NCBI GenBank assembly: GCA_046091195.1 | Contig: JBJTBD010000054.1 | Location: 1 to 53,485 of the forward strand | Length of the DNA stretch: 53,485 nt | Direction: 5' to 3' | Source: Actinomycetota bacterium | GTDB lineage: Bacteria; Actinomycetota; Actinomycetes; S36-B12 | Shown here: positions 1-53,485 of the stretch, in pieces | How the letters are laid out: each line of letters opens with the position of its first letter | Position numbering within the stretch: position 1 is the stretch's first letter | Translations under genes and position numbers: made by a program | Notes under the pieces: model-generated | What the model was told of the DNA's origin: nothing | Database searches by the model: none | What the model saw: the letters and a program-made list of their open reading frames with translations, nothing else

Positions 1-709
1 GTCGTGTGCAGAGCAGTGCGAGGGTCACCCAGGGGGCAGCCACCGACACTCGCGCAGCGTTGACCGTCCAGCTCTGTCGCGCCTCGATGTCGCCACGAGT
101 GCGCGCGTCTTCACGGAGGAGGACCGCCAGTGTGCGGAGCACAGTCCCGAGGTCTGTGCCGCCCACATCCCACGCGACCGCGAGCGCGGCCACGACGCGA
201 TCGGCCGTCGGATCCGACATCTCCTCGCGGAGAACCTCGAGTGCACCCGGGAAAGAACCGGTCGCCCGGTACTCCCCTGAGAATCGGAGGAAGTACGGAC
301 GAAGGGGCTCCGGACCGCGCACACCGAGATCGGCGACGGCTTCCGGGAGCGCGAGGCCGGCGCGTACCCCGGAGACGAGGGAATCCACAGCATCCGGCCA
401 GGAGGCACGTCTCGACGCGATGCGTTGCCGAACGCGGCGACGCAACAGCATGAGCGGTGCACCACCGGCGAGAGCCGCTGCCAGGAGGGCTGCCATCGGG
501 ACCGCCGTCACGATCAGCGTCAGTGCACCGATGACGACCGCGCATGCGATACAGGCGCTGACCACTCCCGCTGGCGTCACCCGTGGAATGCCGGAGTGGG
601 TGATGAGTGCGGTCAGTCGTGATGGACGCACGACTCGGGGGGAAACTCGACCGGTTCCGAGAATGAGAAGGACTCCGACGGCGAAAGCCAGACCGACGAT
701 GGCACCCAT
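1..709 (-). CDS. tadB: Tad pilus inner-membrane platform protein TadB (T2SS F family), 3' end runs off the window
   Basis: Not in the ORF track. Hand translation from ATG 709 (TGATG overlap with the cpaF stop) gives MGAIVGLAFAVG...WPDAVDSLVSGVRAGLALPEA...GGTDLGTVLRTL...ARQSWTVNAAR, the typical actinobacterial TadB pattern; lies directly after cpaF. Confidence 0.85.
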   Translation of the reverse strand, partial: MGAIVGLAFAVGVLLILGTGRVSPRVVRPSRLTALITHSGIPRVTPAGVVSACIACAVVIGALTLIVTAVPMAALLAAALAGGAPLMLLRRRVRQRIASRRASWPDAVDSLVSGVRAGLALPEAVADLGVRGPEPLRPYFLRFSGEYRATGSFPGALEVLREEMSDPTADRVVAALAVAWDVGGTDLGTVLRTLAVLLREDARTRGDIEARQSWTVNAARVSVAAPWVTLALLCTR

Positions 710-1935
710 CAGGCAACCCGGGTCAGTGTCGGATCCAGCAACTCGGCGAGCGTGATTCCGCAGCGTGCGAATCGATCGCCATGCGGCGGGTACCCACTGC
801 CGCGCACCAGTCCTTGGCCGACGTCCTTGAAGATCGAGGACATCTCGACGACACCGTTCTCGACGCGGCCGGTGACTCCGGCGATCTCGGTGATCCGCCG
901 CGCACCATCGTTCGCGGTGCGCGTGTGAACCACCACTTCGACCGACGACGCGACCGTGGGCACCACGAACTCGCCTGGGATGTTTCGACCCGCGAGCAGG
1001 GGCAGCGTGCAGAGTTTCGTGACAGCTTCCCGCGCACTGTTGGCATGAACGGTCGCCATGGCCGGCATGCCGGAATTCATGGCGATGAGCAAGTCCAACG
1101 CCTCTTCCTGGCGCACTTCGCCCACGATGAGCCGCGTGGGGCGCATGCGGAGCGCTTCCCGCACCAGGCGCCGCAGCGGGATCCCACCCGTCCCCTCCAG
1201 GCTGGGGTCGCGCGTCTGCATCGCGACCCAATCCGGATGATCGATGTCGATTTCGAAGACTTCCTCGCAACTCACGATCCGCTCCTGAGGTGGAATGCAT
1301 CCGAGAAGCCCGCACATCAATGTTGTTTTTCCCGCCTGAGTTCCGCCTGCGACGATGATGTTCAGGCCCGCACGAACACTCGCGTCGAGGAACCGTGCCG
1401 CATGCTGGGTGATCGTTCCCCGCGGAACCAGATCCTGGATGTGACGGGGACGCACGATGAACTTCCGGACGTTGATCACCCAATGGCGTCGGGTGACGTC
1501 GGGAATCGCAACGTGCAATCGGCTCCCATCCGGCAACGTGGCATCGACGAAGGGCTCGGTGAGATCTAGGCGTCGACCCGATGTCCGCAGCATGCGTTCG
1601 ACTAGCGCCCGCACCTCCGCCTCGGTGAACCTGACGTCGGTCACCGTGGCCCGACCTTCTCGGGCGACGAATATCCGCGTCGGCTCGTTCCACCAGATCT
1701 CCTCCACCGTGGGATCGTCGAAGAGGTGCTGCAGGGGCCCAAACCCCGACACGGCGTTGTGGACGTCGCGAATCAGAGTGCGCGCATCCCCCATGCCCTG
1801 GGTAAGGAGGAACTCCGCCGCCTCCTGCTCGATGAGTCGAAGGACACGGTCGGAGTCGAGGAGCGGATCGATACCGTCCCGCCGGATGTGACCACGAATA
1901 CGACTCTCGAGCTGTTCGCGTACGTCGACGTCCAT
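709..1935 (-). CDS. cpaF: CpaF/TadA pilus assembly ATPase
   Basis: Walker A GGTQAGKTT, Asp box CEEVFE, LRMRPTRLIVGEVR, His box TVHANS. Start set at MDVDVREQ (ATG 1935) rather than the longer ORF start. Confidence 0.92.
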   Translation of the reverse strand: MDVDVREQLESRIRGHIRRDGIDPLLDSDRVLRLIEQEAAEFLLTQGMGDARTLIRDVHNAVSGFGPLQHLFDDPTVEEIWWNEPTRIFVAREGRATVTDVRFTEAEVRALVERMLRTSGRRLDLTEPFVDATLPDGSRLHVAIPDVTRRHWVINVRKFIVRPRHIQDLVPRGTITQHAARFLDASVRAGLNIIVAGGTQAGKTTLMCGLLGCIPPQERIVSCEEVFEIDIDHPDWVAMQTRDPSLEGTGGIPLRRLVREALRMRPTRLIVGEVRQEEALDLLIAMNSGMPAMATVHANSAREAVTKLCTLPLLAGRNIPGEFVVPTVASSVEVVVHTRTANDGARRITEIAGVTGRVENGVVEMSSIFKDVGQGLVRGSGYPPHGDRFARCGITLAELLDPTLTRVA

Positions 1936-2029
1936 TGCTCGCCCATCCCGTAGTAGTTCGGTGACGGTAGGACGGGTCAGGTGAGCGCAGGAATCCCCGA
2001 AATTCTTCCTGTGGACAACGGCCTGTGGA

Positions 2030-2932
2030 TCAACGCGCGTCGACGCGGGAGTCGCGCGCGATAAAGCGATCCCAGGCGGACTTGACGAACTCCGGGTGTT
2101 CCATCTGCGCGACATGCCCGCTGTCGGGGAGGACCACGACATGTGCGTCCGGGAAGACGGAGGTCGCTCGGTGCGCGGAGCGGGCGTCCACGAGCGGATC
2201 CTTGCGGCCGTAGATGAGGAGGGTGGGGACGCGCACGCGCTCGGCCAACTTCCAGGGACGTTCGGGACCTCGGTCCACATACGTCTTGAGCAAGGAGCGC
2301 AGGGTCCGCAGGAAGACCTCCGGGACGTATGGGAGTCCGGTCCGCTGTTCGAGCTCGGCGACTGCTTCCGACATGCGCTCCGGGGACATCCGACTGGGAT
2401 CGGCGAAGTTCGCGGTGATCGACATGCGAGCGCGCTCGACAGCGGGTGCCTGCAGGAACTTCGGCATGAGCCGCTCTCCCACTCCGGGGAGGGCGATCAT
2501 CGGCAGGTGCATGTTGCCCTTGGTCGCGTAGAGGCTTGGGAGTGCCGGCGAGATGAGCGTCAGGGATCGGACGAGGTTCGGGTAGCGCGCCGCGATGTTG
2601 ATCGCCACCGCACCACCGAAGGAGTTACCGAATAGGTGCACCGGGGAAAGGCCGAGATGCTCGACAAGAGCAGCCAACGCGCGCGCGTGCCCCTTGGGTG
2701 ACATGTCACCGTCACGCGGCGGCGGGGACATTCCAAATCCCCCGAGATCCACCGCGTACCCATCGACCTCGTTGCGCATGCGGAACATCAGGTCGGTCCA
2801 GTTCAACGCCGATCCGCCGAGCCCGTGGATGAACATTGCCGGGGGAAGTTCCGGTGCCTCCGCATGGCGAACATGCAGTGTGCGATCGGGAAGTACAACC
2901 TCGGTGCCGGGGAACGGTCCGGGTGCGCTCAT
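2030..2932 (-). CDS. Alpha/beta fold hydrolase
   Basis: HGLGG oxyanion motif, GNSFG nucleophile elbow, GRKDPLV and GHVAQME. Start has TACCCT-N6-ATG. Confidence 0.9.
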   Translation of the reverse strand: MSAPGPFPGTEVVLPDRTLHVRHAEAPELPPAMFIHGLGGSALNWTDLMFRMRNEVDGYAVDLGGFGMSPPPRDGDMSPKGHARALAALVEHLGLSPVHLFGNSFGGAVAINIAARYPNLVRSLTLISPALPSLYATKGNMHLPMIALPGVGERLMPKFLQAPAVERARMSITANFADPSRMSPERMSEAVAELEQRTGLPYVPEVFLRTLRSLLKTYVDRGPERPWKLAERVRVPTLLIYGRKDPLVDARSAHRATSVFPDAHVVVLPDSGHVAQMEHPEFVKSAWDRFIARDSRVDAR

Positions 2933-2992
2933 GCGGTCAGGGTACGTGCTGACCCACCCGTGAGGGGACATGCATCCCACTAGGGTGACTGG

Positions 2993-3634
2993 ATGACCGA
3001 GGCGGCGCCGCGGGGGGCACGGCTTCCGCGCGAGCAGCGACGCGAACAGATCCTGGCGGCCGCCCGGGATGTCTTCGGGGGCAGCGGATACCACCCGACC
3101 TCCATGGAGGAAATCGCCGACGGTGCAGGTGTCACCAAGCCGGTTCTCTACCAGCATTTCGATAGCAAACTCGATCTCTATCTGGCGGTGCTGGACACCA
3201 CCATCGACGAACTACTTACCGCAACGGACATCGCCTTGCGATCCACATCGGACAACAAGTTGCGTGTACAACAGACGATGCGTGCCTACTTCGCATTCGT
3301 CGACTCGACAGACGGGATCTACCGACTCCTCTTCGAGAGCGACATCATCGGTAACGACGACGTCCGTATTCGCGTCGACCGGGCCCATGCCGAAGTCGCC
3401 CGGCGCATCGCGGCGGTCATTGCGGAGGACACTGACCTCGGTGAGTCGGAAACCCTGTTGCTGGGATCTGCCCTGCAGGGATTGGCCCAGGTGGCCGCAA
3501 CCCGCTGGATCCGCGGCCATGCCGGTCCGATGGATCGCGATGAAGCAGCGGACCTCGTCGCCGCCCTCGCCTGGCGCGGTATACGCGGCTTCCCGTTAAG
3601 CCACCCTCGTGAGGATTCCCCCGACGCTTCCTGA
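2993..3634 (+). CDS. TetR/AcrR family transcriptional regulator
   Basis: N-terminal HTH SMEEIADGAGVTKPVLYQHFDSK; conserved C-terminal AWRGIRGFP; adjacent to DUF3107. Confidence 0.92.
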   Translation: MTEAAPRGARLPREQRREQILAAARDVFGGSGYHPTSMEEIADGAGVTKPVLYQHFDSKLDLYLAVLDTTIDELLTATDIALRSTSDNKLRVQQTMRAYFAFVDSTDGIYRLLFESDIIGNDDVRIRVDRAHAEVARRIAAVIAEDTDLGESETLLLGSALQGLAQVAATRWIRGHAGPMDRDEAADLVAALAWRGIRGFPLSHPREDSPDAS

Positions 3635-3667
3635 GACCATGGTGCTCCCCAAGTGTGAGGATCTGTA

Positions 3668-3895
3668 GTGGAAATCAAGATCGGTGTCCATGACCACCCG
3701 CGTGAGTTGACCATCGACAGCGAGGAGTCGATCGAGGCCATCGAGAGTCAGGTGCGTGCCGCTATCACCAAGGGTGATGTCCTACGTCTCGCAGATTCCA
3801 AGGAGCGCACCGTGCTGGTCCCCGCGGAAAAGATCGCGTTCGTGGAAATCACCCCGACCACGCGTGGTCGCGTCGGATTCGGGTCTCCGGCTTAA
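3668..3895 (+). CDS. DUF3107 family protein
   Basis: MEIKIGVHDHPRELTI...KIAFVEI...GRVGFG; usual position between TetR and the ferritin-like gene. Confidence 0.85.
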   Translation: MEIKIGVHDHPRELTIDSEESIEAIESQVRAAITKGDVLRLADSKERTVLVPAEKIAFVEITPTTRGRVGFGSPA

Positions 3896-4581
3896 GCGGC
3901 AAGCCCCATCTCCGCCATCCGGCGCGAGTGATTCTCAGTTAAGCGCGCCAACATACGACCGATCTCGGCCAAGTCTGCGCCCGGCCGATCCACGCCTCCG
4001 ACAAGCAGGCTCGACAGCGCATCGCGCTCCGCGGCGACGCGTTGCGCCTGGGATAGTGCTTCACCGACGAGCCTGCGACCCCACAGAGCGAGCCGGCCGG
4101 CTACCCGTGGATCCTCATCGATCGCCGATCGCACCGCATCGACGATGAAGACCGCCTGACCCAGGTCCTCGCACACCCGGAGCACCAACTCCCGCGTCTC
4201 GGGATCGAGGCGGACGGCGATCTCCCGGTAGAAGTCCAATCCGATCCCATCGCCGACATACGCCTTGACCAGGCCCTCGAGCCAGTCACTTGGCTTGGTG
4301 TGTGCATGGAAGTCATCGATCGGCGTGCGGAACGGCTCCATCGCGACGAGAGGGTCGACTCCGAGATCCCTCAACCGTCGGCTCAACTCCTCGTAATGAC
4401 GGAACTCCGCCGCGGCCATGCCGGAGAGGGCAACCGTGTCCGCCAAGGTGGGAGACATCGCAGCGTCGGCCGCGATCCGCTCGAAGGCGCTTAACTCTCC
4501 ATAAGCGAGGACACCAAGGAGGTCGACGACGGCGGCCCGATACTCCGGATCGTCCTGCAGGAGTTCCACCGATACCGACAT
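3892..4581 (-). CDS. Ferritin-like fold (MiaE-like) protein
   Basis: LGVLAYGELSAFER, WLEGLVKAYVGDG, LALWGRRLVGEALSQ; divergent from the DEAD helicase; TAGCCT-N8-ATG start at 4581. Confidence 0.85.
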   Translation of the reverse strand: MSVSVELLQDDPEYRAAVVDLLGVLAYGELSAFERIAADAAMSPTLADTVALSGMAAAEFRHYEELSRRLRDLGVDPLVAMEPFRTPIDDFHAHTKPSDWLEGLVKAYVGDGIGLDFYREIAVRLDPETRELVLRVCEDLGQAVFIVDAVRSAIDEDPRVAGRLALWGRRLVGEALSQAQRVAAERDALSSLLVGGVDRPGADLAEIGRMLARLTENHSRRMAEMGLAA

Positions 4582-4678
4582 GGGTCGTAAGGCTAGTGGG
4601 GCCACCGGGTACAGTGAAGTCAGCACAATCGTGCATGACGCCGCGCGACACTCACCGCGCGAGAGACTTGGAGAAGTT

Positions 4679-6121
4679 CTGAGCACAGTTGACCCCACCT
4701 CGGCCCCCACGTTCGCGGAACTCGGCGCCGAGAAGTCCATCGTCGAGGCCCTGGCAGCCGATGGCATCGAATACGCGTTCCCGATCCAGCAGATGTGCAT
4801 GGCACTGGCCCTCGAGGGCAAGGATCTGATCGGACAAGCCAAGACCGGCACCGGGAAGACACTCGGATTCGGGATCCCGCTGCTTCAACGCTTGACCTCA
4901 CCCCTTGCACCCGAGTACCCGAGCGAGCCAGGCGTCGGGGCACCTCACGCCCTCGTCGTCTGCCCCACACGCGAACTATCCCTGCAGGTAGCCACCGACC
5001 TCGAGCGCGCCGGTCGCATCAAGGGCATGCGTGTTCTCGCGATCTACGGTGGCCGTGCCTACGAGCCCCAGATAGACGCGCTCACGGCCGGCATCGATGT
5101 GGTGGTCGGAACACCCGGCCGCATCATCGATCTCGCAACACGCGGATCACTCGTGTTGAGTCACGTGCGCGTTCTCGTTCTCGATGAAGCGGACGAGATG
5201 CTCGACATGGGATTTCTTCCCGACGTCGAACGCATCGTCGACCTCCTTCCCACGGAACGGCAGACGATGCTGTTCTCCGCGACGATGCCCGGGCAGATCG
5301 TTGCTCTCGCGCGGCGCTACATGCGACAACCGATCCACATCCGCGCATCGGAACCCGGTGATGACAACGCGACAGTCGACGCCATCGAACAGCATGTGTG
5401 GCGAGCACATCCGATGGACAAGGTGGAACTCGTCGCGCGGATCCTTCAAGCAGAGGGACGACACCTCGCGATGATCTTCACGCGCACCAAGCGCAAGGCG
5501 CAGAAGATCGCGGACGAGCTCACCGAGCGTGGCTTCGCCGTCGGCGCCGTGCACGGTGACCTCGGACAGGGTGCCCGCGAGCAAGCGTTGCGCGCCTACC
5601 GCTCCGGCAAAGTAGATGTGCTCGTCGCAACGGACCTGGCCGCCCGCGGCATCGACGTCGACGACGTGACGCACGTGGTCAATTACGAATGCCCGGATGA
5701 TGAGAAGACCTACCTCCACCGGATTGGGCGGACGGGCCGCGCGGGGGCCTCCGGCGTCGCCGTGACGCTCGTGGATTGGGAAGACGTGGCGCGCTGGCAG
5801 ATGATCGATCGCGCACTCAAGTTGCCTTTCAAGGATCCGATCGAGACGTACTCGACAAGCGAGCACGTCTATACGGGCTTGAAGATCCCGGCGGGAACCA
5901 CCGGCACACTGCCCAAGGACAAGCGGACCCGCGCCGGACTCACGGCCGAAGCCGTCGAAGACATCGGTGAGACCGGGAAGAAGTCGGGCAAGGGTCGTGA
6001 CAAGCCGAAGCGCCCATCGGAACAGCGCGCGAAAAGCGAGCGCCCACGTGAGGACCGGGAGAAGAAGTCCAAGCGCCCTCGCCAGCGAACCCGCAAGGGT
6101 GAACCGGTTTCAGGCCAGTAA
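4679..6121 (+). CDS. DEAD-box RNA helicase (RhlE-like); start uncertain, CTG 4679 preferred
   Basis: Q motif (FAELG...PIQ), AKTGTGKT, PTREL, DEAD, SAT, HRIGRTGR, and a basic C-terminal tail. Confidence 0.93.
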   Translation: MSTVDPTSAPTFAELGAEKSIVEALAADGIEYAFPIQQMCMALALEGKDLIGQAKTGTGKTLGFGIPLLQRLTSPLAPEYPSEPGVGAPHALVVCPTRELSLQVATDLERAGRIKGMRVLAIYGGRAYEPQIDALTAGIDVVVGTPGRIIDLATRGSLVLSHVRVLVLDEADEMLDMGFLPDVERIVDLLPTERQTMLFSATMPGQIVALARRYMRQPIHIRASEPGDDNATVDAIEQHVWRAHPMDKVELVARILQAEGRHLAMIFTRTKRKAQKIADELTERGFAVGAVHGDLGQGAREQALRAYRSGKVDVLVATDLAARGIDVDDVTHVVNYECPDDEKTYLHRIGRTGRAGASGVAVTLVDWEDVARWQMIDRALKLPFKDPIETYSTSEHVYTGLKIPAGTTGTLPKDKRTRAGLTAEAVEDIGETGKKSGKGRDKPKRPSEQRAKSERPREDREKKSKRPRQRTRKGEPVSGQ

Positions 6122-6880
6122 CGCTGCGGCGAGTTCGCGATAGGCACGGGCGGCGGGACTCCCCGACGCGGTGGCCAAGATCGTCCGTCCCGTTGCCGGA
6201 GCTTCCGCGACGCGCACGCTTCGGGGAATCGGTGCGAGCACGGGCACGTCGTAGCGCTCGGCGAGATCATCGCGAATCGCCCGCGCATGCAGCGACCGTC
6301 CGTCGTACAGGGTCGGGAGGATGCCGACAACGCGCAGATCAGGATTTGCCCACCGCTGCACCTCCGCCACCGCCTCCATCACTTGACCCACTCCGCGGTG
6401 GGACAGGGTCTCGCAATGAACAGGGATGAGGACGTCGTCGGCTGCGACGAGCGCGTTGATTGTCATGATGCCCAAGGACGGCGAGCAATCGAGAATCACC
6501 CAGTCGTACTTCCCGCGGTGCAAGGCCACGAAGTCGCGCACAAGTCTCTCCCGTCCCGATCTCGCCGCGAGCGCATGGTCCGCACGGGCAAGGTCCGATG
6601 TGGCGGGGAGTAGATCCACACCCTCGGCCGTGCCGATGATTCGCGCGGAATCACCCAGGAACGGTGTGGCATCGCGTGGGACATCCTCGGGATCGATACC
6701 CAACGAGAAACTCGCGCACGCCTGCGCATCGAGATCGAGAACGAGCACACGCTTTCCTCGCTCAGCCAACGCGGACGCCAGGGTGATCGACGTGGTCGTC
6801 TTCGCGACCCCGCCCTTCTGGTTGGCAATCGCCAGCACCCGTGCACCCTCGAGCACGGCGGGGCCCTCTCCGAGCGGCAT
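6110..6880 (-). CDS. ParA/Soj family ATPase (orphan)
   Basis: Deviant Walker A NQKGGVAKTT, DLDAQA, DCSPSLG; translationally coupled to the upstream membrane gene. Confidence 0.9.
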   Translation of the reverse strand: MPLGEGPAVLEGARVLAIANQKGGVAKTTTSITLASALAERGKRVLVLDLDAQACASFSLGIDPEDVPRDATPFLGDSARIIGTAEGVDLLPATSDLARADHALAARSGRERLVRDFVALHRGKYDWVILDCSPSLGIMTINALVAADDVLIPVHCETLSHRGVGQVMEAVAEVQRWANPDLRVVGILPTLYDGRSLHARAIRDDLAERYDVPVLAPIPRSVRVAEAPATGRTILATASGSPAARAYRELAAALLA

Positions 6881-7761
6881 CAGGTTCGCGGTGGATCTTC
6901 GTGCTGGGTGCTCTCCGATGTCGGTGCTAGGGCATCGAGTCGCCGCAGGATCTCCTGCTGCTGCTTGATGACGTATGCCAGCCGCGCATCCGTTGTCGAG
7001 GTCTGCCGACTCGTGGACTTGCTAGAGCGGGAATCGCGCACCGCCCACGTGAGCAGTCCCCCGTAGAGAGCCCCCAAGAAAATGGCGCTCACGATCTGGA
7101 GAACAGTGACGATGATCTGACCCTCATCGGTCAGCGGAGCCCCCACCTTGAGTGACGTGAGGCGGAAGAGCGTGGCCACTGTGAACTCCGCAGCGGCTCC
7201 CGGCTGCGCAAGAGGAGCGTTCGGGTTTTGCGCCTCCGCACCAAGGAGAGCGATTGATCCCATGATGATTGTGCCTACCGACCCGAGGAGCACGAACATG
7301 AAAACTTGGCCTGCCGAGATGCGTCGCAGTTGGAGCACGTACCCCACAACCAGGAACACGATCGCGAGGCCGGGGAGGTTGATGAAGATGGGCAGGGGGG
7401 CCAGAAGCATCGCAACATCCGACATCCGCACCAGACGCGACTCCTGAGTGCGCCGCCGATGGATGATGTCGAGGATCATCGCGGCGAGGATCACTGCCCA
7501 CATTGCGGCGAGGATGATCCAGAGCACCGTGCGCCCGACGTCGTGAACGGGGACGAACGCCAGCCACGTGACGATGAGCCCGTATGCCATGGACTTCGTG
7601 ATCGCCCGCATCACCACGAACCAGGTGGGAACGGGAATCGGGAGCGCGGCCTCCGCGGCAAGTCGGGACCGAATGCCGGAGGACTGCGCGCGCTGGTCAC
7701 CAGGCTTCCGGGCTTCACCGTCCGTCGGTGGAGTCGGCGGGCTCACATCGGGCTCGGACAT
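6880..7761 (-). CDS. Multi-pass membrane protein resembling a 6-TM potassium channel but lacking the TVGYG filter
   Basis: About 6 hydrophobic segments. The region GSIALLGAE...P.A.L...TVAT...PLTDEG...LLTWAV aligns by eye to the KcsA pore domain; C-terminal coiled-coil-like helix. TAACCT-N6-ATG start. Confidence 0.6.
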   Translation of the reverse strand: MSEPDVSPPTPPTDGEARKPGDQRAQSSGIRSRLAAEAALPIPVPTWFVVMRAITKSMAYGLIVTWLAFVPVHDVGRTVLWIILAAMWAVILAAMILDIIHRRRTQESRLVRMSDVAMLLAPLPIFINLPGLAIVFLVVGYVLQLRRISAGQVFMFVLLGSVGTIIMGSIALLGAEAQNPNAPLAQPGAAAEFTVATLFRLTSLKVGAPLTDEGQIIVTVLQIVSAIFLGALYGGLLTWAVRDSRSSKSTSRQTSTTDARLAYVIKQQQEILRRLDALAPTSESTQHEDPPRT

Positions 7762-7816
7762 ACACCAAGGTTAGTGTGAGCAACCCGATTCCATGGATGT
7801 TCAACGAGAGGCGTGA

Positions 7817-8614
7817 ATGGTGGCAGACGAGGACCGTCGCGGCTCACTGACAGCCGTCGGCTCGGGCATTAAATCCGTGGCACACCTGACACTCGAAGCA
7901 CAAGCGCATATCCGCGCCGCGGACATGGTCTTGATCTGTGCGGCTGACGCTGTCACCGACGGCTTCATTCGCGATCTGAACCCCCGGATCGAAGACCTGC
8001 ACGTCTATTACGGCCAGGATCGCCCGCGCCGAGAGACGTATCGCGCTATGGCGGATCGGATGGTCTGGCACGTCTGTGAGGGGCGTGAGGTGGTCGTGGT
8101 GATGTATGGGCACCCCGGTGTCTTTGTGAACCCCACATTCGTTGCCATCCAAGAACTGCGCGACCTGGGGTACCCGGCCCGCATGTTGCCCGGGGTTTCC
8201 GCAGAGGACTGCCTCATCGCGGACCTCGAGGTGGACCCGGCGGCCCACGGTCTCCAGACCTACGAGGCCACCTTCTTCATCACGCGTGCGGTGACCATCG
8301 ATATCCACGTCCCCCTCATCCTGTGGCAGGTGGGGTTGGTGGGAGACCACGGGTTCAACCGCGCCGGCTTCGACGGCCGACACCTGGACCTGCTCATCTC
8401 CCGGCTTGTGGAGCTGTACTCGCCGGAGCACGAGGTGGTCATCTACGAGGCCGCGCAGCACCCCCTGGCCCACCCGCGAGTCGTGGTGCGCCCCGTGGCA
8501 CAGGTGCAGCAGGCCGACCTCACCGCGATTTCCACGATGTTCATCCCGCCGTTGGGCGCACCCCCACCACAATCGGATACCCTCGCAATACTGCGTGAGC
8601 GCGACGGAGAATAG
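7817..8614 (+). CDS. Borosin-type SAM-dependent peptide backbone alpha-N-methyltransferase (TP_methylase fold, stand-alone)
   Basis: GSLTAVGSGI, YY.....R...Y (Y65/R71/Y75), YGHPGVFVNP, MLPGVSAEDCLIADL..DP, WQVGLVG, HEVVIYEAA, STMFIPP: the motif series of OphMA/SonM as I recall them. SD GAGAGG upstream. Confidence 0.9.
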   Translation: MVADEDRRGSLTAVGSGIKSVAHLTLEAQAHIRAADMVLICAADAVTDGFIRDLNPRIEDLHVYYGQDRPRRETYRAMADRMVWHVCEGREVVVVMYGHPGVFVNPTFVAIQELRDLGYPARMLPGVSAEDCLIADLEVDPAAHGLQTYEATFFITRAVTIDIHVPLILWQVGLVGDHGFNRAGFDGRHLDLLISRLVELYSPEHEVVIYEAAQHPLAHPRVVVRPVAQVQQADLTAISTMFIPPLGAPPPQSDTLAILRERDGE

Positions 8615-8643
8615 GCACGTCGACGTCTGTGAAGGAGAGCACC

Positions 8644-9258
8644 ATGTCGGTCACCACCGTGGAAGAGTTCTTGATCAACACGTGCCTGGACGCCCATGCC
8701 CTTCGGGATGCCCAGAGCGATCTCGCCACGGCACTGGCGCAGGCCGGAGTGCCCGACACAATCGCACCGCTGATTGCGAGCGGACGCGGGCCCGCGATCT
8801 CGGCCGCCGTGCGCGCCACTCGCCCACAGCCAGCCGCCGCAGAGATCGAGACTTACGCCCAGGAGCGCGCGGCCGTCGATCCGATCTTTGCTATGCGTCT
8901 GCGGGATGAACCCCGCCCCACCCTCGAGCGCGCATTCCTGGTCACATTCCCCTCGACGCGCACCGTGGAGTCAGAGGACATCGACGGCACAGTGGTGGTC
9001 CGAGTCTTCGACCGCCCCGGTAGGTCCGGACTTTCGGCACCGCAGTCGAGCGCGGATCCGGATATTGATTTCGTCGGTCCCGGAGATGTCGATGTGGACG
9101 TAGACATTGATATTGATGATGTCGTGGACGTCGAGACTATCGAGACCGATACGGATATCGATATCGATGATGTCGTCGATTCGGCAGCACCGGCCTCCGC
9201 GCGGTGGACGACGTACTGGAGTAACCGTCGGGCGCACTGGATCAGCCTGGGGGCATGA
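8644..9258 (+). CDS. Putative split-borosin precursor: BBD/LigA-like domain + NHLP-like leader + Asp-rich core + aromatic tail
   Basis: SD AAGGAG 6 nt before ATG 8644, 29 nt after the methyltransferase stop. N-terminal VEEFLINTCLD...ALAQAGV...IASG; middle ERAAVDPIFAMRLRDEP; core DVDVDVDIDIDDVVD. Confidence 0.8.
   Translation: MSVTTVEEFLINTCLDAHALRDAQSDLATALAQAGVPDTIAPLIASGRGPAISAAVRATRPQPAAAEIETYAQERAAVDPIFAMRLRDEPRPTLERAFLVTFPSTRTVESEDIDGTVVVRVFDRPGRSGLSAPQSSADPDIDFVGPGDVDVDVDIDIDDVVDVETIETDTDIDIDDVVDSAAPASARWTTYWSNRRAHWISLGA
9103..9180 (+). repeat. Two copies of a 27-nt / 9-aa unit (DIDIDDVVD) in the precursor core, at 9103-9129 and 9154-9180
   Basis: gac att gat att gat gat gtc gtg gac versus gat atc gat atc gat gat gtc gtc gat: 5 differences, all synonymous third positions. 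Confidence 0.9.
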
Positions 9259-10078
9259 CCTCCTCGCGCAGCGCCGCCCACGGGCGCGCCCGCTCGTGGC
9301 CGCGTTGACCCGCCGGACAGATCTCGAGGAATTCACAGTAGGAGCACAGTCCGCTCGGCCTCGCAGGAAACACTTCCTCGACGACTTCGTCGACGATCCC
9401 CTCATCGACCGCAGCGAGGGTGTCTTGTGCGCGTCGGATGTCCTCTGCCGCTGATTCCACGCGACGTAGGTGCTCCTCCAGGGATGCGTCGGAGTGCTCC
9501 CAGGAGACCACGGTGGCGCTGGGGATGTGGTGCAGTTCCACCGTCGTGCAGGCCTTCTTCAGCGTGCGGTGCACCATCAGGGCGTACAACGCCAAAGCCT
9601 CGGCCGACCGGACATCATCTGAGGTCGGGACATCGCGTCCCGTCTTGTAGTCGACGACCACATATCGACCATCCCGTTCGTCGATACGGTCGATGCGTCC
9701 CTCGATAACGAGGGTGTCGGTCACGAATCCCAGGGTCCTCTCCTGGCTCAATGGCTCCTGGCGGGGATCGACCTCGCTCAGATAGGCCCGCGTCATCGCT
9801 ATTGCCCGGGTACGCCACTCGTCACTGTGCTCCGCATCGCGGAAACCGGCGGGAATCCACGCGGACTCCAGGACAGCGTGGATTGCATTCGGCTGCCGCT
9901 GGTCGACCGGTAGATCCCACCAACCCCTGAGCGCGTTGTGAATCGAGATACCGAAGTTCGTATGCGCCCAACTGAGGCGCGGCACGCGCGGACGCTGGAT
10001 GTATCGGAACAGGAAGGCACGTGGACAGTTGTGCCACGCTGCGATCTTGCTCGGGGACACCTTCAGGCGCGTGGACAC
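9242..10078 (-). CDS. PD-(D/E)XK / RecB-family nuclease with 4-Cys Fe-S motif
   Basis: SPSKI...CPR, GRIDRID, VDYKTG, QL-equivalent ALALYA, C-terminal CSYCEFLEICP. Confidence 0.88.
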   Translation of the reverse strand: MSTRLKVSPSKIAAWHNCPRAFLFRYIQRPRVPRLSWAHTNFGISIHNALRGWWDLPVDQRQPNAIHAVLESAWIPAGFRDAEHSDEWRTRAIAMTRAYLSEVDPRQEPLSQERTLGFVTDTLVIEGRIDRIDERDGRYVVVDYKTGRDVPTSDDVRSAEALALYALMVHRTLKKACTTVELHHIPSATVVSWEHSDASLEEHLRRVESAAEDIRRAQDTLAAVDEGIVDEVVEEVFPARPSGLCSYCEFLEICPAGQRGHERARPWAALREEVMPPG

Positions 10079-10087
10079 CGTTGGAGC

Positions 10088-10516
10088 CTACGACTGATGC
10101 AGGAATCCGTTGTCTCGTAATCCCCAGGAATCCAGGGCCTCGATGAGACCCGGGCTGGTATCCCAGTGTTCGAGGTCTCGTAGGGGTACCCACCGCGTGT
10201 CACGCGCATCGTCGCCCGCGCACAGTTCCCCCGAGAGCACGGAGACCAGGAAGTCGCGGATCACGTAGGTCCCGCCCGAGGGAACTTCGCGACGCACGGT
10301 TCCCACCTCACGCTCGACCTGCACCGACAGCCCGGTTTCCTCCCACACCTCACGCACCACGGCGGCGGTGGCAGACTCGCCAGCCTCGACCCGCCCACCG
10401 GGCAGCGACCACAGACCCTCGGCCGGTGGTTGACCTCGAAGGATGAGCAGAATCCGGTGCGCATCGTCGATGCACACCGCGCCCACGCACGGAATCTCGA
10501 TTTCCGTGCCGTCCAT
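10088..10516 (-). CDS. NUDIX hydrolase
   Basis: Nudix box GGRVEAGESATAAVVREVWEETG; AGDDA; start at ATG 10516 after TAGCAT-N7. Confidence 0.9.
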   Translation of the reverse strand: MDGTEIEIPCVGAVCIDDAHRILLILRGQPPAEGLWSLPGGRVEAGESATAAVVREVWEETGLSVQVEREVGTVRREVPSGGTYVIRDFLVSVLSGELCAGDDARDTRWVPLRDLEHWDTSPGLIEALDSWGLRDNGFLHQS

Positions 10517-10550
10517 GTGGTGGATGCTAGTGACGCCGTAGGTTTCTCGG

Positions 10551-11759
10551 ATGGCGTCACGGGCCCGCCTTGCGGTCGCACTCTTGTTCTTCGCCAACGG
10601 GATGTCCCTCGCGACCTGGGTGCCCCGCCTGATCGACGTGCAATCACGTCTCGGTATGTCCGATGCGACGGTCGGTGTGGTGCTGGCCGTGGGCGCCATG
10701 GGTGGTATCGCCTTCGGGCTTGTTGCAGGACGGGCCAGTGCTCGCTGGGGAAGCGGCCGGGTCGCGGTCGTCACGATTCTGCTGTTCGCCCCGGTGGCCC
10801 CATTGATCGCGCTCGCGCCCTCTCCCTGGATCCTTGCCGTGATCCTCGCCTGGATGATGGGCATGGATGCGATCTCCGACGCAGCCATGAACGCCCACGG
10901 AATCCGAGTCCAGAAGTTGTACTCGACATCGATCCTCAATTCCTTCCACGGCTATTGGTCCCTGGGCACGGTCATCGGCGGCGCGATCGGCGCGGGCAGC
11001 CTGCTCATTGGCGCACCGTTGCTTCCTACGCTGATCTTCTCCGCGGCCATAGCCGTGCTCGCGACAGTCATCGCGTCACGCAATCTGCTCCCGGGCTCCG
11101 ATCCCGATACCCATCTCGACGAGGAGGACGTGCCGTCCTTCGCTGATCCCGGTTCCGTCGGTCAGCGCTTCCGTGTCGCCTCCCTCAACCCCCTCACGTT
11201 CATGCTCGGGATCTTCACGCTGCTCGCGGTCTCCGTGGAAGAGATTCCTCCCCGGTGGAGTTCCATCTACCTTGGATCGATCGGGGTCGACGAACAGTTC
11301 GTCGGCATCGCCTTCGTGGCGTTCACCATCGCGATGATGGCGGGTCGATTCACCGGTGATCGCTTGGTTGATCGGTTTGGCGAAATCACGGTGGTACGCC
11401 TCAGCATGGTGGCGGCAACGGTGGCGCTCCTGCTGGGATTGCTCAGCTCGTCCCTCATTGGCTTCACCCTCGCCTGCATCGTCACGGGGTACGGGATCGC
11501 GACCCTCTTCCCCGCCGCGATGCGTGCAGCAGCGCACATCCCGGGGATCCGCCCGGCATCCGGTGTCACCGTGGTCAGTTGGCTTGCGCGCTCCGGCTTC
11601 TTCATCGCACCGCTGATCGTAGGATTCGTCGCCGAGTCCGCAGGTCCCGGCTGGGGCGTCGCCTGCGCAGCCGCAGCCGCGGCCGTCATCATCCCGATGG
11701 CAGCCGTACTTAAATCGGGCTCGACTCCGTCACCGCGCGCGGTGAACTCGACCGGATGA
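10551..11759 (+). CDS. MFS transporter
   Basis: About 12 TM segments, motif-A-like GDRLVDRFG, DAAMNAHG...ILNSFHGYWSLG. Confidence 0.9.
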   Translation: MASRARLAVALLFFANGMSLATWVPRLIDVQSRLGMSDATVGVVLAVGAMGGIAFGLVAGRASARWGSGRVAVVTILLFAPVAPLIALAPSPWILAVILAWMMGMDAISDAAMNAHGIRVQKLYSTSILNSFHGYWSLGTVIGGAIGAGSLLIGAPLLPTLIFSAAIAVLATVIASRNLLPGSDPDTHLDEEDVPSFADPGSVGQRFRVASLNPLTFMLGIFTLLAVSVEEIPPRWSSIYLGSIGVDEQFVGIAFVAFTIAMMAGRFTGDRLVDRFGEITVVRLSMVAATVALLLGLLSSSLIGFTLACIVTGYGIATLFPAAMRAAAHIPGIRPASGVTVVSWLARSGFFIAPLIVGFVAESAGPGWGVACAAAAAAVIIPMAAVLKSGSTPSPRAVNSTG

Positions 11760-12618
11760 CGATCACGAGTCCTGCGAAGATCAGCGCCATGGCGGGATAG
11801 ACCGCGAGTGATGGAATCTGGCCGAGGAAGATCGCGGCGATGATGGTTGCTCCGGGCATCTCCAACAGGATGGCCAGCGAGACGACGGTGGCGGGGGTGG
11901 TCGCCAGAACCTTGTTCATCAATGTGTGTCCCAGCAGCTGCGCGCCTACGGTGATGGCGAGGATCATCAGCCACGCCTGTGCACTGAATCCCACGAAGGG
12001 CTGACCTGCGATCAGCGCAATCGGGATGATCGTTATCGCCGATGCGAAATAGAGCATCGACGTCGTGGTTGCTGTCGGGACCGTCTGTCGAACACGCTCA
12101 GCCACGGTGACATACGCAGCCGCGAGTACAGCGGAGATCAAGGCCAAGGCATCACCGATCAATGCGCGTGGCTCGATGGAGAAGTCAATCCCACCGAGGA
12201 GGAGGATTCCCGCGAAAGCGACAACGATCCCCATCCACACGGTCCGTGGAACACGGATCCCGAGCGCGCGGGCGATCACCGCGGCCCAGATCGGTTGGGT
12301 GGCGACGAATGCTGTCGACGACGCGATCGACGTGAGGGTCAGAGAGGGGATCCATGCCGCGAAGTGGAGGCCGAGGAAGACCCCCGCGATCACCGTGAGC
12401 CGAATCTCCCGCCGGTTCAGGGAGGTCACTGCGGCGCGCTCGCGCACCAGCACGAAGACCCCCGTCACGCCCCCGGCGATGAAGCAGCGCCAGAAGGCGA
12501 TGGCCAACGGTGCGGCGGCGGTGGCGACGATCAGGGGACCGCTCAGGGCGATGAACACGATGGCCACGGAGAGGCGCGCCAGGTCCGCCGCCGGGGGGCG
12601 CGTGATGACCTGATTCAC
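11710..12618 (-). CDS. DMT/EamA family transporter
   Basis: Two repeated EamA halves, IAFWR, GDALAL, LLEMPGA. Confidence 0.88.
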   Translation of the reverse strand: MNQVITRPPAADLARLSVAIVFIALSGPLIVATAAAPLAIAFWRCFIAGGVTGVFVLVRERAAVTSLNRREIRLTVIAGVFLGLHFAAWIPSLTLTSIASSTAFVATQPIWAAVIARALGIRVPRTVWMGIVVAFAGILLLGGIDFSIEPRALIGDALALISAVLAAAYVTVAERVRQTVPTATTTSMLYFASAITIIPIALIAGQPFVGFSAQAWLMILAITVGAQLLGHTLMNKVLATTPATVVSLAILLEMPGATIIAAIFLGQIPSLAVYPAMALIFAGLVIVIRSSSPRAVTESSPI

Positions 12619-12657
12619 GTGTGACTCCTGAGCAAGATGCGGGAGTAGCCTTCCCGC

Positions 12658-13914
12658 GTGACGGTGCCGGTGCAGCAGAGGGTATTCCTGGCCCGCCTGG
12701 GCGGGATGGGCGTCTTCGATGCCCGCGGCGACCAGGTGGGCAAGGTGCGTGATGCCATCGTCGTGATGCGGGTCGGCAATCCTCCCCGGCTCACCGGCCT
12801 GGTCATCGAGGTGCCTCCCCGTCGTCGCATCTTCGTACCGATGACCAAGGTGAGTGCCATTGACGTCGGCCAGGTCGTGGTCTCGGGAGCGCTGAACCTG
12901 CGTCGATTTGAGCAGAGGTCCAACGAGACGCTTGTCATCGCCGAACTCCTGGACCGCAACGTAACTCTTGTGGAATCGGATGAGCGCGTGACGGTCCTCG
13001 ACGTCGGAGTCGAATTCACGCGCACGCGCGAGTGGCTGGTCAGCCAGATCTTCGTGCGTCGTGGTGGCGGCGGTCTCCGGCGTCGCGGTGAGAAGTTTGT
13101 TGTGGAGTGGGATGAGATCACTGGCCTGTCACTCCCCAATCCGCAGCAACCTGCGGAACTCTTGATCGCCACCCTCGACAACATGCTCGCCGCAGACGTC
13201 GCGAGCGTCCTGCACGATCTCCCCACCGCCCGCCGGCTCGAGGTGGCTCGGTCCCTTGACGACGAGAGGCTCGCCGACATCCTCGAGGAGCTTCCCGAGG
13301 ATGACCGCGTCGAGATCATGCAGCAACTGGAGGCTGAGCGAGCTGCCGACGTGCTCGAAGAGATGGACCCCGGCGACGCGGCGGACCTGATCTCCGAACT
13401 GCCACCCGACACCGCCGAGTTGCTGCTGGATCGGATGGAGCCCGATGAGGCGGAGGACATTCGCCGCCTGCTCACCTACGACGACTTCTCCGCGGGCGGC
13501 ATGATGACGACCGAGCCCGTGATCCTCCCTCCGGATGCGACCGTGGCGGACGCGTTGGCCCAGGTGCGCAATGCGGACCTGTCCCCCGCACTCGCCTCCC
13601 AGGTGTACGTGTGTCGTCAGCCGACGGAGACCCCGACGGGCAGATATCTCGGGACCTGTCACTTCCAGCGGCTTCTGCGCGAGCCCCCGTCGACTCTGGT
13701 CTCCGCGGTCCTCGACACCAACCTCGAGCCGATGACACCCGGTGCACCACTCTCCGAGGTCACCCGCTCGTTCGCGGCGTACAACCTGGTGGCACTCCCC
13801 GTCGTCGATGACGCAGGCCATCTCGTGGGCGCCGTCACCGTCGACGACGTCATCGACCACATGCTCCCCGAAGACTGGCGCGAGTCCCTCACCCCGGGGG
13901 TCGGAGATGGCTAG
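12658..13914 (+). CDS. PRC-barrel + MgtE N-terminal + CBS domain protein
   Basis: N-terminal GDQVGKVRD, acidic helical repeats (ADVLEEM.P..AADL), SAGGMMT, and CBS motif LVGAVTVDDVIDH. Confidence 0.88.
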   Translation: MTVPVQQRVFLARLGGMGVFDARGDQVGKVRDAIVVMRVGNPPRLTGLVIEVPPRRRIFVPMTKVSAIDVGQVVVSGALNLRRFEQRSNETLVIAELLDRNVTLVESDERVTVLDVGVEFTRTREWLVSQIFVRRGGGGLRRRGEKFVVEWDEITGLSLPNPQQPAELLIATLDNMLAADVASVLHDLPTARRLEVARSLDDERLADILEELPEDDRVEIMQQLEAERAADVLEEMDPGDAADLISELPPDTAELLLDRMEPDEAEDIRRLLTYDDFSAGGMMTTEPVILPPDATVADALAQVRNADLSPALASQVYVCRQPTETPTGRYLGTCHFQRLLREPPSTLVSAVLDTNLEPMTPGAPLSEVTRSFAAYNLVALPVVDDAGHLVGAVTVDDVIDHMLPEDWRESLTPGVGDG

Positions 13915-14422
13915 GTACCGGGTGGATCAGCCCCTCGATCGCACCCTCACGGTGCGACCCAGTGTCGATTCCGAACGCTTCGGCCGACTCTCCGAGCGTG
14001 TGGCCCGGCATATCGGATCTTGGACCTTCATCGCTTGGATGACGCTCGTCATCATCGTCTGGGTTCTGTTCAACATCTTCGCTCCCGAGTACCTGCGCCC
14101 CGATGAGTACCCCTTCATATTCCTGACGCTTCTTCTCTCACTGCAAGCGTCCTACGCCGCACCTCTCATTCTGCTCGCCCAGAACCGGCAGACAGACCGT
14201 GATCGTGTCCAATATCAAGAGGATCGTGAGCGCACCGAGCGAATCCTCGCCGACAGCGACTACATGGCGCGGGAGATCTCCGCGCTGCGCACCAGTCTCG
14301 GTGACCTGGCCACCCGTGACTATGTTCGCTCCGAGCTTCGCGATGTTCTCGACGAGCTCCTCGAGCGGATCGATGCGCTCGAGGGTCGCACGCGTGACGC
14401 GGCCCCTCCCGACGCTGACTAG
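13907..14422 (+). CDS. DUF1003 membrane protein
   Basis: DEYPFIFLTLLLSLQASYAAPLILLAQNRQ signature; overlaps the upstream stop. Confidence 0.9.
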   Translation: MARYRVDQPLDRTLTVRPSVDSERFGRLSERVARHIGSWTFIAWMTLVIIVWVLFNIFAPEYLRPDEYPFIFLTLLLSLQASYAAPLILLAQNRQTDRDRVQYQEDRERTERILADSDYMAREISALRTSLGDLATRDYVRSELRDVLDELLERIDALEGRTRDAAPPDAD

Positions 14423-14431
14423 CATCGTTAC

Positions 14432-15565
14432 ATGACCCAGCCTGACCTCGAGGCGATCACTGCTGCCTTGCAGACAGTCAATGATCCCGAGATCAACCGC
14501 CCGATCACGGATCTCGGCATGGTCAAGGGCATCGACGTGAAGTCAGACGGGACTGTGGAGGTCGGCATCTACCTCACGGTCTCCACCTGTCCTATGCGCG
14601 GCGCCATCCAGGACCGGGTGTCGGACGCGGTCCTGAAAGTCCCGCACGTGACGCGCGTGGAGGTGCACCTCGACGTCATGAGCGACAAGCAGCGCACCGC
14701 CCTCAAGACGACCCTGCGTGGGGGCGCCGCGAAAGAGATCGTGTTCACGCAACCAGGCAACACGACCCGAGTGTTCGCCATCGCCTCAGGCAAGGGTGGT
14801 GTCGGCAAATCTTCGGTGACGGCAAACCTCGCCGTCGCTCTCGCCCAGCGTGGGCTCACCGTGGGACTCCTCGACGCCGACGTCTACGGCCATTCCATTC
14901 CGCGGATCCTCCAGATCACCACTCCGCCGACGATGGTGGAAGGCATGATCATGCCCCCGCAGGGCTACGGCGTTCGTGTGATCTCCATGCTCTCGTTCAA
15001 GCCGGGCGGCATCGAGACCCCCATCGCATTCCGAGGCCCGATGCTCCACCGCGCGCTGGAGCAGTTTCTCTCCGACGTATGGTGGGGAGATCTCGACATC
15101 CTCCTGCTCGATCTCCCGCCCGGCACGGGAGACATTGCGATTTCCACCGCGCAACTCCTCCCCAAGGCGGAGATCATCGTCGTCACCACTCCGCAATTGG
15201 GTGCAGCAGATGTTGCTGTGCGCGCGGGCACTCTGGCGACTCAGACGCATCAGAAGGTGCTCGGTGTGGTGGAGAACATGTCCGGGTTCCCCTGCCCGCA
15301 TTGCGGTGAGCCGCTGGATCTCTTTGGTGTCGGCGGTGGCGACCTCGTCGCGGAGCGCCTTTCACGTGCACTGGGCACTGAGGTCCCGGTTCTCGCTCGG
15401 ATCCCCTTCGATCCGCGGCTCCGCGAGGGCGGCGACACCGGCCATCCACTCGTCGTCGATCACCCTGACGCACCCGCGGCTCAGTCTCTGACAGAACTCG
15501 CCCACACCCTCGCGGCACGTCCCCGCGGACTCAGCGGAATGAACCTGACGATCACTCCGGCCTAG
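14432..15565 (+). CDS. mrp: Mrp/NBP35 Fe-S cluster carrier ATPase
   Basis: DUF59 N-terminus (DPEI...GMV), SGKGGVGKS, DLPPGTGD, ENMS..CPHC. Confidence 0.93.
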   Translation: MTQPDLEAITAALQTVNDPEINRPITDLGMVKGIDVKSDGTVEVGIYLTVSTCPMRGAIQDRVSDAVLKVPHVTRVEVHLDVMSDKQRTALKTTLRGGAAKEIVFTQPGNTTRVFAIASGKGGVGKSSVTANLAVALAQRGLTVGLLDADVYGHSIPRILQITTPPTMVEGMIMPPQGYGVRVISMLSFKPGGIETPIAFRGPMLHRALEQFLSDVWWGDLDILLLDLPPGTGDIAISTAQLLPKAEIIVVTTPQLGAADVAVRAGTLATQTHQKVLGVVENMSGFPCPHCGEPLDLFGVGGGDLVAERLSRALGTEVPVLARIPFDPRLREGGDTGHPLVVDHPDAPAAQSLTELAHTLAARPRGLSGMNLTITPA

Positions 15566-15879
15566 GCGACATCCGGATCGAAGGGCACCGGACCAACCGC
15601 ACCCGCCGACTTCTTCTTCGGTGCTTCTTCGTCATCGAGGATGCCGGCCGCCCACCGCTTGGGGTGGAGGTCTCGGAGTTCCTTGACCGTCCCTATGGTG
15701 TCCGAGAGGTCGACACCGGCAGAGTCGGCGAGATCGCTCTTTGCGTTCGCGGCCATCACCTTGATCTGTCGAAGCCACCGTCCCGCGTCCGCGGCGGCCT
15801 TCGGGAGGCGATCGGGACCGAACACCAGGAGGCCCACGACGGCGAGCACGAGGATCTCGCCGATGCCGATGTCGAACAT
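15562..15879 (-). CDS. tatB: Sec-independent translocase TatB
   Basis: MFDIGIGE...FGPDRLP; C-terminal FDPD; downstream of htrA. Confidence 0.9.
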   Translation of the reverse strand: MFDIGIGEILVLAVVGLLVFGPDRLPKAAADAGRWLRQIKVMAANAKSDLADSAGVDLSDTIGTVKELRDLHPKRWAAGILDDEEAPKKKSAGAVGPVPFDPDVA

Positions 15880-15897
15880 GCCGTAAGGGTACGCGCT

Positions 15898-17052
15898 CTA
15901 ACTCAGCGAGTCGGTCGCACCCAGTGTCAGCGTGACCTGCTCCTCACGGCCATTCCGCACGAAGGTGAGGGTGACGTCGTCTCCCGGAGCGTAGCTGCGG
16001 ATCGCCACGACGAGTTCCGTTGCGTCCCGAGTATCACGATCACCGATGCCGAGGATGACGTCACCCGGACGGAGGCCCGCATTGTCGGCGGGTCCGTTCT
16101 CATTCACTTCGTTGATGCGCGCACCCTCGCCGGTGTACGCGGTGTCCAGGGAGACACCGATGATCGGAGTCGAGGACTGGCCCGTGTCGATGATCTCGTC
16201 CGCGATCCGCTTTGCCGAATTGATCGGGATCGCAAAGCCGAGCCCGATGGAGCCACCTTCACCGGTGAAGGACTGCACCACCGTCGCGATCGCGGAGTTG
16301 ATGCCGATGACCTGTCCAGCGAGGTTGAGCAGTGGACCGCCAGAGTTGCCCGGATTGATTGCGGCGTCAGTTTGGATGGCGTTGATGTAGGAGAGGTCGC
16401 CGACACCCCCCGCGGTCACGGGTCGATCACGTGAACTGATGATGCCCGACGTCACGGTCCCTTCGAGTCCCAGCGGTGCCCCGATCGCGATGGCGGGATC
16501 GCCGACCGCGACCAAATCGGAATCACCCAGGTCGACGACGGGGAGGTTTTCCTCGTCGACCTTCAACACCGCAAGGTCATAGGACTGATTGCGGCCGACG
16601 ATCGTGGCGGGGACACCTTCACCATCGTCGAAGTACACGGTCAACTTGCCGTTGTCCGCGGCGGGGGCTGCAACATGGTTATTGGTCAAGATGTAGCCAT
16701 CCGAACGGATGATGAATCCGGAGCCGCTGCCCTCACCCTCGTCACCTACGACCTCGATGGACACGACGGTCGGGAGAACTCGGGCGACGATGTCACCGAT
16801 CGAGGAGGCGACGACATCGGACACGACCGCAGGACGCGTCTCCGTCGCGACAGCCGCGGTCTCGGGTTCCGAACTGTCCACGGCGCTGCCGAGGAGATAA
16901 CCGCCGAGACCCGCCACACCGCCGACGATCAGCGAGACAACCGTGGCCACGAGCACGACCGCCACCAGGCCCGGGCCACGCCGCTGTGGCGGCATCGGCA
17001 GAGGCGCGGCCGGCGTCACATACACCGGACGGGGAAGGAGCGGATCGGACAT
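15898..17052 (-). CDS. htrA: HtrA-like S1C serine protease with PDZ domain
   Basis: TM anchor, GSGFII, TNNHV, DLAV, GNSGGPL, C-terminal PDZ. Confidence 0.92.
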   Translation of the reverse strand: MSDPLLPRPVYVTPAAPLPMPPQRRGPGLVAVVLVATVVSLIVGGVAGLGGYLLGSAVDSSEPETAAVATETRPAVVSDVVASSIGDIVARVLPTVVSIEVVGDEGEGSGSGFIIRSDGYILTNNHVAAPAADNGKLTVYFDDGEGVPATIVGRNQSYDLAVLKVDEENLPVVDLGDSDLVAVGDPAIAIGAPLGLEGTVTSGIISSRDRPVTAGGVGDLSYINAIQTDAAINPGNSGGPLLNLAGQVIGINSAIATVVQSFTGEGGSIGLGFAIPINSAKRIADEIIDTGQSSTPIIGVSLDTAYTGEGARINEVNENGPADNAGLRPGDVILGIGDRDTRDATELVVAIRSYAPGDDVTLTFVRNGREEQVTLTLGATDSLS

Positions 17053-17173
17053 CCAGCCTCGCTTGCTCGTCGAGTCTGGTGATGATCCTGCTCAGCACCA
17101 GACCTCCACCGTAGAGGACGTTAGGCTCGCATCGCGCGGTGCCCACCCGACCAGATCACCCGAGGGGGAGAAC

Positions 17174-17827
17174 ATGAGCACTCCGATCACCGCTCAGGCC
17201 TGGACGTTCGCGGACACGTGGGTCGAGGAAGGCGACGTCCTGCGTCGTGCACGTGATCGTTCCGAGGACCTCGGCGTCGAGCCGGTCTCCCCTGCCGCGG
17301 CCGCCACCCTCCGACTCCTCGCGGCGGCCATCTCTGCGCAGGCGATCGTCGAGGTGGGAACCGGAGCAGGAGTCTCGGGTGCAGCACTGCTCGCCGGGAT
17401 GACGCACGGTGGTGTGCTCACGAGCATCGACATCGAGGCGGAGGGGCAACGCGCAGCGCGCGAGACCTTCACCGACCTCGGCCACAGCCCTTCACGTTCG
17501 CGGCTCATCGCGGGCCGTGCCCTTGACGTGCTCCCGCGCATGTCCGATGGTGCCTACGACCTCGTGGTGGTCGACGGGGATCGCACCGAGTATCCGGCGA
17601 TCGTCACCCAGGCCAAGCGCCTGCTGCGGATCGGTGGACTGGTCGTGCTCTGCGGGATGCTCGGGCCCACCGGGATGGCGGACCCGTCGCAGCGAGACAT
17701 CGATACCACCGCACTGCGCGACGCCGCGGCCATGATCGAGAACGACGACGATTGGGTGCCCGCGTTGATGACGGTGGGGTCGGGGCTCCTCGTGGCGCTC
17801 CTGGCCCGACGATCCGAGGGCGTCTAG
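17174..17827 (+). CDS. O-methyltransferase (Rv1220c-like)
   Basis: VEVGTGAGVSG SAM motif, GRALDVLPRM.DG.YDLV; SD GGGGAG before ATG 17174. Confidence 0.88.
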   Translation: MSTPITAQAWTFADTWVEEGDVLRRARDRSEDLGVEPVSPAAAATLRLLAAAISAQAIVEVGTGAGVSGAALLAGMTHGGVLTSIDIEAEGQRAARETFTDLGHSPSRSRLIAGRALDVLPRMSDGAYDLVVVDGDRTEYPAIVTQAKRLLRIGGLVVLCGMLGPTGMADPSQRDIDTTALRDAAAMIENDDDWVPALMTVGSGLLVALLARRSEGV

Positions 17828-17994
17828 CCGGGAACGGCGGCGAGGAGGGCGTCACCGAGGTCCTTGACCTCGGTGGCATTGAGTTCGACCACGAGTCGGC
17901 CGCCACCCTCCAGGGGAACTCGCATGACGTAGCCGCGGCCCTCCTTGGTGACCTCGAGCGGACCATCGCCCGTTCTCGGCTTCATCGCGGCCAT
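17824..17994 (-). CDS. DUF3117 family protein
   Basis: MAAMKPRTGDGPLEVTKEGRG..MRVPLEGGGRLVVEL; SD AGGAAGG. Confidence 0.92.
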   Translation of the reverse strand: MAAMKPRTGDGPLEVTKEGRGYVMRVPLEGGGRLVVELNATEVKDLGDALLAAVPG

Positions 17995-18046
17995 GTGAAC
18001 CCCTTCCTGGCTGTCGGGCCCCGAGGGCCCCACAGCGAAGACGCCA

Positions 18047-18538
18047 TTATCCCTTGTGCGAAAGGGGCGCGCTCGGCAGGGTCCCGGTCTCCACGAGGCG
18101 GGCGAAGGCGCGCAGGGACTTCAGAACTCCGGCCCGGAAGGCCGGGCGCACGAGCGGCCAGCCGACGGCACCCAGCGCGCCGAGGGGGATGACCAGGTCC
18201 TCCGACCAGATAAATCGTGAACGCCGACCGGGAAGCGCCAGCACCTCCATGTACCCGGTGCCGCGCACCACCGAACCGGTGTGCAGGACGTCGACCCGGG
18301 CGGGCGGCTCCCACCGGGTGATGACCATGGTGTCCCAGAATCCGACCCGACCCACCCCCGTCCACGCGGAGAGTTCGGACCCGACGGAAACGCCATCGCC
18401 GCGTGTGACCGAGACCCGGGTCCCGAGCATCCAGCGCCCCTGCTCAGCCCACTGGGTCAGGGCAGCGAACACCGCCTCGGGTGGTGCAGCCACGACAACG
18501 TCGAGGCTCAGATGCGAGGTGTGCGGCTGGCGGGTCAT
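18047..18538 (-). CDS. SRPBCC family protein
   Basis: APPEAVF..LT.W..QG.WM, D.M.ITRWEPP, H.G.VVRG.G. Confidence 0.82.
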   Translation of the reverse strand: MTRQPHTSHLSLDVVVAAPPEAVFAALTQWAEQGRWMLGTRVSVTRGDGVSVGSELSAWTGVGRVGFWDTMVITRWEPPARVDVLHTGSVVRGTGYMEVLALPGRRSRFIWSEDLVIPLGALGAVGWPLVRPAFRAGVLKSLRAFARLVETGTLPSAPLSHKG

Positions 18539-18747
18539 CGCCCCTCCAGGTCCCGAACACGCGCCTGCAGGGCAGCGATCTCGGCGTCGACCTCGTCCAT
18601 CCGATAGCCACGCAGCACCACATCGAAGCCCTCGGGCCGCTGGTCACGGTCGGGTGGGGTGACGGCGTCGGACCACCGGGTGCGCGTCCACCACCAGAAG
18701 GCGGCGCCGATGACCGCGATGGCGAGCAGGACGAAGACGATCTGCAC
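18535..18747 (-). CDS. Small DivIVA-domain membrane protein
   Basis: N-terminal TM followed by FDVVLRGYRMDEVD. Confidence 0.8.
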   Translation of the reverse strand: MQIVFVLLAIAVIGAAFWWWTRTRWSDAVTPPDRDQRPEGFDVVLRGYRMDEVDAEIAALQARVRDLEGR

Positions 18748-18795
18748 CGGAGCATTAAACCGGGTTGGACACGGTCACGCAGGGCGGCTAGTCTT

Positions 18796-18813
18796 CTGTT
18801 GAACATTCAACTA
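18796..18813. promoter_or_regulatory. Palindromic operator CTGTTGAACATTCAACTA (RosR/MarR-like) upstream of yceI
   Basis: Perfect inverted repeat GTTGAA-CA-TTCAAC (18798-18811) just downstream of the -10-like TAGTCT (18789-18794). Confidence 0.7.
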
Positions 18814-18830
18814 CTTTGGAAGGAAGCACC

Positions 18831-19376
18831 ATGGCGGACCTCTCGGCAACGACCGGGACCTGGGTCATCGACCGGTCCCACACCACGATCGGCTTCACCG
18901 TTCGGCACGCGATGATCGCGAAGGTGCGCGGTGAGTTCGCGGACTTCTCCGGGTCCATGACCCTCGATGGTGCGAACCCAGCCAATAGCTCGGCGGAATT
19001 GGTCGCGCAGACCGCGAGCATCTCGACCGGTAACGCCGATCGCGACGGCCACCTCGTCTCCCCTGACTTCCTCGACGTGGCGAAGTTTCCGACGCTCACG
19101 TTCACCAGTACGAATGTGAAGGCGGACGGCGATGACTTCATCGTGACCGGTGACTTCACCATCCACGGGGTTACAAAGTCCATTCCGGTGGAGTTCGAAC
19201 TTGTCGGAATCAGCCAAGATCCGTTCGGCAACACCCGCATCGGTTTCGAGGGTGAGGCCACCATCAATCGCAAGGACTTCGGTCTGGTGTGGAACGCCGC
19301 GCTCGACACGGGTGGCGTTCTCGTCAGCGACGAGGTCACGATCACCCTGGACGTCGAGGCGATCAAGCAGGCGTAG
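18831..19376 (+). CDS. yceI: YceI family polyisoprenoid-binding protein
   Basis: W.IDRSHT.IGFTVRH, RDGHL.SPDF, INRKDFG..WN; SD GGAAGGA. Confidence 0.92.
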   Translation: MADLSATTGTWVIDRSHTTIGFTVRHAMIAKVRGEFADFSGSMTLDGANPANSSAELVAQTASISTGNADRDGHLVSPDFLDVAKFPTLTFTSTNVKADGDDFIVTGDFTIHGVTKSIPVEFELVGISQDPFGNTRIGFEGEATINRKDFGLVWNAALDTGGVLVSDEVTITLDVEAIKQA

Positions 19377-20445
19377 TCGCGAGCCAGGTGCGCAGGCGTT
19401 CCTCGCCCTCGCGCACCTGGCTCACCGGCACGCACTCGTCCGCGCGGTGCGCACGAGCGGGATCCCCAGCTCCGAAGTTGAGCGCCGGAATCCCCAGGGC
19501 AGCGAACCGTGCGACATCCGTCCACCCGTACTTCGGGTGCGGTGGCACACCCATCGCGGCGACGAAGCCAGCGATCACCGGATCATCGAGCCCGGGCCGG
19601 GCACCCGGCGCGGAATCCACGACCTCGAGCACGGCATCGGCGAGGCCAGCCTCGGCGAGAAAAGACCTCACGACGTCCTGGGCTTCGCCTTCCGAGCGAT
19701 GCGGAGCGAATCGGTAGTTGAGAGTCACGACGCAGGAATCCGGGATCACGTTTCCCGCAACTCCCCCGCGGATTCCCACGGCGTTGAGACCCTCGCGATA
19801 GGTCAACCCGTCGACGATCGGCTGCTCGGGCTCGAAGGAGTCCAGTGCGCCCAGGAGCCGATGCGTGCTGTGAATCGCGTTACTCCCCATCCACGAACGC
19901 GCACTGTGGGCGCGCTGACCTGCGATGGTCACCTCGACCCGCATCGTGCCCTGGCACCCCGCCTCGATTCCACCGTTGCTGGGCTCCATGAGGATCGCGA
20001 CATCACATGCCAGCAGCTCTGGTCGCTCACGCACGACGCGGAGCAATCCATTGCGTTCGGCCTCCACCTCTTCGCACTCGTAGAACACGTAGGTCACGTC
20101 GTAGCCGGGCTCGGTGATATCGATCGCCGCTCGGAGCGCGATCGCAACATTGGCCTTCATGTCCACAGAGCCCAGGCCGTGCAGGAATCCACCATCGACA
20201 CGACCCTGCGCATTGCCGTGTGCAGGCACGGTGTCGAGATGGCCACCGATCACCACGCGTCGTGGCTGTGAGCGATGTGTGCGGGCGATCACGGTGTTTC
20301 CGATGCGGTCGACAGCGAGGTGCGGCGCCATGCGCAATGTGGCTTCGACGGCGTCGGCGATCACCTGTTCGTCGCCGGAGACGCTTGGAATGTCGATCAA
20401 TTGACGGGCGAGATCGATCACGTCACCGCTGGTATCGAGCCCCAC
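19363..20445 (-). CDS. dapE: Succinyl-diaminopimelate desuccinylase
   Basis: [38 protein letters not shown]. Confidence 0.93.
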
Positions 20446-20462
20446 ATCGCTACGGTAGTGCG
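20446..20462. promoter_or_regulatory. Overlapping bidirectional -10 elements for leaderless dapE and dapD
   Basis: 17-bp intergenic ATCGCTACGGTAGTGCG: TACGGT-N6-ATG on the + strand and TACCGT-N6-GTG on the - strand. Confidence 0.7.
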
Positions 20463-21380
20463 ATGCGCTCGGCATCCGGCCTGGGACTGGCCACCCTGTT
20501 CGAAGGCGTGGTCCTCGATGTCTGGTACCCGGCGCCGACCCTGGGCGTGACTCCGGAGGACGTACCGGGTCTCGAATCGGGCATCGCCCATGACGAGTTG
20601 CGTGGGGTGGAAGTCCAGACACTGCGCACCGTGATCGAGGACCTCGACTTGGCACCGGAGAGCACCGCGGATGCGTACCTGCGGTTGCACCTGCTCTCCG
20701 CGCGCCTGGCTGCGCCCCGCAGCATCAACCTTGATGGGATCTTCGGGCTCCTTCCCCTCGTCGCGTGGACGAACCTCGGACCGGTTGCGGTCGAGCGCAT
20801 CGCCCACGTGCGCCTGCGGGCTCGCTCCCGGGGTATCCACCTGATCGTCTTCGGCCTCGATCGCTTCCCCAGGATGATCGACTACGTCGTGCCCAGCGGG
20901 GTGCGGATCGCGGATGCGGATCGTGTGCGGCTCGGCGCCCACCTCGCGGAAGGGACCGTCGTGATGCACGAGGGATTCGTGAACTTCAACGCCGGAACCC
21001 TCGGGACGTCGATGGTCGAGGGGCGCATCTCCGCCGGAGTCGTGGTGGGCAATGGCTCGGACATCGGCGGCGGGGCCTCGATCATGGGCACTCTCTCCGG
21101 CGGAGGCACCGAGGTGATCAGCATCGGAGGTGGCTGCCTCATCGGCGCGAACGCCGGGGTGGGAATCTCCCTGGGGGACGACTGCATCGTCGAGGCGGGC
21201 CTGTATGTCACCGCCGGTTCGAAGGTGCTCCTGCCGGATGGCACCACCGTCAAGGCGCGCGACGTGTCCGGGGCGAGCGGGCTCCTCTTCCGACGCAACT
21301 CCAGCACCGGGGCGAGTGAGGTGTCACCGCGGTCGGGTCAGTGGCAGGGCTTGAACCCGTCGCTGCACGCGACCGACTGA
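20463..21380 (+). CDS. dapD: Tetrahydrodipicolinate N-succinyltransferase
   Basis: [40 protein letters not shown], hexapeptide repeats. Confidence 0.93.
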
Positions 21381-22664
21381 TCAGCGGTCACCGAGCGGGG
21401 TGTAGTCCCGCAGCACCTCGCCCACGTACACCTGGCGCGGCCGACCGATCTTGGTCGTGGGGTCGTTGATCATCTCGTTCCACTGGGCGATCCAGCCTGG
21501 CAGACGCCCGAGTGCGAACATCACCGTGAACATGCGGGTGGGGAATCCCATCGCCTTGTAGATGAGGCCGGTGTAGAAGTCCACATTCGGGTAGAGCTTG
21601 CGCCCGATGAAGAAGTCGTCGGCGAGGGCGACCTCCTCCAGCCTCAACGCGATCTCGAGGAGAGGATCGTCGACCTTCATTTGGTCGAACACCTCGTAGG
21701 CAGTCTTCTTCACAATGGCGGCCCGAGGGTCGTAGTTCTTGTACACGCGATGACCGAAACCCATCAGGCGGATTCCATCCTCACGGTTCTTCACCCGTCG
21801 GATGAATCCTTCGACCCCCTCGTCGGATGCGTGGATCTCCGCCAGCATCTCGAGAACTGCCTGGTTGGCACCCCCGTGCAGGGGGCCGAAGAGGGCGTTG
21901 ATCCCGGCCGAGACCGAGGCAAACAGATTCGCGTGCGACGACCCCACCATGCGCACCGTCGAGGTTGAACAGTTCTGCTCATGATCGGCATGGAGTATGA
22001 AGAGTTGATCGAGTGCGCGCACCACGATGGGATCAGGGATGTACTCCTCCGCGGGCACACCGAAGGTCATGCGCAGGAAGTTCGCGATGAAGCCGAGGTT
22101 GTTGTCCGGGTAGAGATAGGGCTGACCCACGGACTTCTTGTAGGCGTAGGCCGCGATGGTGGGCACCTTCGCGAGAAGGCGAATCATCGAGATGTGCACT
22201 TGGCGGGGGTCGAAGGGTTCGAGTGAGTCCTGATAGAAGGTCGAGAGGGCCGACACCGCCGAGGACAGGACGGGCATGGGATGTGCGTCGCGCGGGAAAC
22301 CGTCGAAGAACATGCGCAGTTCCTCATGCAACATCGTGTGCTTCGTGATCGAGGACTCGAACTCGGCCAACTCCTGCACTGTGGGCAAATTGCCGTAGTT
22401 CAGGAGGTAGGCAACCTCGAGAAACGTGGACTTCTCGGCCAATTGCTCGATCGGGTACCCGCGGTACCGGAGGATTCCGGCGTCACCATCGATGTACGTG
22501 ATCGCGGATGAACACGCCGCCGTGTTCAAGAATCCATGATCGAGGGTGACGTGACCGGTGTCCTTGAGCAGCGGTGAGATATCGATGCCGCGCTCACCCA
22601 CCGTCGCCGGGATCTCCGTCAGAGGCAACTCGCCCCCGGGGTAGTTCAGTATGGAGTCGCTCAC
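21381..22664 (-). CDS. gltA: Citrate synthase (type II)
   Basis: HADHEQNCSTS, GPLHGGAN, GFGHRVYK, YPNVDFY. Confidence 0.95.
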   Translation of the reverse strand: MSDSILNYPGGELPLTEIPATVGERGIDISPLLKDTGHVTLDHGFLNTAACSSAITYIDGDAGILRYRGYPIEQLAEKSTFLEVAYLLNYGNLPTVQELAEFESSITKHTMLHEELRMFFDGFPRDAHPMPVLSSAVSALSTFYQDSLEPFDPRQVHISMIRLLAKVPTIAAYAYKKSVGQPYLYPDNNLGFIANFLRMTFGVPAEEYIPDPIVVRALDQLFILHADHEQNCSTSTVRMVGSSHANLFASVSAGINALFGPLHGGANQAVLEMLAEIHASDEGVEGFIRRVKNREDGIRLMGFGHRVYKNYDPRAAIVKKTAYEVFDQMKVDDPLLEIALRLEEVALADDFFIGRKLYPNVDFYTGLIYKAMGFPTRMFTVMFALGRLPGWIAQWNEMINDPTTKIGRPRQVYVGEVLRDYTPLGDR

Positions 22665-22735
22665 GCACTCCTCCTACGCCGAGCGTACCCACGCGTCACG
22701 CAGCAGAGGGGGGTAGCCCCGGTCCGTGACCGGGC

Positions 22736-23809
22736 TCACACCGCGAGACGTTCCACGGCCGAGTCCACAGCCGTGTCCGTTGCGGTGAGTGCAACCCGCA
22801 CATGGTGCGCGCCACGAGGCCCGTAGAAGTCTCCCGGCGTCACCAGGATGCCCCGTGTGGCGAACCAATCCACGACATCCCAACAGGATTCATCACGTGT
22901 TATCCAGAGATACAACCCCGCGTCACTGTGTTCGATGGTGAAACCGGCGGATTCGACCGCCGCGTGCAACTGGGCACGCCTCCGGGCGTAGCGGGTGCGC
23001 TGGAGTTCGACATGAGCGTCGTCCGAGTAGGCCGCCGCCGCCGCGTGCTGCACGGGTCCCGGGACCATCTCGCCGAGGTGCTTGCGACGCTCCAGGAGGT
23101 CGCCGACGATGCGTGGGTCGCCCGCCAGGAAACCGAATCGGTAACCGGCCATGGTGGATCGCTTCGACAGGGAGTGCACGGCCACGATTCCCGTCAGGTC
23201 TCCCCCGTTCACATCCGGGTGCAGCACCGATATCGGCTGCGCGGACCATCCCAACTCGACGTAGCACTCGTCACTCAGGACTGGAATGCCGAGTCCGCGC
23301 GCATAGGTGACGATCTCGGCCAGACGCTGCGCGGAGAGGACCCGACCGGTGGGATTCGACGGCGAATTCACCCAGATGGCGCTCGCGTGGCCGATGTCCT
23401 CGGGTCGATCGCTGGCGATGTATTCCAGGCCGGCCGCAACGGCGCCGACGGCGTAGGTGGGATACGCGATCTCGGGGATGACGACGGGGCCGGTCAATCC
23501 CAGGACCCAGGGCAGCGTCGCGATCGCCTCCTTGGATCCGATCGTCGGCAGTAGTGCCGCCCCGGACACTCCGCCGAGTCGTCGATCGATCCAGCCGCGG
23601 ATCGCTGCGTGGAGTTCCGGCGTTCCCACCGTGGTGGGATACCCGGGCGCATTCGCGTGCGCGATCAATGCGTCCGTGATGACCGACGGAGTGGGATCGA
23701 CAGGTGTCCCCACCGAGAGATCGACAACGCCACCGGGATAGGCGGCTGCGCGTTCACGCGCAGGCGCGAGGGTGTCCCAGGGAAAATCTGGGAGCCGCGC
23801 CCAAGTCAA
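22736..23809 (-). CDS. dapC: Succinyldiaminopimelate transaminase
   Basis: LPDFPWD, DLSVGTPVD, NSPSNPTG, SDECY, SLSKRS; follows fdxA. Confidence 0.92.
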   Translation of the reverse strand: MTWARLPDFPWDTLAPARERAAAYPGGVVDLSVGTPVDPTPSVITDALIAHANAPGYPTTVGTPELHAAIRGWIDRRLGGVSGAALLPTIGSKEAIATLPWVLGLTGPVVIPEIAYPTYAVGAVAAGLEYIASDRPEDIGHASAIWVNSPSNPTGRVLSAQRLAEIVTYARGLGIPVLSDECYVELGWSAQPISVLHPDVNGGDLTGIVAVHSLSKRSTMAGYRFGFLAGDPRIVGDLLERRKHLGEMVPGPVQHAAAAAYSDDAHVELQRTRYARRRAQLHAAVESAGFTIEHSDAGLYLWITRDESCWDVVDWFATRGILVTPGDFYGPRGAHHVRVALTATDTAVDSAVERLAV

Positions 23810-23811
23810 GG

Positions 23812-24138
23812 TCAGTGATCGTGCTGTTGCGGCGGCACGTTCGCGAGGATGCCAGCGTCAATCGACTGCGGCCCCAATTTGGCCGCACCCCCCGGTGAAC
23901 CGAGGTCGGCGAAGAACTCCGCGTTCGCTGCGGTGTAGTCAGACCACTCGTCCGGAACATCGTCCTCGTAGAAGATCGCCTCGACCGGGCACACCGGCTC
24001 GCATGCACCGCAGTCCACGCACTCATCGGGCTGGATGTAGAGCATCCGGTCACCCTCGTAGATGCAGTCGACCGGACATTCCTCGATACACGCCCTGTCC
24101 TTGAGATCCACACACGGGAATGTGATGACGTACGTCAT
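23812..24138 (-). CDS. fdxA: 7Fe ferredoxin
   Basis: MTYVI..PCVD.KD.AC.EECPVDCIY...ECVDCGACEPVCP. Confidence 0.95.
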   Translation of the reverse strand: MTYVITFPCVDLKDRACIEECPVDCIYEGDRMLYIQPDECVDCGACEPVCPVEAIFYEDDVPDEWSDYTAANAEFFADLGSPGGAAKLGPQSIDAGILANVPPQQHDH

Positions 24139-24230
24139 CGCGAGCCTCCGAAAGTCCCAACCAAGGCAGGTCCGCCCTGCGGCTCTCACCGTACACGGCG
24201 GGTGCGCCGTGGGCCGCTTAGGCTGACCTG

Positions 24231-25640
24231 GTGCGCCTGTACGACACCGTTGCGCGCGCCGCCGTGACAATCGAGCCGATCACCCCCGGGGTGCTGCGCG
24301 TCTACGCCTGCGGACCCACGGTCTATCGCGATGCCCATGTGGGGAACATGCGCACCTTCCTCGTGACGGACCTGATCACCCGCGTGGCGCAGGACGAGGG
24401 TGTGCGCACCCAGGTCGTCCAGAACATCACCGACGTCGGGCACATGGCCGACGACATCGGCCTCGGCGGTGTGGACGAAGGGCAGGGTGGCGCGGAGGAT
24501 CGAGTCGTCCGCGAGGCCGAGACCACCGGCTCCTCCGCCTACGACGTGGCACGACGCTACGAAGCCGCGTTCCACCGGCACCTGTCGGCACTCAATATCC
24601 ACCCTGCCGACGAGTACCCCCGTGCGAGCGACTGGATCGAAGCAATGATCGAACTCATCGGTCAATTGATCGCTTCCGGTCACGCCTACGTCGGTGACGA
24701 CGGTTCGGTGTATTTCGACGTCCGATCGGTCCCCGACTACGGACGCATCAGTGGCAACCGGATCGAGGACCTGCGCGCTGGCCATAAGTTCGACGCCGAC
24801 GCACCGACGGCCAAGCGCTTCCACGCGGACTGGGCTCTCTGGAAGCACGCCGGTGACACTCGGACACAGATGGTCTGGGAGACCCCCTGGGGCCGCGGAT
24901 TCCCGGGCTGGCACATCGAGTGCAGCGCGATGAGTGTGCGTCTGCTGGGACCGCGCATCGACATCCATACCGGTGGCATCGACCTCCGATTCCCGCACCA
25001 CGAGGACGAACGTGCGCAGAGCAACGCATCCGTGGGCCATGAGGTCGTCAACACCTGGGTGCACGCCGAGCACCTTCTCTTCGACGGCCGCAAGATGAGT
25101 AAGTCCGCCGGGAATGTGGTGCTCGTGGACGACGTCGTCGAGAGGGGCATCGATCCGCTCGCGCTCCGGTTGGCGTTCCTCCAGCACCGGTACCGCCAGC
25201 AGATGAACCTGACCTGGTCCGTCATCGAGGGGGCAGCTACCACGCTGTCGCGCTGGCGCGTGCGCGTAGCGGAGTGGGCCACTTCACCCTCGCGACCGAT
25301 CCCCGATGCATGGCGCGACGAGTTCGGCTCGGCAGTGGCCGATGATCTCGATACGCCGCGGGCGCTCCAGGTGCTCCATCAGGTGGAACGCGACCCGGAA
25401 GACGCGGGGGCGAAGTTCGAGTTCTTCGTGTGGGCGGATCGGATCTTGGGCCTCGATATGGCCCGCGATGTGGGACGCACACGTGAGGTGCCCGAGGAAA
25501 TCCTGGACCTTCTCGAGGACCGTGCGCGTGCGCGCGCCGCCAAGGACTGGACGGAGTCGGATGCGCTCCGTATCCGGATCCTCGAACTCGGATACCAGGT
25601 GACCGATGGCCCCGAGGGTCAGACGGTGCAGCCGCGCTAG
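24231..25640 (+). CDS. cysS: Cysteine--tRNA ligase
   Basis: CGPTVY..AHVGN, PGWHIECS, GG.DL.FPHHE.E, KMSKS, and a C-terminal anticodon-binding helix R..AR..KDW..SD.LR. Confidence 0.88.
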   Translation: MRLYDTVARAAVTIEPITPGVLRVYACGPTVYRDAHVGNMRTFLVTDLITRVAQDEGVRTQVVQNITDVGHMADDIGLGGVDEGQGGAEDRVVREAETTGSSAYDVARRYEAAFHRHLSALNIHPADEYPRASDWIEAMIELIGQLIASGHAYVGDDGSVYFDVRSVPDYGRISGNRIEDLRAGHKFDADAPTAKRFHADWALWKHAGDTRTQMVWETPWGRGFPGWHIECSAMSVRLLGPRIDIHTGGIDLRFPHHEDERAQSNASVGHEVVNTWVHAEHLLFDGRKMSKSAGNVVLVDDVVERGIDPLALRLAFLQHRYRQQMNLTWSVIEGAATTLSRWRVRVAEWATSPSRPIPDAWRDEFGSAVADDLDTPRALQVLHQVERDPEDAGAKFEFFVWADRILGLDMARDVGRTREVPEEILDLLEDRARARAAKDWTESDALRIRILELGYQVTDGPEGQTVQPR

Positions 25641-27454
25641 GCAGCCGGAGTGTTCACGAATTCATTCCCCGGAAGGGGTGGGGCGCCCGGGGTTGTCGGT
25701 GTTCCCGGTGGGAACTCGTCCAGCGGTAACTCGTCGTCGTCCTTCCCCTTCTTCACGCCGCACTTAACCTCGGGGGCCGGCCGATAGGAGGTGGTGAAGG
25801 TTTCCCGCTTCACCTCGGCGCTGTCCTTGTAGAAGACGCGATCCACATTGATGTTGAAGCCATTGATGCCGGCCTGCTCCATGCAGCCTTCCTTGACCTT
25901 CTTCTTCTTCTCGATGAGTCCGAAGGGGCGAATGTTGGTCTTGGGTCCGAATTCCGCGGCGATTTCGTCATACTCGCGCGTCCCCCAGAACGTGACCCGG
26001 AGTGACGTGTTCGTAATCTTCGTCGTGATGAAGACCGCATTGGCTGTGGTGTTGCGGAACTGCATGTCGAAGAGACCCCAGGCGACCGTCGCCTCCAGAC
26101 CCGGCTGATAGCGACTGATGTAGATGGAGTGTGCACGCGTACTCACCTGCTCCATGCCCGCGAAGAACGCGGCAGTCCACACGGCGGTCGCCGATGCCGA
26201 GACACCTCCGCCCTGTTGCTCCTCGAACACGCCACCGGGGCCGATGACGATTCCCCGGGTGTAGCCGTTTTCGGGTGTGCGCTCCTTGATGACCTCGTTC
26301 ATCGAGAAGACTTCCCCGGGCATCAACAGTGTCCCGTTTATGTACTCGGCCGCTTGCCCGATGTTCTGAACGCGGTACGCGGCGTAGGGGAAGTTCTGGG
26401 TGAATGTCGAGAGCTTCTCCGTGACCCCGAGTGCCTTGGCCTCATCCGTGGTCAGTTCCGGTTCGCGAACGCCGAAGGACACGGTGACGTTCCGAGCATC
26501 CCCGGATGCCCCGAGGACTCCCGCCACCGCGGTCGCCAACTCCTCGTCCTCGATACCCCTCCCCACCAGGGAGGGGACCACCACGGGAACGCCCTTGGTG
26601 ATCTGGAAGGTGGCGTCACGACCCGGGGTCTCCACCTCGGATAGTTGATCGGCAATCGACTCATGGAGCACGGCCCCGTCGACGCGCGGAACCAACTCAC
26701 CGTCCTCGCGGACGAAACTCAAGCCCTTGACGATCGCGGAGGGCGGGATGGTCGCCGTGACTCCCCCGGCCTCAACAGTCACCGGCTCCGCGATCGCCGC
26801 CTTCGCGAGCGCGCGAGCGCGCTGAGCAGCCTCGTCGGTGACGGCCGGTGAGACGGTGAGCAGCGGCAGGGTGAGCGACTCGCGCGGTTCCAGGAGCCGA
26901 TCAACCACGAGATCTCGGGTCGCCTGCTGGTCGAGTTCGACACCCGGGACTCCCGGCGTCAGAGTCGCCTTGCCTCCCGAAACGCTGAGCGTGGGCTCGA
27001 CCGGCGTCGTATCGATCGTCTGCGCAAGTCGAGCGATCTCCAGATCGAGGACAGCGTCATCGATGGCCACCACAGGGGTGAGTTCCGCGGTCCCGAATCT
27101 GTTCTGCAGGGCGATGGTGGGGTTCCAGCTCCGGCCGATGGCCTGATCCACGGTCGCAGGAAGCCGCAGCCGGATGCCCAACTCCTTGGGGCTCAACCGG
27201 AATTGTTCCTCCCCAGCCACCAGGGTGAAGTGCTTGCGCGCATCCGCGCCGACCCGGCGCTGAAGCGTCTCGATCGCTGCCTCGCGGGTCATGCCCCCGA
27301 TGGCGATGCCCGAGACCGTTGTCCCGGGATGGACACCCGTGCCCGTGGAGAGAACCAGCCAGAGATACGCGCCCGCGATGACCGCCGCAGCCACGGCGCA
27401 CGCGATCAGGGTGTACCGGGCTGCCGCGGGCATACCTGCCCGATGCTCTGACAA
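25637..27454 (-). CDS. VanW family protein with PG-binding repeats
   Basis: N-terminal TM; PGEVFSMN, GGGVS, HS.YISRY.PG.EATV, F.N.T. Confidence 0.88.
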   Translation of the reverse strand: MSEHRAGMPAAARYTLIACAVAAAVIAGAYLWLVLSTGTGVHPGTTVSGIAIGGMTREAAIETLQRRVGADARKHFTLVAGEEQFRLSPKELGIRLRLPATVDQAIGRSWNPTIALQNRFGTAELTPVVAIDDAVLDLEIARLAQTIDTTPVEPTLSVSGGKATLTPGVPGVELDQQATRDLVVDRLLEPRESLTLPLLTVSPAVTDEAAQRARALAKAAIAEPVTVEAGGVTATIPPSAIVKGLSFVREDGELVPRVDGAVLHESIADQLSEVETPGRDATFQITKGVPVVVPSLVGRGIEDEELATAVAGVLGASGDARNVTVSFGVREPELTTDEAKALGVTEKLSTFTQNFPYAAYRVQNIGQAAEYINGTLLMPGEVFSMNEVIKERTPENGYTRGIVIGPGGVFEEQQGGGVSASATAVWTAAFFAGMEQVSTRAHSIYISRYQPGLEATVAWGLFDMQFRNTTANAVFITTKITNTSLRVTFWGTREYDEIAAEFGPKTNIRPFGLIEKKKKVKEGCMEQAGINGFNINVDRVFYKDSAEVKRETFTTSYRPAPEVKCGVKKGKDDDELPLDEFPPGTPTTPGAPPLPGNEFVNTPAA

Positions 27455-27515
27455 CCCCCGACCTCCTGACTGGCGCGACCCACTGATGGTAAGCGCTGGC
27501 CGCCTGATCCCTGCG

Positions 27516-27902
27516 TCAGGCTCCGACGTCCGTCCTCGTCCGCGGGTTCCGCAGCCGGGGCGGCAGCGTGGCCAGGGCGGAGCCGATGATCACCGTGGCG
27601 AACAGGTAGACCATCTGCCGCGCACCGGATGAGATTGCGATATCCCCCGACGGTGACTCCGCGGCCAGGGCGAGGCTCGCGCCGAGCCAGCCGAGAATCA
27701 CACCCCACCCGGCCCAGCGGGTTCCCGTTCCGTCCACGGCGCCGCGGATCACAATCAACGTCCCGATGCTGGCAACGATCGCACCCCAGGGGATCGCCAC
27801 GCCCCATCCTTCGAAGACGATCCGCTGCGCCTGCAGGAACGCGCCGACGAGACCAAGGAGTGCGCCCACGAAGACTCCAAGAAGCGCGGAGGCGGATCTC
27901 AC
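27516..27902 (-). CDS. DUF6113-like membrane protein
   Basis: 4 TM segments, SGD.AI motif, coupled to the mshB stop. Confidence 0.65.
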   Translation of the reverse strand: MRSASALLGVFVGALLGLVGAFLQAQRIVFEGWGVAIPWGAIVASIGTLIVIRGAVDGTGTRWAGWGVILGWLGASLALAAESPSGDIAISSGARQMVYLFATVIIGSALATLPPRLRNPRTRTDVGA

Positions 27903-28795
27903 GCGGTGCTGATCCCCGCGAACAGATCGGTCTCCGGATTCGCAAGGGAGTAGCTGCCGCCATCGCCACCGCGCACGAGTCGGAAGTACTCGACACCGAA
28001 CCCCTTCGAGCCGAGGTTGTTGGACAGCGCGAAGAAGCCTTCCTGGACATTGACCTGCGTCGCATGGGCAGCGAGAGCCGCCATCTTGCGAGGCAACTTG
28101 TCGCGTCCGTCAATCATCGTTGTGACGACATCGTCAGGGCACGCGAAGTCGATGTCCTCGGGATCCATCGCGGTGAACTCGTCATCCATCCCCAGAGCCT
28201 TGAGTTCCTCAATTCCCGCGAGGATGACACTGCGCGGCATCGCGGTCCAGTAGAGCTTGTCCACCGACCACGCGGGTCCGAGATCGGGTCGGAAGGTGGG
28301 ACTCTCCGCGAGGCTCACCGCATAGTGAGTGACCCGGTGCGCCTGGATGTGATCCGGGTGGCCGTAGAGGCCGAAATCGTCATAGGTCACGGCCACCTGC
28401 GGGCGGATCTCGCGGATGATCCCCACGAGTTCCGTTGCTGCGTCGAGCAGGTCGGCGCGCCAGAAGGCCTTGGGGTTGTCGTTCGAAGGAGTGCCGACCA
28501 TTCCCGAGTCTCGGAAACGACCGATTCCCCCGAGGATGCGGAAGTCGCTCACCCCCAACTCGCCCATCGCCGCGGTCAATTCCTGAATCCGATGCTCTCC
28601 GAGCCGGTCCTCCTGATCCGCCGCCAGGTGGGACAGTTCCGGTGTCAGGATCTCGCCTTCCTCGCCCAAGGTGCAGGTCACGAGCGTGACCTGGGCACCC
28701 TCGTCGACGTACTTGGCCATCGTCACGCCCGTCCCGATGCTCTCGTCGTCGGGATGCGCATGGACGATGAGAAGGCGGCGATCGGAGGACGTCAC
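27899..28795 (-). CDS. mshB: GlcNAc-Ins deacetylase (mycothiol biosynthesis)
   Basis: HAHPDDE, CTLGEEGE, RDSGM, YGHPDHIQAH, AHATQ, FALSN. Confidence 0.92.
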   Translation of the reverse strand: MTSSDRRLLIVHAHPDDESIGTGVTMAKYVDEGAQVTLVTCTLGEEGEILTPELSHLAADQEDRLGEHRIQELTAAMGELGVSDFRILGGIGRFRDSGMVGTPSNDNPKAFWRADLLDAATELVGIIREIRPQVAVTYDDFGLYGHPDHIQAHRVTHYAVSLAESPTFRPDLGPAWSVDKLYWTAMPRSVILAGIEELKALGMDDEFTAMDPEDIDFACPDDVVTTMIDGRDKLPRKMAALAAHATQVNVQEGFFALSNNLGSKGFGVEYFRLVRGGDGGSYSLANPETDLFAGISTA

Positions 28796-28826
28796 GGCAG
28801 CAGACTAGATGCGGCAGCATGGGCGC

Positions 28827-30884
28827 GTGGAGACCTACCCGAGACAGAAGGCGCTGACGCGCAACTTCCGACTGGGGATTCCTCGCTCGTTCCGCGTCGC
28901 TGCGGATCGGGTGATCTTCGTCCGCAGTGCCGGGTCGCGTGTCCCCGCGGGTGATCTGTGGGTGATGCGTGAGTCGGATGGGTGGCGCGAGGAGCGCCTG
29001 GTCGACAGCGCGGCGCTGGCTGCGACGACCCAGGGTATGGATCCCCGTGAGGCAGCACGCCGGGAACGTCTTCGGGAAGTGACGACCGGCATCACCGACT
29101 TCTCATCCGATGTGGGCGCACACATGGTGGCGTTCGCCCTCGATGGATCCCTCTACCGAGTCGACACCACCACCGGGCACGTCCACCATGTGGCGCACGA
29201 GGGTGCGGTGATCGACCCGCGCATATCCCCCGACGGCTCGTGGATCGCCTTCGTCTCCGGCAACGCATTGCACCTGTCCAACGGAACGTGCCTCGCCGAA
29301 CCGGAATCGGAGACTGTCACCTACGGACTCGCCGACTTCATCGCCGCCGAGGAACTCGATCGCCATCGCGGCACGTGGTGGTTCTCCGACTCGACCACGC
29401 TGTTGGTTGAGCGCAGTGATGAGGCACCTGTACCGATTCGGTGGATCGGGGATCCCGCGCAACCCGAGCGTGATCCACTTCCGCACCGCTACCCCCAGGC
29501 GGGGTGTGCGAACCCCCAGGTCAGCCTGCACGTGATCACCCTCGACGGTCAGCGCACCGAGGTGCCATGGGATCACGATGCGTTCCCATATCTCGCCAGC
29601 GTGCACCCGACGGAGAAGGCGACCGCCATCGTGAGCCTGCTCTCCCGGGACCAGCGAACGCAACTGATTCTCTCCGTGGACACGCAGGGACGTGTCGTGG
29701 AGCGCGGCCGCCGGACGAGTGAACCCTGGGTCACGCTGATTCCCGGCGTTCCACGCGAGGATTGTGACGCCGGCCTGCTCGAAGTGCTCCCAGGTGACGG
29801 CGCGTTCCGACTATGCCGGGATGGCACACCACTCACCCCCGTGGATATTCAGGTCGACTCACTCCAGTGCGCGGACGACGGCGGCTACGTGGTTGGTGCG
29901 CACCCGGCATCCACGACCCGCGCGGTGGCACACATCACTCCCGGTGGCCATCTCACCTGGCTGACTCCCACGGACGGATGGTGCGCCGCCGTCACGAGTG
30001 GCAGCGCAGCGCTCCCGCGGGTCACCGTGAGCGCGACGCTCGGTGAGACCCGTTCCCAGGCGCGCCTCTTGGTGGAGGGCGGCGGGCATCCGATCACCTC
30101 GCACGCCGAGCAGCCGCGTGTGACACCCGCCGTGCACATGCATGTTCCCGAGGACTCCCGGATCCGCTGCGCCGTACTCCTGCCCCGCGATCACGTCGCG
30201 GGGATGCGCGTGCCGGTCATCTGCTCGCCCTACGGCGGCCCGCATGCGCAACGCGTGGTTCGTAACGGAGCAGCCTTCCTCACCGAACAGTGGCTTGCGG
30301 ATCAGGGGTTCGCGGTGGTGGTGGTGGACGGCCGCGGGACACCGGGCCTGGGACCGGAGTGGGAACACGCGGTGGCCGGGGATCTGGCCACGGGGGTACT
30401 CGCCGACCAGGTCGCCGGCCTGGAATCCGTTCTCACCGCATTCCCGGATCTCGATGGCAGTCGCGTGGGCATCCGGGGCTGGTCCTTCGGGGGGTATCTG
30501 GCAGCGCTCGCGGTGATCGATCGTCCCGACATCTTCCACGCTGCTGTCGCGGGTGCCCCGGTGACGGACTGGCGGCTCTACGACACCGCCTACACGGAGC
30601 GCTACCTCGGACTCCCCCAGGAGAACGAAGGTGCGTACGACTCCACGTCCCTGCTGACGCGCGCACATCACCTCACCCGCCCACTCCTCCTCATCCACGG
30701 ACTGGCGGATGACAACGTCCTCGCCGCTCACACTCTGCAGTTGTCGAGTGCGCTGCGGGCCGCTGGTCGGACCCACTCGGTGCTCCCACTCTCCGGTGTC
30801 ACGCATATGACGCCGCAGGAGATCGTTGCGGAGAACCTGCTGCTCACCGAGGTGGAGTTCTTCCGAACCCACTTAGGCGATTAG
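28827..30884 (+). CDS. S9 family (dipeptidyl peptidase IV-like) peptidase
   Basis: [24 protein letters not shown]. Confidence 0.9.
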
Positions 30885-32743
30885 GACTTCCGTCCCCGCG
30901 ATGCTTTGACGCGATCCGTCGCGGTCAGGATCACCTTGCGCAAACGCACAGCCGAGGGAGTTACTTCTACGCACTCATCCTCGCGACAGAACTCCAGGGC
31001 CTGCTCCAGAGAGAGCTGCTTGTGTGGGATCAAGGGAACCAGGACATCACCGGTGGAGGCGCGCATGTTCGTCAGCTTCTTCTCCTTCGTGGGATTGACG
31101 TCCATATCGTCCGCGCGCGAGTTCTCGCCGACGATCATCCCTTCGTACACCTCGGTGCCCGGACCGACGAACATGGTGCCGCGCTCCTGCAGGTTGGCGA
31201 GCGCGAAGCCCGTGGTCTGTCCCGTGCGATCCGCAACCAGGGAACCTGTGGGCCGCGTACGCAGCTCACCGTGCCAGGGTTCGTACCTATCGAAGACGTG
31301 GTGCAGCAGCCCCGTTCCTCGAGTTTCGGTCAGAAACTCGGTGCGGAAGCCGATCAGTCCGCGGGCTGGCACCAGATACTCCATCCGCACCCAGCCGGTG
31401 CCGTGGTTGACCATCTGCTCCATCCGCCCCTTGCGCAGCGCCATCAGCTGCGTCACCACTCCCAGGTAGTCCTCGGGAATGTCCACGCTCAGGCGCTCGA
31501 TCGGCTCACGGACCTTGCCGTCGATCATCCGCGTGACCACCTGTGGCTTACCCACGGTGAGCTCGAATCCCTCGCGCTTCATCAACTCCACCAAGATGGC
31601 CAACTGCAACTCACCGCGACCCTGCACCTCCCAGGTGTCCGGGCGCTCGGTGGGAACGACGCGAATGGACACATTGCCGACGATCTCGGCCTCCAGGCGC
31701 GACTTGACCATGGACGCGGTCAGTTTGCTTCCACCACTACGTCCGGCAAGCGGTGACGTGTTGATGCCGATTGTCATCGAGATCGACGGTTCGTCCACAG
31801 AGATCACGGGCAGCGCGATCGGGTTCTCCACATCGGCCAAGGTGTCCCCGATGGTGATCTCGGGGATGCCCGCGACCGCGATGATGTCGCCCGGGCCTGC
31901 AGATTCTGCGGGAACGCGATCGAGTGCCTCGGTCATCAGCAACTCGACGACTTTGACCCGGTCCACGCGCCCGTCACTACGCATCCACGCCACCTGCTGG
32001 CCCTTGCGGATCGTCCCCTCGTGCACCCGACACAGCGCCAGGCGGCCTAGGTAGGGGGACGCATCCAGGTTCGTCACGTGCGCCTGCAGCGGAGCCCCTT
32101 CCACGAACTCCGGGGCCGGGATGGTGTCGAGCAAGGTGCGGAAGAGGGGCTCCAGATTCTCTTCGGCGGGCATACCTCCATCGGCCGGCTTCTCCAAGGA
32201 GGCACGTCCCGCCTTTGCGGATGCATAGACGATCGGGAAATCGATCTGGGATTCGTCGGCGTCGAGATCCAGGAAGAGCTCGTACGTCTCATCGACCACG
32301 GCGCTGATGCGGGCATCGGAACGATCCACCTTGTTGATCACGCGCACGACGGGAAGGCGCTTCGCCAATGCTTTGCGCAAGACGAAACGAGTTTGCGGCA
32401 AGGGTCCCTCGGACGCGTCGACCAGGAGAACGACTCCGTCGACCATCTCGAGTCCACGCTCCACCTCGCCACCGAAATCCGCGTGACCCGGTGTGTCGAT
32501 GATGTTGAACGTCACCCCGCCCTCGGGTGCGGATGGTCCGACATAGTGCACCGAGGTGTTCTTGGCCAGGATCGTGATGCCCTTCTCACGCTCCAGGTCC
32601 ATCGAGTCCATCACGCGCTCGGCGACGTCCTGGTTCTCCCGGAAGGCACCGGACTGCCACAGCATCGCGTCGACGAGGGTCGTCTTCCCATGATCGACGT
32701 GCGCGACGATGGCGAAATTGCGGAGATCAGAACGGGTGGGCAC
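30881..32743 (-). CDS. typA: Translational GTPase TypA/BipA
   Basis: [37 protein letters not shown]. Confidence 0.96.
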
Positions 32744-32752
32744 CGCCTGACC

Positions 32753-33130
32753 CTATGTCCTGGAGGTAGGAATCCCCGAATCCCGCCAGGCGGCCACAGC
32801 CCGGTCACCATCACCTGCGCGCACCAGGATGTAGTCCGTGTCAAAAGTCGATATCGCAAAGACACTGATGTCAGCCTCGGCAAGAGGTCCCACAAGGCGA
32901 TGCAGTACCCCGGTAAGTGTGAAGTCGAGTGTTCCCGCAACGCGGAAGATGACCCATGGCCCCTCCACGCGGGCATCCGGGAGCGCTCGCGCACTCACGA
33001 CACTGACCTCGTCACCCGTCCGTGTCACGCTCCAGAAGAGCTCGCCGTTCGACTCAGGAACCTCCGCACGCGAGTCCAGGCGACTGACGTAATACTCACC
33101 CGGGACGTGCAGTAGTTCGATTTCCTGCAT
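32753..33130 (-). CDS. ACT domain protein (ACT_7/CASTOR-like)
   Basis: SVTRT.DEVSVV, LDF.LTGVL, ISVFAISTFDTDYILV; start ATG 33130. Confidence 0.85.
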   Translation of the reverse strand: MQEIELLHVPGEYYVSRLDSRAEVPESNGELFWSVTRTGDEVSVVSARALPDARVEGPWVIFRVAGTLDFTLTGVLHRLVGPLAEADISVFAISTFDTDYILVRAGDGDRAVAAWRDSGIPTSRT

Positions 33131-33187
33131 GGAATCACTCTTGCATGCGGACGGCACCAGAGTGCGGGGACGTGGCATCCTCAGGGC

Positions 33188-33604
33188 GTGCTGCGCACCA
33201 TCGGTCGGATCATCCTGGGAGCCATCCTCTGTGGCGCAGGGATCGGACATTTCACAAACGCCGAGGCGTTCCTCGCCCAAGTTCCACCGTGGATGCCAGC
33301 ACCCGAAGCAGTGGTGTCCATCTCTGGGGTGGTCGAACTCATCCTGGGTGTCGCGCTCCTCGTGAGCCCGCAGCACTATCGGTACGCGATCGGCTGGATC
33401 GTGGCAACGTTCTTCGTGGTGATCTTCCCGGGCAACATCTCTCAGTTCATCACCGGGACGGATGCCTTCGGACTCGATTCGGACGCTTCACGGCTCGTGC
33501 GGCTCCTCTTCCAGCCCCTGCTCGTGGTGTGGGCCTTGTGGTGTACCTCTGCGTGGTCACACTGGCGAGCTCGACGCACAGAGGATTCCGGTGGGTCGCG
33601 ATAG
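33188..33604 (+). CDS. DoxX-like membrane protein
   Basis: GIGHF, VPPW.P, SG..E, FPGNI, RLLFQP. Confidence 0.8.
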   Translation: MLRTIGRIILGAILCGAGIGHFTNAEAFLAQVPPWMPAPEAVVSISGVVELILGVALLVSPQHYRYAIGWIVATFFVVIFPGNISQFITGTDAFGLDSDASRLVRLLFQPLLVVWALWCTSAWSHWRARRTEDSGGSR

Positions 33605-33645
33605 TTCTCCGTTCCGCAGATAGCTTCGGTTACTACCGTGGGCGG

Positions 33646-33840
33646 GTGAGCAATCCGACCCCGCTGCCGAAGATCGGTGCTCCGGCCACCCGCGCGCTGC
33701 GGTCCGCTGGCTATCTCTGCCAGGAAGATCTCCACGGCGCCAGCCGAACGGTGCTCCTCACACTCCACGGCGTGGGTCCACGCGCCATCCAGCTGCTCGA
33801 AGAGGCGATGGCCGCGAACGCGATGTCGCTCGCGGACTAG
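33646..33840 (+). CDS. Small helix-hairpin-helix / RNAP alpha-CTD-like DNA-binding protein
   Basis: IGAPATRAL..AG.....L......LL.LHGVGP.A; TACCGT-N6-GTG start. Confidence 0.75.
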   Translation: MSNPTPLPKIGAPATRALRSAGYLCQEDLHGASRTVLLTLHGVGPRAIQLLEEAMAANAMSLAD

Positions 33841-34910
33841 ACGTTGAAGCGGAACTCCACCACGTCACCGTCGGACATGACGTAGTCCTTGCCCTCCATG
33901 CGGACCTTGCCACGTGCCTTGGCCTCCGCCATCGAGCCAGCGTCGACGAGGTCGGTGAAGGAGACGATCTCCGCCTTGATGAAGCCCTTCTGAAAGTCGG
34001 TGTGGATCACGCCGGCGGCTTCGGGCGCCGTGTCGCCCTTGTGGATGGTCCAGGCGCGCGCTTCCTTCGGACCAGCCGTCAAGTAGGTCTGCAGCCCGAG
34101 GGTGTCGAACCCGACCCGGGCCAGGGCGTGCAGTCCGGACTCCGCCTGGCCGACGGACTGCAGTAACTCGAGTGCTTCCGCATCGTCGAGTTCCGACAGT
34201 TCCGCCTCGAGTTTGGCGCTGAGGAAGACAGCCTCCGCGGGAGCCACGAGATCGCGCATCCGTGTCTTGAAGGCCTCATCGACGAGTTCGTTCTCATCTG
34301 CGTTGATTACGTAGAGGAACGGCCTGGCCGTGAGGAGAAACAGCTCGCGGATGGGCGCGGTATCGAATCCGGATGCAAAGAGCGTGGTGCCTCCATTGAG
34401 GATTTCCTGCGCGCGCTCGGCAGCCTCCAGAACGGGTACCTTGCTCTTGTCGTTGCGTGCTTCCTTCTGAAGCCGCGGAATCGCCTTGTCGAGGGTCTGC
34501 ATGTCGGCGAGGATCAACTCGGTGTTGATCGTCTCCATGTCCTCGGCTGGCGAGACGCGCCCCTCGACGTGCACGACGTCGTCGTCGGTGAAGGCACGCA
34601 GCACTTGGCAGATCGCATCGGACTCACGGATGTTGGCCAAGAACTTGTTTCCCAGCCCAGCCCCCTCAGACGCGCCTTTGACGATGCCCGCGATATCCAC
34701 GAAGGTCACGGTCGCCGGGACCACCCGCTCGGAGTGGAACATCTCGGCAAGGGTGTCGAGTCGAGGATCAGGCACCCCGACGACTCCAGTGTTGGGCTCG
34801 ATCGTGGCGAACGGGTAGTTCGCGGCGAGGACGTCGTTCTTGGTCAGCACGTTGAACAGAGTGGACTTGCCGACATTGGGGAGGCCGACGATCCCGAGGG
34901 TGAGACTCAC
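33837..34910 (-). CDS. ychF: Ribosome-binding ATPase YchF
   Basis: GLPNVGKST, NYPFATIEPN, DIAG, GK.Y.M.DGDVVEFRFNV. Confidence 0.95.
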   Translation of the reverse strand: MSLTLGIVGLPNVGKSTLFNVLTKNDVLAANYPFATIEPNTGVVGVPDPRLDTLAEMFHSERVVPATVTFVDIAGIVKGASEGAGLGNKFLANIRESDAICQVLRAFTDDDVVHVEGRVSPAEDMETINTELILADMQTLDKAIPRLQKEARNDKSKVPVLEAAERAQEILNGGTTLFASGFDTAPIRELFLLTARPFLYVINADENELVDEAFKTRMRDLVAPAEAVFLSAKLEAELSELDDAEALELLQSVGQAESGLHALARVGFDTLGLQTYLTAGPKEARAWTIHKGDTAPEAAGVIHTDFQKGFIKAEIVSFTDLVDAGSMAEAKARGKVRMEGKDYVMSDGDVVEFRFNV

Positions 34911-34962
34911 GACGCACGATCCTATGGGCCGAATCTGCGCATACGGCAGTAGCGTGTGCAGC

Positions 34963-35697
34963 GTGAGCACGCAAGACCCGGATCCTTACGCCCGGCTCTT
35001 CCGTGACGACCCTCCCGCTCCGGTGGTCGACGACGGCGTTATCCAGGAAGTCGTGGTCCAGGAGATCGTGGAGATCGAGCAACCTGACGAGCCGGTCCGC
35101 GCAGCGGATGACGAATCCGGCCGCTTGTTCCGCTCCGCCGGAGCCGCGGCCCTCCCCGAGGCGATCCCCGCACTCACCTCCAGTCAAGCGAGTCGCCTCC
35201 GCACAGTCCGCGACCGCGACCAGGACGCCATGCGCGTGGAAGCGATCCGACCTGACCCGATCCCCGTGGCCGTCGTTGCCGAACCGACGCGGGAGTACGC
35301 GCCGCGGGAACCGGACGTGGAGACCGGACGCGAGGGCCGCATTACCGCCGTCGGCGTCTACGTCGGCGTCATCGGATTGACCACGCTCATCGCCTTTGGT
35401 GAGGTGCTGATTTTCGGCGACCAGCCGAACTGGATCACCGGAGTGGCACTCGTGGCGGTGTCTGTTGCAGCGGCCCTCGGCGTTCGACGCCGCGATGATT
35501 TCACGGCAGTGTTCGCGCCACCTCTTGCATTTCTCGTCGTGGCGCTCACCGCGGGGCAGCTCAACAACGTGGGAACGACCATGACGTCCCGCGCGGTCGC
35601 AGCCTTCTTCGTGCTGGGCTACAACTGGATGTGGATCGTGGGGGCGACCCTGGCCGCGCTCGTGATTGTCGTACTACGCCGGAGACGTACGGGCTGA
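34963..35697 (+). CDS. DUF6542-like membrane protein
   Basis: Disordered N-terminus, C-terminal TMs with VRRRD.FTA...PPL; between ychF and ispH. Confidence 0.65.
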
Positions 35698-36645
35698 CGC
35701 CTTCATGTCTCGCCGCAACTCGGGCGGTAACGCGAAGATCAGGGATTCCTCCGCGGTGGTGACCTCTTCGACATCCCCGAACCCATGCGAGCGGAGGAAC
35801 GCGATCACCTCATCGACCAGGATCTCCGGCACCGAGGCGCCACTCGTGAGACCCACGGTGGACACGCCATCCAGCCAGCGTTCATCGATCTCACCCGCAT
35901 GGTCCACGCGATACGCGGCACCCGCTCCGGATTCAAGTGCGACCTCGACGAGACGGACGGAGTTCGACGAGTTCCCCGACCCGACGACGATGACGACGTC
36001 ACTCTGCGGGGCGATGGCCTTGATCGCGCTCTGTCGATTCTGGGTGGCGTAGCAGATGTCATCACTCGGGGGGCTTTGCAAGCCCGGGAATCGCTCGGAC
36101 AGCGCATCAACGGTCTCCAGGGTCTCATTCACGGAGAGGGTCGTCTGAGAGAGCCACACCAACTTGTCGGAGTTCTCGATCTCGATTTCACGCGCGGCCT
36201 GCGGATTGTCGATGAGCGTCATCGCCTCAGGCGCTTCGCCCATGGTCCCCACGACTTCCTCGTGCCCTTCGTGGCCGATGAGCAGGATCTGGTAGCCCTC
36301 CGCGGCGACTCGCTTCGCCTCCGCATGGACCTTCGTGACCAGAGGGCAGGTGGCGTCGATGGTCTTCAGGTTCCGATCCGCAGCCTCCGCATGCACCACG
36401 GGGGCAACGCCATGCGCCGAGAACACCACCGTCGCACCCTCGGGAACCTCCGCGACTTCATCGACGAAGATTGCGCCGCGCTTCTCCAACGTCGAGACGA
36501 CGTGCTTGTTGTGGACGATCTGCTTGCGCACGTAGACGGGTGGCCCGTACAACTCGAGGGCCTTCTCAACCGTGACGACGGCCCGATCGACTCCCGCGCA
36601 GTATCCGCGGGGAGCAGCGAGCAGGATGCGCTTGGTCTCGGACAC
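35674..36645 (-). CDS. ispH: 4-hydroxy-3-methylbut-2-enyl diphosphate reductase
   Basis: [32 protein letters not shown]. Confidence 0.95.
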
Positions 36646-36692
36646 TCATTCATCGTAGGCGCACCACGGCACGTGCGCTTAGATGCGGGTCC

Positions 36693-37841
36693 ATGGCCCT
36701 GGATTCGAGCGCGGACGCGCCCGTTCCCGTCCGCACGGTCTCCCGGCTCATCGGCGAGTGGGTCGGTCAACTCGGCGCGGTCTGGATGGAAGGCCAGGTG
36801 GCCCAATTCCGCCAAAGGCCAGGAGCCCGCAACCAATTCCTCGTGCTCCGCGACACCGATGCCGAGGTCTCGCTAACGATCGTCGCCGACGCGCAACTCG
36901 TCGGCTCCGTGGAACCACCGCTCACCGAAGGACAACGGGTCGTCATCTGGGCCCGCCCCGAGTTCTGGTCTGGCCAGGGATCCCTCCAGTTACGCGCGCG
37001 AGATATCCGCCCGGTCGGCATCGGGGACCTGCTCGCATCCATCGAACGGCTCAAGGCACTGCTCGCCGCCGAGGGGCTCTTCGCCCTGGAACGCAAGGTG
37101 CCCCTCCCCTTCCTCCCGCACACGATCGGCCTGATCTGCGGTCGCGCCAGCGCCGCGATGACCGACGTTCTCGTCAATGTCGAGGATCGATGGCCCGGGA
37201 CCCGGTTCGAGGTCCGCGAAGTCGCGGTGCAGGGCGTCAATGCCGTTCCCGAGATCACTGCGGCGCTTGCCGAGCTCGACGCTGACCCCCATGTCGACGT
37301 GCTCGTGCTCGCGCGCGGGGGCGGAAGCGTGGAGGACCTGCTCCCCTTCAGCAATGAGACCCTGGTGCGAGCGGTCGCGACGGCACGCACTCCGGTGGTC
37401 AGTGCCATCGGGCACGAACAGGACTCCCCACTCCTCGACTACGTCGCGGATCTTCGGGCCTCGACTCCCACGGATGCGGCGAAGCGGATCGTGCCGTCGT
37501 GGGCGGAGGAGAGCGCATTGATTACCAGACTGCGCGACCGTGCACGCCGGACCCTGCTCACCGCGATTGAACGCGCGATCGATTCGATCGCCGATCTGCG
37601 TCGGCGATCCCTCTCGCGCATCACCCGGCAGTGGGAAGCAGCAACTGCGGATATCGACCACCTCAGCGCCCGACTCCGCGCCCTATCCCCGGCGAGCACG
37701 CTCGACCGTGGCTATGCCATCGTCACCGTCGACGATGGGACGATCGTGCGCGACGAACGGGATGTCGCGGCAGGTGATGTGATGACGATCCGGGTCGCAC
37801 GCGGATCGCTGACGGCACGACGGGAGGCTGATGATGGCTGA
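36693..37841 (+). CDS. xseA: Exodeoxyribonuclease VII large subunit
   Basis: OB-fold N-terminus, RGGGS.EDL..F, SAIGHE.D, STPT.A. Confidence 0.93.
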   Translation: MALDSSADAPVPVRTVSRLIGEWVGQLGAVWMEGQVAQFRQRPGARNQFLVLRDTDAEVSLTIVADAQLVGSVEPPLTEGQRVVIWARPEFWSGQGSLQLRARDIRPVGIGDLLASIERLKALLAAEGLFALERKVPLPFLPHTIGLICGRASAAMTDVLVNVEDRWPGTRFEVREVAVQGVNAVPEITAALAELDADPHVDVLVLARGGGSVEDLLPFSNETLVRAVATARTPVVSAIGHEQDSPLLDYVADLRASTPTDAAKRIVPSWAEESALITRLRDRARRTLLTAIERAIDSIADLRRRSLSRITRQWEAATADIDHLSARLRALSPASTLDRGYAIVTVDDGTIVRDERDVAAGDVMTIRVARGSLTARREADDG

Positions 37842-38010
37842 CATGAGTTACGAGGCCGCGCGTGCCGAGCTCGCGGAAACCGTGGCTGCGCTCGAGGCCG
37901 GGGGGTTGACCCTCGAGCAGTCCCTGGCCCTCTGGGAGCGCGGCGAGCAATTGTCGGCCCTCTGCGCAACGTGGCTGGATGACGCCCGGAAGAAGCTCGA
38001 GAAGGACTAG
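37834..38010 (+). CDS. xseB: Exodeoxyribonuclease VII small subunit
   Basis: Not in the ORF track (58 aa). MADMSYEAARAEL...LE.G.LTLEQSL.LWERG; SD GGAGG. Confidence 0.9.
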   Translation: MADMSYEAARAELAETVAALEAGGLTLEQSLALWERGEQLSALCATWLDDARKKLEKD

Positions 38011-38552
38011 TCCCCCGCTCGGAGCGTGCCGGCCACCGTCAACACCTGATCGAGCAGATCGGTTCCGCTCACGATCGTCGTCACTCCGTCGTCGATTCGC
38101 ACAACCGACGTGCGCTCCGGCGCCGTGAACACCTGCCATTGCTCGCCCGCGATCATCACGCTCTCACCCGGCTGACCGCCGGCTGTCTGTTCGGCGAGGA
38201 ATGCGTCACCGACAGCACGCGACTGGGAAACCTGGAGATATTCGTCGGAGGGAGTGACATAGCCGAGGTGCCATACCCGAATCCCGTCGGACTCTTCGGT
38301 GGGCTCCCACCGCACACTGGTCGCACGCAGGTCCGGAAGCGCCGGGACCTCCACTGCGAAATCTGCCGAGGATCGGGCCGTGACGAGCGCCTGGGTGATA
38401 TCCACCGTGCGCACCGGATCCGGCTTGGGCCGCCAGGTCACGATCAGGATCGCCGCCACGACGGCGAGGACGACCACCATCGACCGGATCATGTCCCCGA
38501 CCGTTTGACGCATCGGACGCGTCCGACGCCCGGTGGGCTGGGGATCACTCAC
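38007..38552 (-). CDS. DUF4245 family protein
   Basis: DM.RSM N-terminus plus TM, ATS, WHLGY.TP; between xseB and glpX. Confidence 0.8.
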   Translation of the reverse strand: MSDPQPTGRRTRPMRQTVGDMIRSMVVVLAVVAAILIVTWRPKPDPVRTVDITQALVTARSSADFAVEVPALPDLRATSVRWEPTEESDGIRVWHLGYVTPSDEYLQVSQSRAVGDAFLAEQTAGGQPGESVMIAGEQWQVFTAPERTSVVRIDDGVTTIVSGTDLLDQVLTVAGTLRAGD

Positions 38553-38627
38553 TCCCCCATCCTCCCTCGGCTTCTCGAGCACGGCACTTCGACGTGACTC
38601 TGCCCGGAATCGCACTACGCTGGTGAT

Positions 38628-39635
38628 ATGGCCGCGCACTCCCCCGAAGTGCCGGATCGAAACCTGGCCCTTGAGCTGGTTCGCGTTACCGAAGCAGGCG
38701 CGATGGCTGCCGCCCGCTGGGTGGGCCGAGGAGACAAGAACGGTGCGGATGGCGCCGCCGTCAATGCGATGCGCATGCTGATCGGCACCGTGTCGATGAA
38801 CGGTGTTGTCGTGATCGGCGAGGGAGCGAAGGACGATGCGCCGATGCTTTTCAATGGAGAACGTGTCGGCGATGGCACCGGTGCGGATGCGGATGTTGCT
38901 GTGGATCCCATCGACGGGACCACTCTCGCGGCGAAAGGGATGCCGAATGCGCTGTCGGTGATCGCAGTCGCCGAGCGCGGCGCGATGTTCGATCCGTCCG
39001 CCGTCTTCTACATGGAGAAACTCGTGGTGGGCGCCGACTGCGCCCATGCCATCGATATCACCGCCCCGATCTCCTGGAATCTCACCAGCATTGCGAAAGC
39101 GAAAGGCGAGACGGTTGCCGATCTCACGGTGTGCATCCTCGACCGTCCGCGTCACGAGGATCTGGTCCGCGAGGTACGCGAATCCGGGGCGCGCATCAAG
39201 TTCATCACCGATGGAGACGTCGCGGGGGCGATCATGGCTGCGCGCGCGGGCACCGGCGTTGATCTGCTGGCCGGGATCGGTGGGACTCCCGAGGGGATCA
39301 TCGCGGCGTGCGCTATGGCGTGCATGGGGGGTGCGATCCAGGGGCGCCTCTGGCCTCGGGACGACGATGAACGACGCACAGCCCTCGACGCGGGCCACGA
39401 CCTCGGTCGGGTTCTCACGACAGCGGACCTGGTGACCGGGGAGAACATCTTCTTCTGCGCGACCGGGATCACCGATGGGGAACTCCTCGAAGGTGTCCGC
39501 TACACACCCGAAGGCCCCACAACCCACTCGATCGTCATGCGGGGAAAGAGCGGGACCATCCGCGAGGTCAAGAGCGAGCACCGACTGGCCAAACTCTCCC
39601 GGTACAGCTCGGTGGACTTCGGTCACGCCCGGTAG
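38628..39635 (+). CDS. glpX: Class II fructose-1,6-bisphosphatase
   Basis: [38 protein letters not shown]. Confidence 0.94.
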
Positions 39636-39671
39636 TCGGATCGACCCCGGACGCGGGTCTACCCTGAGGTT

Positions 39672-41329
<1,658 letters not shown>

Positions 41330-41333
<4 letters not shown>

Positions 41334-41959
41334 TTCCGGCACTTTCGCACGCCGTTGGCCCAGTGGTACTTGCCGCGACCATCGCGCCAGATCGTCCAGA
41401 AGGCCCGGTCCTGCCAGTAGCGGTTCCACTGCTGCATGGGGCGATCGCGCAGGCTCTTGACGATCTCGACTGCTGAGTCGCCAAATTCCTTGCGCACCTC
41501 GGCTTGCATCATCCATGTGGCACCGATCGCCAGCCGGCGCGAAAACTGATAGGCCCCCCGGTAGATCCCGCCGGAACTGACCGCCTTGTAGTTGCCATTG
41601 GTCTCGAAGTCGACAAGACACTTGCGCACGTCATCCCTGCCCGGCTTGAACCACTTCCCCCGGTAGAGGCTCGGCATGAGCCCGAGCAGGTCGAGGGACT
41701 GGGCCGACCCCAGGGCATGGGCGAGTTCCCGGGCAATGCGCTCCGCCGGATCCTCGACGAAGGCGGCATTACCCGCATCCCCCGCCGGGATGGGAATCTC
41801 CTCACCCGTCTCCGGATCAAAGATGCCCTCCGTGAGGTCCAGGAACTCCGCGGGAATCGTGTCCTCGGAGTTCCCCCGGGGACGCTCGTGTGCCGTGGCT
41901 GGTGCGCCGAGGCCCACGACGAGCAGGAGGCAGAGCGCGGAGACACCTGCCCGAACCAT
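41330..41959 (-). CDS. Secreted protein with lysozyme-like/transglycosylase (Rpf/SceD-like) domain
   Basis: Signal peptide (..PATA), C...ETNGNY.AVS..G.Y.GAYQF, TW, QD.AF, HW...C; SD GGAGGT. Confidence 0.7.
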
Positions 41960-42134
41960 GCCCACCTCCCGGTTGCGTCGAGTACGACCCACCATTGTGT
42001 GGGGAAGCACCCACATCGACCAAGGAACGAAAGGGCTAAATCACCATATATCGGTCAGGCTCTTTCGAAAAATTCACTCGGCCCCCATGCCGGTCCCCTT
42101 GGACGTGGGCCACGTCACCCCGGCGTCCCCAGGA

Positions 42135-43442
42135 CTAAAGAACGCTCTCCTCGAGCATCTCGGTGACCAGGGCCGCGATCGGCGAGCGCTCGGACCGGGT
42201 CAGGGTGACATGTGCGAACAGTGGATGGCCTTTGAGCTTCTCCACCACCGCCACCACACCGTCGTAGCGGCCGACGCGCAGGTTGTCACGTTGCCCCACG
42301 TCGTGGGTAAGCACGACACGGCTATCGCGCCCGATTCGGGACAGCACCGTCAGCAGCACATTGCGCTCCAACGATTGCGCTTCGTCGACGATCACGAAGG
42401 CGTCGTGCAGAGACCGGCCGCGGATATGCGTGAGGGGTAGAACCTCGAGCATCCCCCGATCGAGGATCTCGTCGACGACCTCGGGGGTGGTGACCGCATT
42501 CAGGGTGTCGAACACCGCCTGACCCCAGGGCGACATCTTCTCGTGCTCGGTGCCGGGCAGATATCCCAAGTCCTGGCCGCCGACGGCGGAGAGCGGGCGG
42601 AACACGATGAGCTTGCGGTGCTGGCGTCGCTCCATCACGGCTTCCAGACCCGCGCAGAGTGCGAGCGCACTCTTCCCCGTCCCGGCGCGACCGCCCAGTG
42701 AGATGATCCCGATGTCCGGATCGAGGAGCAGAACGAGCGCCACCCGCTGCTCGGCGCTGCGGCCATGCAAGCCGAATGCCTCCCGGTCGCCGCGGACCAG
42801 GCGCACCTGCTTGTCCGCTGTCACGCGCGCGAGAGCACTACCGCGCTCGGACACCAACACCATCCCGCAGTGGCAGGGAAGATCGCGCGCTGCGTCGAGA
42901 TCGATCACGACCTCGTCGTAGAGCCGATCGATGTCATCCGCTGCGACCTCGAGTTCGGCCATGCCGGTGTACCCGGTCTCGATGACGAATTCGGCGCGAT
43001 ACTCCTCTGCGGCCAGGCCCATCGACGACGCTTTGACGCGCATCGGGAGGTCCTTGCTGACGAGGACGACGTGCGCACCCGCGTTGCCGAGGTTCCGCGC
43101 GACGGCGAGGATGCGAGTGTCGTTATCCCCGAGTCGGAGACCGTTTGGCAATGCATCGACGTCGGTGTGGTTGAGCTCCACGCGCACCGTGCCACCCGAG
43201 TCACCGATCGGCATGGGCTCATCGAGGCGTCCGTGCTGGATCCGCAGGTCGTCGAGGAGGCGTAGCGCCTGCCGGGCAAAGTAACCGAGCTCGGGATGGC
43301 TGCGTTTGCCCTCGAGTTCTGTCACGACGACGACCGGGATGACCACGTCGTGCTCGTCGAACCGGAGCAAAGCCCGCGGGTCGGAGAGGAGGACGGAGGT
43401 GTCCAGGACGTAGGTGGTGCGGGCGCTGCCGGCGTCGGGCAC
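42135..43442 (-). CDS. phoH2: PIN-PhoH protein (PhoH2)
   Basis: [11 protein letters not shown] domain, ND.RIL, SKD; [17 protein letters not shown]. Confidence 0.92.
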
Positions 43443-43566
43443 GTGGCCTCCTGGGAGGGGTCGGTGTTCCCACACGCTAGGTCCCACCCGTCACACCGAC
43501 CTCGCCGACACGCCGGATGCGGGGGCGTCGGCGCCTGCGGGTGACGGGGTCGTGGACGCCAGGTGG

Positions 43567-44328
43567 CTACGCGCCGAAGCGGCGGTGACGATCCGCGTAC
43601 GAACGCAGGGCGCGGAGGAAGTCAACGTGACGGAAGTCGGGCCAATAGGCCTCGCAGAAGTAGAACTCCGAGTGCGCGGATTGCCACATCAGGAAGCCGG
43701 ACAGGCGCTGCTCCCCCGAGGTGCGGATCACCAGGTCGGGGTCGGGCTGGCCCTTGGTGTAGAGGTGCTCGGCGATGTGCTCGACATCGAGGAGTTGCGC
43801 GAGTTCGTCCAGGGACGTCCCACGCGTTGCGTGCTCGCTGAGGAGCGAACGCACCGCGTCCACCACCTCGCGCCGACCGCCGTATCCCACGGCAACGTTC
43901 ACCAGGCTGCCCTCGACCCCGCGGGTCGACTCTTCGGCTTCCTTCAACATGCGCGCGGTGTGATCGGGAAGGAGATCGAGTGCACCGACCGGATGAAGGC
44001 GCCAACGTCCCTGCTCGACGAGGCCCGTGACCGTGTCTTCGATGATCGACATCAGCGCCTGAAGCTCAGGCGCCGGACGGGCCAGGTTGTCGGTGGACAG
44101 CAGCCAGAGGGTCACGACCTCGACGCCGACCTCGTCGCACCAACCCAGGAACTCGACGATCTTCGCGGCACCCGCCCGGTGGCCCTCGGACGAAGTGGAC
44201 CCCTGCAAACTCGCCCAGCGACGATTGCCGTCGAGGATCACACCCACATGCCGGGGGATCCGATCCGAGGGGATCTGGCCCTTGAGGGACTTCTCGTAGA
44301 TCCCGTAGATCAGGTCGCGCACACCCAC
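43567..44328 (-). CDS. uppS: Cis-prenyltransferase (short-chain Z-isoprenyl diphosphate synthase, Rv1086-like)
   Basis: DGNRRWA, LSTDN..R, YGGR.E, IRTSGEQRLSGF..WQ. Confidence 0.9.
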   Translation of the reverse strand: MGVRDLIYGIYEKSLKGQIPSDRIPRHVGVILDGNRRWASLQGSTSSEGHRAGAAKIVEFLGWCDEVGVEVVTLWLLSTDNLARPAPELQALMSIIEDTVTGLVEQGRWRLHPVGALDLLPDHTARMLKEAEESTRGVEGSLVNVAVGYGGRREVVDAVRSLLSEHATRGTSLDELAQLLDVEHIAEHLYTKGQPDPDLVIRTSGEQRLSGFLMWQSAHSEFYFCEAYWPDFRHVDFLRALRSYADRHRRFGA

Positions 44329-44338
44329 GCGCGGAAGG

Positions 44339-46309
44339 TTACCCCCGCGGGGGTGGGTTCCGGAGAAGAGTCGCGAGTCTGTCCACGTCCATGGTCGGGA
44401 GTTGGCACACCGAGTGACGGCACACCATGGCCCCCGAGTCACGTGCGTCACGCGAGTACCGCAGGACGGCGCCGGGTGCGGACGACATCCGTGCGACCGC
44501 CACCAGGTCCGCCGCCTGCGGATCCACGGTCACCTCCGCAGGACCGTCCAGCACGGCGAGCAACGCGGACAGCCCCCACCCCGCAGCACGCGGTGCCTGG
44601 GAGCCGTACGCGGCAACGACCCCGAGCGCCCGTTCCGCCCGCTCGCGGTGCTTGGCAGACTCGACGATCGCCGCGTAGGTCACCAGTGCGTTCGCGACCG
44701 CGAACCATCCAGAGGGCTCCGCATTGTCCGACGCTTCCCGTGGCCGGCGGATGAGAGGTGGCGCGTCATCCGCAGTGTCGTAGAACCCACCGTCCGCGTC
44801 GGAGAAGTGGCCAACCGCAACGTCGAGCAGGATGCCCGCGAATGTGAGCCACTCGTCGTCGGCGGTCGCCCAGTAAAGCGCGAGGAACCCCTCGGCGACG
44901 TCGCCGTAGTCGTCGAGGACCCCCAGGTTCGCACCGGCGATGCCGTCGCGCGACGTCCGACTCAGTCGATCCGTCAGACCCATATGCACGGAGATCAGGA
45001 GATCCGCAGCACCGGCCGCAGCATCCATCCACGCGGGCTCGCCGCAGAGTGCGCCTGCCTCGGCGAGCGCAGCAATCGCCAGCCCGTTCCACGCTGCAAC
45101 GACCTTGTCATCACGTCCCGGATGGATACGAGTCTCACGTGCTGACCACAGCGCCGTGCGTACACGACCCCATCGCTCGGCATCCGTCGGATCGGTCAAC
45201 AACTGGAGCACGGATGTTCCGTGCTCGAAGGTTCCCGAGTCCGTAACCGAGAAGTTCTCCGCGGCCCAACGGCCGTCCTCATCGCCGAGAACCTCGATGA
45301 GTTGCGCGGGTGTCCAGGCGTAGAACTTCCCCTCGACACCCTCGCTATCGGCATCGAGTGCGGAGGCGAATCCACCCTTCGGTGTGCGCAAATCGCGGAT
45401 GAGGAACTCAGCGGTCTCACGCACGATGCGCAGGGCGAACTCCGAACCCGTCAATCGCCACCAGTGCAGGTAGACGCGCAACAGCAGTGCGTTGTCGTAG
45501 AGCATCTTCTCGAAATGAGGAACGACCCACTGACCATCAACGGAGTACCGCGCGAAGCCACCGCCGAGTTGGTCGTACATGCCCCCGCGGGCCATGCCCT
45601 CCATCGTGCGCTCGGCCATCGCAAGCGCTGACCGTCCACTCTCCCCGGTATCCAGTGCCGCGTAGCGCAGCAGGAACTCCAGAACCATCGATGGCGGGAA
45701 CTTGGGAGCCGTTCCGAATCCGCCCCAGGTGGCGTCGAACGACGCTGCCAGCGCATTCACCGGAATTGCCATCTCCTCGAGTCCCGGGAGACGAGACCCG
45801 GACGCCGGGAGTTCCCGTGACGCGAGGGCATCGACGATGCGCTGTCCCGTCGCCTCGACATCCGCGCGACGCTCCGTCCATGCCTCCGTGATCGCACGCA
45901 GCAACTGGGTGAACGAGGGCATCCCGTGCCGAGGGGTGGGAGGGAAGTACGTGCCGGCGTAGAAGGGACGCTGATCCTGGTCGAGGAACACCGACATCGG
46001 CCATCCACCGTGACCTGTCATCGCCACGGTGGCCTCCATGTAGATGGAGTCGATATCCGGCCGCTCCTCGCGATCGACCTTGATCGAGACGAAGTACTCG
46101 TTCAGGTAGGCCGCAACCTCGGGGGCTTCGAAGGATTCATGCGCCATCACATGGCACCAGTGGCAGGCGGAGTATCCGATCGAGAGGAAGACCGGGACTC
46201 CGCGACGACGCGCCTCGTTGAAGGCCTCCTCGGACCACTCCCACCAGTCGACCGGGTTGTCCGCATGTTGCAGGAGATAGGGACTCGTGGCCGCCGCGAG
46301 TCGATTCAC
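44339..46309 (-). CDS. DUF255 thioredoxin-domain / SPATA20 (YyaL-like) protein
   Basis: NRL....[31 protein letters not shown]. Confidence 0.92.
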
Positions 46310-46340
46310 ATCGCCATCCTGCCCGAGCGGTGCTTAGGGC

Positions 46341-47117
46341 ATGCTTCCCGCTCGCGCGTTACCTGTGTCCCGCCGGTACGCTTCGGACGGATCGAATCAG
46401 GGTCGATCGGGCTACTTTCTGCAGCCCTACCTCGGCGAGGACAACGTCGGCAAGGCGGATTACACCCCCGAGGGCCTGCGGGCCGCCACCAAAGCCGGAC
46501 TCGATGACGGATGGCAGGTTCTTATCCACACCAACGGCGACGCCGCCGTGGAGTTCGCACTCGAGGCCCTCGAGGAAATCCTGCCGGCGTACGGCGACCA
46601 AGACCTGCGCCATCGTCTCGAGCACTGCTCCTTCACCATGGACGACCAGCTCACGCGCATGGCAGCGATCGGCGTCTCTCCCACCTTCCTCATGAACCAT
46701 CTCTACTACTGGGGGGCTGCGTTCCGCGACACGATCTTGGGACCCAAGCGCGCCGGCAGGCTCGACCGCGTCGCCTCGGCGTTCAAGGCGGGCCTGCGAC
46801 CGTCACTGCATTCGGACTACAACGTCACCGCCGTTCACCCCCTGCTCAGCGCGCGCACTGCGGTACTGCGCCGCACCAAGGCTGACAACCAGGTGCTGAA
46901 CGCGGCGGAGTGCGCCACCCCGGAGCAGGCGCTCGCCGCGATCACGACCAACGCCGCCTGGCAGATCCACGCTGACGACCGCGGAAGCCTGGAGGTCGGC
47001 AAGGCCGCGGACTTCGGCATCGCTGACGGTAACCCGTGGGCATCCGACCCAGAGGGCTGGGCCGACATCGCTTTCCAGGCGACCTACGTCGGCGGTGAGA
47101 TCGCCTGGCAGAAGTAG
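46341..47117 (+). pseudogene. C-terminal half of a YtcJ-like amidohydrolase (5'-truncated)
   Basis: DGS..G, GWQ..IH.NGD.A, RHRLEHC, SD, GSLEVGK.AD. The N-terminal HxH half is absent and the divergent DUF255 gene starts about 30 nt upstream. Confidence 0.75.
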
Positions 47118-47139
47118 GCGCAGGGACTACCGTTCCCCC

Positions 47140-47628
47140 ATGCGTCGCCTGGTCGAGCTCTCGCGCTTCGTCGTTGCCCTACCCGCCATCGGATCGATCA
47201 TCGGCGCGATCGTTCTGATGATCATCGGCATCCTCGAAATCGCTCGGGCAGTGGTGAAGCTGTTCGACACCGCGATACCACTCAAGGAAAGCGTGGTCAC
47301 GATCCTCACTGCTGTCGACACCCTTCTGCTCGCGACTGTGCTGCTGGTCATCGGCTACGGCCTCTACGAGTTGTTCGTCGACTCGAGTGTGCGACTGCCC
47401 GCCTGGCTTGAGATTCGATCGCTTGATGACTTGAAGGCCAAGTTGATTGGCGTGGTGGTTGCGGTCATCGCTGTCGTTTTCCTTGGATACCTGGTCGATG
47501 CGAAGAATGCGAATGACGTCATGTTGATCGGTATCGGGGCGGGTGCCGTCGTGGTCGGTCTTGCGGCGTTCACCTTCGCGGCCAAGAAGGACGGCCCGAA
47601 GACCCAACGTGACTTCACCAATCTCTAA
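47140..47628 (+). CDS. YqhA (UPF0114) family membrane protein
   Basis: VD.LL...VL...GYGLYELFV, WL.I.SLDDLK.KL. Confidence 0.85.
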   Translation: MRRLVELSRFVVALPAIGSIIGAIVLMIIGILEIARAVVKLFDTAIPLKESVVTILTAVDTLLLATVLLVIGYGLYELFVDSSVRLPAWLEIRSLDDLKAKLIGVVVAVIAVVFLGYLVDAKNANDVMLIGIGAGAVVVGLAAFTFAAKKDGPKTQRDFTNL

Positions 47629-47631
47629 GCG

Positions 47632-48363
47632 ATGTTCGACCCTGCACTCGCTGCCGCCGCGCACGGGCATATCACCCAGGTCGACACCTTCACCGATCTC
47701 TACCGGGCCCACTACGAGGCGCACACGACGGTGGCCGAGACATTCCGCGATGTCACCCTGGGACTCGGCGTCGCCGAGGCATGCGATGGGGAAATCGTCG
47801 CCTTCGACGGAAAGGTCTGGCGGGTTCCCGCCGACGGCTACCCGGTTCCCGCCGAACCATCGCTGGGACTGCCTTTCGCCGTTGTCGCCCTGGGTGGGAT
47901 GCCCATCGACACCCCGGTGCCTCCAGGATCCACGATGGACGACATCACCACCCTCGTCGCCGACGTTGTCACCGCGGGCGATCTCACCCAACCGACGGAG
48001 CACCTGGTCGCCGCGGTACGCATCGATGGAGTGTTCACGGATGTGGTCCTGCGCAGTGAACACCGCCAGGTGCCGCCGTACCCGCCACTGCCCGATGTCC
48101 TGAGTCGCGAGGTTCGCTTCGAATTCGCCGCATGGGAAGGGACCCTGGTCGGATTCCGGTTCCCCGATGCCCAGGACGGCGTGGTGATTCCCGGCCTGCA
48201 TCTGCACGGCCTCTCCGCTGATCGCAACAGTGGCGGGCACTGCCATACGTTCACCGTCGCTCATGCGATCCTGACCGTCTGGCTGGACGATGTGGCCGTG
48301 ACGCTCCCCCACGAGGGTCTGGCCGAACAAGTCCGTGCACGGCTCGGCGACAACGGAGTGTGA
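47632..48363 (+). CDS. budA: Alpha-acetolactate decarboxylase-like protein
   Basis: GLG....GE...DG, PFA, RS..Q..PY, GTLVGF, PG.HLH, GGH Zn-binding motifs. Confidence 0.8.
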   Translation: MFDPALAAAAHGHITQVDTFTDLYRAHYEAHTTVAETFRDVTLGLGVAEACDGEIVAFDGKVWRVPADGYPVPAEPSLGLPFAVVALGGMPIDTPVPPGSTMDDITTLVADVVTAGDLTQPTEHLVAAVRIDGVFTDVVLRSEHRQVPPYPPLPDVLSREVRFEFAAWEGTLVGFRFPDAQDGVVIPGLHLHGLSADRNSGGHCHTFTVAHAILTVWLDDVAVTLPHEGLAEQVRARLGDNGV

Positions 48364-48542
48364 GCGTGTTCGAAGAGACGAAGAAGCTGCTGCAGCGGGC
48401 CCAGGATGCGAACACGACCCTGGGTGAACTCAGCGATCAACGCCAGCCCACACCGCGTATCGGAAGCCGGATCCTGATGGGGCTGCTGGCGCTCGCCTGC
48501 CTCGGAGCCTTGATCGCCGCCGCAATCGCCGCGACGCGCTGA
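48360..48542 (+). CDS. Small hypothetical membrane protein
   Basis: 60 aa with a C-terminal TM; GTGA overlap with the upstream stop. Confidence 0.5.
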   Translation: MSVFEETKKLLQRAQDANTTLGELSDQRQPTPRIGSRILMGLLALACLGALIAAAIAATR

Positions 48543-48545
48543 GAC

Positions 48546-49112
48546 CTACTTGTAGGTCGACACCTTCGTGACGCTGCCGTCCGTGGCGAAGGTGGTCCAC
48601 TCGCCCGTCTTCTTGCCCGCTCGATAGGCACCCGTGCGCATGTGCGTCCCGTCCTTGTGGAACCACTCCCACGCACCGTCGGGCTTCTCATCCTTCATCT
48701 TGCCCAGAATCTTGGGGTGTCCGTTGTCGTAGTACTCGCGCACCTGACCGCCGCGCTTCGGGTAAGACGCGTTGATTTCCGCGATGCGCACCTTGAGGAT
48801 CTTCTGCAACAGCGCAACCGGGAAGGCCGAGTCCATGTCGAAGTGAATCGTGCCTTTGGTGGTGGGAAAACCCGCGAGGTCCTTGACGAGGACTTCCTGG
48901 ACGTGCGAACCGGGGAAGAGGCTGTTGTGGTCGGAGAAACCGGAGTAGCACAGCACGTTGTCATCCCCGATCAGGAATGCGGGCATCCCCCAGGCGATCT
49001 CTTCATGGGCCCCGGGGAGGGCTGCGGAAATGCGGGCCCGGGTCTCCGCGAGCGCCTCACGCTGCGAAACGGGGAACTTGGCCAGCGCCTTGGCGATCGG
49101 ATCGGAGGGCAC
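48546..49112 (-). CDS. DUF1801 (YdhG-like) domain fused to MORN-2/YwqK-like repeats
   Basis: E.IAWGMPAF, H.SLFP, KGTIHF...P..L; then YYDNG..K..G.......G.W.WF..DG...R.G.Y..G...GEW. Confidence 0.78.
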   Translation of the reverse strand: MPSDPIAKALAKFPVSQREALAETRARISAALPGAHEEIAWGMPAFLIGDDNVLCYSGFSDHNSLFPGSHVQEVLVKDLAGFPTTKGTIHFDMDSAFPVALLQKILKVRIAEINASYPKRGGQVREYYDNGHPKILGKMKDEKPDGAWEWFHKDGTHMRTGAYRAGKKTGEWTTFATDGSVTKVSTYK

Positions 49113-49121
49113 CGGAAAAGT

Positions 49122-50039
49122 TTAGTGCCCACCCCGATTGCCGAATGCGTCGCGGATCCCGGCCAGCGCAGACGTGAGCTCCCCCGGGATTACCCACACC
49201 TTGTTGCCCTCGCCCGCGGCGATCTCGGGCAGCGCACTCAGGTATCGATCGGCCAGTGCGGCAGACGACGGGTTCGCGTCATGCAGGGCGGTATAGACGG
49301 TGACCACCGCCGCAGCCTCACCTTCGGCACGGAGTGCCTGGGCCTTGGCGTCGGCCTCCGCTCGCACGATCGCTGCCTGCGCTTCACCCTCGGCGGTGAG
49401 GATGGCGGCCTGCTTGGCGCCCTCCGCGATCAAGATGGCCGACTGCTTCTGACCTTCCGCTGTCAGGATCACAGCGCGACGCTCACGCTCTGCCTTGAGC
49501 TGCTTTTCCATGGAATCCTGCACGGAGGGCGGAGGGTCGATCGCCTTCAACTCCACCCGATTCACCCGAATCCCCCACTTGCCGGTGGCGTCGTCGAGCA
49601 CTCCACGAAGCTGCCCGTTGATCGAATCACGCGATGTCAGAGCCTCCTCGAGGTCCATGGAGCCGATGACGTTGCGCAGGGTGGTGACCGTCAATTGCTC
49701 GATGCCGGTGAGGTAGTTCGCAATCTCGTACGTGGCGGCCTTCGGATCCGTCACCTGGAAGTAGATGACCGTGTCGATCGAGACCACGAGGTTGTCCTCG
49801 GTAATCACGGGCTGGGGAGGGAAGGACGCAACCTGCTCGCGCATGTCAACCCGAGTGCGGACCCGATCGAAGATGGGGACAAGGACGTTGAGTCCGGGTG
49901 TGAGCGTGCGCGAGTAACGACCAAGTCGCTCGACGATCGCCGTGTTCGCCTGATTCACGATCACGAGGGTGCCGCGCAGAACAAGCAGCAGGACCGCAAG
50001 CACCACGGCAAGGACAACGCCTAGGACTACGAGTTCCAT
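49122..50039 (-). CDS. SPFH/band-7 (QmcA-like) protein
   Basis: VERLGRY, PQPVIT.DN, LRNVIG...L, WGI.V.RVE, AER.RRA. Confidence 0.92.
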   Translation of the reverse strand: MELVVLGVVLAVVLAVLLLVLRGTLVIVNQANTAIVERLGRYSRTLTPGLNVLVPIFDRVRTRVDMREQVASFPPQPVITEDNLVVSIDTVIYFQVTDPKAATYEIANYLTGIEQLTVTTLRNVIGSMDLEEALTSRDSINGQLRGVLDDATGKWGIRVNRVELKAIDPPPSVQDSMEKQLKAERERRAVILTAEGQKQSAILIAEGAKQAAILTAEGEAQAAIVRAEADAKAQALRAEGEAAAVVTVYTALHDANPSSAALADRYLSALPEIAAGEGNKVWVIPGELTSALAGIRDAFGNRGGH

Positions 50040-50045
50040 CGCATC

Positions 50046-50486
50046 TCACTCTCCAATCGGGAACACCACGGCGGTGGCCCCGTCAATTCGGGTCACGTAC
50101 ACCCGCGTACCCGGCTCGACCTCGATGTTCGTGACATGTGTATCGAGCCTCGCCGACCACTCCTCATTCCGCAACCGGATACGGCCACCGTCTGGCGTGA
50201 CAGATGTCAGTGCGACGGCCGTGGCGCCCGGAAGTGCATCCACGCCGGTGCGCAATTCCCGCGGCACTCGACGCAGGTGCCGTCGCGCGACCGGGCGAAG
50301 AAACAACAGCCCGGCGAGGGCGACCACACCCGCGACCACCACCTGCCCCCAGAGGGGTGCTCCCAGGGCAGCGGCGCCCGCGCCGGCGAAGGCGCCCAGC
50401 GCGATCAGCGCGAAGGTGAGGTCCAGGGTGAACAGTTCGACGCCGAGGGCTGCGGCCCCCGCAATCGCCCACAGCAGTGCCGTCAC
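50046..50486 (-). CDS. NfeD family protein
   Basis: N-terminal TMs, G.I....E.WSAR, G..V.V..IDG.T.VV; SD GGGAGGA; precedes SPFH. Confidence 0.85.
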   Translation of the reverse strand: MTALLWAIAGAAALGVELFTLDLTFALIALGAFAGAGAAALGAPLWGQVVVAGVVALAGLLFLRPVARRHLRRVPRELRTGVDALPGATAVALTSVTPDGGRIRLRNEEWSARLDTHVTNIEVEPGTRVYVTRIDGATAVVFPIGE

Positions 50487-50565
50487 GTCGTCCTCCCCCC
50501 ACCACGATAACCGCGAAATGCGGTCCGGGCAGCGCGGGACGAGAACCTCACATTCGGACCATTCG

Positions 50566-50618
50566 TCGCATAGGTGACGCATATACGGACTAGAATTCTC
50601 GTCCATGGCGCAGATGCG
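50566..50618. promoter_or_regulatory. Candidate promoter (TAGAAT 50591-50596) flanked by CGCA-N2-TGCG-like boxes
   Basis: TCGCATAGGTGA (50566-50577), CGCATATACG (50578-50587), and perfect CGCAGATGCG (50609-50618). Confidence 0.45.
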
Positions 50619-50997
50619 GATCTCCGAGGCGGCCAGCCTCCTCGGCGTGAGCGACGACACCGTCCGACGCTGGATTGCCGACGGCCGTCTTCCGACGGGC
50701 ACGGACGACAGTGGCCGCACCACGGTCGCGGGCCGGGACATCGCCGCACTCATGGCCGAGGGCACGATCCAGGACCCCGGAGCCGGGCCCAGTTCCGCGC
50801 GGAACCGGTTCCCCGGCATCGTCACCCGCGTCGAGCGTGACGGCGTGATGGCGTTGGTCGAGCTCCAGGCGGGGCCGCACCGGATCATCTCGCTGATGAG
50901 CCGCGAGGCCGCTGACGAACTCGGGCTGGAGCCGGGCGTGCGCGCATCCGCGACCATCAAAGCCACCAACGTGGTCATCGAGGGGCGCGAGGGGTAG
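50605..50997 (+). CDS. Excisionase-type HTH + TOBE molybdate-responsive regulator (ModE-like)
   Basis: ISEAA.LLGVSDDTVRRW, SARN.F.G.V, LGL..G.......KAT.V. Confidence 0.88.
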   Translation: MAQMRISEAASLLGVSDDTVRRWIADGRLPTGTDDSGRTTVAGRDIAALMAEGTIQDPGAGPSSARNRFPGIVTRVERDGVMALVELQAGPHRIISLMSREAADELGLEPGVRASATIKATNVVIEGREG

Positions 50998-50999
50998 TC

Positions 51000-51788
51000 G
51001 TGCTCGCTCGGATCGTTCCCCCCGTCATGGCCGCGGTCATCGCCATCACTCACGCGGCACCGAACGCGGCAGCCGACAACCGGCCCAATCCCTACGTGCG
51101 GAGCATCCCGGCTTCAACGATCACGGTCTCAGCCGCTGCATCACTCACCGATGTCTTCCCTGTCATCGCAGAGGCGTTCACGAAGCGATACCCGCAGCTG
51201 CAGGTCACATTCAACTTCGGATCGTCAAACTCCCTCGTCGAACAGATCCGTGCGGGAGCGCCCGCGGATGTGGTAGCGACGGCGGACGAGGTGTCGATGT
51301 GGCGCGCGACCAACGCGAACCTGACAGGCGCGCCGATCCTGTTCGCGCGCAACACGATGGCGATCGCAACCCCTAAGGGAAATCCGGCAAAGATCACGGG
51401 ACTCGCCGATCTGCAGAAACCCACCGTGACAGTTGCGGTCTGTGCCTCGCAGGTGCCCTGCGGACGCCTGGCGGCGGAGCTTTTCGCCAAGAACTTCCTC
51501 ACCGTCACTCCTGTCACCAAGGAGGTCGACGTTCGGTCCGTCGTGGGCAAGGTGATCGCCGATCAGGTCGACGCCGGAATCGTCTACTCCACCGACGTCA
51601 AGGCCTTCCCCGACGACCTCACGGGTGTGAGTATTCCGACGGCGAGCAACGTCGTCACCAACTACCCGATCGCGATGGTGAAGGAATCACGCAATGCGCA
51701 GGCGGCGAAGGCCTTCGTCAACTACGTCCGATACTCGTCCTCCGCCCAACGCATCCTGCGCGCCTGGGGGTTCAGCAAGCCTTGGTGA
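51000..51788 (+). CDS. modA: Molybdate ABC transporter substrate-binding protein
   Basis: AAASL, FGSS..L..QI..GAPAD, VPCG, DV, DAG.VY.TD, YPIA. Confidence 0.92.
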   Translation: MLARIVPPVMAAVIAITHAAPNAAADNRPNPYVRSIPASTITVSAAASLTDVFPVIAEAFTKRYPQLQVTFNFGSSNSLVEQIRAGAPADVVATADEVSMWRATNANLTGAPILFARNTMAIATPKGNPAKITGLADLQKPTVTVAVCASQVPCGRLAAELFAKNFLTVTPVTKEVDVRSVVGKVIADQVDAGIVYSTDVKAFPDDLTGVSIPTASNVVTNYPIAMVKESRNAQAAKAFVNYVRYSSSAQRILRAWGFSKPW

Positions 51789-52585
51789 CGACGAAGCGCC
51801 CCGCATTCCTGATGATCCCCGGCATCATCGCCATCGCATTCCTGGTGATTCCCCTGCTCGCCCTGATCTCCGATGCGCCGTGGTCCGCGTTCCCCGGAAT
51901 CCTGTCCTCGCCCACGGCACTCGAAGCACTGCGGCTCTCCCTCATCACATCCGTGCTCGCCACGATCGTTGCGACCCTCGTCGGCGCACCGCTCGCGTGG
52001 CTGCTGGCACGGGACTCCCTCCCCGGAACCCGGCTCATCCGCGCACTCGTGATCGTCCCGCTGCTGCTTCCGCCCGTGGTGTCCGGAGTGGCCTTGCTCA
52101 GCGCCTTCGGGCGACGCGGCCTCATCGGCGGATCTATCTACGACGCAACAGGGTGGCAATTCCCGTTCAGCACCGCCGGCGTCGTGCTCGCCGGAACCTT
52201 CGTTGCAATGCCCTTCCTAGTCATCACCCTCGAGGGTGCCTTCCGCTCGCAGGACCGGGAGATCGAGGAGGCCGCCGCCGTCGATGGCGCGACACCACGC
52301 ATGATCTTCCTGCGCATCACGCTGCCGCTGGTGTTGCCCGCGCTTCTCGCGGGGATCACCTTGACCTGGGCTCGGGCGATCGGGGAGTTCGGAGCCACGA
52401 TCACCTTCGCGGGCAACCTGGAAGGGACCACCCAGACCATGCCCCTTGCGGTGTACACGGCTCTCGAATCCGATCGTGACTCCGCGGTCGCGCTGAGCAT
52501 CATGTTGCTCGTCGTAGCCGTGGCGATTCTCGTATCCCTGCGCGGCTACTACCTACCCACCCGCACCGACCGCACGACGCGCTAA
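51785..52585 (+). CDS. modB: Molybdate ABC transporter permease
   Basis: PL.LPPVV.G, EAA loop, [21 protein letters not shown]. Confidence 0.92.
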
Positions 52586-52601
52586 CGCCTACCCTGCCCG
52601 C

Positions 52602-53285
52602 GTGGCCGCAACCTTTGAAGACCTCGTCGACCCGAGTTGGCTACCGGCGCTCGCACCGCATCAGGACACTCTCACCAGGATCGGGGAATTCCTCCGCACG
52701 GAAAACGCCGCTCAGCGGCCGTGGGCGCCGTCGGGAGCGAACATCCTGCGCGCATTCACCCAACCCCTCGACGACGTACGCGTGCTCATCGTCGGCCAGG
52801 ATCCGTACCCCACCCCCGGCCACGCCGTGGGACTGTCCTTCTCGGTGGCCCCGAATGTTCGTCCCATTCCGCGCAGCCTGTCCAACATCTATCGCGAGCT
52901 CATCGACGACCTCGGGGTCCACATGCCGCCGAATGGCGATCTCACCCCGTGGGCGGACCGGGGAGTCCTGCTCCTCAATCGGGTTCTCACCGTGCAGCTC
53001 GGTCAACCCGGGAGTCACCGAGGTCAGGGGTGGGAGCAGATCACCCAGGTGGCCATCACGGCCCTCGCTGATCGGGCCAATCAGCCGCTCGTTGCAATCC
53101 TCTGGGGCAAGGACGCTCAGACAGCCACCGAGTTCCTGCCGGATGTTCCGATCATCAGTAGCGCGCACCCCAGCCCGATGTCTGCTGACCGAGGGTTCTT
53201 CGGTTCGCGGCCGTTCAGCCGGGCGAGTGAAATTCTCGAGGAGATCGGTGGAGTGCCGATCGACTGGTCGCTCACGAAAGCTTGA
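52602..53285 (+). CDS. ung: Uracil-DNA glycosylase
   Basis: GQDPY, GLSFS, GVLLLN, HPSP.S. Confidence 0.95.
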
Positions 53286-53299
53286 GACGATGCACGCGC

Positions 53300-53485
53300 C
53301 TAGATGGTGAGCAACTCACAGGGGACACCCACGTCGGCAGCCACCTGAGCTGCACCCTTATCGAAGGTGACGAGCCCGGATCCTGATGACCTCGCGATCA
53401 GCGTCAAATGAAGATCTGTGACGAGTGAACTCCCAACAATCGACTTGGCAATGATGTCGAAATCACGGGCAAGACTGATGGAGTC
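53300..53485 (-). CDS. C-terminal part of a PIN-domain (VapC-like) protein, 5' end outside the window
   Basis: Not in the ORF track. Hand translation: DSISLARDFDIIAKSIVGSSLVTDLHLTLIARSSGSGLVTFDKGAAQVAADVGVPCELLTI*, with the PIN pattern TD.HL..IA......LVTFD. Confidence 0.72.
   Translation of the reverse strand, partial: DSISLARDFDIIAKSIVGSSLVTDLHLTLIARSSGSGLVTFDKGAAQVAADVGVPCELLTI

Follow-up and report, generated by a model that had tools for sequence, protein, structure and literature searches.

A probable three-gene split-borosin module with a channel-like membrane protein in a freshwater actinobacterium

What is made by a methyltransferase gene and the gene for an acidic, low-complexity protein that follows it closely in the genome of a small freshwater actinobacterium? 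A preliminary description of the window, by which we mean the whole stretch of 53,485 nucleotides that was analysed, read this pair as a minimal two-gene split-borosin cassette inserted into a housekeeping backbone, and proposed that it makes a backbone N-methylated peptide. Backbone N-methylation is prized in peptide drug design; borosins are, to our knowledge, the sole known ribosomal route to backbone N-methylated peptides, and we know of a product or function for only few bacterial borosin systems. Having followed up this description computationally, we consider the locus likely to be an accessory split-borosin module of three genes, in which the methyltransferase (NMT) would methylate a repeat in the downstream protein (PreA).

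The methyltransferase

NMT is encoded at 7817..8614 on the + strand, starts at an ATG with a ribosome-binding site (GAGAGG) 5 nt ahead of it, and is a stand-alone protein of 265 aa with no fused binding domain. When the coordinates were checked, the two open reading frames, the 29-nt spacer between them (8615-8643), both Shine-Dalgarno sites and every motif named in the preliminary description were where it had placed them. In NMT these motifs are GSLTAVGSGI (residues 9-18), Y65-x5-R71-x3-Y75, YGHPGVF (97-103), PGVSAEDCLIADLEVDP (125-141) and FIPP (242-245). The equation of Y65, R71 and Y75 with the catalytic residues of the fungal enzymes also holds, as an ungapped HMMER alignment places Y65, R71, Y75 and Y97 on residues 66, 72, 76 and 98 of the dbOphM chain. 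Across 30 relatives R71, Y75, Y97, G98 and H99 are invariant, as are E130, D131 and C132, and Y65 is conserved in at least 90%. The residues mutated in SonM are Y58, R67, Y71 and Y93 (PMC8429565), and these we compared with NMT from their description, the dbOphM chain providing the residue-level alignment. Of the 386 residues of the dbOphM chain, NMT (residues 5-259) covers 6-264 in the alignment, which correspond to the methyltransferase domain only. The BorosinMT detection rule uses the motif blocks YGHP and DCL[F/I]AD (Imani et al., preprint), and NMT, judged on these blocks alone, fits this rule, with the first block in YGHPGVF and the second in EDCLIADL (130-137).

The pair could alternatively be read as a tetrapyrrole or rRNA methylase of the ordinary kind followed by an unrelated hypothetical protein. 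Family models point this way at first sight, with Pfam reporting TP_methylase only (PF00590, 7.6e-17, with 62.4 bits where the cut-off is 27.8) and the best NCBIfam row being YabN-like (1.6e-9); relatives are likewise annotated in their sources as 'YabN' or 'precorrin methylase'. However, all of the NCBIfam matches, tetrapyrrole and YabN models included, score NMT far below their own cut-offs (37 bits against 525). Among PDB matches the borosin enzymes come first, i.e., dbOphM (3.6e-60, 207 bits), OphMA (2.6e-59), SonM (1.4e-46, 162.5 bits) and MroMA (5e-42, 147.5 bits), and the next match, which is also the best tetrapyrrole methylase, is a precorrin-2 methyltransferase at 1.3e-3 and 21.6 bits. 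In a FastTree phylogeny of 86 rows, NMT falls inside a 42-row clade (support 97) that lies beside the fungal OphMA group within a 47-row clade (support 98), and the two other TP_methylase genes of this genome are very distant from it, on branches longer than 5. In addition, the model of the downstream protein is predicted to carry a SonA-like BBD, as described below. We regard the tetrapyrrole or rRNA methylase reading as close to refuted. The comparison of phylogeny and profile scores thus favours the borosin identity given in the preliminary description: judged by its sequence, NMT is a borosin-type alpha-N-methyltransferase, and it would be expected to act as a SAM-dependent peptide-backbone (alpha-N) methyltransferase.

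Three genes in an accessory segment

The preliminary description had counted a membrane-protein gene, together with parA and a RecB-family nuclease gene, as part of the flanking backbone. The ParA and nuclease flanks were confirmed, but the membrane gene, TM293 (6880..7761, - strand, 293 aa, divergent from the NMT gene), belongs to the cassette, which therefore consists of three genes (NMT, PreA and TM293) and not two. Among the metagenome loci that could be tested, all 8 have TM293 upstream, and all 11 (their NMT being at least 61% identical) have PreA immediately downstream of NMT, in line with the proposal of a separate, adjacent precursor gene; these counts overstate independence, because the linked loci stem from a few related lineages. 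Among related genomes, strong TM293 homologues occur solely in those carrying the cassette. Where NMT is 36-48% identical, none of 13 loci has PreA or TM293, with only 6 of these 13 having at least 1 kb of downstream sequence.

On one side, the cassette is flanked by a gene encoding a ParA/MinD-type ATPase (6110..6880, - strand, AAA_31 2.4e-47), the start of which overlaps the TM293 stop at 6880, and on the other by a gene encoding a PD-(D/E)XK (RecB/Cas4-like) nuclease (9242..10078, - strand, PDDEXK_1 7e-36) that is 70-72% identical in congeners, and the 3′ end of which is convergent with that of PreA and overlaps it by 17 nt. In three congeners (G001, G003 and G004) the nuclease gene directly adjoins parA and the other flanking genes are in unchanged order, and the segment at approximately 6845..9263 is therefore taken as an insertion. 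Homology with the empty sites of congeners, as judged by blastn against L024 and L025, resumes at 6844 next to parA and at 9264 next to the nuclease gene. The inserted segment (~2.42 kb) comprises the three genes, a new 12-codon start of ParA and a new 3′ end of the nuclease gene; residues 13-242 of ParA align with the ParA of congeners, and the first 12 residues do not. These observations support an accessory locus inserted into a conserved backbone, which the preliminary description had put forward for a synteny comparison. A repeat search of 6750-9360 found no direct or inverted pair at the two insertion ends (6845 and 9263); the other repeats in this region are short two-copy matches. GC content is 0.62-0.68 over 3000-13000 with no step at the cassette, so that composition gives no sign of recent foreign origin. 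The divergent intergenic region between TM293 and the NMT gene (7762..7816) is 55 nt long, and no sigma-70-like site was found in it by a scan that is not informative for this phylum; a promoter and terminator scan returned no promoter-like site and one terminator-like site, inside parA, which is no more than in shuffled sequences.

The cassette is small (2.4 kb, in genomes of ~2 Mb) and unevenly distributed. Full-length PreA occurs only in G000 among the 401 genomes searched in a phylum-wide sample, and NMT has a match in 3 of 41 related genomes, G000 included, and none in the other 38. Such a distribution would also fit an inactive remnant. Against this, all three cassette frames are intact and the active-site residues of NMT are invariant, and the three cassette proteins are 76%, 60% and ~50% identical between genera, while the flanking backbone genes diverge similarly (DEAD helicase 76-83% and ParA 63-65% identity), a pattern that is expected under constraint. 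We consider a remnant highly unlikely.

As had been described, the cassette in the window contains neither a protease nor an exporter. Two candidates for additional components were rejected. The one C39-peptidase transporter of this genome, encoded on another contig, was considered as a dedicated leader protease; of five relatives compared, G005, which has the cassette, and G001, which does not, both possess it, and it was not found in G017, G003 or G004, where G017 carries the cassette in a genome that is 88% complete. Because its presence does not track the cassette, this transporter was rejected as a dedicated partner. A frame of ~740 aa that follows the precursor gene in another genus (L002 and L029), with a signal-peptide-like start and a weak Glyco_hydro_42 match, was considered as a fourth cassette gene and is taken as a neighbour, because it is absent from the window. 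At a single distant locus, L035, the precursor is followed by the membrane domain of an ABC exporter (7.1e-17), which hints at export.

TM293 itself has no Pfam family above cut-off (the only row being a sub-threshold WLS-like_TM at E 0.074), no Pfam channel family at E <= 0.1 and no NCBIfam match. Its AF2 model (pLDDT 72.8) has a six-helix, channel-like build: the 46 Foldseek matches listed, down to rank 50, all belong to Kv, MlotiK1 or KcsA channels, with 8.4e-4 as the lowest E, and 29 of 30 Atlas matches are Ion_trans/Ion_trans_2 clusters (score 0.92). Residues 147-249 (7015..7323, - strand) form a pore-domain-like part, with an outer helix, a pore helix and an inner helix, and VIA-align superimposes residues 148-249 on KcsA (5e1a_C) with Z 14.2 and rmsd 2.6 A over 101 of 102 residues. 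On this model, TM293 is predicted to have the pore domain of the tetrameric cation channel superfamily. The K+ selectivity filter has the signature TVGYG, and the corresponding position in TM293 would read L-T-S-L-K by the offset of the KcsA alignment; with the same inferred register, the two filter glycines are absent in 19 relatives. A K+-selective filter is thus not predicted for TM293 in this register. S4 has two adjacent arginines only, and a long helix is predicted at the C-terminus (255-278). TM293, apparently co-inherited with NMT and PreA, would most likely work with their product, in export, in immunity or as a target.

The precursor-like protein and its predicted docking

The longest open reading frame at PreA is 8629..9258 (+ strand, 209 aa from a GTG). 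We place the start at ATG 8644, giving a putative precursor or substrate protein of 204 aa (8644..9258, + strand), as this start matches 17 of 17 aligned homologues, all beginning M-[ST]-V-T; the ribosome-binding site AAGGAG is 6 nt ahead of this ATG. By sequence PreA has no match in Pfam, NCBIfam or the PDB (E <= 10), and its best Atlas score is 0.77. Its homologues form 22 clusters of 204-229 aa, and a profile search of 1.84 billion representatives returned 14 proteins at E <= 1e-10, with relatives of 185-267 aa; the weaker rows of this search, at E 2.6e-6 to 9.5e-4, align with nothing but the acidic repeat, and most resemble translated microsatellites. The architecture of PreA is conserved down to 28% identity.

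The N-terminus of PreA (residues 3-58; 8650..8817, + strand) is modelled as a BBD-like five-helix bundle. By VIA-align it matches SonA BBDs at Z 7.7-8.0, i.e., 7ltr_I at Z 8.0 (all 52 residues aligned, with rmsd 1.4 A), 9ch7_H at Z 7.9 and 8t1t_D at Z 7.8, a VIA Z near 8 falling within the chance range for helical models; Foldseek with PreA gave no match at E <= 0.001, the best being 0.11. Residues 61-131 (8824..9036, + strand) are predicted to form a divergent NHLP-like domain, with VIA-align matches to the proteusin DprE2 (9cjx, 71 of 86 residues at rmsd 2.7 A, Z 8.0), to 8tb1 (Z 5.6) and to nitrile hydratase alpha (Z 3.2). In addition, hhalign of the PreA family profile against a true NHLP precursor gave a probability of 94.4% and E 8.6e-8 over PreA 67-121. 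This part of PreA appears to have a nitrile-hydratase-alpha-like leader fold and lies outside the curated NHLP model TIGR03793, for which NCBIfam gave no row at E <= 10, two true NHLP precursors run as controls scoring 1.3e-21 and 1.2e-11. The NHLP-like domain is the best-conserved part of PreA and holds 29 of its 54 invariant columns. At the C-terminus, the model has a Trp/Arg-rich helix at residues 184-203 (9193..9252, + strand; R-W-x2-Y-W-x2-R-x3-W-x2-L), in which W188, Y191, W192, R195, W199 and L202 show no variation across 18 sequences, and W192 and W199 none even down to 28% identity. The preliminary description had missed both the two-module leader (BBD and NHLP-like) and this conserved helix. 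The structural models support PreA being a precursor-like protein with a SonA-type BBD.

Structure prediction of the enzyme-precursor complex, which the preliminary description had suggested as a check, also supports binding of PreA by NMT. The complex model has an ipSAE of 0.74 (0.73, 0.78 and 0.74 in individual runs), against 0.00 for the best of three controls, the runs sharing at least 53% of contacts with a partner pLDDT of at least 72. Of 80 solved complexes 58 attain this mark, as do 2 of 110 mismatched pairs, counts that are only rough here because our complex was modelled from our own alignments, and the pass may reflect memory, because the similar SonM-SonA complex has already been solved. 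In the model, PreA 3-58 contacts NMT residues 19-22, 44-53 and 213-224, and the confident contacts include PreA 184-203; the BBD, the NHLP-like domain and the C-terminal helix are all predicted to touch NMT. By the offsets of the dbOphM alignment, the NMT loop 213-224 is the 208-216 loop of SonM, around which the BBD wraps in the solved complex (PMC8429565). NMT would thus dock on PreA chiefly via the SonA-like BBD, with the NHLP-like domain and the Trp-rich helix probably assisting.

Binding of this kind could also be that of a partner or regulator of NMT, with the real substrate encoded elsewhere or not a peptide at all. In dioxygenases, too, the active site is capped by a BBD-like fold (PMC8429565), and one natural PreA form of 74 aa (P0150) consists of the BBD and the C-terminal helix only. 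On the other side, every full-length member of the PreA family retains the acidic repeat, the characterised enzymes of the NMT clade are all peptide-acting by their PDB molecule names, and this genome (78.6% complete) yielded no second PreA-like gene, the sole other match being a 31-residue acidic stretch (E 5.7e-5). We judge it very improbable that PreA is a mere partner, and take PreA as the putative substrate of NMT.

The acidic repeat and comparison with known systems

The acidic low-complexity segment reported in the preliminary description is confirmed as an alternating D-[V/I/T] repeat of 42 residues, D138-D179 of PreA (9055..9180, + strand), which is the putative methylated core. In the PreA model, residues 127-179 have pLDDT < 50 and are predicted to be disordered. 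A crude regex isolated the repeat in 26 of 33 family members, in which it is 27-79 residues long and about half Asp/Glu, and a 2-residue indel within it separates near-identical strains. Tandem Repeats Finder detects in the repeat DNA a weak 6-nt period alone, at 9138-9168. According to Imani et al. (preprint), the borosin cores shown by experiment to be methylated include DVDVT for type III and, for types VII and VIII, D[V/I]D[V/I] repeats, and D138-D179 has the D[V/I]D[V/I] pattern of the type VII/VIII cores. By analogy, we infer that NMT methylates the backbone of PreA in its D-[V/I] repeat. As in types VII and VIII, NMT would repeatedly methylate backbone amides along the disordered D138-D179 stretch, and the product would be a multiply N-methylated acidic segment, either freed by unlinked proteases or retained in intact PreA.

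The site of methylation is where a further alternative has to be weighed, namely that PreA is methylated mainly outside the repeat, in the leader-like domains or at scattered acidic residues, with the repeat serving as a spacer or a cation-binding tail. There are precedents for this: methylation in SurA is spread across the protein, predicted BBD included (Imani et al., preprint), and in an S. amazonensis system it is the leader that is methylated, the peptidase requiring the methylated leader and releasing an unmethylated core (Lee et al., preprint). Moreover, the repeat (127-179) is not in the confident interface of the complex model, which does not put it in the active site, and conservation in PreA peaks in the NHLP-like domain rather than in the repeat. 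These points are set against the methylation of D[V/I] and DVDVT cores in the types named above, and against two properties of the repeat itself, which is the sole long disordered stretch of PreA able to thread into the active site, and in which the alternating acidic/aliphatic run is kept family-wide despite drift in length and sequence. We consider methylation mainly outside the repeat unlikely.

A more speculative variant, which we hold to be distinctly unlikely, retains methylation of the repeat and supposes that PreA is never cut, the methylated poly(Asp-Val/Ile) protein acting with TM293 as a cation-binding or gating subunit. The methylated segment would then be protease-resistant, its aggregation into sheets would be blocked, and the Trp/Arg-rich C-terminal helix would tether the protein. 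If true, borosin-type methylation in this streamlined freshwater bacterium would be an ion-channel-tuning protein modification rather than a pathway to a secreted natural product. In the accessible parts of the borosin literature we found no answer as to the function of acidic N-methylated borosins. The split-borosin module that we favour, with its constant channel-like partner and a size of 2.4 kb, offers a small, testable handle on this function.

Parts of this locus have counterparts in several known systems. The pore-domain fold modelled for TM293 is that of KcsA and the six-TM voltage-gated-like channels, whose K+ filter signature it apparently does not keep. The fold predicted for PreA 61-131 is shared with proteusin NHLP leaders (TIGR03793; DprE2, 9CJX and 8TB1); in contrast to proteusins, inspection of the alignment found no conserved double-glycine site after this domain, and neither a radical-SAM nor a C39-transporter gene is adjacent to PreA. 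We found no BBD-plus-NHLP precursor or channel partner in the published literature, of which the supplementary datasets may already list the enzyme family, and the main text of the Imani et al. and Lee et al. preprints, in its accessible parts, contains no mention of NHLP or channels. PreA thus appears to represent a new precursor design, in which a BBD and an NHLP-like leader domain stand in tandem, with the acidic repeat next and the conserved helix at the C-terminus.

Among borosins, a similar organization is that of SonM-SonA from Shewanella oneidensis (type IV; 7LTC and 7LTR), which likewise consists of a stand-alone methyltransferase of ~260 aa and a separate, adjacent precursor, with the same five-helix BBD fold as is modelled at the PreA N-terminus, and with the predicted docking of PreA using the equivalent enzyme loop. 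SonA is ~70 aa long, with a BBD, a short linker and, at the C-terminus, a core to which two methyl groups are added (PMC8429565), whereas PreA, at 204 aa, also contains an NHLP-like domain, has its acidic repeat of 42 residues in mid-protein and carries a conserved helix at the C-terminus. PreA thus falls outside type IV in the narrow sense (a precursor of 50-100 aa with BBD, linker and C-terminal core), and on the models NMT and PreA fall within the split borosins whose precursor carries the BBD (types IV, IX and X; 'class 3'). The acidic cores, D[V/I]D[V/I] or DVDVT, are shared with type VII (AinM/AinA), type VIII and the fungal type III AboMA, where methylation was observed by LC-MS/MS (Imani et al., preprint). 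However, enzymes of types V-VIII carry the BBD as a fused domain (Lee et al., preprint), the type VII enzyme exceeds 1000 aa and type VIII precursors are ~600 aa, whereas here the BBD is predicted on PreA and the enzyme is a bare 265 aa, its methyltransferase domain alone setting it apart from the fused type VII/VIII layout. With 207 bits, OphMA is closer in sequence to NMT than SonM is, at 162 bits. The fungal OphMA/dbOphMA enzymes (types I-II) are the nearest solved sequences to NMT (OphMA, as P0120, being 44% identical) and have the same active-site residues, but they carry enzyme, clasp/BBD and a hydrophobic core in a single chain that methylates itself in trans within a dimer, whereas in NMT and PreA these functions would be divided over two genes and the core would be acidic. 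An OphMA-like enzyme domain is thus apparently joined here to the split layout with the BBD on the precursor, a combination that bears on the history of split and fused borosins discussed by Lee et al. (preprint).

The methyltransferase and its adjacent precursor gene

Our analysis shows that this is a real split-borosin locus, new in its precursor architecture and gene partnership and otherwise of a known borosin kind; we infer its chemistry and biology. The gene pair picked out in the preliminary description is genuine and correctly placed, with a 265-aa ORF at 7817-8614 (+), encoding the methyltransferase (NMT), separated by a 29-nt spacer from a 204-aa ORF on the same strand that ends at 9258 and encodes the precursor-like protein PreA, and with the Shine-Dalgarno sites it claimed present as purine-rich, Shine-Dalgarno-like sequences 5-6 nt before each start. 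We prefer the ATG at 8644 to the upstream GTG at 8629 as the PreA start, since 17 of 17 aligned homologues begin there.

Each borosin motif named in that description was found in NMT. Pfam returned TP_methylase alone (7.6e-17), and in NCBIfam the YabN-like, CobI and other rows were all far under the cut-offs. When NMT was searched against PDB chains, the 25 best distinct sequences were peptide alpha-N-methyltransferases, including dbOphM (3.6e-60), OphMA (2.6e-59), SonM (1.4e-46) and MroMA (5e-42), with a precorrin-2 methyltransferase as the 26th row (1.3e-3). The alignment to dbOphM is ungapped across residues 5-106 and pairs Y65, R71, Y75 and Y97 of NMT with chain residues 66, 72, 76 and 98; residues listed as mutated in SonM include Y58, R67, Y71 and Y93 (PMC8429565). 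Among 30 relatives of 40-80% identity, R71, Y75, Y97, G98 and H99 do not vary, and Y65 is conserved to at least 90%. NMT has no fused binding domain, since its alignment within the 386-aa dbOphM chain is confined to the methyltransferase domain.

A quick FastTree analysis, which carries long-branch warnings and was used for coarse placement only, comprised 86 rows drawn from 85 of the 120 listed relatives together with two outgroup genes; it put NMT in a 42-row clade with local support of 97. Together with P0067 and a four-row group (the fungal P0120/OphMA, P0113/dbOphMA and P0136, plus P0115), this forms a 47-row clade with support of 98, and the only other TP_methylase genes of the genome lie on branches of more than 5 changes per column. 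At this coarse level, the tree suggests that NMT groups with the borosin enzymes, and nearer to the OphMA side than to the methylases of its own genome.

Precursor architecture and predicted complex

PreA has no sequence match in Pfam, NCBIfam or PDB. Its homologues form 22 clusters of 204-229 aa, and a profile search of 1.84 billion representatives identified 27 proteins at E <= 0.001, of which 14 also pass E <= 1e-10 and 6 pass E <= 1e-30. An alignment of 18 sequences contains 54 invariant columns, with 15 located in residues 1-58, 29 in 59-125, 4 in 126-180 and 6 in 181-204. In the AF2 model (mean pLDDT 71.4), residues 1-122 are confidently modelled (block means 83-92) and comprise eight helices with one hairpin, residues 127-179 have a pLDDT under 50, and a helix at 184-203 forms the C-terminus. 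Foldseek returned nothing at E <= 0.001 for this model; the top row was a proteusin precursor (0.11), and SonA chains were among the rows, with target TM-scores of 0.73-0.81. Running VIA-align on these candidates divided the N-terminal part of PreA into two modules, 3-58 and 61-131. The first spans the entire borosin-binding domain (BBD) of SonA, with 52 of 52 residues aligned in 7ltr_I (Z 8.0, rmsd 1.4 A) and a Z of 7.7-7.9 for three further SonA BBD entries. The second spans the nitrile-hydratase-like leader (NHLP) of the proteusin DprE2, where 71 of 86 residues align (Z 8.0, rmsd 2.7 A), and also matches another proteusin precursor (Z 5.6) and, less well, nitrile hydratase alpha (Z 3.2). 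VIA-align warns that a Z near 8 can occur by chance with helical models. These matches carry weight because they cover whole domains, because SonA, matched by the first module, is the known partner of the same enzyme family, and because the NHLP match has independent sequence support. This support comes from a 401-genome sample of the phylum, where the PreA profile matched three short ORFs over profile positions 53-127; two of these, when scanned, proved to be true NHLP precursors (TIGR03793, 1.3e-21 and 1.2e-11), and hhalign matched the PreA family profile to one true NHLP precursor with 94.4% probability (E 8.6e-8, PreA 67-121). The curated family model TIGR03793 gives no match to PreA itself, so its NHLP-like domain is divergent. 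Two classical NHLP-leader RiPP precursors retrieved by the PreA profile are located at L055 1360-1716 (-) and L056 1408-1713 (-), loci of two other Actinomycetota genomes (G298 and G373); in one of them, a double glycine precedes a Cys-rich core.

From D138 to D179 of PreA, Asp or Glu alternates with Val, Ile or Thr, and about half of the repeat segment is acidic. A crude regex isolated repeats of 27-79 residues in 26 of 33 family members. In the window PreA and five close relatives, its match also took in the hairpin ahead of the repeat; a tail match was missing in two members, and in two only 3 residues matched. A single two-residue unit separates the repeats of near-identical strains, and in the most distant members the repeat takes the form V-E-V-V-E-V. 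In types VII and VIII, D[V/I]D[V/I] repeats are backbone-methylated cores, with methylation of acidic residues observed by LC-MS/MS, the type VIII core also lying mid-protein, and in fungal type III DVDVT repeats are methylated at Val and Thr (Imani et al. preprint). Based on these reported cores, what had been described as a low-complexity acidic segment belongs to a core type already known for borosins. Elsewhere in the genome (contig C75, 18557-18649 (+), locus L053), another short stretch with alternating acidic residues matches the repeat part of the PreA profile only (E 5.7e-5).

Two further proteins vary this layout. P0150 (74 aa) is a near-identical natural form of PreA that lacks about residues 55-184, with the BBD fused in frame straight onto the Trp-rich helix of the C-terminus; this form may be either a true deletion allele within the population or an assembly artefact. 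In P0155 (174 aa), the N-terminal region differs but the layout is kept, a D-V repeat leading into an F-W-x2-[FK]-R-x2-W tail; a broader set of precursors may therefore share a Trp-rich tail placed behind an acidic repeat.

One NMT-PreA complex prediction, made from an enzyme alignment and a precursor alignment, gave an ipSAE of 0.74 (runs 0.73, 0.78 and 0.74; best of three controls, 0.00), with at least 53% of contacts shared between runs and a partner pLDDT of at least 72. Of 80 solved complexes, 58 reach the mark that it passes, as do 2 of 110 mismatched pairs; these counts apply only approximately, as our own alignments were used. Confident contacts involve PreA residues 1-57, 79-99 and 184-203 and enzyme residues 19-22, 44-53, 59-67, 77-84, 136-143 and 213-224, and the acidic repeat has no confident position. 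By the offsets of the PDB alignments, NMT loop 213-224 corresponds to the SonM loop 208-216, around which the SonA BBD wraps (PMC8429565). Since the SonM-SonA structure is already solved, the pass may reflect memory of it.

A three-gene insertion with a channel-like partner

The pair had been described as a minimal two-gene cassette; our comparison shows that the cassette consists of three genes and is an insertion, the third gene being that of TM293, a 293-aa membrane protein (6880-7761 (-)). NMT was found in 3 of 41 related genomes, namely the window's genome, the congener G005, whose enzyme is 100% identical, and G017 from a different genus (76%), and was not found in the same-genus G001, G002, G003 and G004 (97%, 81%, 89% and 99% complete). 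Strong TM293 matches (E <= 7.4e-100) occur in precisely these three genomes, the next best being 4.4e-16. The flank order (MiaE-like, DEAD helicase, ParA, PD-(D/E)XK nuclease, NUDIX, MFS, EamA) is kept in G001, G003 and G004, where ParA directly adjoins the nuclease, and MgtE is also kept where the fetched stretch extends that far (G001 and G004). By blastn, homology ends at window positions 6844 and 9264; GC content does not shift across the inserted segment, at whose ends no repeats were detected. Through the insertion, the nuclease gained a new 3' end with a 17-nt overlap with the 3' end of PreA. The start of ParA was also remade, as its first 12 residues have no counterpart in congeners, and it overlaps the stop of TM293. 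The new start occupies 6845-6880, and the ATGA at 6880-6883 combines the ParA start codon with the TM293 stop, an overlap that may couple ParA translation to TM293.

We also compared 25 metagenome loci, which come from a few related lineages and so are not independent. Among the 12 with an enzyme identity of at least 61%, PreA is directly downstream in 11 of 11 testable loci (one contig stops within the enzyme gene), and all 8 testable loci carry TM293 upstream in divergent orientation (in the other four, the sequence on that side is 71 nt or less). Neither was found in the 13 loci at 36-48%, only 6 of which have at least 1 kb downstream. In another genus, the DEAD helicase and ParA enclose the trio, which is thus on the other side of ParA (L029, at 2822-3451, L034; also L002), and both this site and the ParA/nuclease site of the window are compact junctions in genomes without the cassette. 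The L029 core is an almost pure (Asp-Val) run. In this other genus, a frame of ~680-740 aa follows the precursor (L029 ~3492-5543 (+); L002 2386-4608 (+)); its start resembles a signal peptide, it matches glycoside hydrolase 42 weakly, and it is missing from the window.

Pfam assigned no family to TM293 at its cut-off, the sole row being WLS-like_TM below threshold (E 0.074). A model from 19 sequences (pLDDT 72.8) contains seven long helices and a short pore-helix-like one. With this model, all 46 Foldseek rows shown (ranks to 50) were Kv, MlotiK1 or KcsA channels (best E 8.4e-4), and VIA-align paired residues 148-249 with 101 of 102 residues of KcsA (Z 14.2, rmsd 2.6 A). In the Atlas, 29 of 30 matches were Ion_trans/Ion_trans_2 clusters (score 0.92). 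From the offset of the KcsA alignment, the filter position is predicted to read L-T-S-L-K, without the glycines of K+ filters, the signature of which is TVGYG; beyond it, residues 255-278 form a long helix at the C-terminal end.

In the distant locus L035 (enzyme 61% identical), the precursor is instead followed by an ABC-exporter membrane domain (PF00664, 7.1e-17), which hints that the product would be exported in that lineage. The PreA-like gene there (1490-2059 (+)) overlaps the exporter gene start by 17 nt, and the contig ends at this point. Away from the cassette, contig C45 of the window's genome encodes a C39-peptidase domain in a 780-aa frame of a bacteriocin-type ABC exporter (46986-47369 (-), locus L054), and such an exporter is also present in a congener without the cassette.

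Comparison with known borosin types

Borosin types 0-X have been listed and type XI added (Xu et al.). In types IV, IX and X it is the precursor that carries the BBD, and in types V-VIII the enzyme (Lee et al.). Lee et al. place predicted type IV enzymes between outgroups and characterised borosins, and single out the SspM pair of Streptomyces as closest, among split systems, to the fused ones; the NMT-PreA family may be related to these. The main texts of the Imani et al. and Lee et al. mining papers do not mention NHLP, nitrile hydratase or channels, and literature joining "borosin" with "NHLP" or "ion channel" appears, from listings, to consist of reviews or unrelated studies. NMT-PreA resembles type IV in its split genes, in that the enzyme is bare and PreA carries the BBD, but falls outside the narrow definition of this type, i.e., a short precursor with a C-terminal core. 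The D[V/I] core of PreA is like those of types III, VII and VIII, but types VII and VIII require an enzyme-BBD fusion, which NMT-PreA lacks. The NMT domain is nearer to OphMA than to SonM, and PreA has two additional conserved modules.

What the first reader, a model, noticed from the sequence alone, without database searches (positions are those of the whole stretch)
8644..9012. Precursor appears to carry two different leader/recognition domains in tandem (BBD + NHLP-like)
Seen: residues 1-58 (VEEFLINTCLDAHALRDAQSDLATALAQAGVPDTIAPLIASGRGPAISAAV) and residues ~67-123 (EIETYAQERAAVDPIFAMRLRDEPRPTLERAFLVTFPSTRTVESEDIDGTVVVRVF, 8842-9012). Established: the first fits the LigA-like helical borosin-binding domain pattern (L..FL..L..D...L.....D....L..AG....L.SG...I). 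The second fits the nitrile-hydratase-like leader pattern (E...RA..D..F...L...P...L......P....V..E......V), used by proteusins and other RiPP classes. Inference: a chimeric precursor that could recruit the N-methyltransferase plus a second NHLP-recognising enzyme encoded elsewhere, i.e. a hybrid RiPP. I do not recall this tandem architecture being characterised, but I cannot check that here. No clear double-Gly cleavage site is visible.
Basis: partly seen in the sequence, partly recalled or inferred. Interest (0 to 1): 0.85.

Follow-up and report, generated by a model that had tools for sequence, protein, structure and literature searches.

The report
Borosin precursor with BBD plus NHLP-like domain
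A lake actinobacterium carries a small gene cassette for a backbone-methylated peptide whose precursor joins two different folded leader domains, one typical of borosins and one typical of nitrile-hydratase-like (NHLP) precursors; this combination was not found in the papers searched, and what the second domain does is not known.

Summary
ORF 8644-9258 (204 aa) lies 29 nt downstream of a borosin alpha-N-methyltransferase (7817-8614; dbOphM E 3.6e-60, SonM 1.4e-46).

In an AlphaFold2 model, residues 5-59 form a five-helix bundle that superposes on the SonA borosin-binding domain (Z 7.4-8.0, rmsd 1.4-1.6 Å, 52 of 52 residues). Residues 61-125 form three helices plus a beta-hairpin that superposes on two proteusin/NHLP leader structures (Z 7.4 and 5.6). 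These, with fungal borosin and LigA-type chains, are the only 6 of 48,161 PDB representatives with Z >= 5.

Sequence agrees. A profile of domain 2 found only 8 of 1.84 billion representatives: 7 with the same architecture and 1 true NHLP precursor. Profile-profile probability against NHLP leaders is 96.8%; the BBD control gives 4.9%.

Domain 2 is only the folded NHLP "head". The double-glycine "neck" is absent.

The genome's one YcaO/TfuA/NHLP-type exporter cluster has its own Nif11-type precursor in a syntenic relative and does not co-occur with this family.

The precursor, the methyltransferase and a KcsA-like membrane protein form a 2.4-kb cassette that is absent from two same-genus genomes.

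Verdict: a new variant of split borosins.

The parts
6880..7761 (-). 293-aa membrane protein of the cassette. It has no Pfam family. Residues 147-250 form a KcsA-like pore domain, and the filter region TSLKVGAP lacks GYG.
   Evidence: No Pfam match. AF2 model pLDDT 70.8. Foldseek finds Kv4.2, MloK1 and KcsA at E 2e-3 to 2.5e-2. VIA gives KcsA Z 14.3, rmsd 2.6, 101 of 102 residues. It lies inside the 2.4-kb indel.
7817..8614 (+). Borosin-type peptide alpha-N-methyltransferase, 265 aa, stand-alone with no fused BBD.
   Evidence: Pfam TP_methylase 62.4 bits. PDB phmmer: dbOphM 3.6e-60, OphA about 3e-59, SonM 1.4e-46 over residues 9-246. R71 is invariant and Y65 and Y75 are nearly invariant in 104 sequences.
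8632..8637 (+). AAGGAG Shine-Dalgarno-like site 6 nt before the ATG.
   Evidence: Read directly.
8644..9258 (+). Precursor ORF, 204 aa plus the stop codon.
   Evidence: There are 22 homologues at 43-98% identity, all 204-229 aa.
8656..8820 (+). Domain 1, residues 5-59: five-helix borosin-binding domain (BBD).
   Evidence: Helices. SonA: Z 8.0, rmsd 1.4, 52 of 52 and Z 7.4. MroMA clasp Z 5.7, LigA Z 5.3, DesB Z 5.2.
8824..9018 (+). Domain 2, residues 61-125: NHLP-fold head (three helices plus a beta-hairpin). This is the most conserved part of the protein.
   Evidence: DprE2 Z 7.4; MprE7 Z 5.6; nitrile hydratase alpha Z 3.2-3.4. for sequence. Mean pairwise identity is 0.72 for residues 65-98 against 0.56 for the BBD.
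9019..9054 (+). Poorly conserved, predicted-disordered linker, residues 126-137. It ends in the conserved S-x-D-P motif.
   Evidence: pLDDT below 50 from residue 127. Mean identity 0.20. P139 and D142 are invariant in A1.
9055..9180 (+). Acidic/aliphatic D[V/I/T] repeat, residues 138-179: the presumed core (methylation substrate). Its length is hypervariable.
   Evidence: Period-6 repeat at 9138-9168. In-frame 6-nt insertions behind 9105 and 9122 in contigs of 3 of 4 lake metagenome runs laid.
9193..9252 (+). Conserved Trp-rich C-terminal helix, residues 184-203 (RWxxYWxxRxxxWxxL).
   Evidence: H184-203. W192 and W199 are invariant in 28 members. W188, Y191, W192, R195, W199 and L202 are invariant in A1.

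Best explanation
This is the precursor of a split borosin (backbone alpha-N-methylated RiPP or protein) with a bipartite folded leader.

Shown:
- The adjacent gene encodes a stand-alone borosin alpha-N-methyltransferase.
- Residues 5-59 have the five-helix BBD fold of SonA.
- Residues 61-125 are a remote homologue of the folded N-terminal 'head' of NHLP/proteusin leaders (alpha1-alpha3 plus beta1-beta2). They lack the disordered double-glycine 'neck' of those leaders.
- A length-hypervariable D[V/I/T] repeat follows, then a conserved Trp-rich helix.
- The three genes (KcsA-like membrane protein, methyltransferase, precursor) form one 2.4-kb cassette.

Inferred:
- The BBD docks the precursor on the methyltransferase dimer, as SonA docks on SonM.
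- The repeat is threaded through the active site and methylated iteratively, as in the D[V/I] cores of borosin types III, VII and VIII.
- Domain 2 works in cis within this pathway, as a second docking, positioning or solubilising module for a very acidic repetitive core or for hand-over to the linked membrane partner. It is not a handle for canonical NHLP enzymes.

Whether a small peptide is cut out, or the whole methylated protein is the product, is open.
For: Methyltransferase identity.

Gene linkage: 15 of the 17 loci L001-L017 have the methyltransferase directly upstream of the precursor. L013 starts inside the precursor. L014, a truncated remnant, lacks the methyltransferase. L001 and L004 are one contig, and L015 is the window itself.

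BBD fold.

NHLP homology of domain 2: with controls. Five of the seven family-invariant residues of domain 2 that fall in the alignment (R75, D79, F82, E95, P103) pair with identical invariant or nearly invariant NHLP residues (R14, D18, F21, E34, P42); this is read.

Conservation: the helices of domain 2 are the most conserved segment (0.72 against 0.56 for the BBD). The only gene that stays beside the precursor across all clades is the methyltransferase.

Cassette: window 6845-9263 is missing, with flanks abutting 29 nt apart, in the same-genus genomes G104 and G024.

Literature: D[V/I] repeats are experimentally methylated borosin cores (bioRxiv 10.1101/2021.12.24.474128, section 6 read). 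The folded NHLP half is dispensable for the one proteusin enzyme mapped, whereas the LxxxxL neck is needed (PMC10858898, passages read).

Second enzyme: none linked.
Against: - No methylation, binding or expression data exist.
- All folds are predictions from shallow alignments of 23 sequences.
- P0001 itself reaches no curated NHLP or LigA model at E <= 10. Relatives reach only 12.7-18.4 bits on TIGR03793, whose cut-off is 50.9.
- The Z scores of 7-8 are in the range the tool calls 'middling'.
- The role assigned to domain 2 rests on a conservation argument only.
- A membrane-protein gene always lies next to the pair, but it is of a different kind in different clades: KcsA-like here, and two ABC half-transporters in G116 and G197. 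This fits an export-handle role as well.
- The genome is 78.6% complete.
Confidence: 0.6

Rival explanations
1. Hybrid RiPP: domain 2 recruits a second, NHLP-recognising system encoded elsewhere. This could be the YcaO-TfuA thioamidation pair and the C39-peptidase NHLP-type exporter on contig C45, so that the product would carry two classes of modification.
For: - Domain 2 is an NHLP homologue.
- The genome has one cluster of this kind (L020). It contains a TfuA-related fusion, a HlyD-like protein, TIGR03796 NHLM_micro_ABC1 at 880.2 bits (cut-off 853.3), TIGR03797 at 661.5 bits (below 709.4), and YcaO.
- No NHLP or Nif11 leader was detected in the assembled G000.
Against: - The NHLP neck with the GG site that C39 peptidases cut is absent.
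- The syntenic cluster of G104 (93% nt identity) has a Nif11-like precursor (41.4 bits, cut-off 32.3) about 70 nt beyond the point where G000's contig ends.
- Co-occurrence fails in 2 of the 5 genomes checked: G104 has the cluster but no borosin precursor, and G116 has the precursor but only generic ABC matches.
- The borosin genes are a self-contained 2.4-kb indel.
Confidence: 0.1
2. Export or targeting handle: domain 2 is recognised by the linked membrane partner. That partner would be the KcsA-like protein in this clade and the ABC half-transporter pair in the G116/G197 clade. Domain 2 would then deliver the methylated acidic segment to or through the membrane.
For: - A membrane-protein gene is always adjacent.
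- Canonical NHLP leaders travel with dedicated exporters. The family names TIGR03794, TIGR03796 and TIGR03797 come; the biology is recalled.
Against: - The partner differs between clades, yet the invariant residues of domain 2 are the same.
- The known exporter recognition of such leaders uses the double-Gly neck (recalled), which is absent.
- The ABC proteins of L018 and L019 match only generic exporter models, below every cut-off, and have no C39 domain.
Confidence: 0.15
3. Not a leader at all: the whole 204-aa protein is the end product. It would be a methylated, cation-binding acidic protein working with the channel-like partner, and domains 1 and 2 would be its permanent structural body.
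For: - The repeat is flanked on both sides by conserved folded parts.
- There is no protease in the cassette and no cleavage motif.
- Type VIII borosins also have the core in the middle of a large protein (10.1101/2021.12.24.474128, section 6).
Against: A protease may be encoded elsewhere, as for SonA (PMC10549244, abstract read). Nothing here tests cleavage.
Confidence: 0.1
4. The NHLP likeness of residues 61-125 is chance or convergence of a small alpha3-beta2 fold, or the segment is merely a second, diverged BBD.
For: - Z scores are only 5.6-7.4.
- There is no curated-model hit for P0001.
- The literature notes that NHLP alpha1-alpha3 resembles fungal borosin C-terminal domains (PMC10858898, passage read).
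- The BBD against the NHLP profile gives a weak 31-column alignment (probability 4.9%).
Against: - Whole-library HMM hit to a true NHLP precursor at E 4.8e-4 among 1.84e9 proteins.
- hhalign 95.8% and 96.8%, with shared invariant residues.
- BBD against domain 2 gives 0.13%.
- No fold row at Z >= 5 pairs domain 2 with SonA or domain 1 with a proteusin.
Confidence: 0.05

Closest known systems
Type IV split borosin SonM/SonA (Shewanella oneidensis)
   Same: Both have a stand-alone methyltransferase of about 263-265 aa (E 1.4e-46). In both, the precursor carries an N-terminal five-helix BBD (Z 7.4-8.0, 52 of 52 residues) and the two genes are adjacent.
   Different: SonA is about 75 aa, with an 8-residue linker and a short hydrophobic core that is methylated twice (PMC8429565, passages read). 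Here a 65-residue NHLP-fold domain and a 12-residue linker sit between the BBD and the core. The core is a 42-residue acidic repeat, and a conserved Trp-rich helix follows it.
Split borosin types VII and VIII (AinA and others) and fungal type III (AboMA)
   Same: Their core consists of D[V/I]D[V/I]-type repeats that were shown to be backbone-methylated (10.1101/2021.12.24.474128, section 6).
   Different: In those types the BBD is fused to a large methyltransferase (10.1101/2024.01.09.574750, passage read). Here the BBD is on the precursor and the methyltransferase is minimal. None of the passages I read describes an NHLP-like domain in them.
NHLP / proteusin leader peptides (TIGR03793; MprE7 8TB1, DprE2 9CJX)
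   Same: Both share the alpha1-alpha3 plus beta1-beta2 folded head (Z 7.4 and 5.6). Profile-profile probability is 96.8%, and they share R, D, F, E and P positions.
   Different: This domain scores below the family cut-off. It lacks the Pro-rich, LxxxxL and double-Gly neck, it is not at the N-terminus, and it is not clustered with rSAM, YcaO or C39-exporter genes.
LigA subunit / DesB C-terminal cap of extradiol dioxygenases (PF07746)
   Same: The helical bundle fold is related to the BBD (Z 5.3 and 5.2). The literature says BBD-like domains cap dioxygenase active sites (PMC8429565).
   Different: There is no Pfam LigA match at E <= 10, and there is no dioxygenase partner here.

Membership tests
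Borosin RiPP system (split, BBD on the precursor) | Borosin-clade SAM-dependent peptide alpha-N-methyltransferase (TP_methylase fold) | tested here: met
   (dbOphM 3.6e-60; SonM 1.4e-46). R71 is invariant and Y65 and Y75 nearly invariant in 104 sequences. Their catalytic role is recalled from the OphMA/SonM literature.
Borosin RiPP system (split, BBD on the precursor) | Five-helix borosin-binding domain | tested here: met
   Predicted fold only: five helices within residues 5-59. SonA Z 8.0, rmsd 1.4, 52 of 52 and Z 7.4 among 48,161 chains. No sequence model of the BBD was available; Pfam LigA gives no hit.
Borosin RiPP system (split, BBD on the precursor) | Precursor gene adjacent to the methyltransferase, with a core resembling known borosin cores | tested here: met
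   The spacer is 29 nt. The pair is conserved in 15 of 17 loci. The D[V/I] repeat resembles types III, VII and VIII.
Borosin RiPP system (split, BBD on the precursor) | Backbone amide N-methylation of the core actually installed | not testable with these tools
   This needs co-expression and LC-MS/MS.
NHLP leader peptide family (TIGR03793) | Score at or above the curated cut-off (50.9 bits) | tested here: not met
   P0001 has no hit at E <= 10. Relatives P0025, P0030 and P0027 score 18.4, 16.5 and 12.7 bits.
NHLP leader peptide family (TIGR03793) | Folded head: alpha1-alpha3 plus two beta-strands, homologous to nitrile hydratase alpha | tested here: met
   (DprE2 Z 7.4, 75 of 86; MprE7 Z 5.6; nitrile hydratase alpha Z 3.2-3.4). 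hhalign 96.8%. HMM hit to a true NHLP precursor.
NHLP leader peptide family (TIGR03793) | C-terminal leader 'neck' ending in a double-glycine cleavage motif | tested here: not met
   P0001 has no GG. The alignment ends before the ELSDxELExVAGG columns of A6.
NHLP leader peptide family (TIGR03793) | Clustered with NHLP-type exporter, cyclodehydratase, rSAM or lanthionine enzymes | tested here: not met
   The cassette holds only the membrane protein, the methyltransferase and the precursor. The C45 cluster lies elsewhere and is not co-distributed.
LigA (Pfam PF07746) | Match to the Pfam model | tested here: not met
   No Pfam family at E <= 10. There is fold likeness only (1b4u_A Z 5.3).

The most novel reading that the evidence does not exclude
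The folded NHLP 'head', whose role in proteusin and NHLP precursors is unresolved, would be a portable module that was captured by a borosin precursor without its double-Gly neck and without any NHLP enzyme. Together with the BBD it would form a bipartite leader that lets a minimal alpha-N-methyltransferase process a long, variable, poly-acidic repeat, or hands that repeat to a channel-like membrane partner. This would be the first natural fusion of two structured RiPP leader domains, and a direct experimental handle on what the NHLP head does.
Probability: 0.3. Interest if true: 0.75.

Novelty: new variant of a known kind. Interest (0 to 1): 0.6.

Why it matters
Borosin classification (types 0-XI) rests on where the BBD, the methyltransferase and the core sit. 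This family adds a combination not described in the texts I could read: a minimal methyltransferase, a precursor-borne BBD, an inserted NHLP-fold domain, a D[V/I] repeat core and a conserved C-terminal helix, all in a three-gene cassette with a KcsA-like protein.

The function of the rigid NHLP head is an open question. It is dispensable for the one proteusin enzyme that has been mapped (PMC10858898). Here the head occurs without the neck and under stronger constraint than the BBD, so deletion and binding tests in a two-gene system could show what it does.

Practically, a bipartite leader for a processive backbone N-methyltransferase acting on acidic repeats could be useful for peptide engineering.

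The family is rare: 7 representative clusters in 1.84 billion proteins, and 3 of 201 genomes of the order.

Tried and rejected
- Complex prediction. Two copies of the methyltransferase plus domain 2 (alignment A2) scored 0.25 and 0.00, below the mark of 0.32, and the controls were not run. The tool's verdict is 'no answer', so I draw nothing from it.
- ESM Atlas with residues 60-126 gave no usable hit.
- PDB sequence searches with P0001 and with profile A1 gave nothing relevant.
- 'Extended clasp' idea, that residues 1-125 as a whole equal the fungal OphMA/MroMA clasp: only residues 3-58 aligned to MroMA 311-367. This is not supported and not excluded.
- 'Second BBD' idea: hhalign 0.13%. Rejected.
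- RNA evidence: no RNA holder is listed among the 24 runs. Expression is therefore untested.
- The four contig runs that were laid cannot show transcripts.
- Search for the membrane protein in G024, G104, G116 and G197 found nothing. That call had no positive control genome. The indel is the firmer evidence for G024 and G104.
- PMC11221551, the published borosin RODEO paper, is not held. Supplements of all papers are closed. The RODEO-mined and SSN data sets may already list members of this family.

Rows left out:
- A3 uses 103 of the 120 listed methyltransferase hits. The 17 left out are fragments or proteins over about 300 aa.
- A2 uses 9 of the 17 loci L001-L017, and A5 uses 6. The rest are redundant or incomplete.
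- A6 uses 9 of the 11 NHLP ORFs extracted (2 had no clear start) plus P0029.
- One search uses 28 family members, with the NHLP precursor P0029 left out. It cut the core at residue 172, whereas I now place its end at 179.
Full report
WHAT IS THERE. The window's ORF 8644-9258 (+) encodes 204 aa. AAGGAG lies 6 nt before the ATG, and the ORF starts 29 nt after the stop of ORF 7817-8614. The upstream protein (265 aa) is a borosin peptide alpha-N-methyltransferase. It matches Pfam TP_methylase. By phmmer against PDB it matches dbOphM at E 3.6e-60, OphA at about 3e-59 and the stand-alone SonM at 1.4e-46 over residues 9-246. Among 104 aligned sequences R71 is invariant and Y65 and Y75 nearly so. The precursor itself matches no Pfam or NCBIfam model at E <= 10 and no PDB sequence.

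FAMILY. The word-indexed search found 22 homologues (43-98% identity, 204-229 aa, none named) among 1187 candidates. Their alignment shows four parts: a conserved region 1-125, a variable acidic repeat, a poorly conserved tail, and a conserved C-terminal RWxxYWxxRxxxWxxL helix. The family is rare and patchy. It has 2 loci in the 185,579-species genome collection and 12 loci in the metagenome collection. It occurs in 3 of 201 genomes sampled from the order, G000 included, all in one family.

DOMAIN 1. The AlphaFold2 model built from the 23-sequence alignment has mean pLDDT 72 and about 84-93 over residues 1-120. It has five helices between residues 5 and 59. VIA-align places the SonA borosin-binding domain on residues 5-56 with Z 8.0, rmsd 1.4 Å, 52 of 52 residues. 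In an unbiased comparison with 48,161 PDB representatives the value is Z 7.4. The fungal MroMA clasp (Z 5.7, residues 311-367), LigA (Z 5.3) and DesB (Z 5.2) follow. [quoted passage not shown]

DOMAIN 2. Residues 65-123 are predicted as three helices plus a beta-hairpin.
- Foldseek's best PDB hit for the whole model is the NMR structure of proteusin DprE2 (E 0.053, probability 1.00, TM 0.57 on the target). The proteusin MprE7 is at rank 3.
- VIA gives DprE2 Z 7.4, rmsd 3.1, 75 of 86 residues on model 61-135, and MprE7 Z 5.6, 67 of 87.
- Of 48,161 chains only six reach Z 5, and all six are BBD/LigA-type or proteusin chains. The next is 4.5, and nitrile hydratase alpha subunits reach 3.2-3.4.
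- The published MprE7 structure has exactly this alpha1-alpha3 plus beta1-beta2 topology (PMC10858898, passages read).

Sequence evidence for domain 2 is independent of the model.
- An HMM of residues 60-126 from nine loci (A2), run against all 1.84 billion representatives, found 8 proteins at E <= 1e-3.
- Seven of them are 185-239 aa with the domain at about 59-137 and the same overall architecture.
- The eighth, P0029 (99 aa, E 4.8e-4), is a true NHLP precursor. It scores 64.5 bits on TIGR03793 against a cut-off of 50.9 and ends its leader in VTGG.
- hhalign gives 95.8% against P0029. It gives 96.8% (E 3e-10, 55 columns) against an alignment of P0029 plus nine canonical NHLP precursors from two Actinomycetota genomes.
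- Controls: BBD against the same NHLP alignment 4.9%; BBD against P0029 0.19%; BBD against domain 2 0.13%.
- Five of the seven family-invariant residues of domain 2 that fall in the alignment (R75, D79, F82, E95, P103) pair with identical conserved NHLP residues.
- Three divergent family members touch TIGR03793 below threshold (12.7-18.4 bits).

WHAT DOMAIN 2 LACKS. The alignment to NHLP leaders stops at the second strand. The conserved 'ELSDxELExVAGG' segment of canonical leaders has no counterpart, and the protein has no GG at all. In proteusins the enzyme-binding determinant that has been mapped lies in that disordered half, and the folded half is dispensable for SrpI (PMC10858898). Only the part of unknown role is kept here.

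CORE AND TAIL. Residues 138-179 alternate Asp/Glu with Val/Ile/Thr. Relatives carry from a short VVD/VVE stretch up to about 19 uninterrupted DV units. Near-identical copies differ by whole DI or DV units. Contigs of three of four independent lake metagenome runs carry in-frame 6-nt insertions behind 9105 or 9122, and no indel was listed in the leader. D[V/I] repeats are experimentally verified borosin cores in types III, VII and VIII, methylated on the acidic or on the aliphatic residues depending on the system (10.1101/2021.12.24.474128, section 6).

CONTEXT.
- tblastn of ten window proteins against the loci shows the methyltransferase directly upstream of the precursor in 15 of 17 loci. One locus starts inside the precursor. 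One, L014, holds a remnant truncated at both ends and has no methyltransferase.
- The divergently transcribed 293-aa membrane protein is present wherever the locus reaches that far in this clade.
- In two same-genus genomes the flanks (DEAD-box helicase and ParA on one side; PD-(D/E)XK nuclease, NUDIX and MFS on the other) abut within 29 nt. Window 6845-9263 is therefore a three-gene indel.
- The membrane protein has no Pfam family. Its model superposes residues 147-250 on the whole KcsA pore domain (Z 14.3, rmsd 2.6, 101 of 102; Foldseek E 2e-3 to 2.5e-2). The filter position reads TSLKVGAP rather than TVGYG (that motif is recalled).
- In the most divergent members (G116, G197; about 35% identity) the pair is instead followed by two generic ABC exporter genes without a C39 domain.

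THE SECOND-ENZYME IDEA.
- In the 78.6%-complete genome, LanC is not found.
- The six radical-SAM genes are MiaB, HemW, TIGR03960, RimO, LipA and RlmN.
- There is one YcaO and one C39 peptidase, 5 kb apart on contig C45.
- That operon reads: TfuA-related fusion, HlyD-like protein, NHLM_micro_ABC1 (880 bits, above the cut-off), NHLM_micro_ABC2 (just below the cut-off), YcaO.
- However, its 93%-identical counterpart in G104 has a Nif11-like precursor (above the cut-off) about 70 nt beyond the point where G000's contig ends.
- G104 has the cluster but no borosin precursor. G116 has the precursor but no such transporter. G197 has both, and G024 has neither.
- With the neck missing as well, I put this reading at about 0.1.

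MECHANISM.
- Shown: the domain architecture, the homology of both domains, the linkage and the cassette, and the hypervariable core.
- Inferred from SonM-SonA: the BBD docks on the methyltransferase and the repeat is methylated iteratively.
- Inferred from conservation: the helices of domain 2 are the most constrained part (mean pairwise identity 0.72 against 0.56 for the BBD, 28 members), and the only partner gene shared by all clades is the methyltransferase. Domain 2 therefore most likely acts in cis in this pathway. An export-handle role and a 'whole protein is the product' reading remain open.
- The one complex prediction gave no answer.

NOVELTY. Three literature searches and the passages read in six borosin or proteusin papers show no BBD-NHLP precursor. 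PMC10858898 does note a structural likeness between NHLP alpha1-alpha3 and fungal borosin C-terminal domains. Supplements and two ACS Chem Biol papers could not be seen. I rate this a new variant of a known kind, with interest 0.6.

Noticed in passing
G000 contig C45, locus L020:7171-16746 (- strand): A separate RiPP-type operon. It reads: TfuA-related fusion protein (804 aa), HlyD-like protein, NHLM_micro_ABC1 with a C39 peptidase domain (880 bits, above the cut-off), NHLM_micro_ABC2 and YcaO. The contig ends about 450 nt upstream. The syntenic G104 locus has a Nif11-like leader precursor just beyond that point (L021:14543-14695).
   Followed up: partly
window 6880-7761 (-): The cassette's 293-aa membrane protein has a KcsA-like pore domain at residues 147-250 (Z 14.3). 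Several transmembrane helices precede it, a non-canonical filter stretch (TSLKVGAP) replaces GYG, and a conserved C-terminal helix (ARLAYVIKQQQEILRRLD) follows. It belongs to no Pfam family. The family has only 22 clusters, which appear tied to this borosin cassette.
   Followed up: partly
L014:6314-6667: A remnant of the precursor, truncated at both ends: the BBD start is missing and the core and C-terminal helix are replaced by unrelated sequence. It lies next to a 535-aa ORF and has no methyltransferase. It may be a decayed copy or an assembly chimera.
   Followed up: no
L018 (G197:C49) 4223-5017 (-) and 6513-10357 (+); L019 (G116:C35) 1479-4576 (-): In the most divergent family members the methyltransferase-precursor pair is followed by two ABC exporter half-transporter genes. 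In G197 a divergent 264-aa ORF of no known family precedes the pair; by eye it has an HxD...H pattern, which I did not verify.
   Followed up: partly
window 9242-9258: The 3' end of the precursor ORF overlaps by 17 nt the 3' end of the convergent PD-(D/E)XK nuclease gene (9242-10078, -). The right edge of the 2.4-kb indel lies here.
   Followed up: partly
alignments A5 and A6 (precursor residues 4-34): The first two BBD helices give a weak 31-column profile alignment to the start of NHLP leaders (LExLLIxxCxD against ERRLIxRSLxD; probability 4.9%). This echoes the published remark that NHLP helices resemble borosin C-terminal domains, and a very distant common origin of the two leader folds is conceivable.
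   Followed up: partly
window 6880-9260: Twenty lake or freshwater metagenome runs from 17 studies hold half or more of the sampled words of the cassette (one run may be the source sample). No RNA run was listed.
   Followed up: partly
L020:6185-6535 and 6631-7002 (+): Two adjacent paralogous small membrane-protein ORFs (116 and 123 aa) lie next to the YcaO gene on contig C45. I did not examine them.
   Followed up: no
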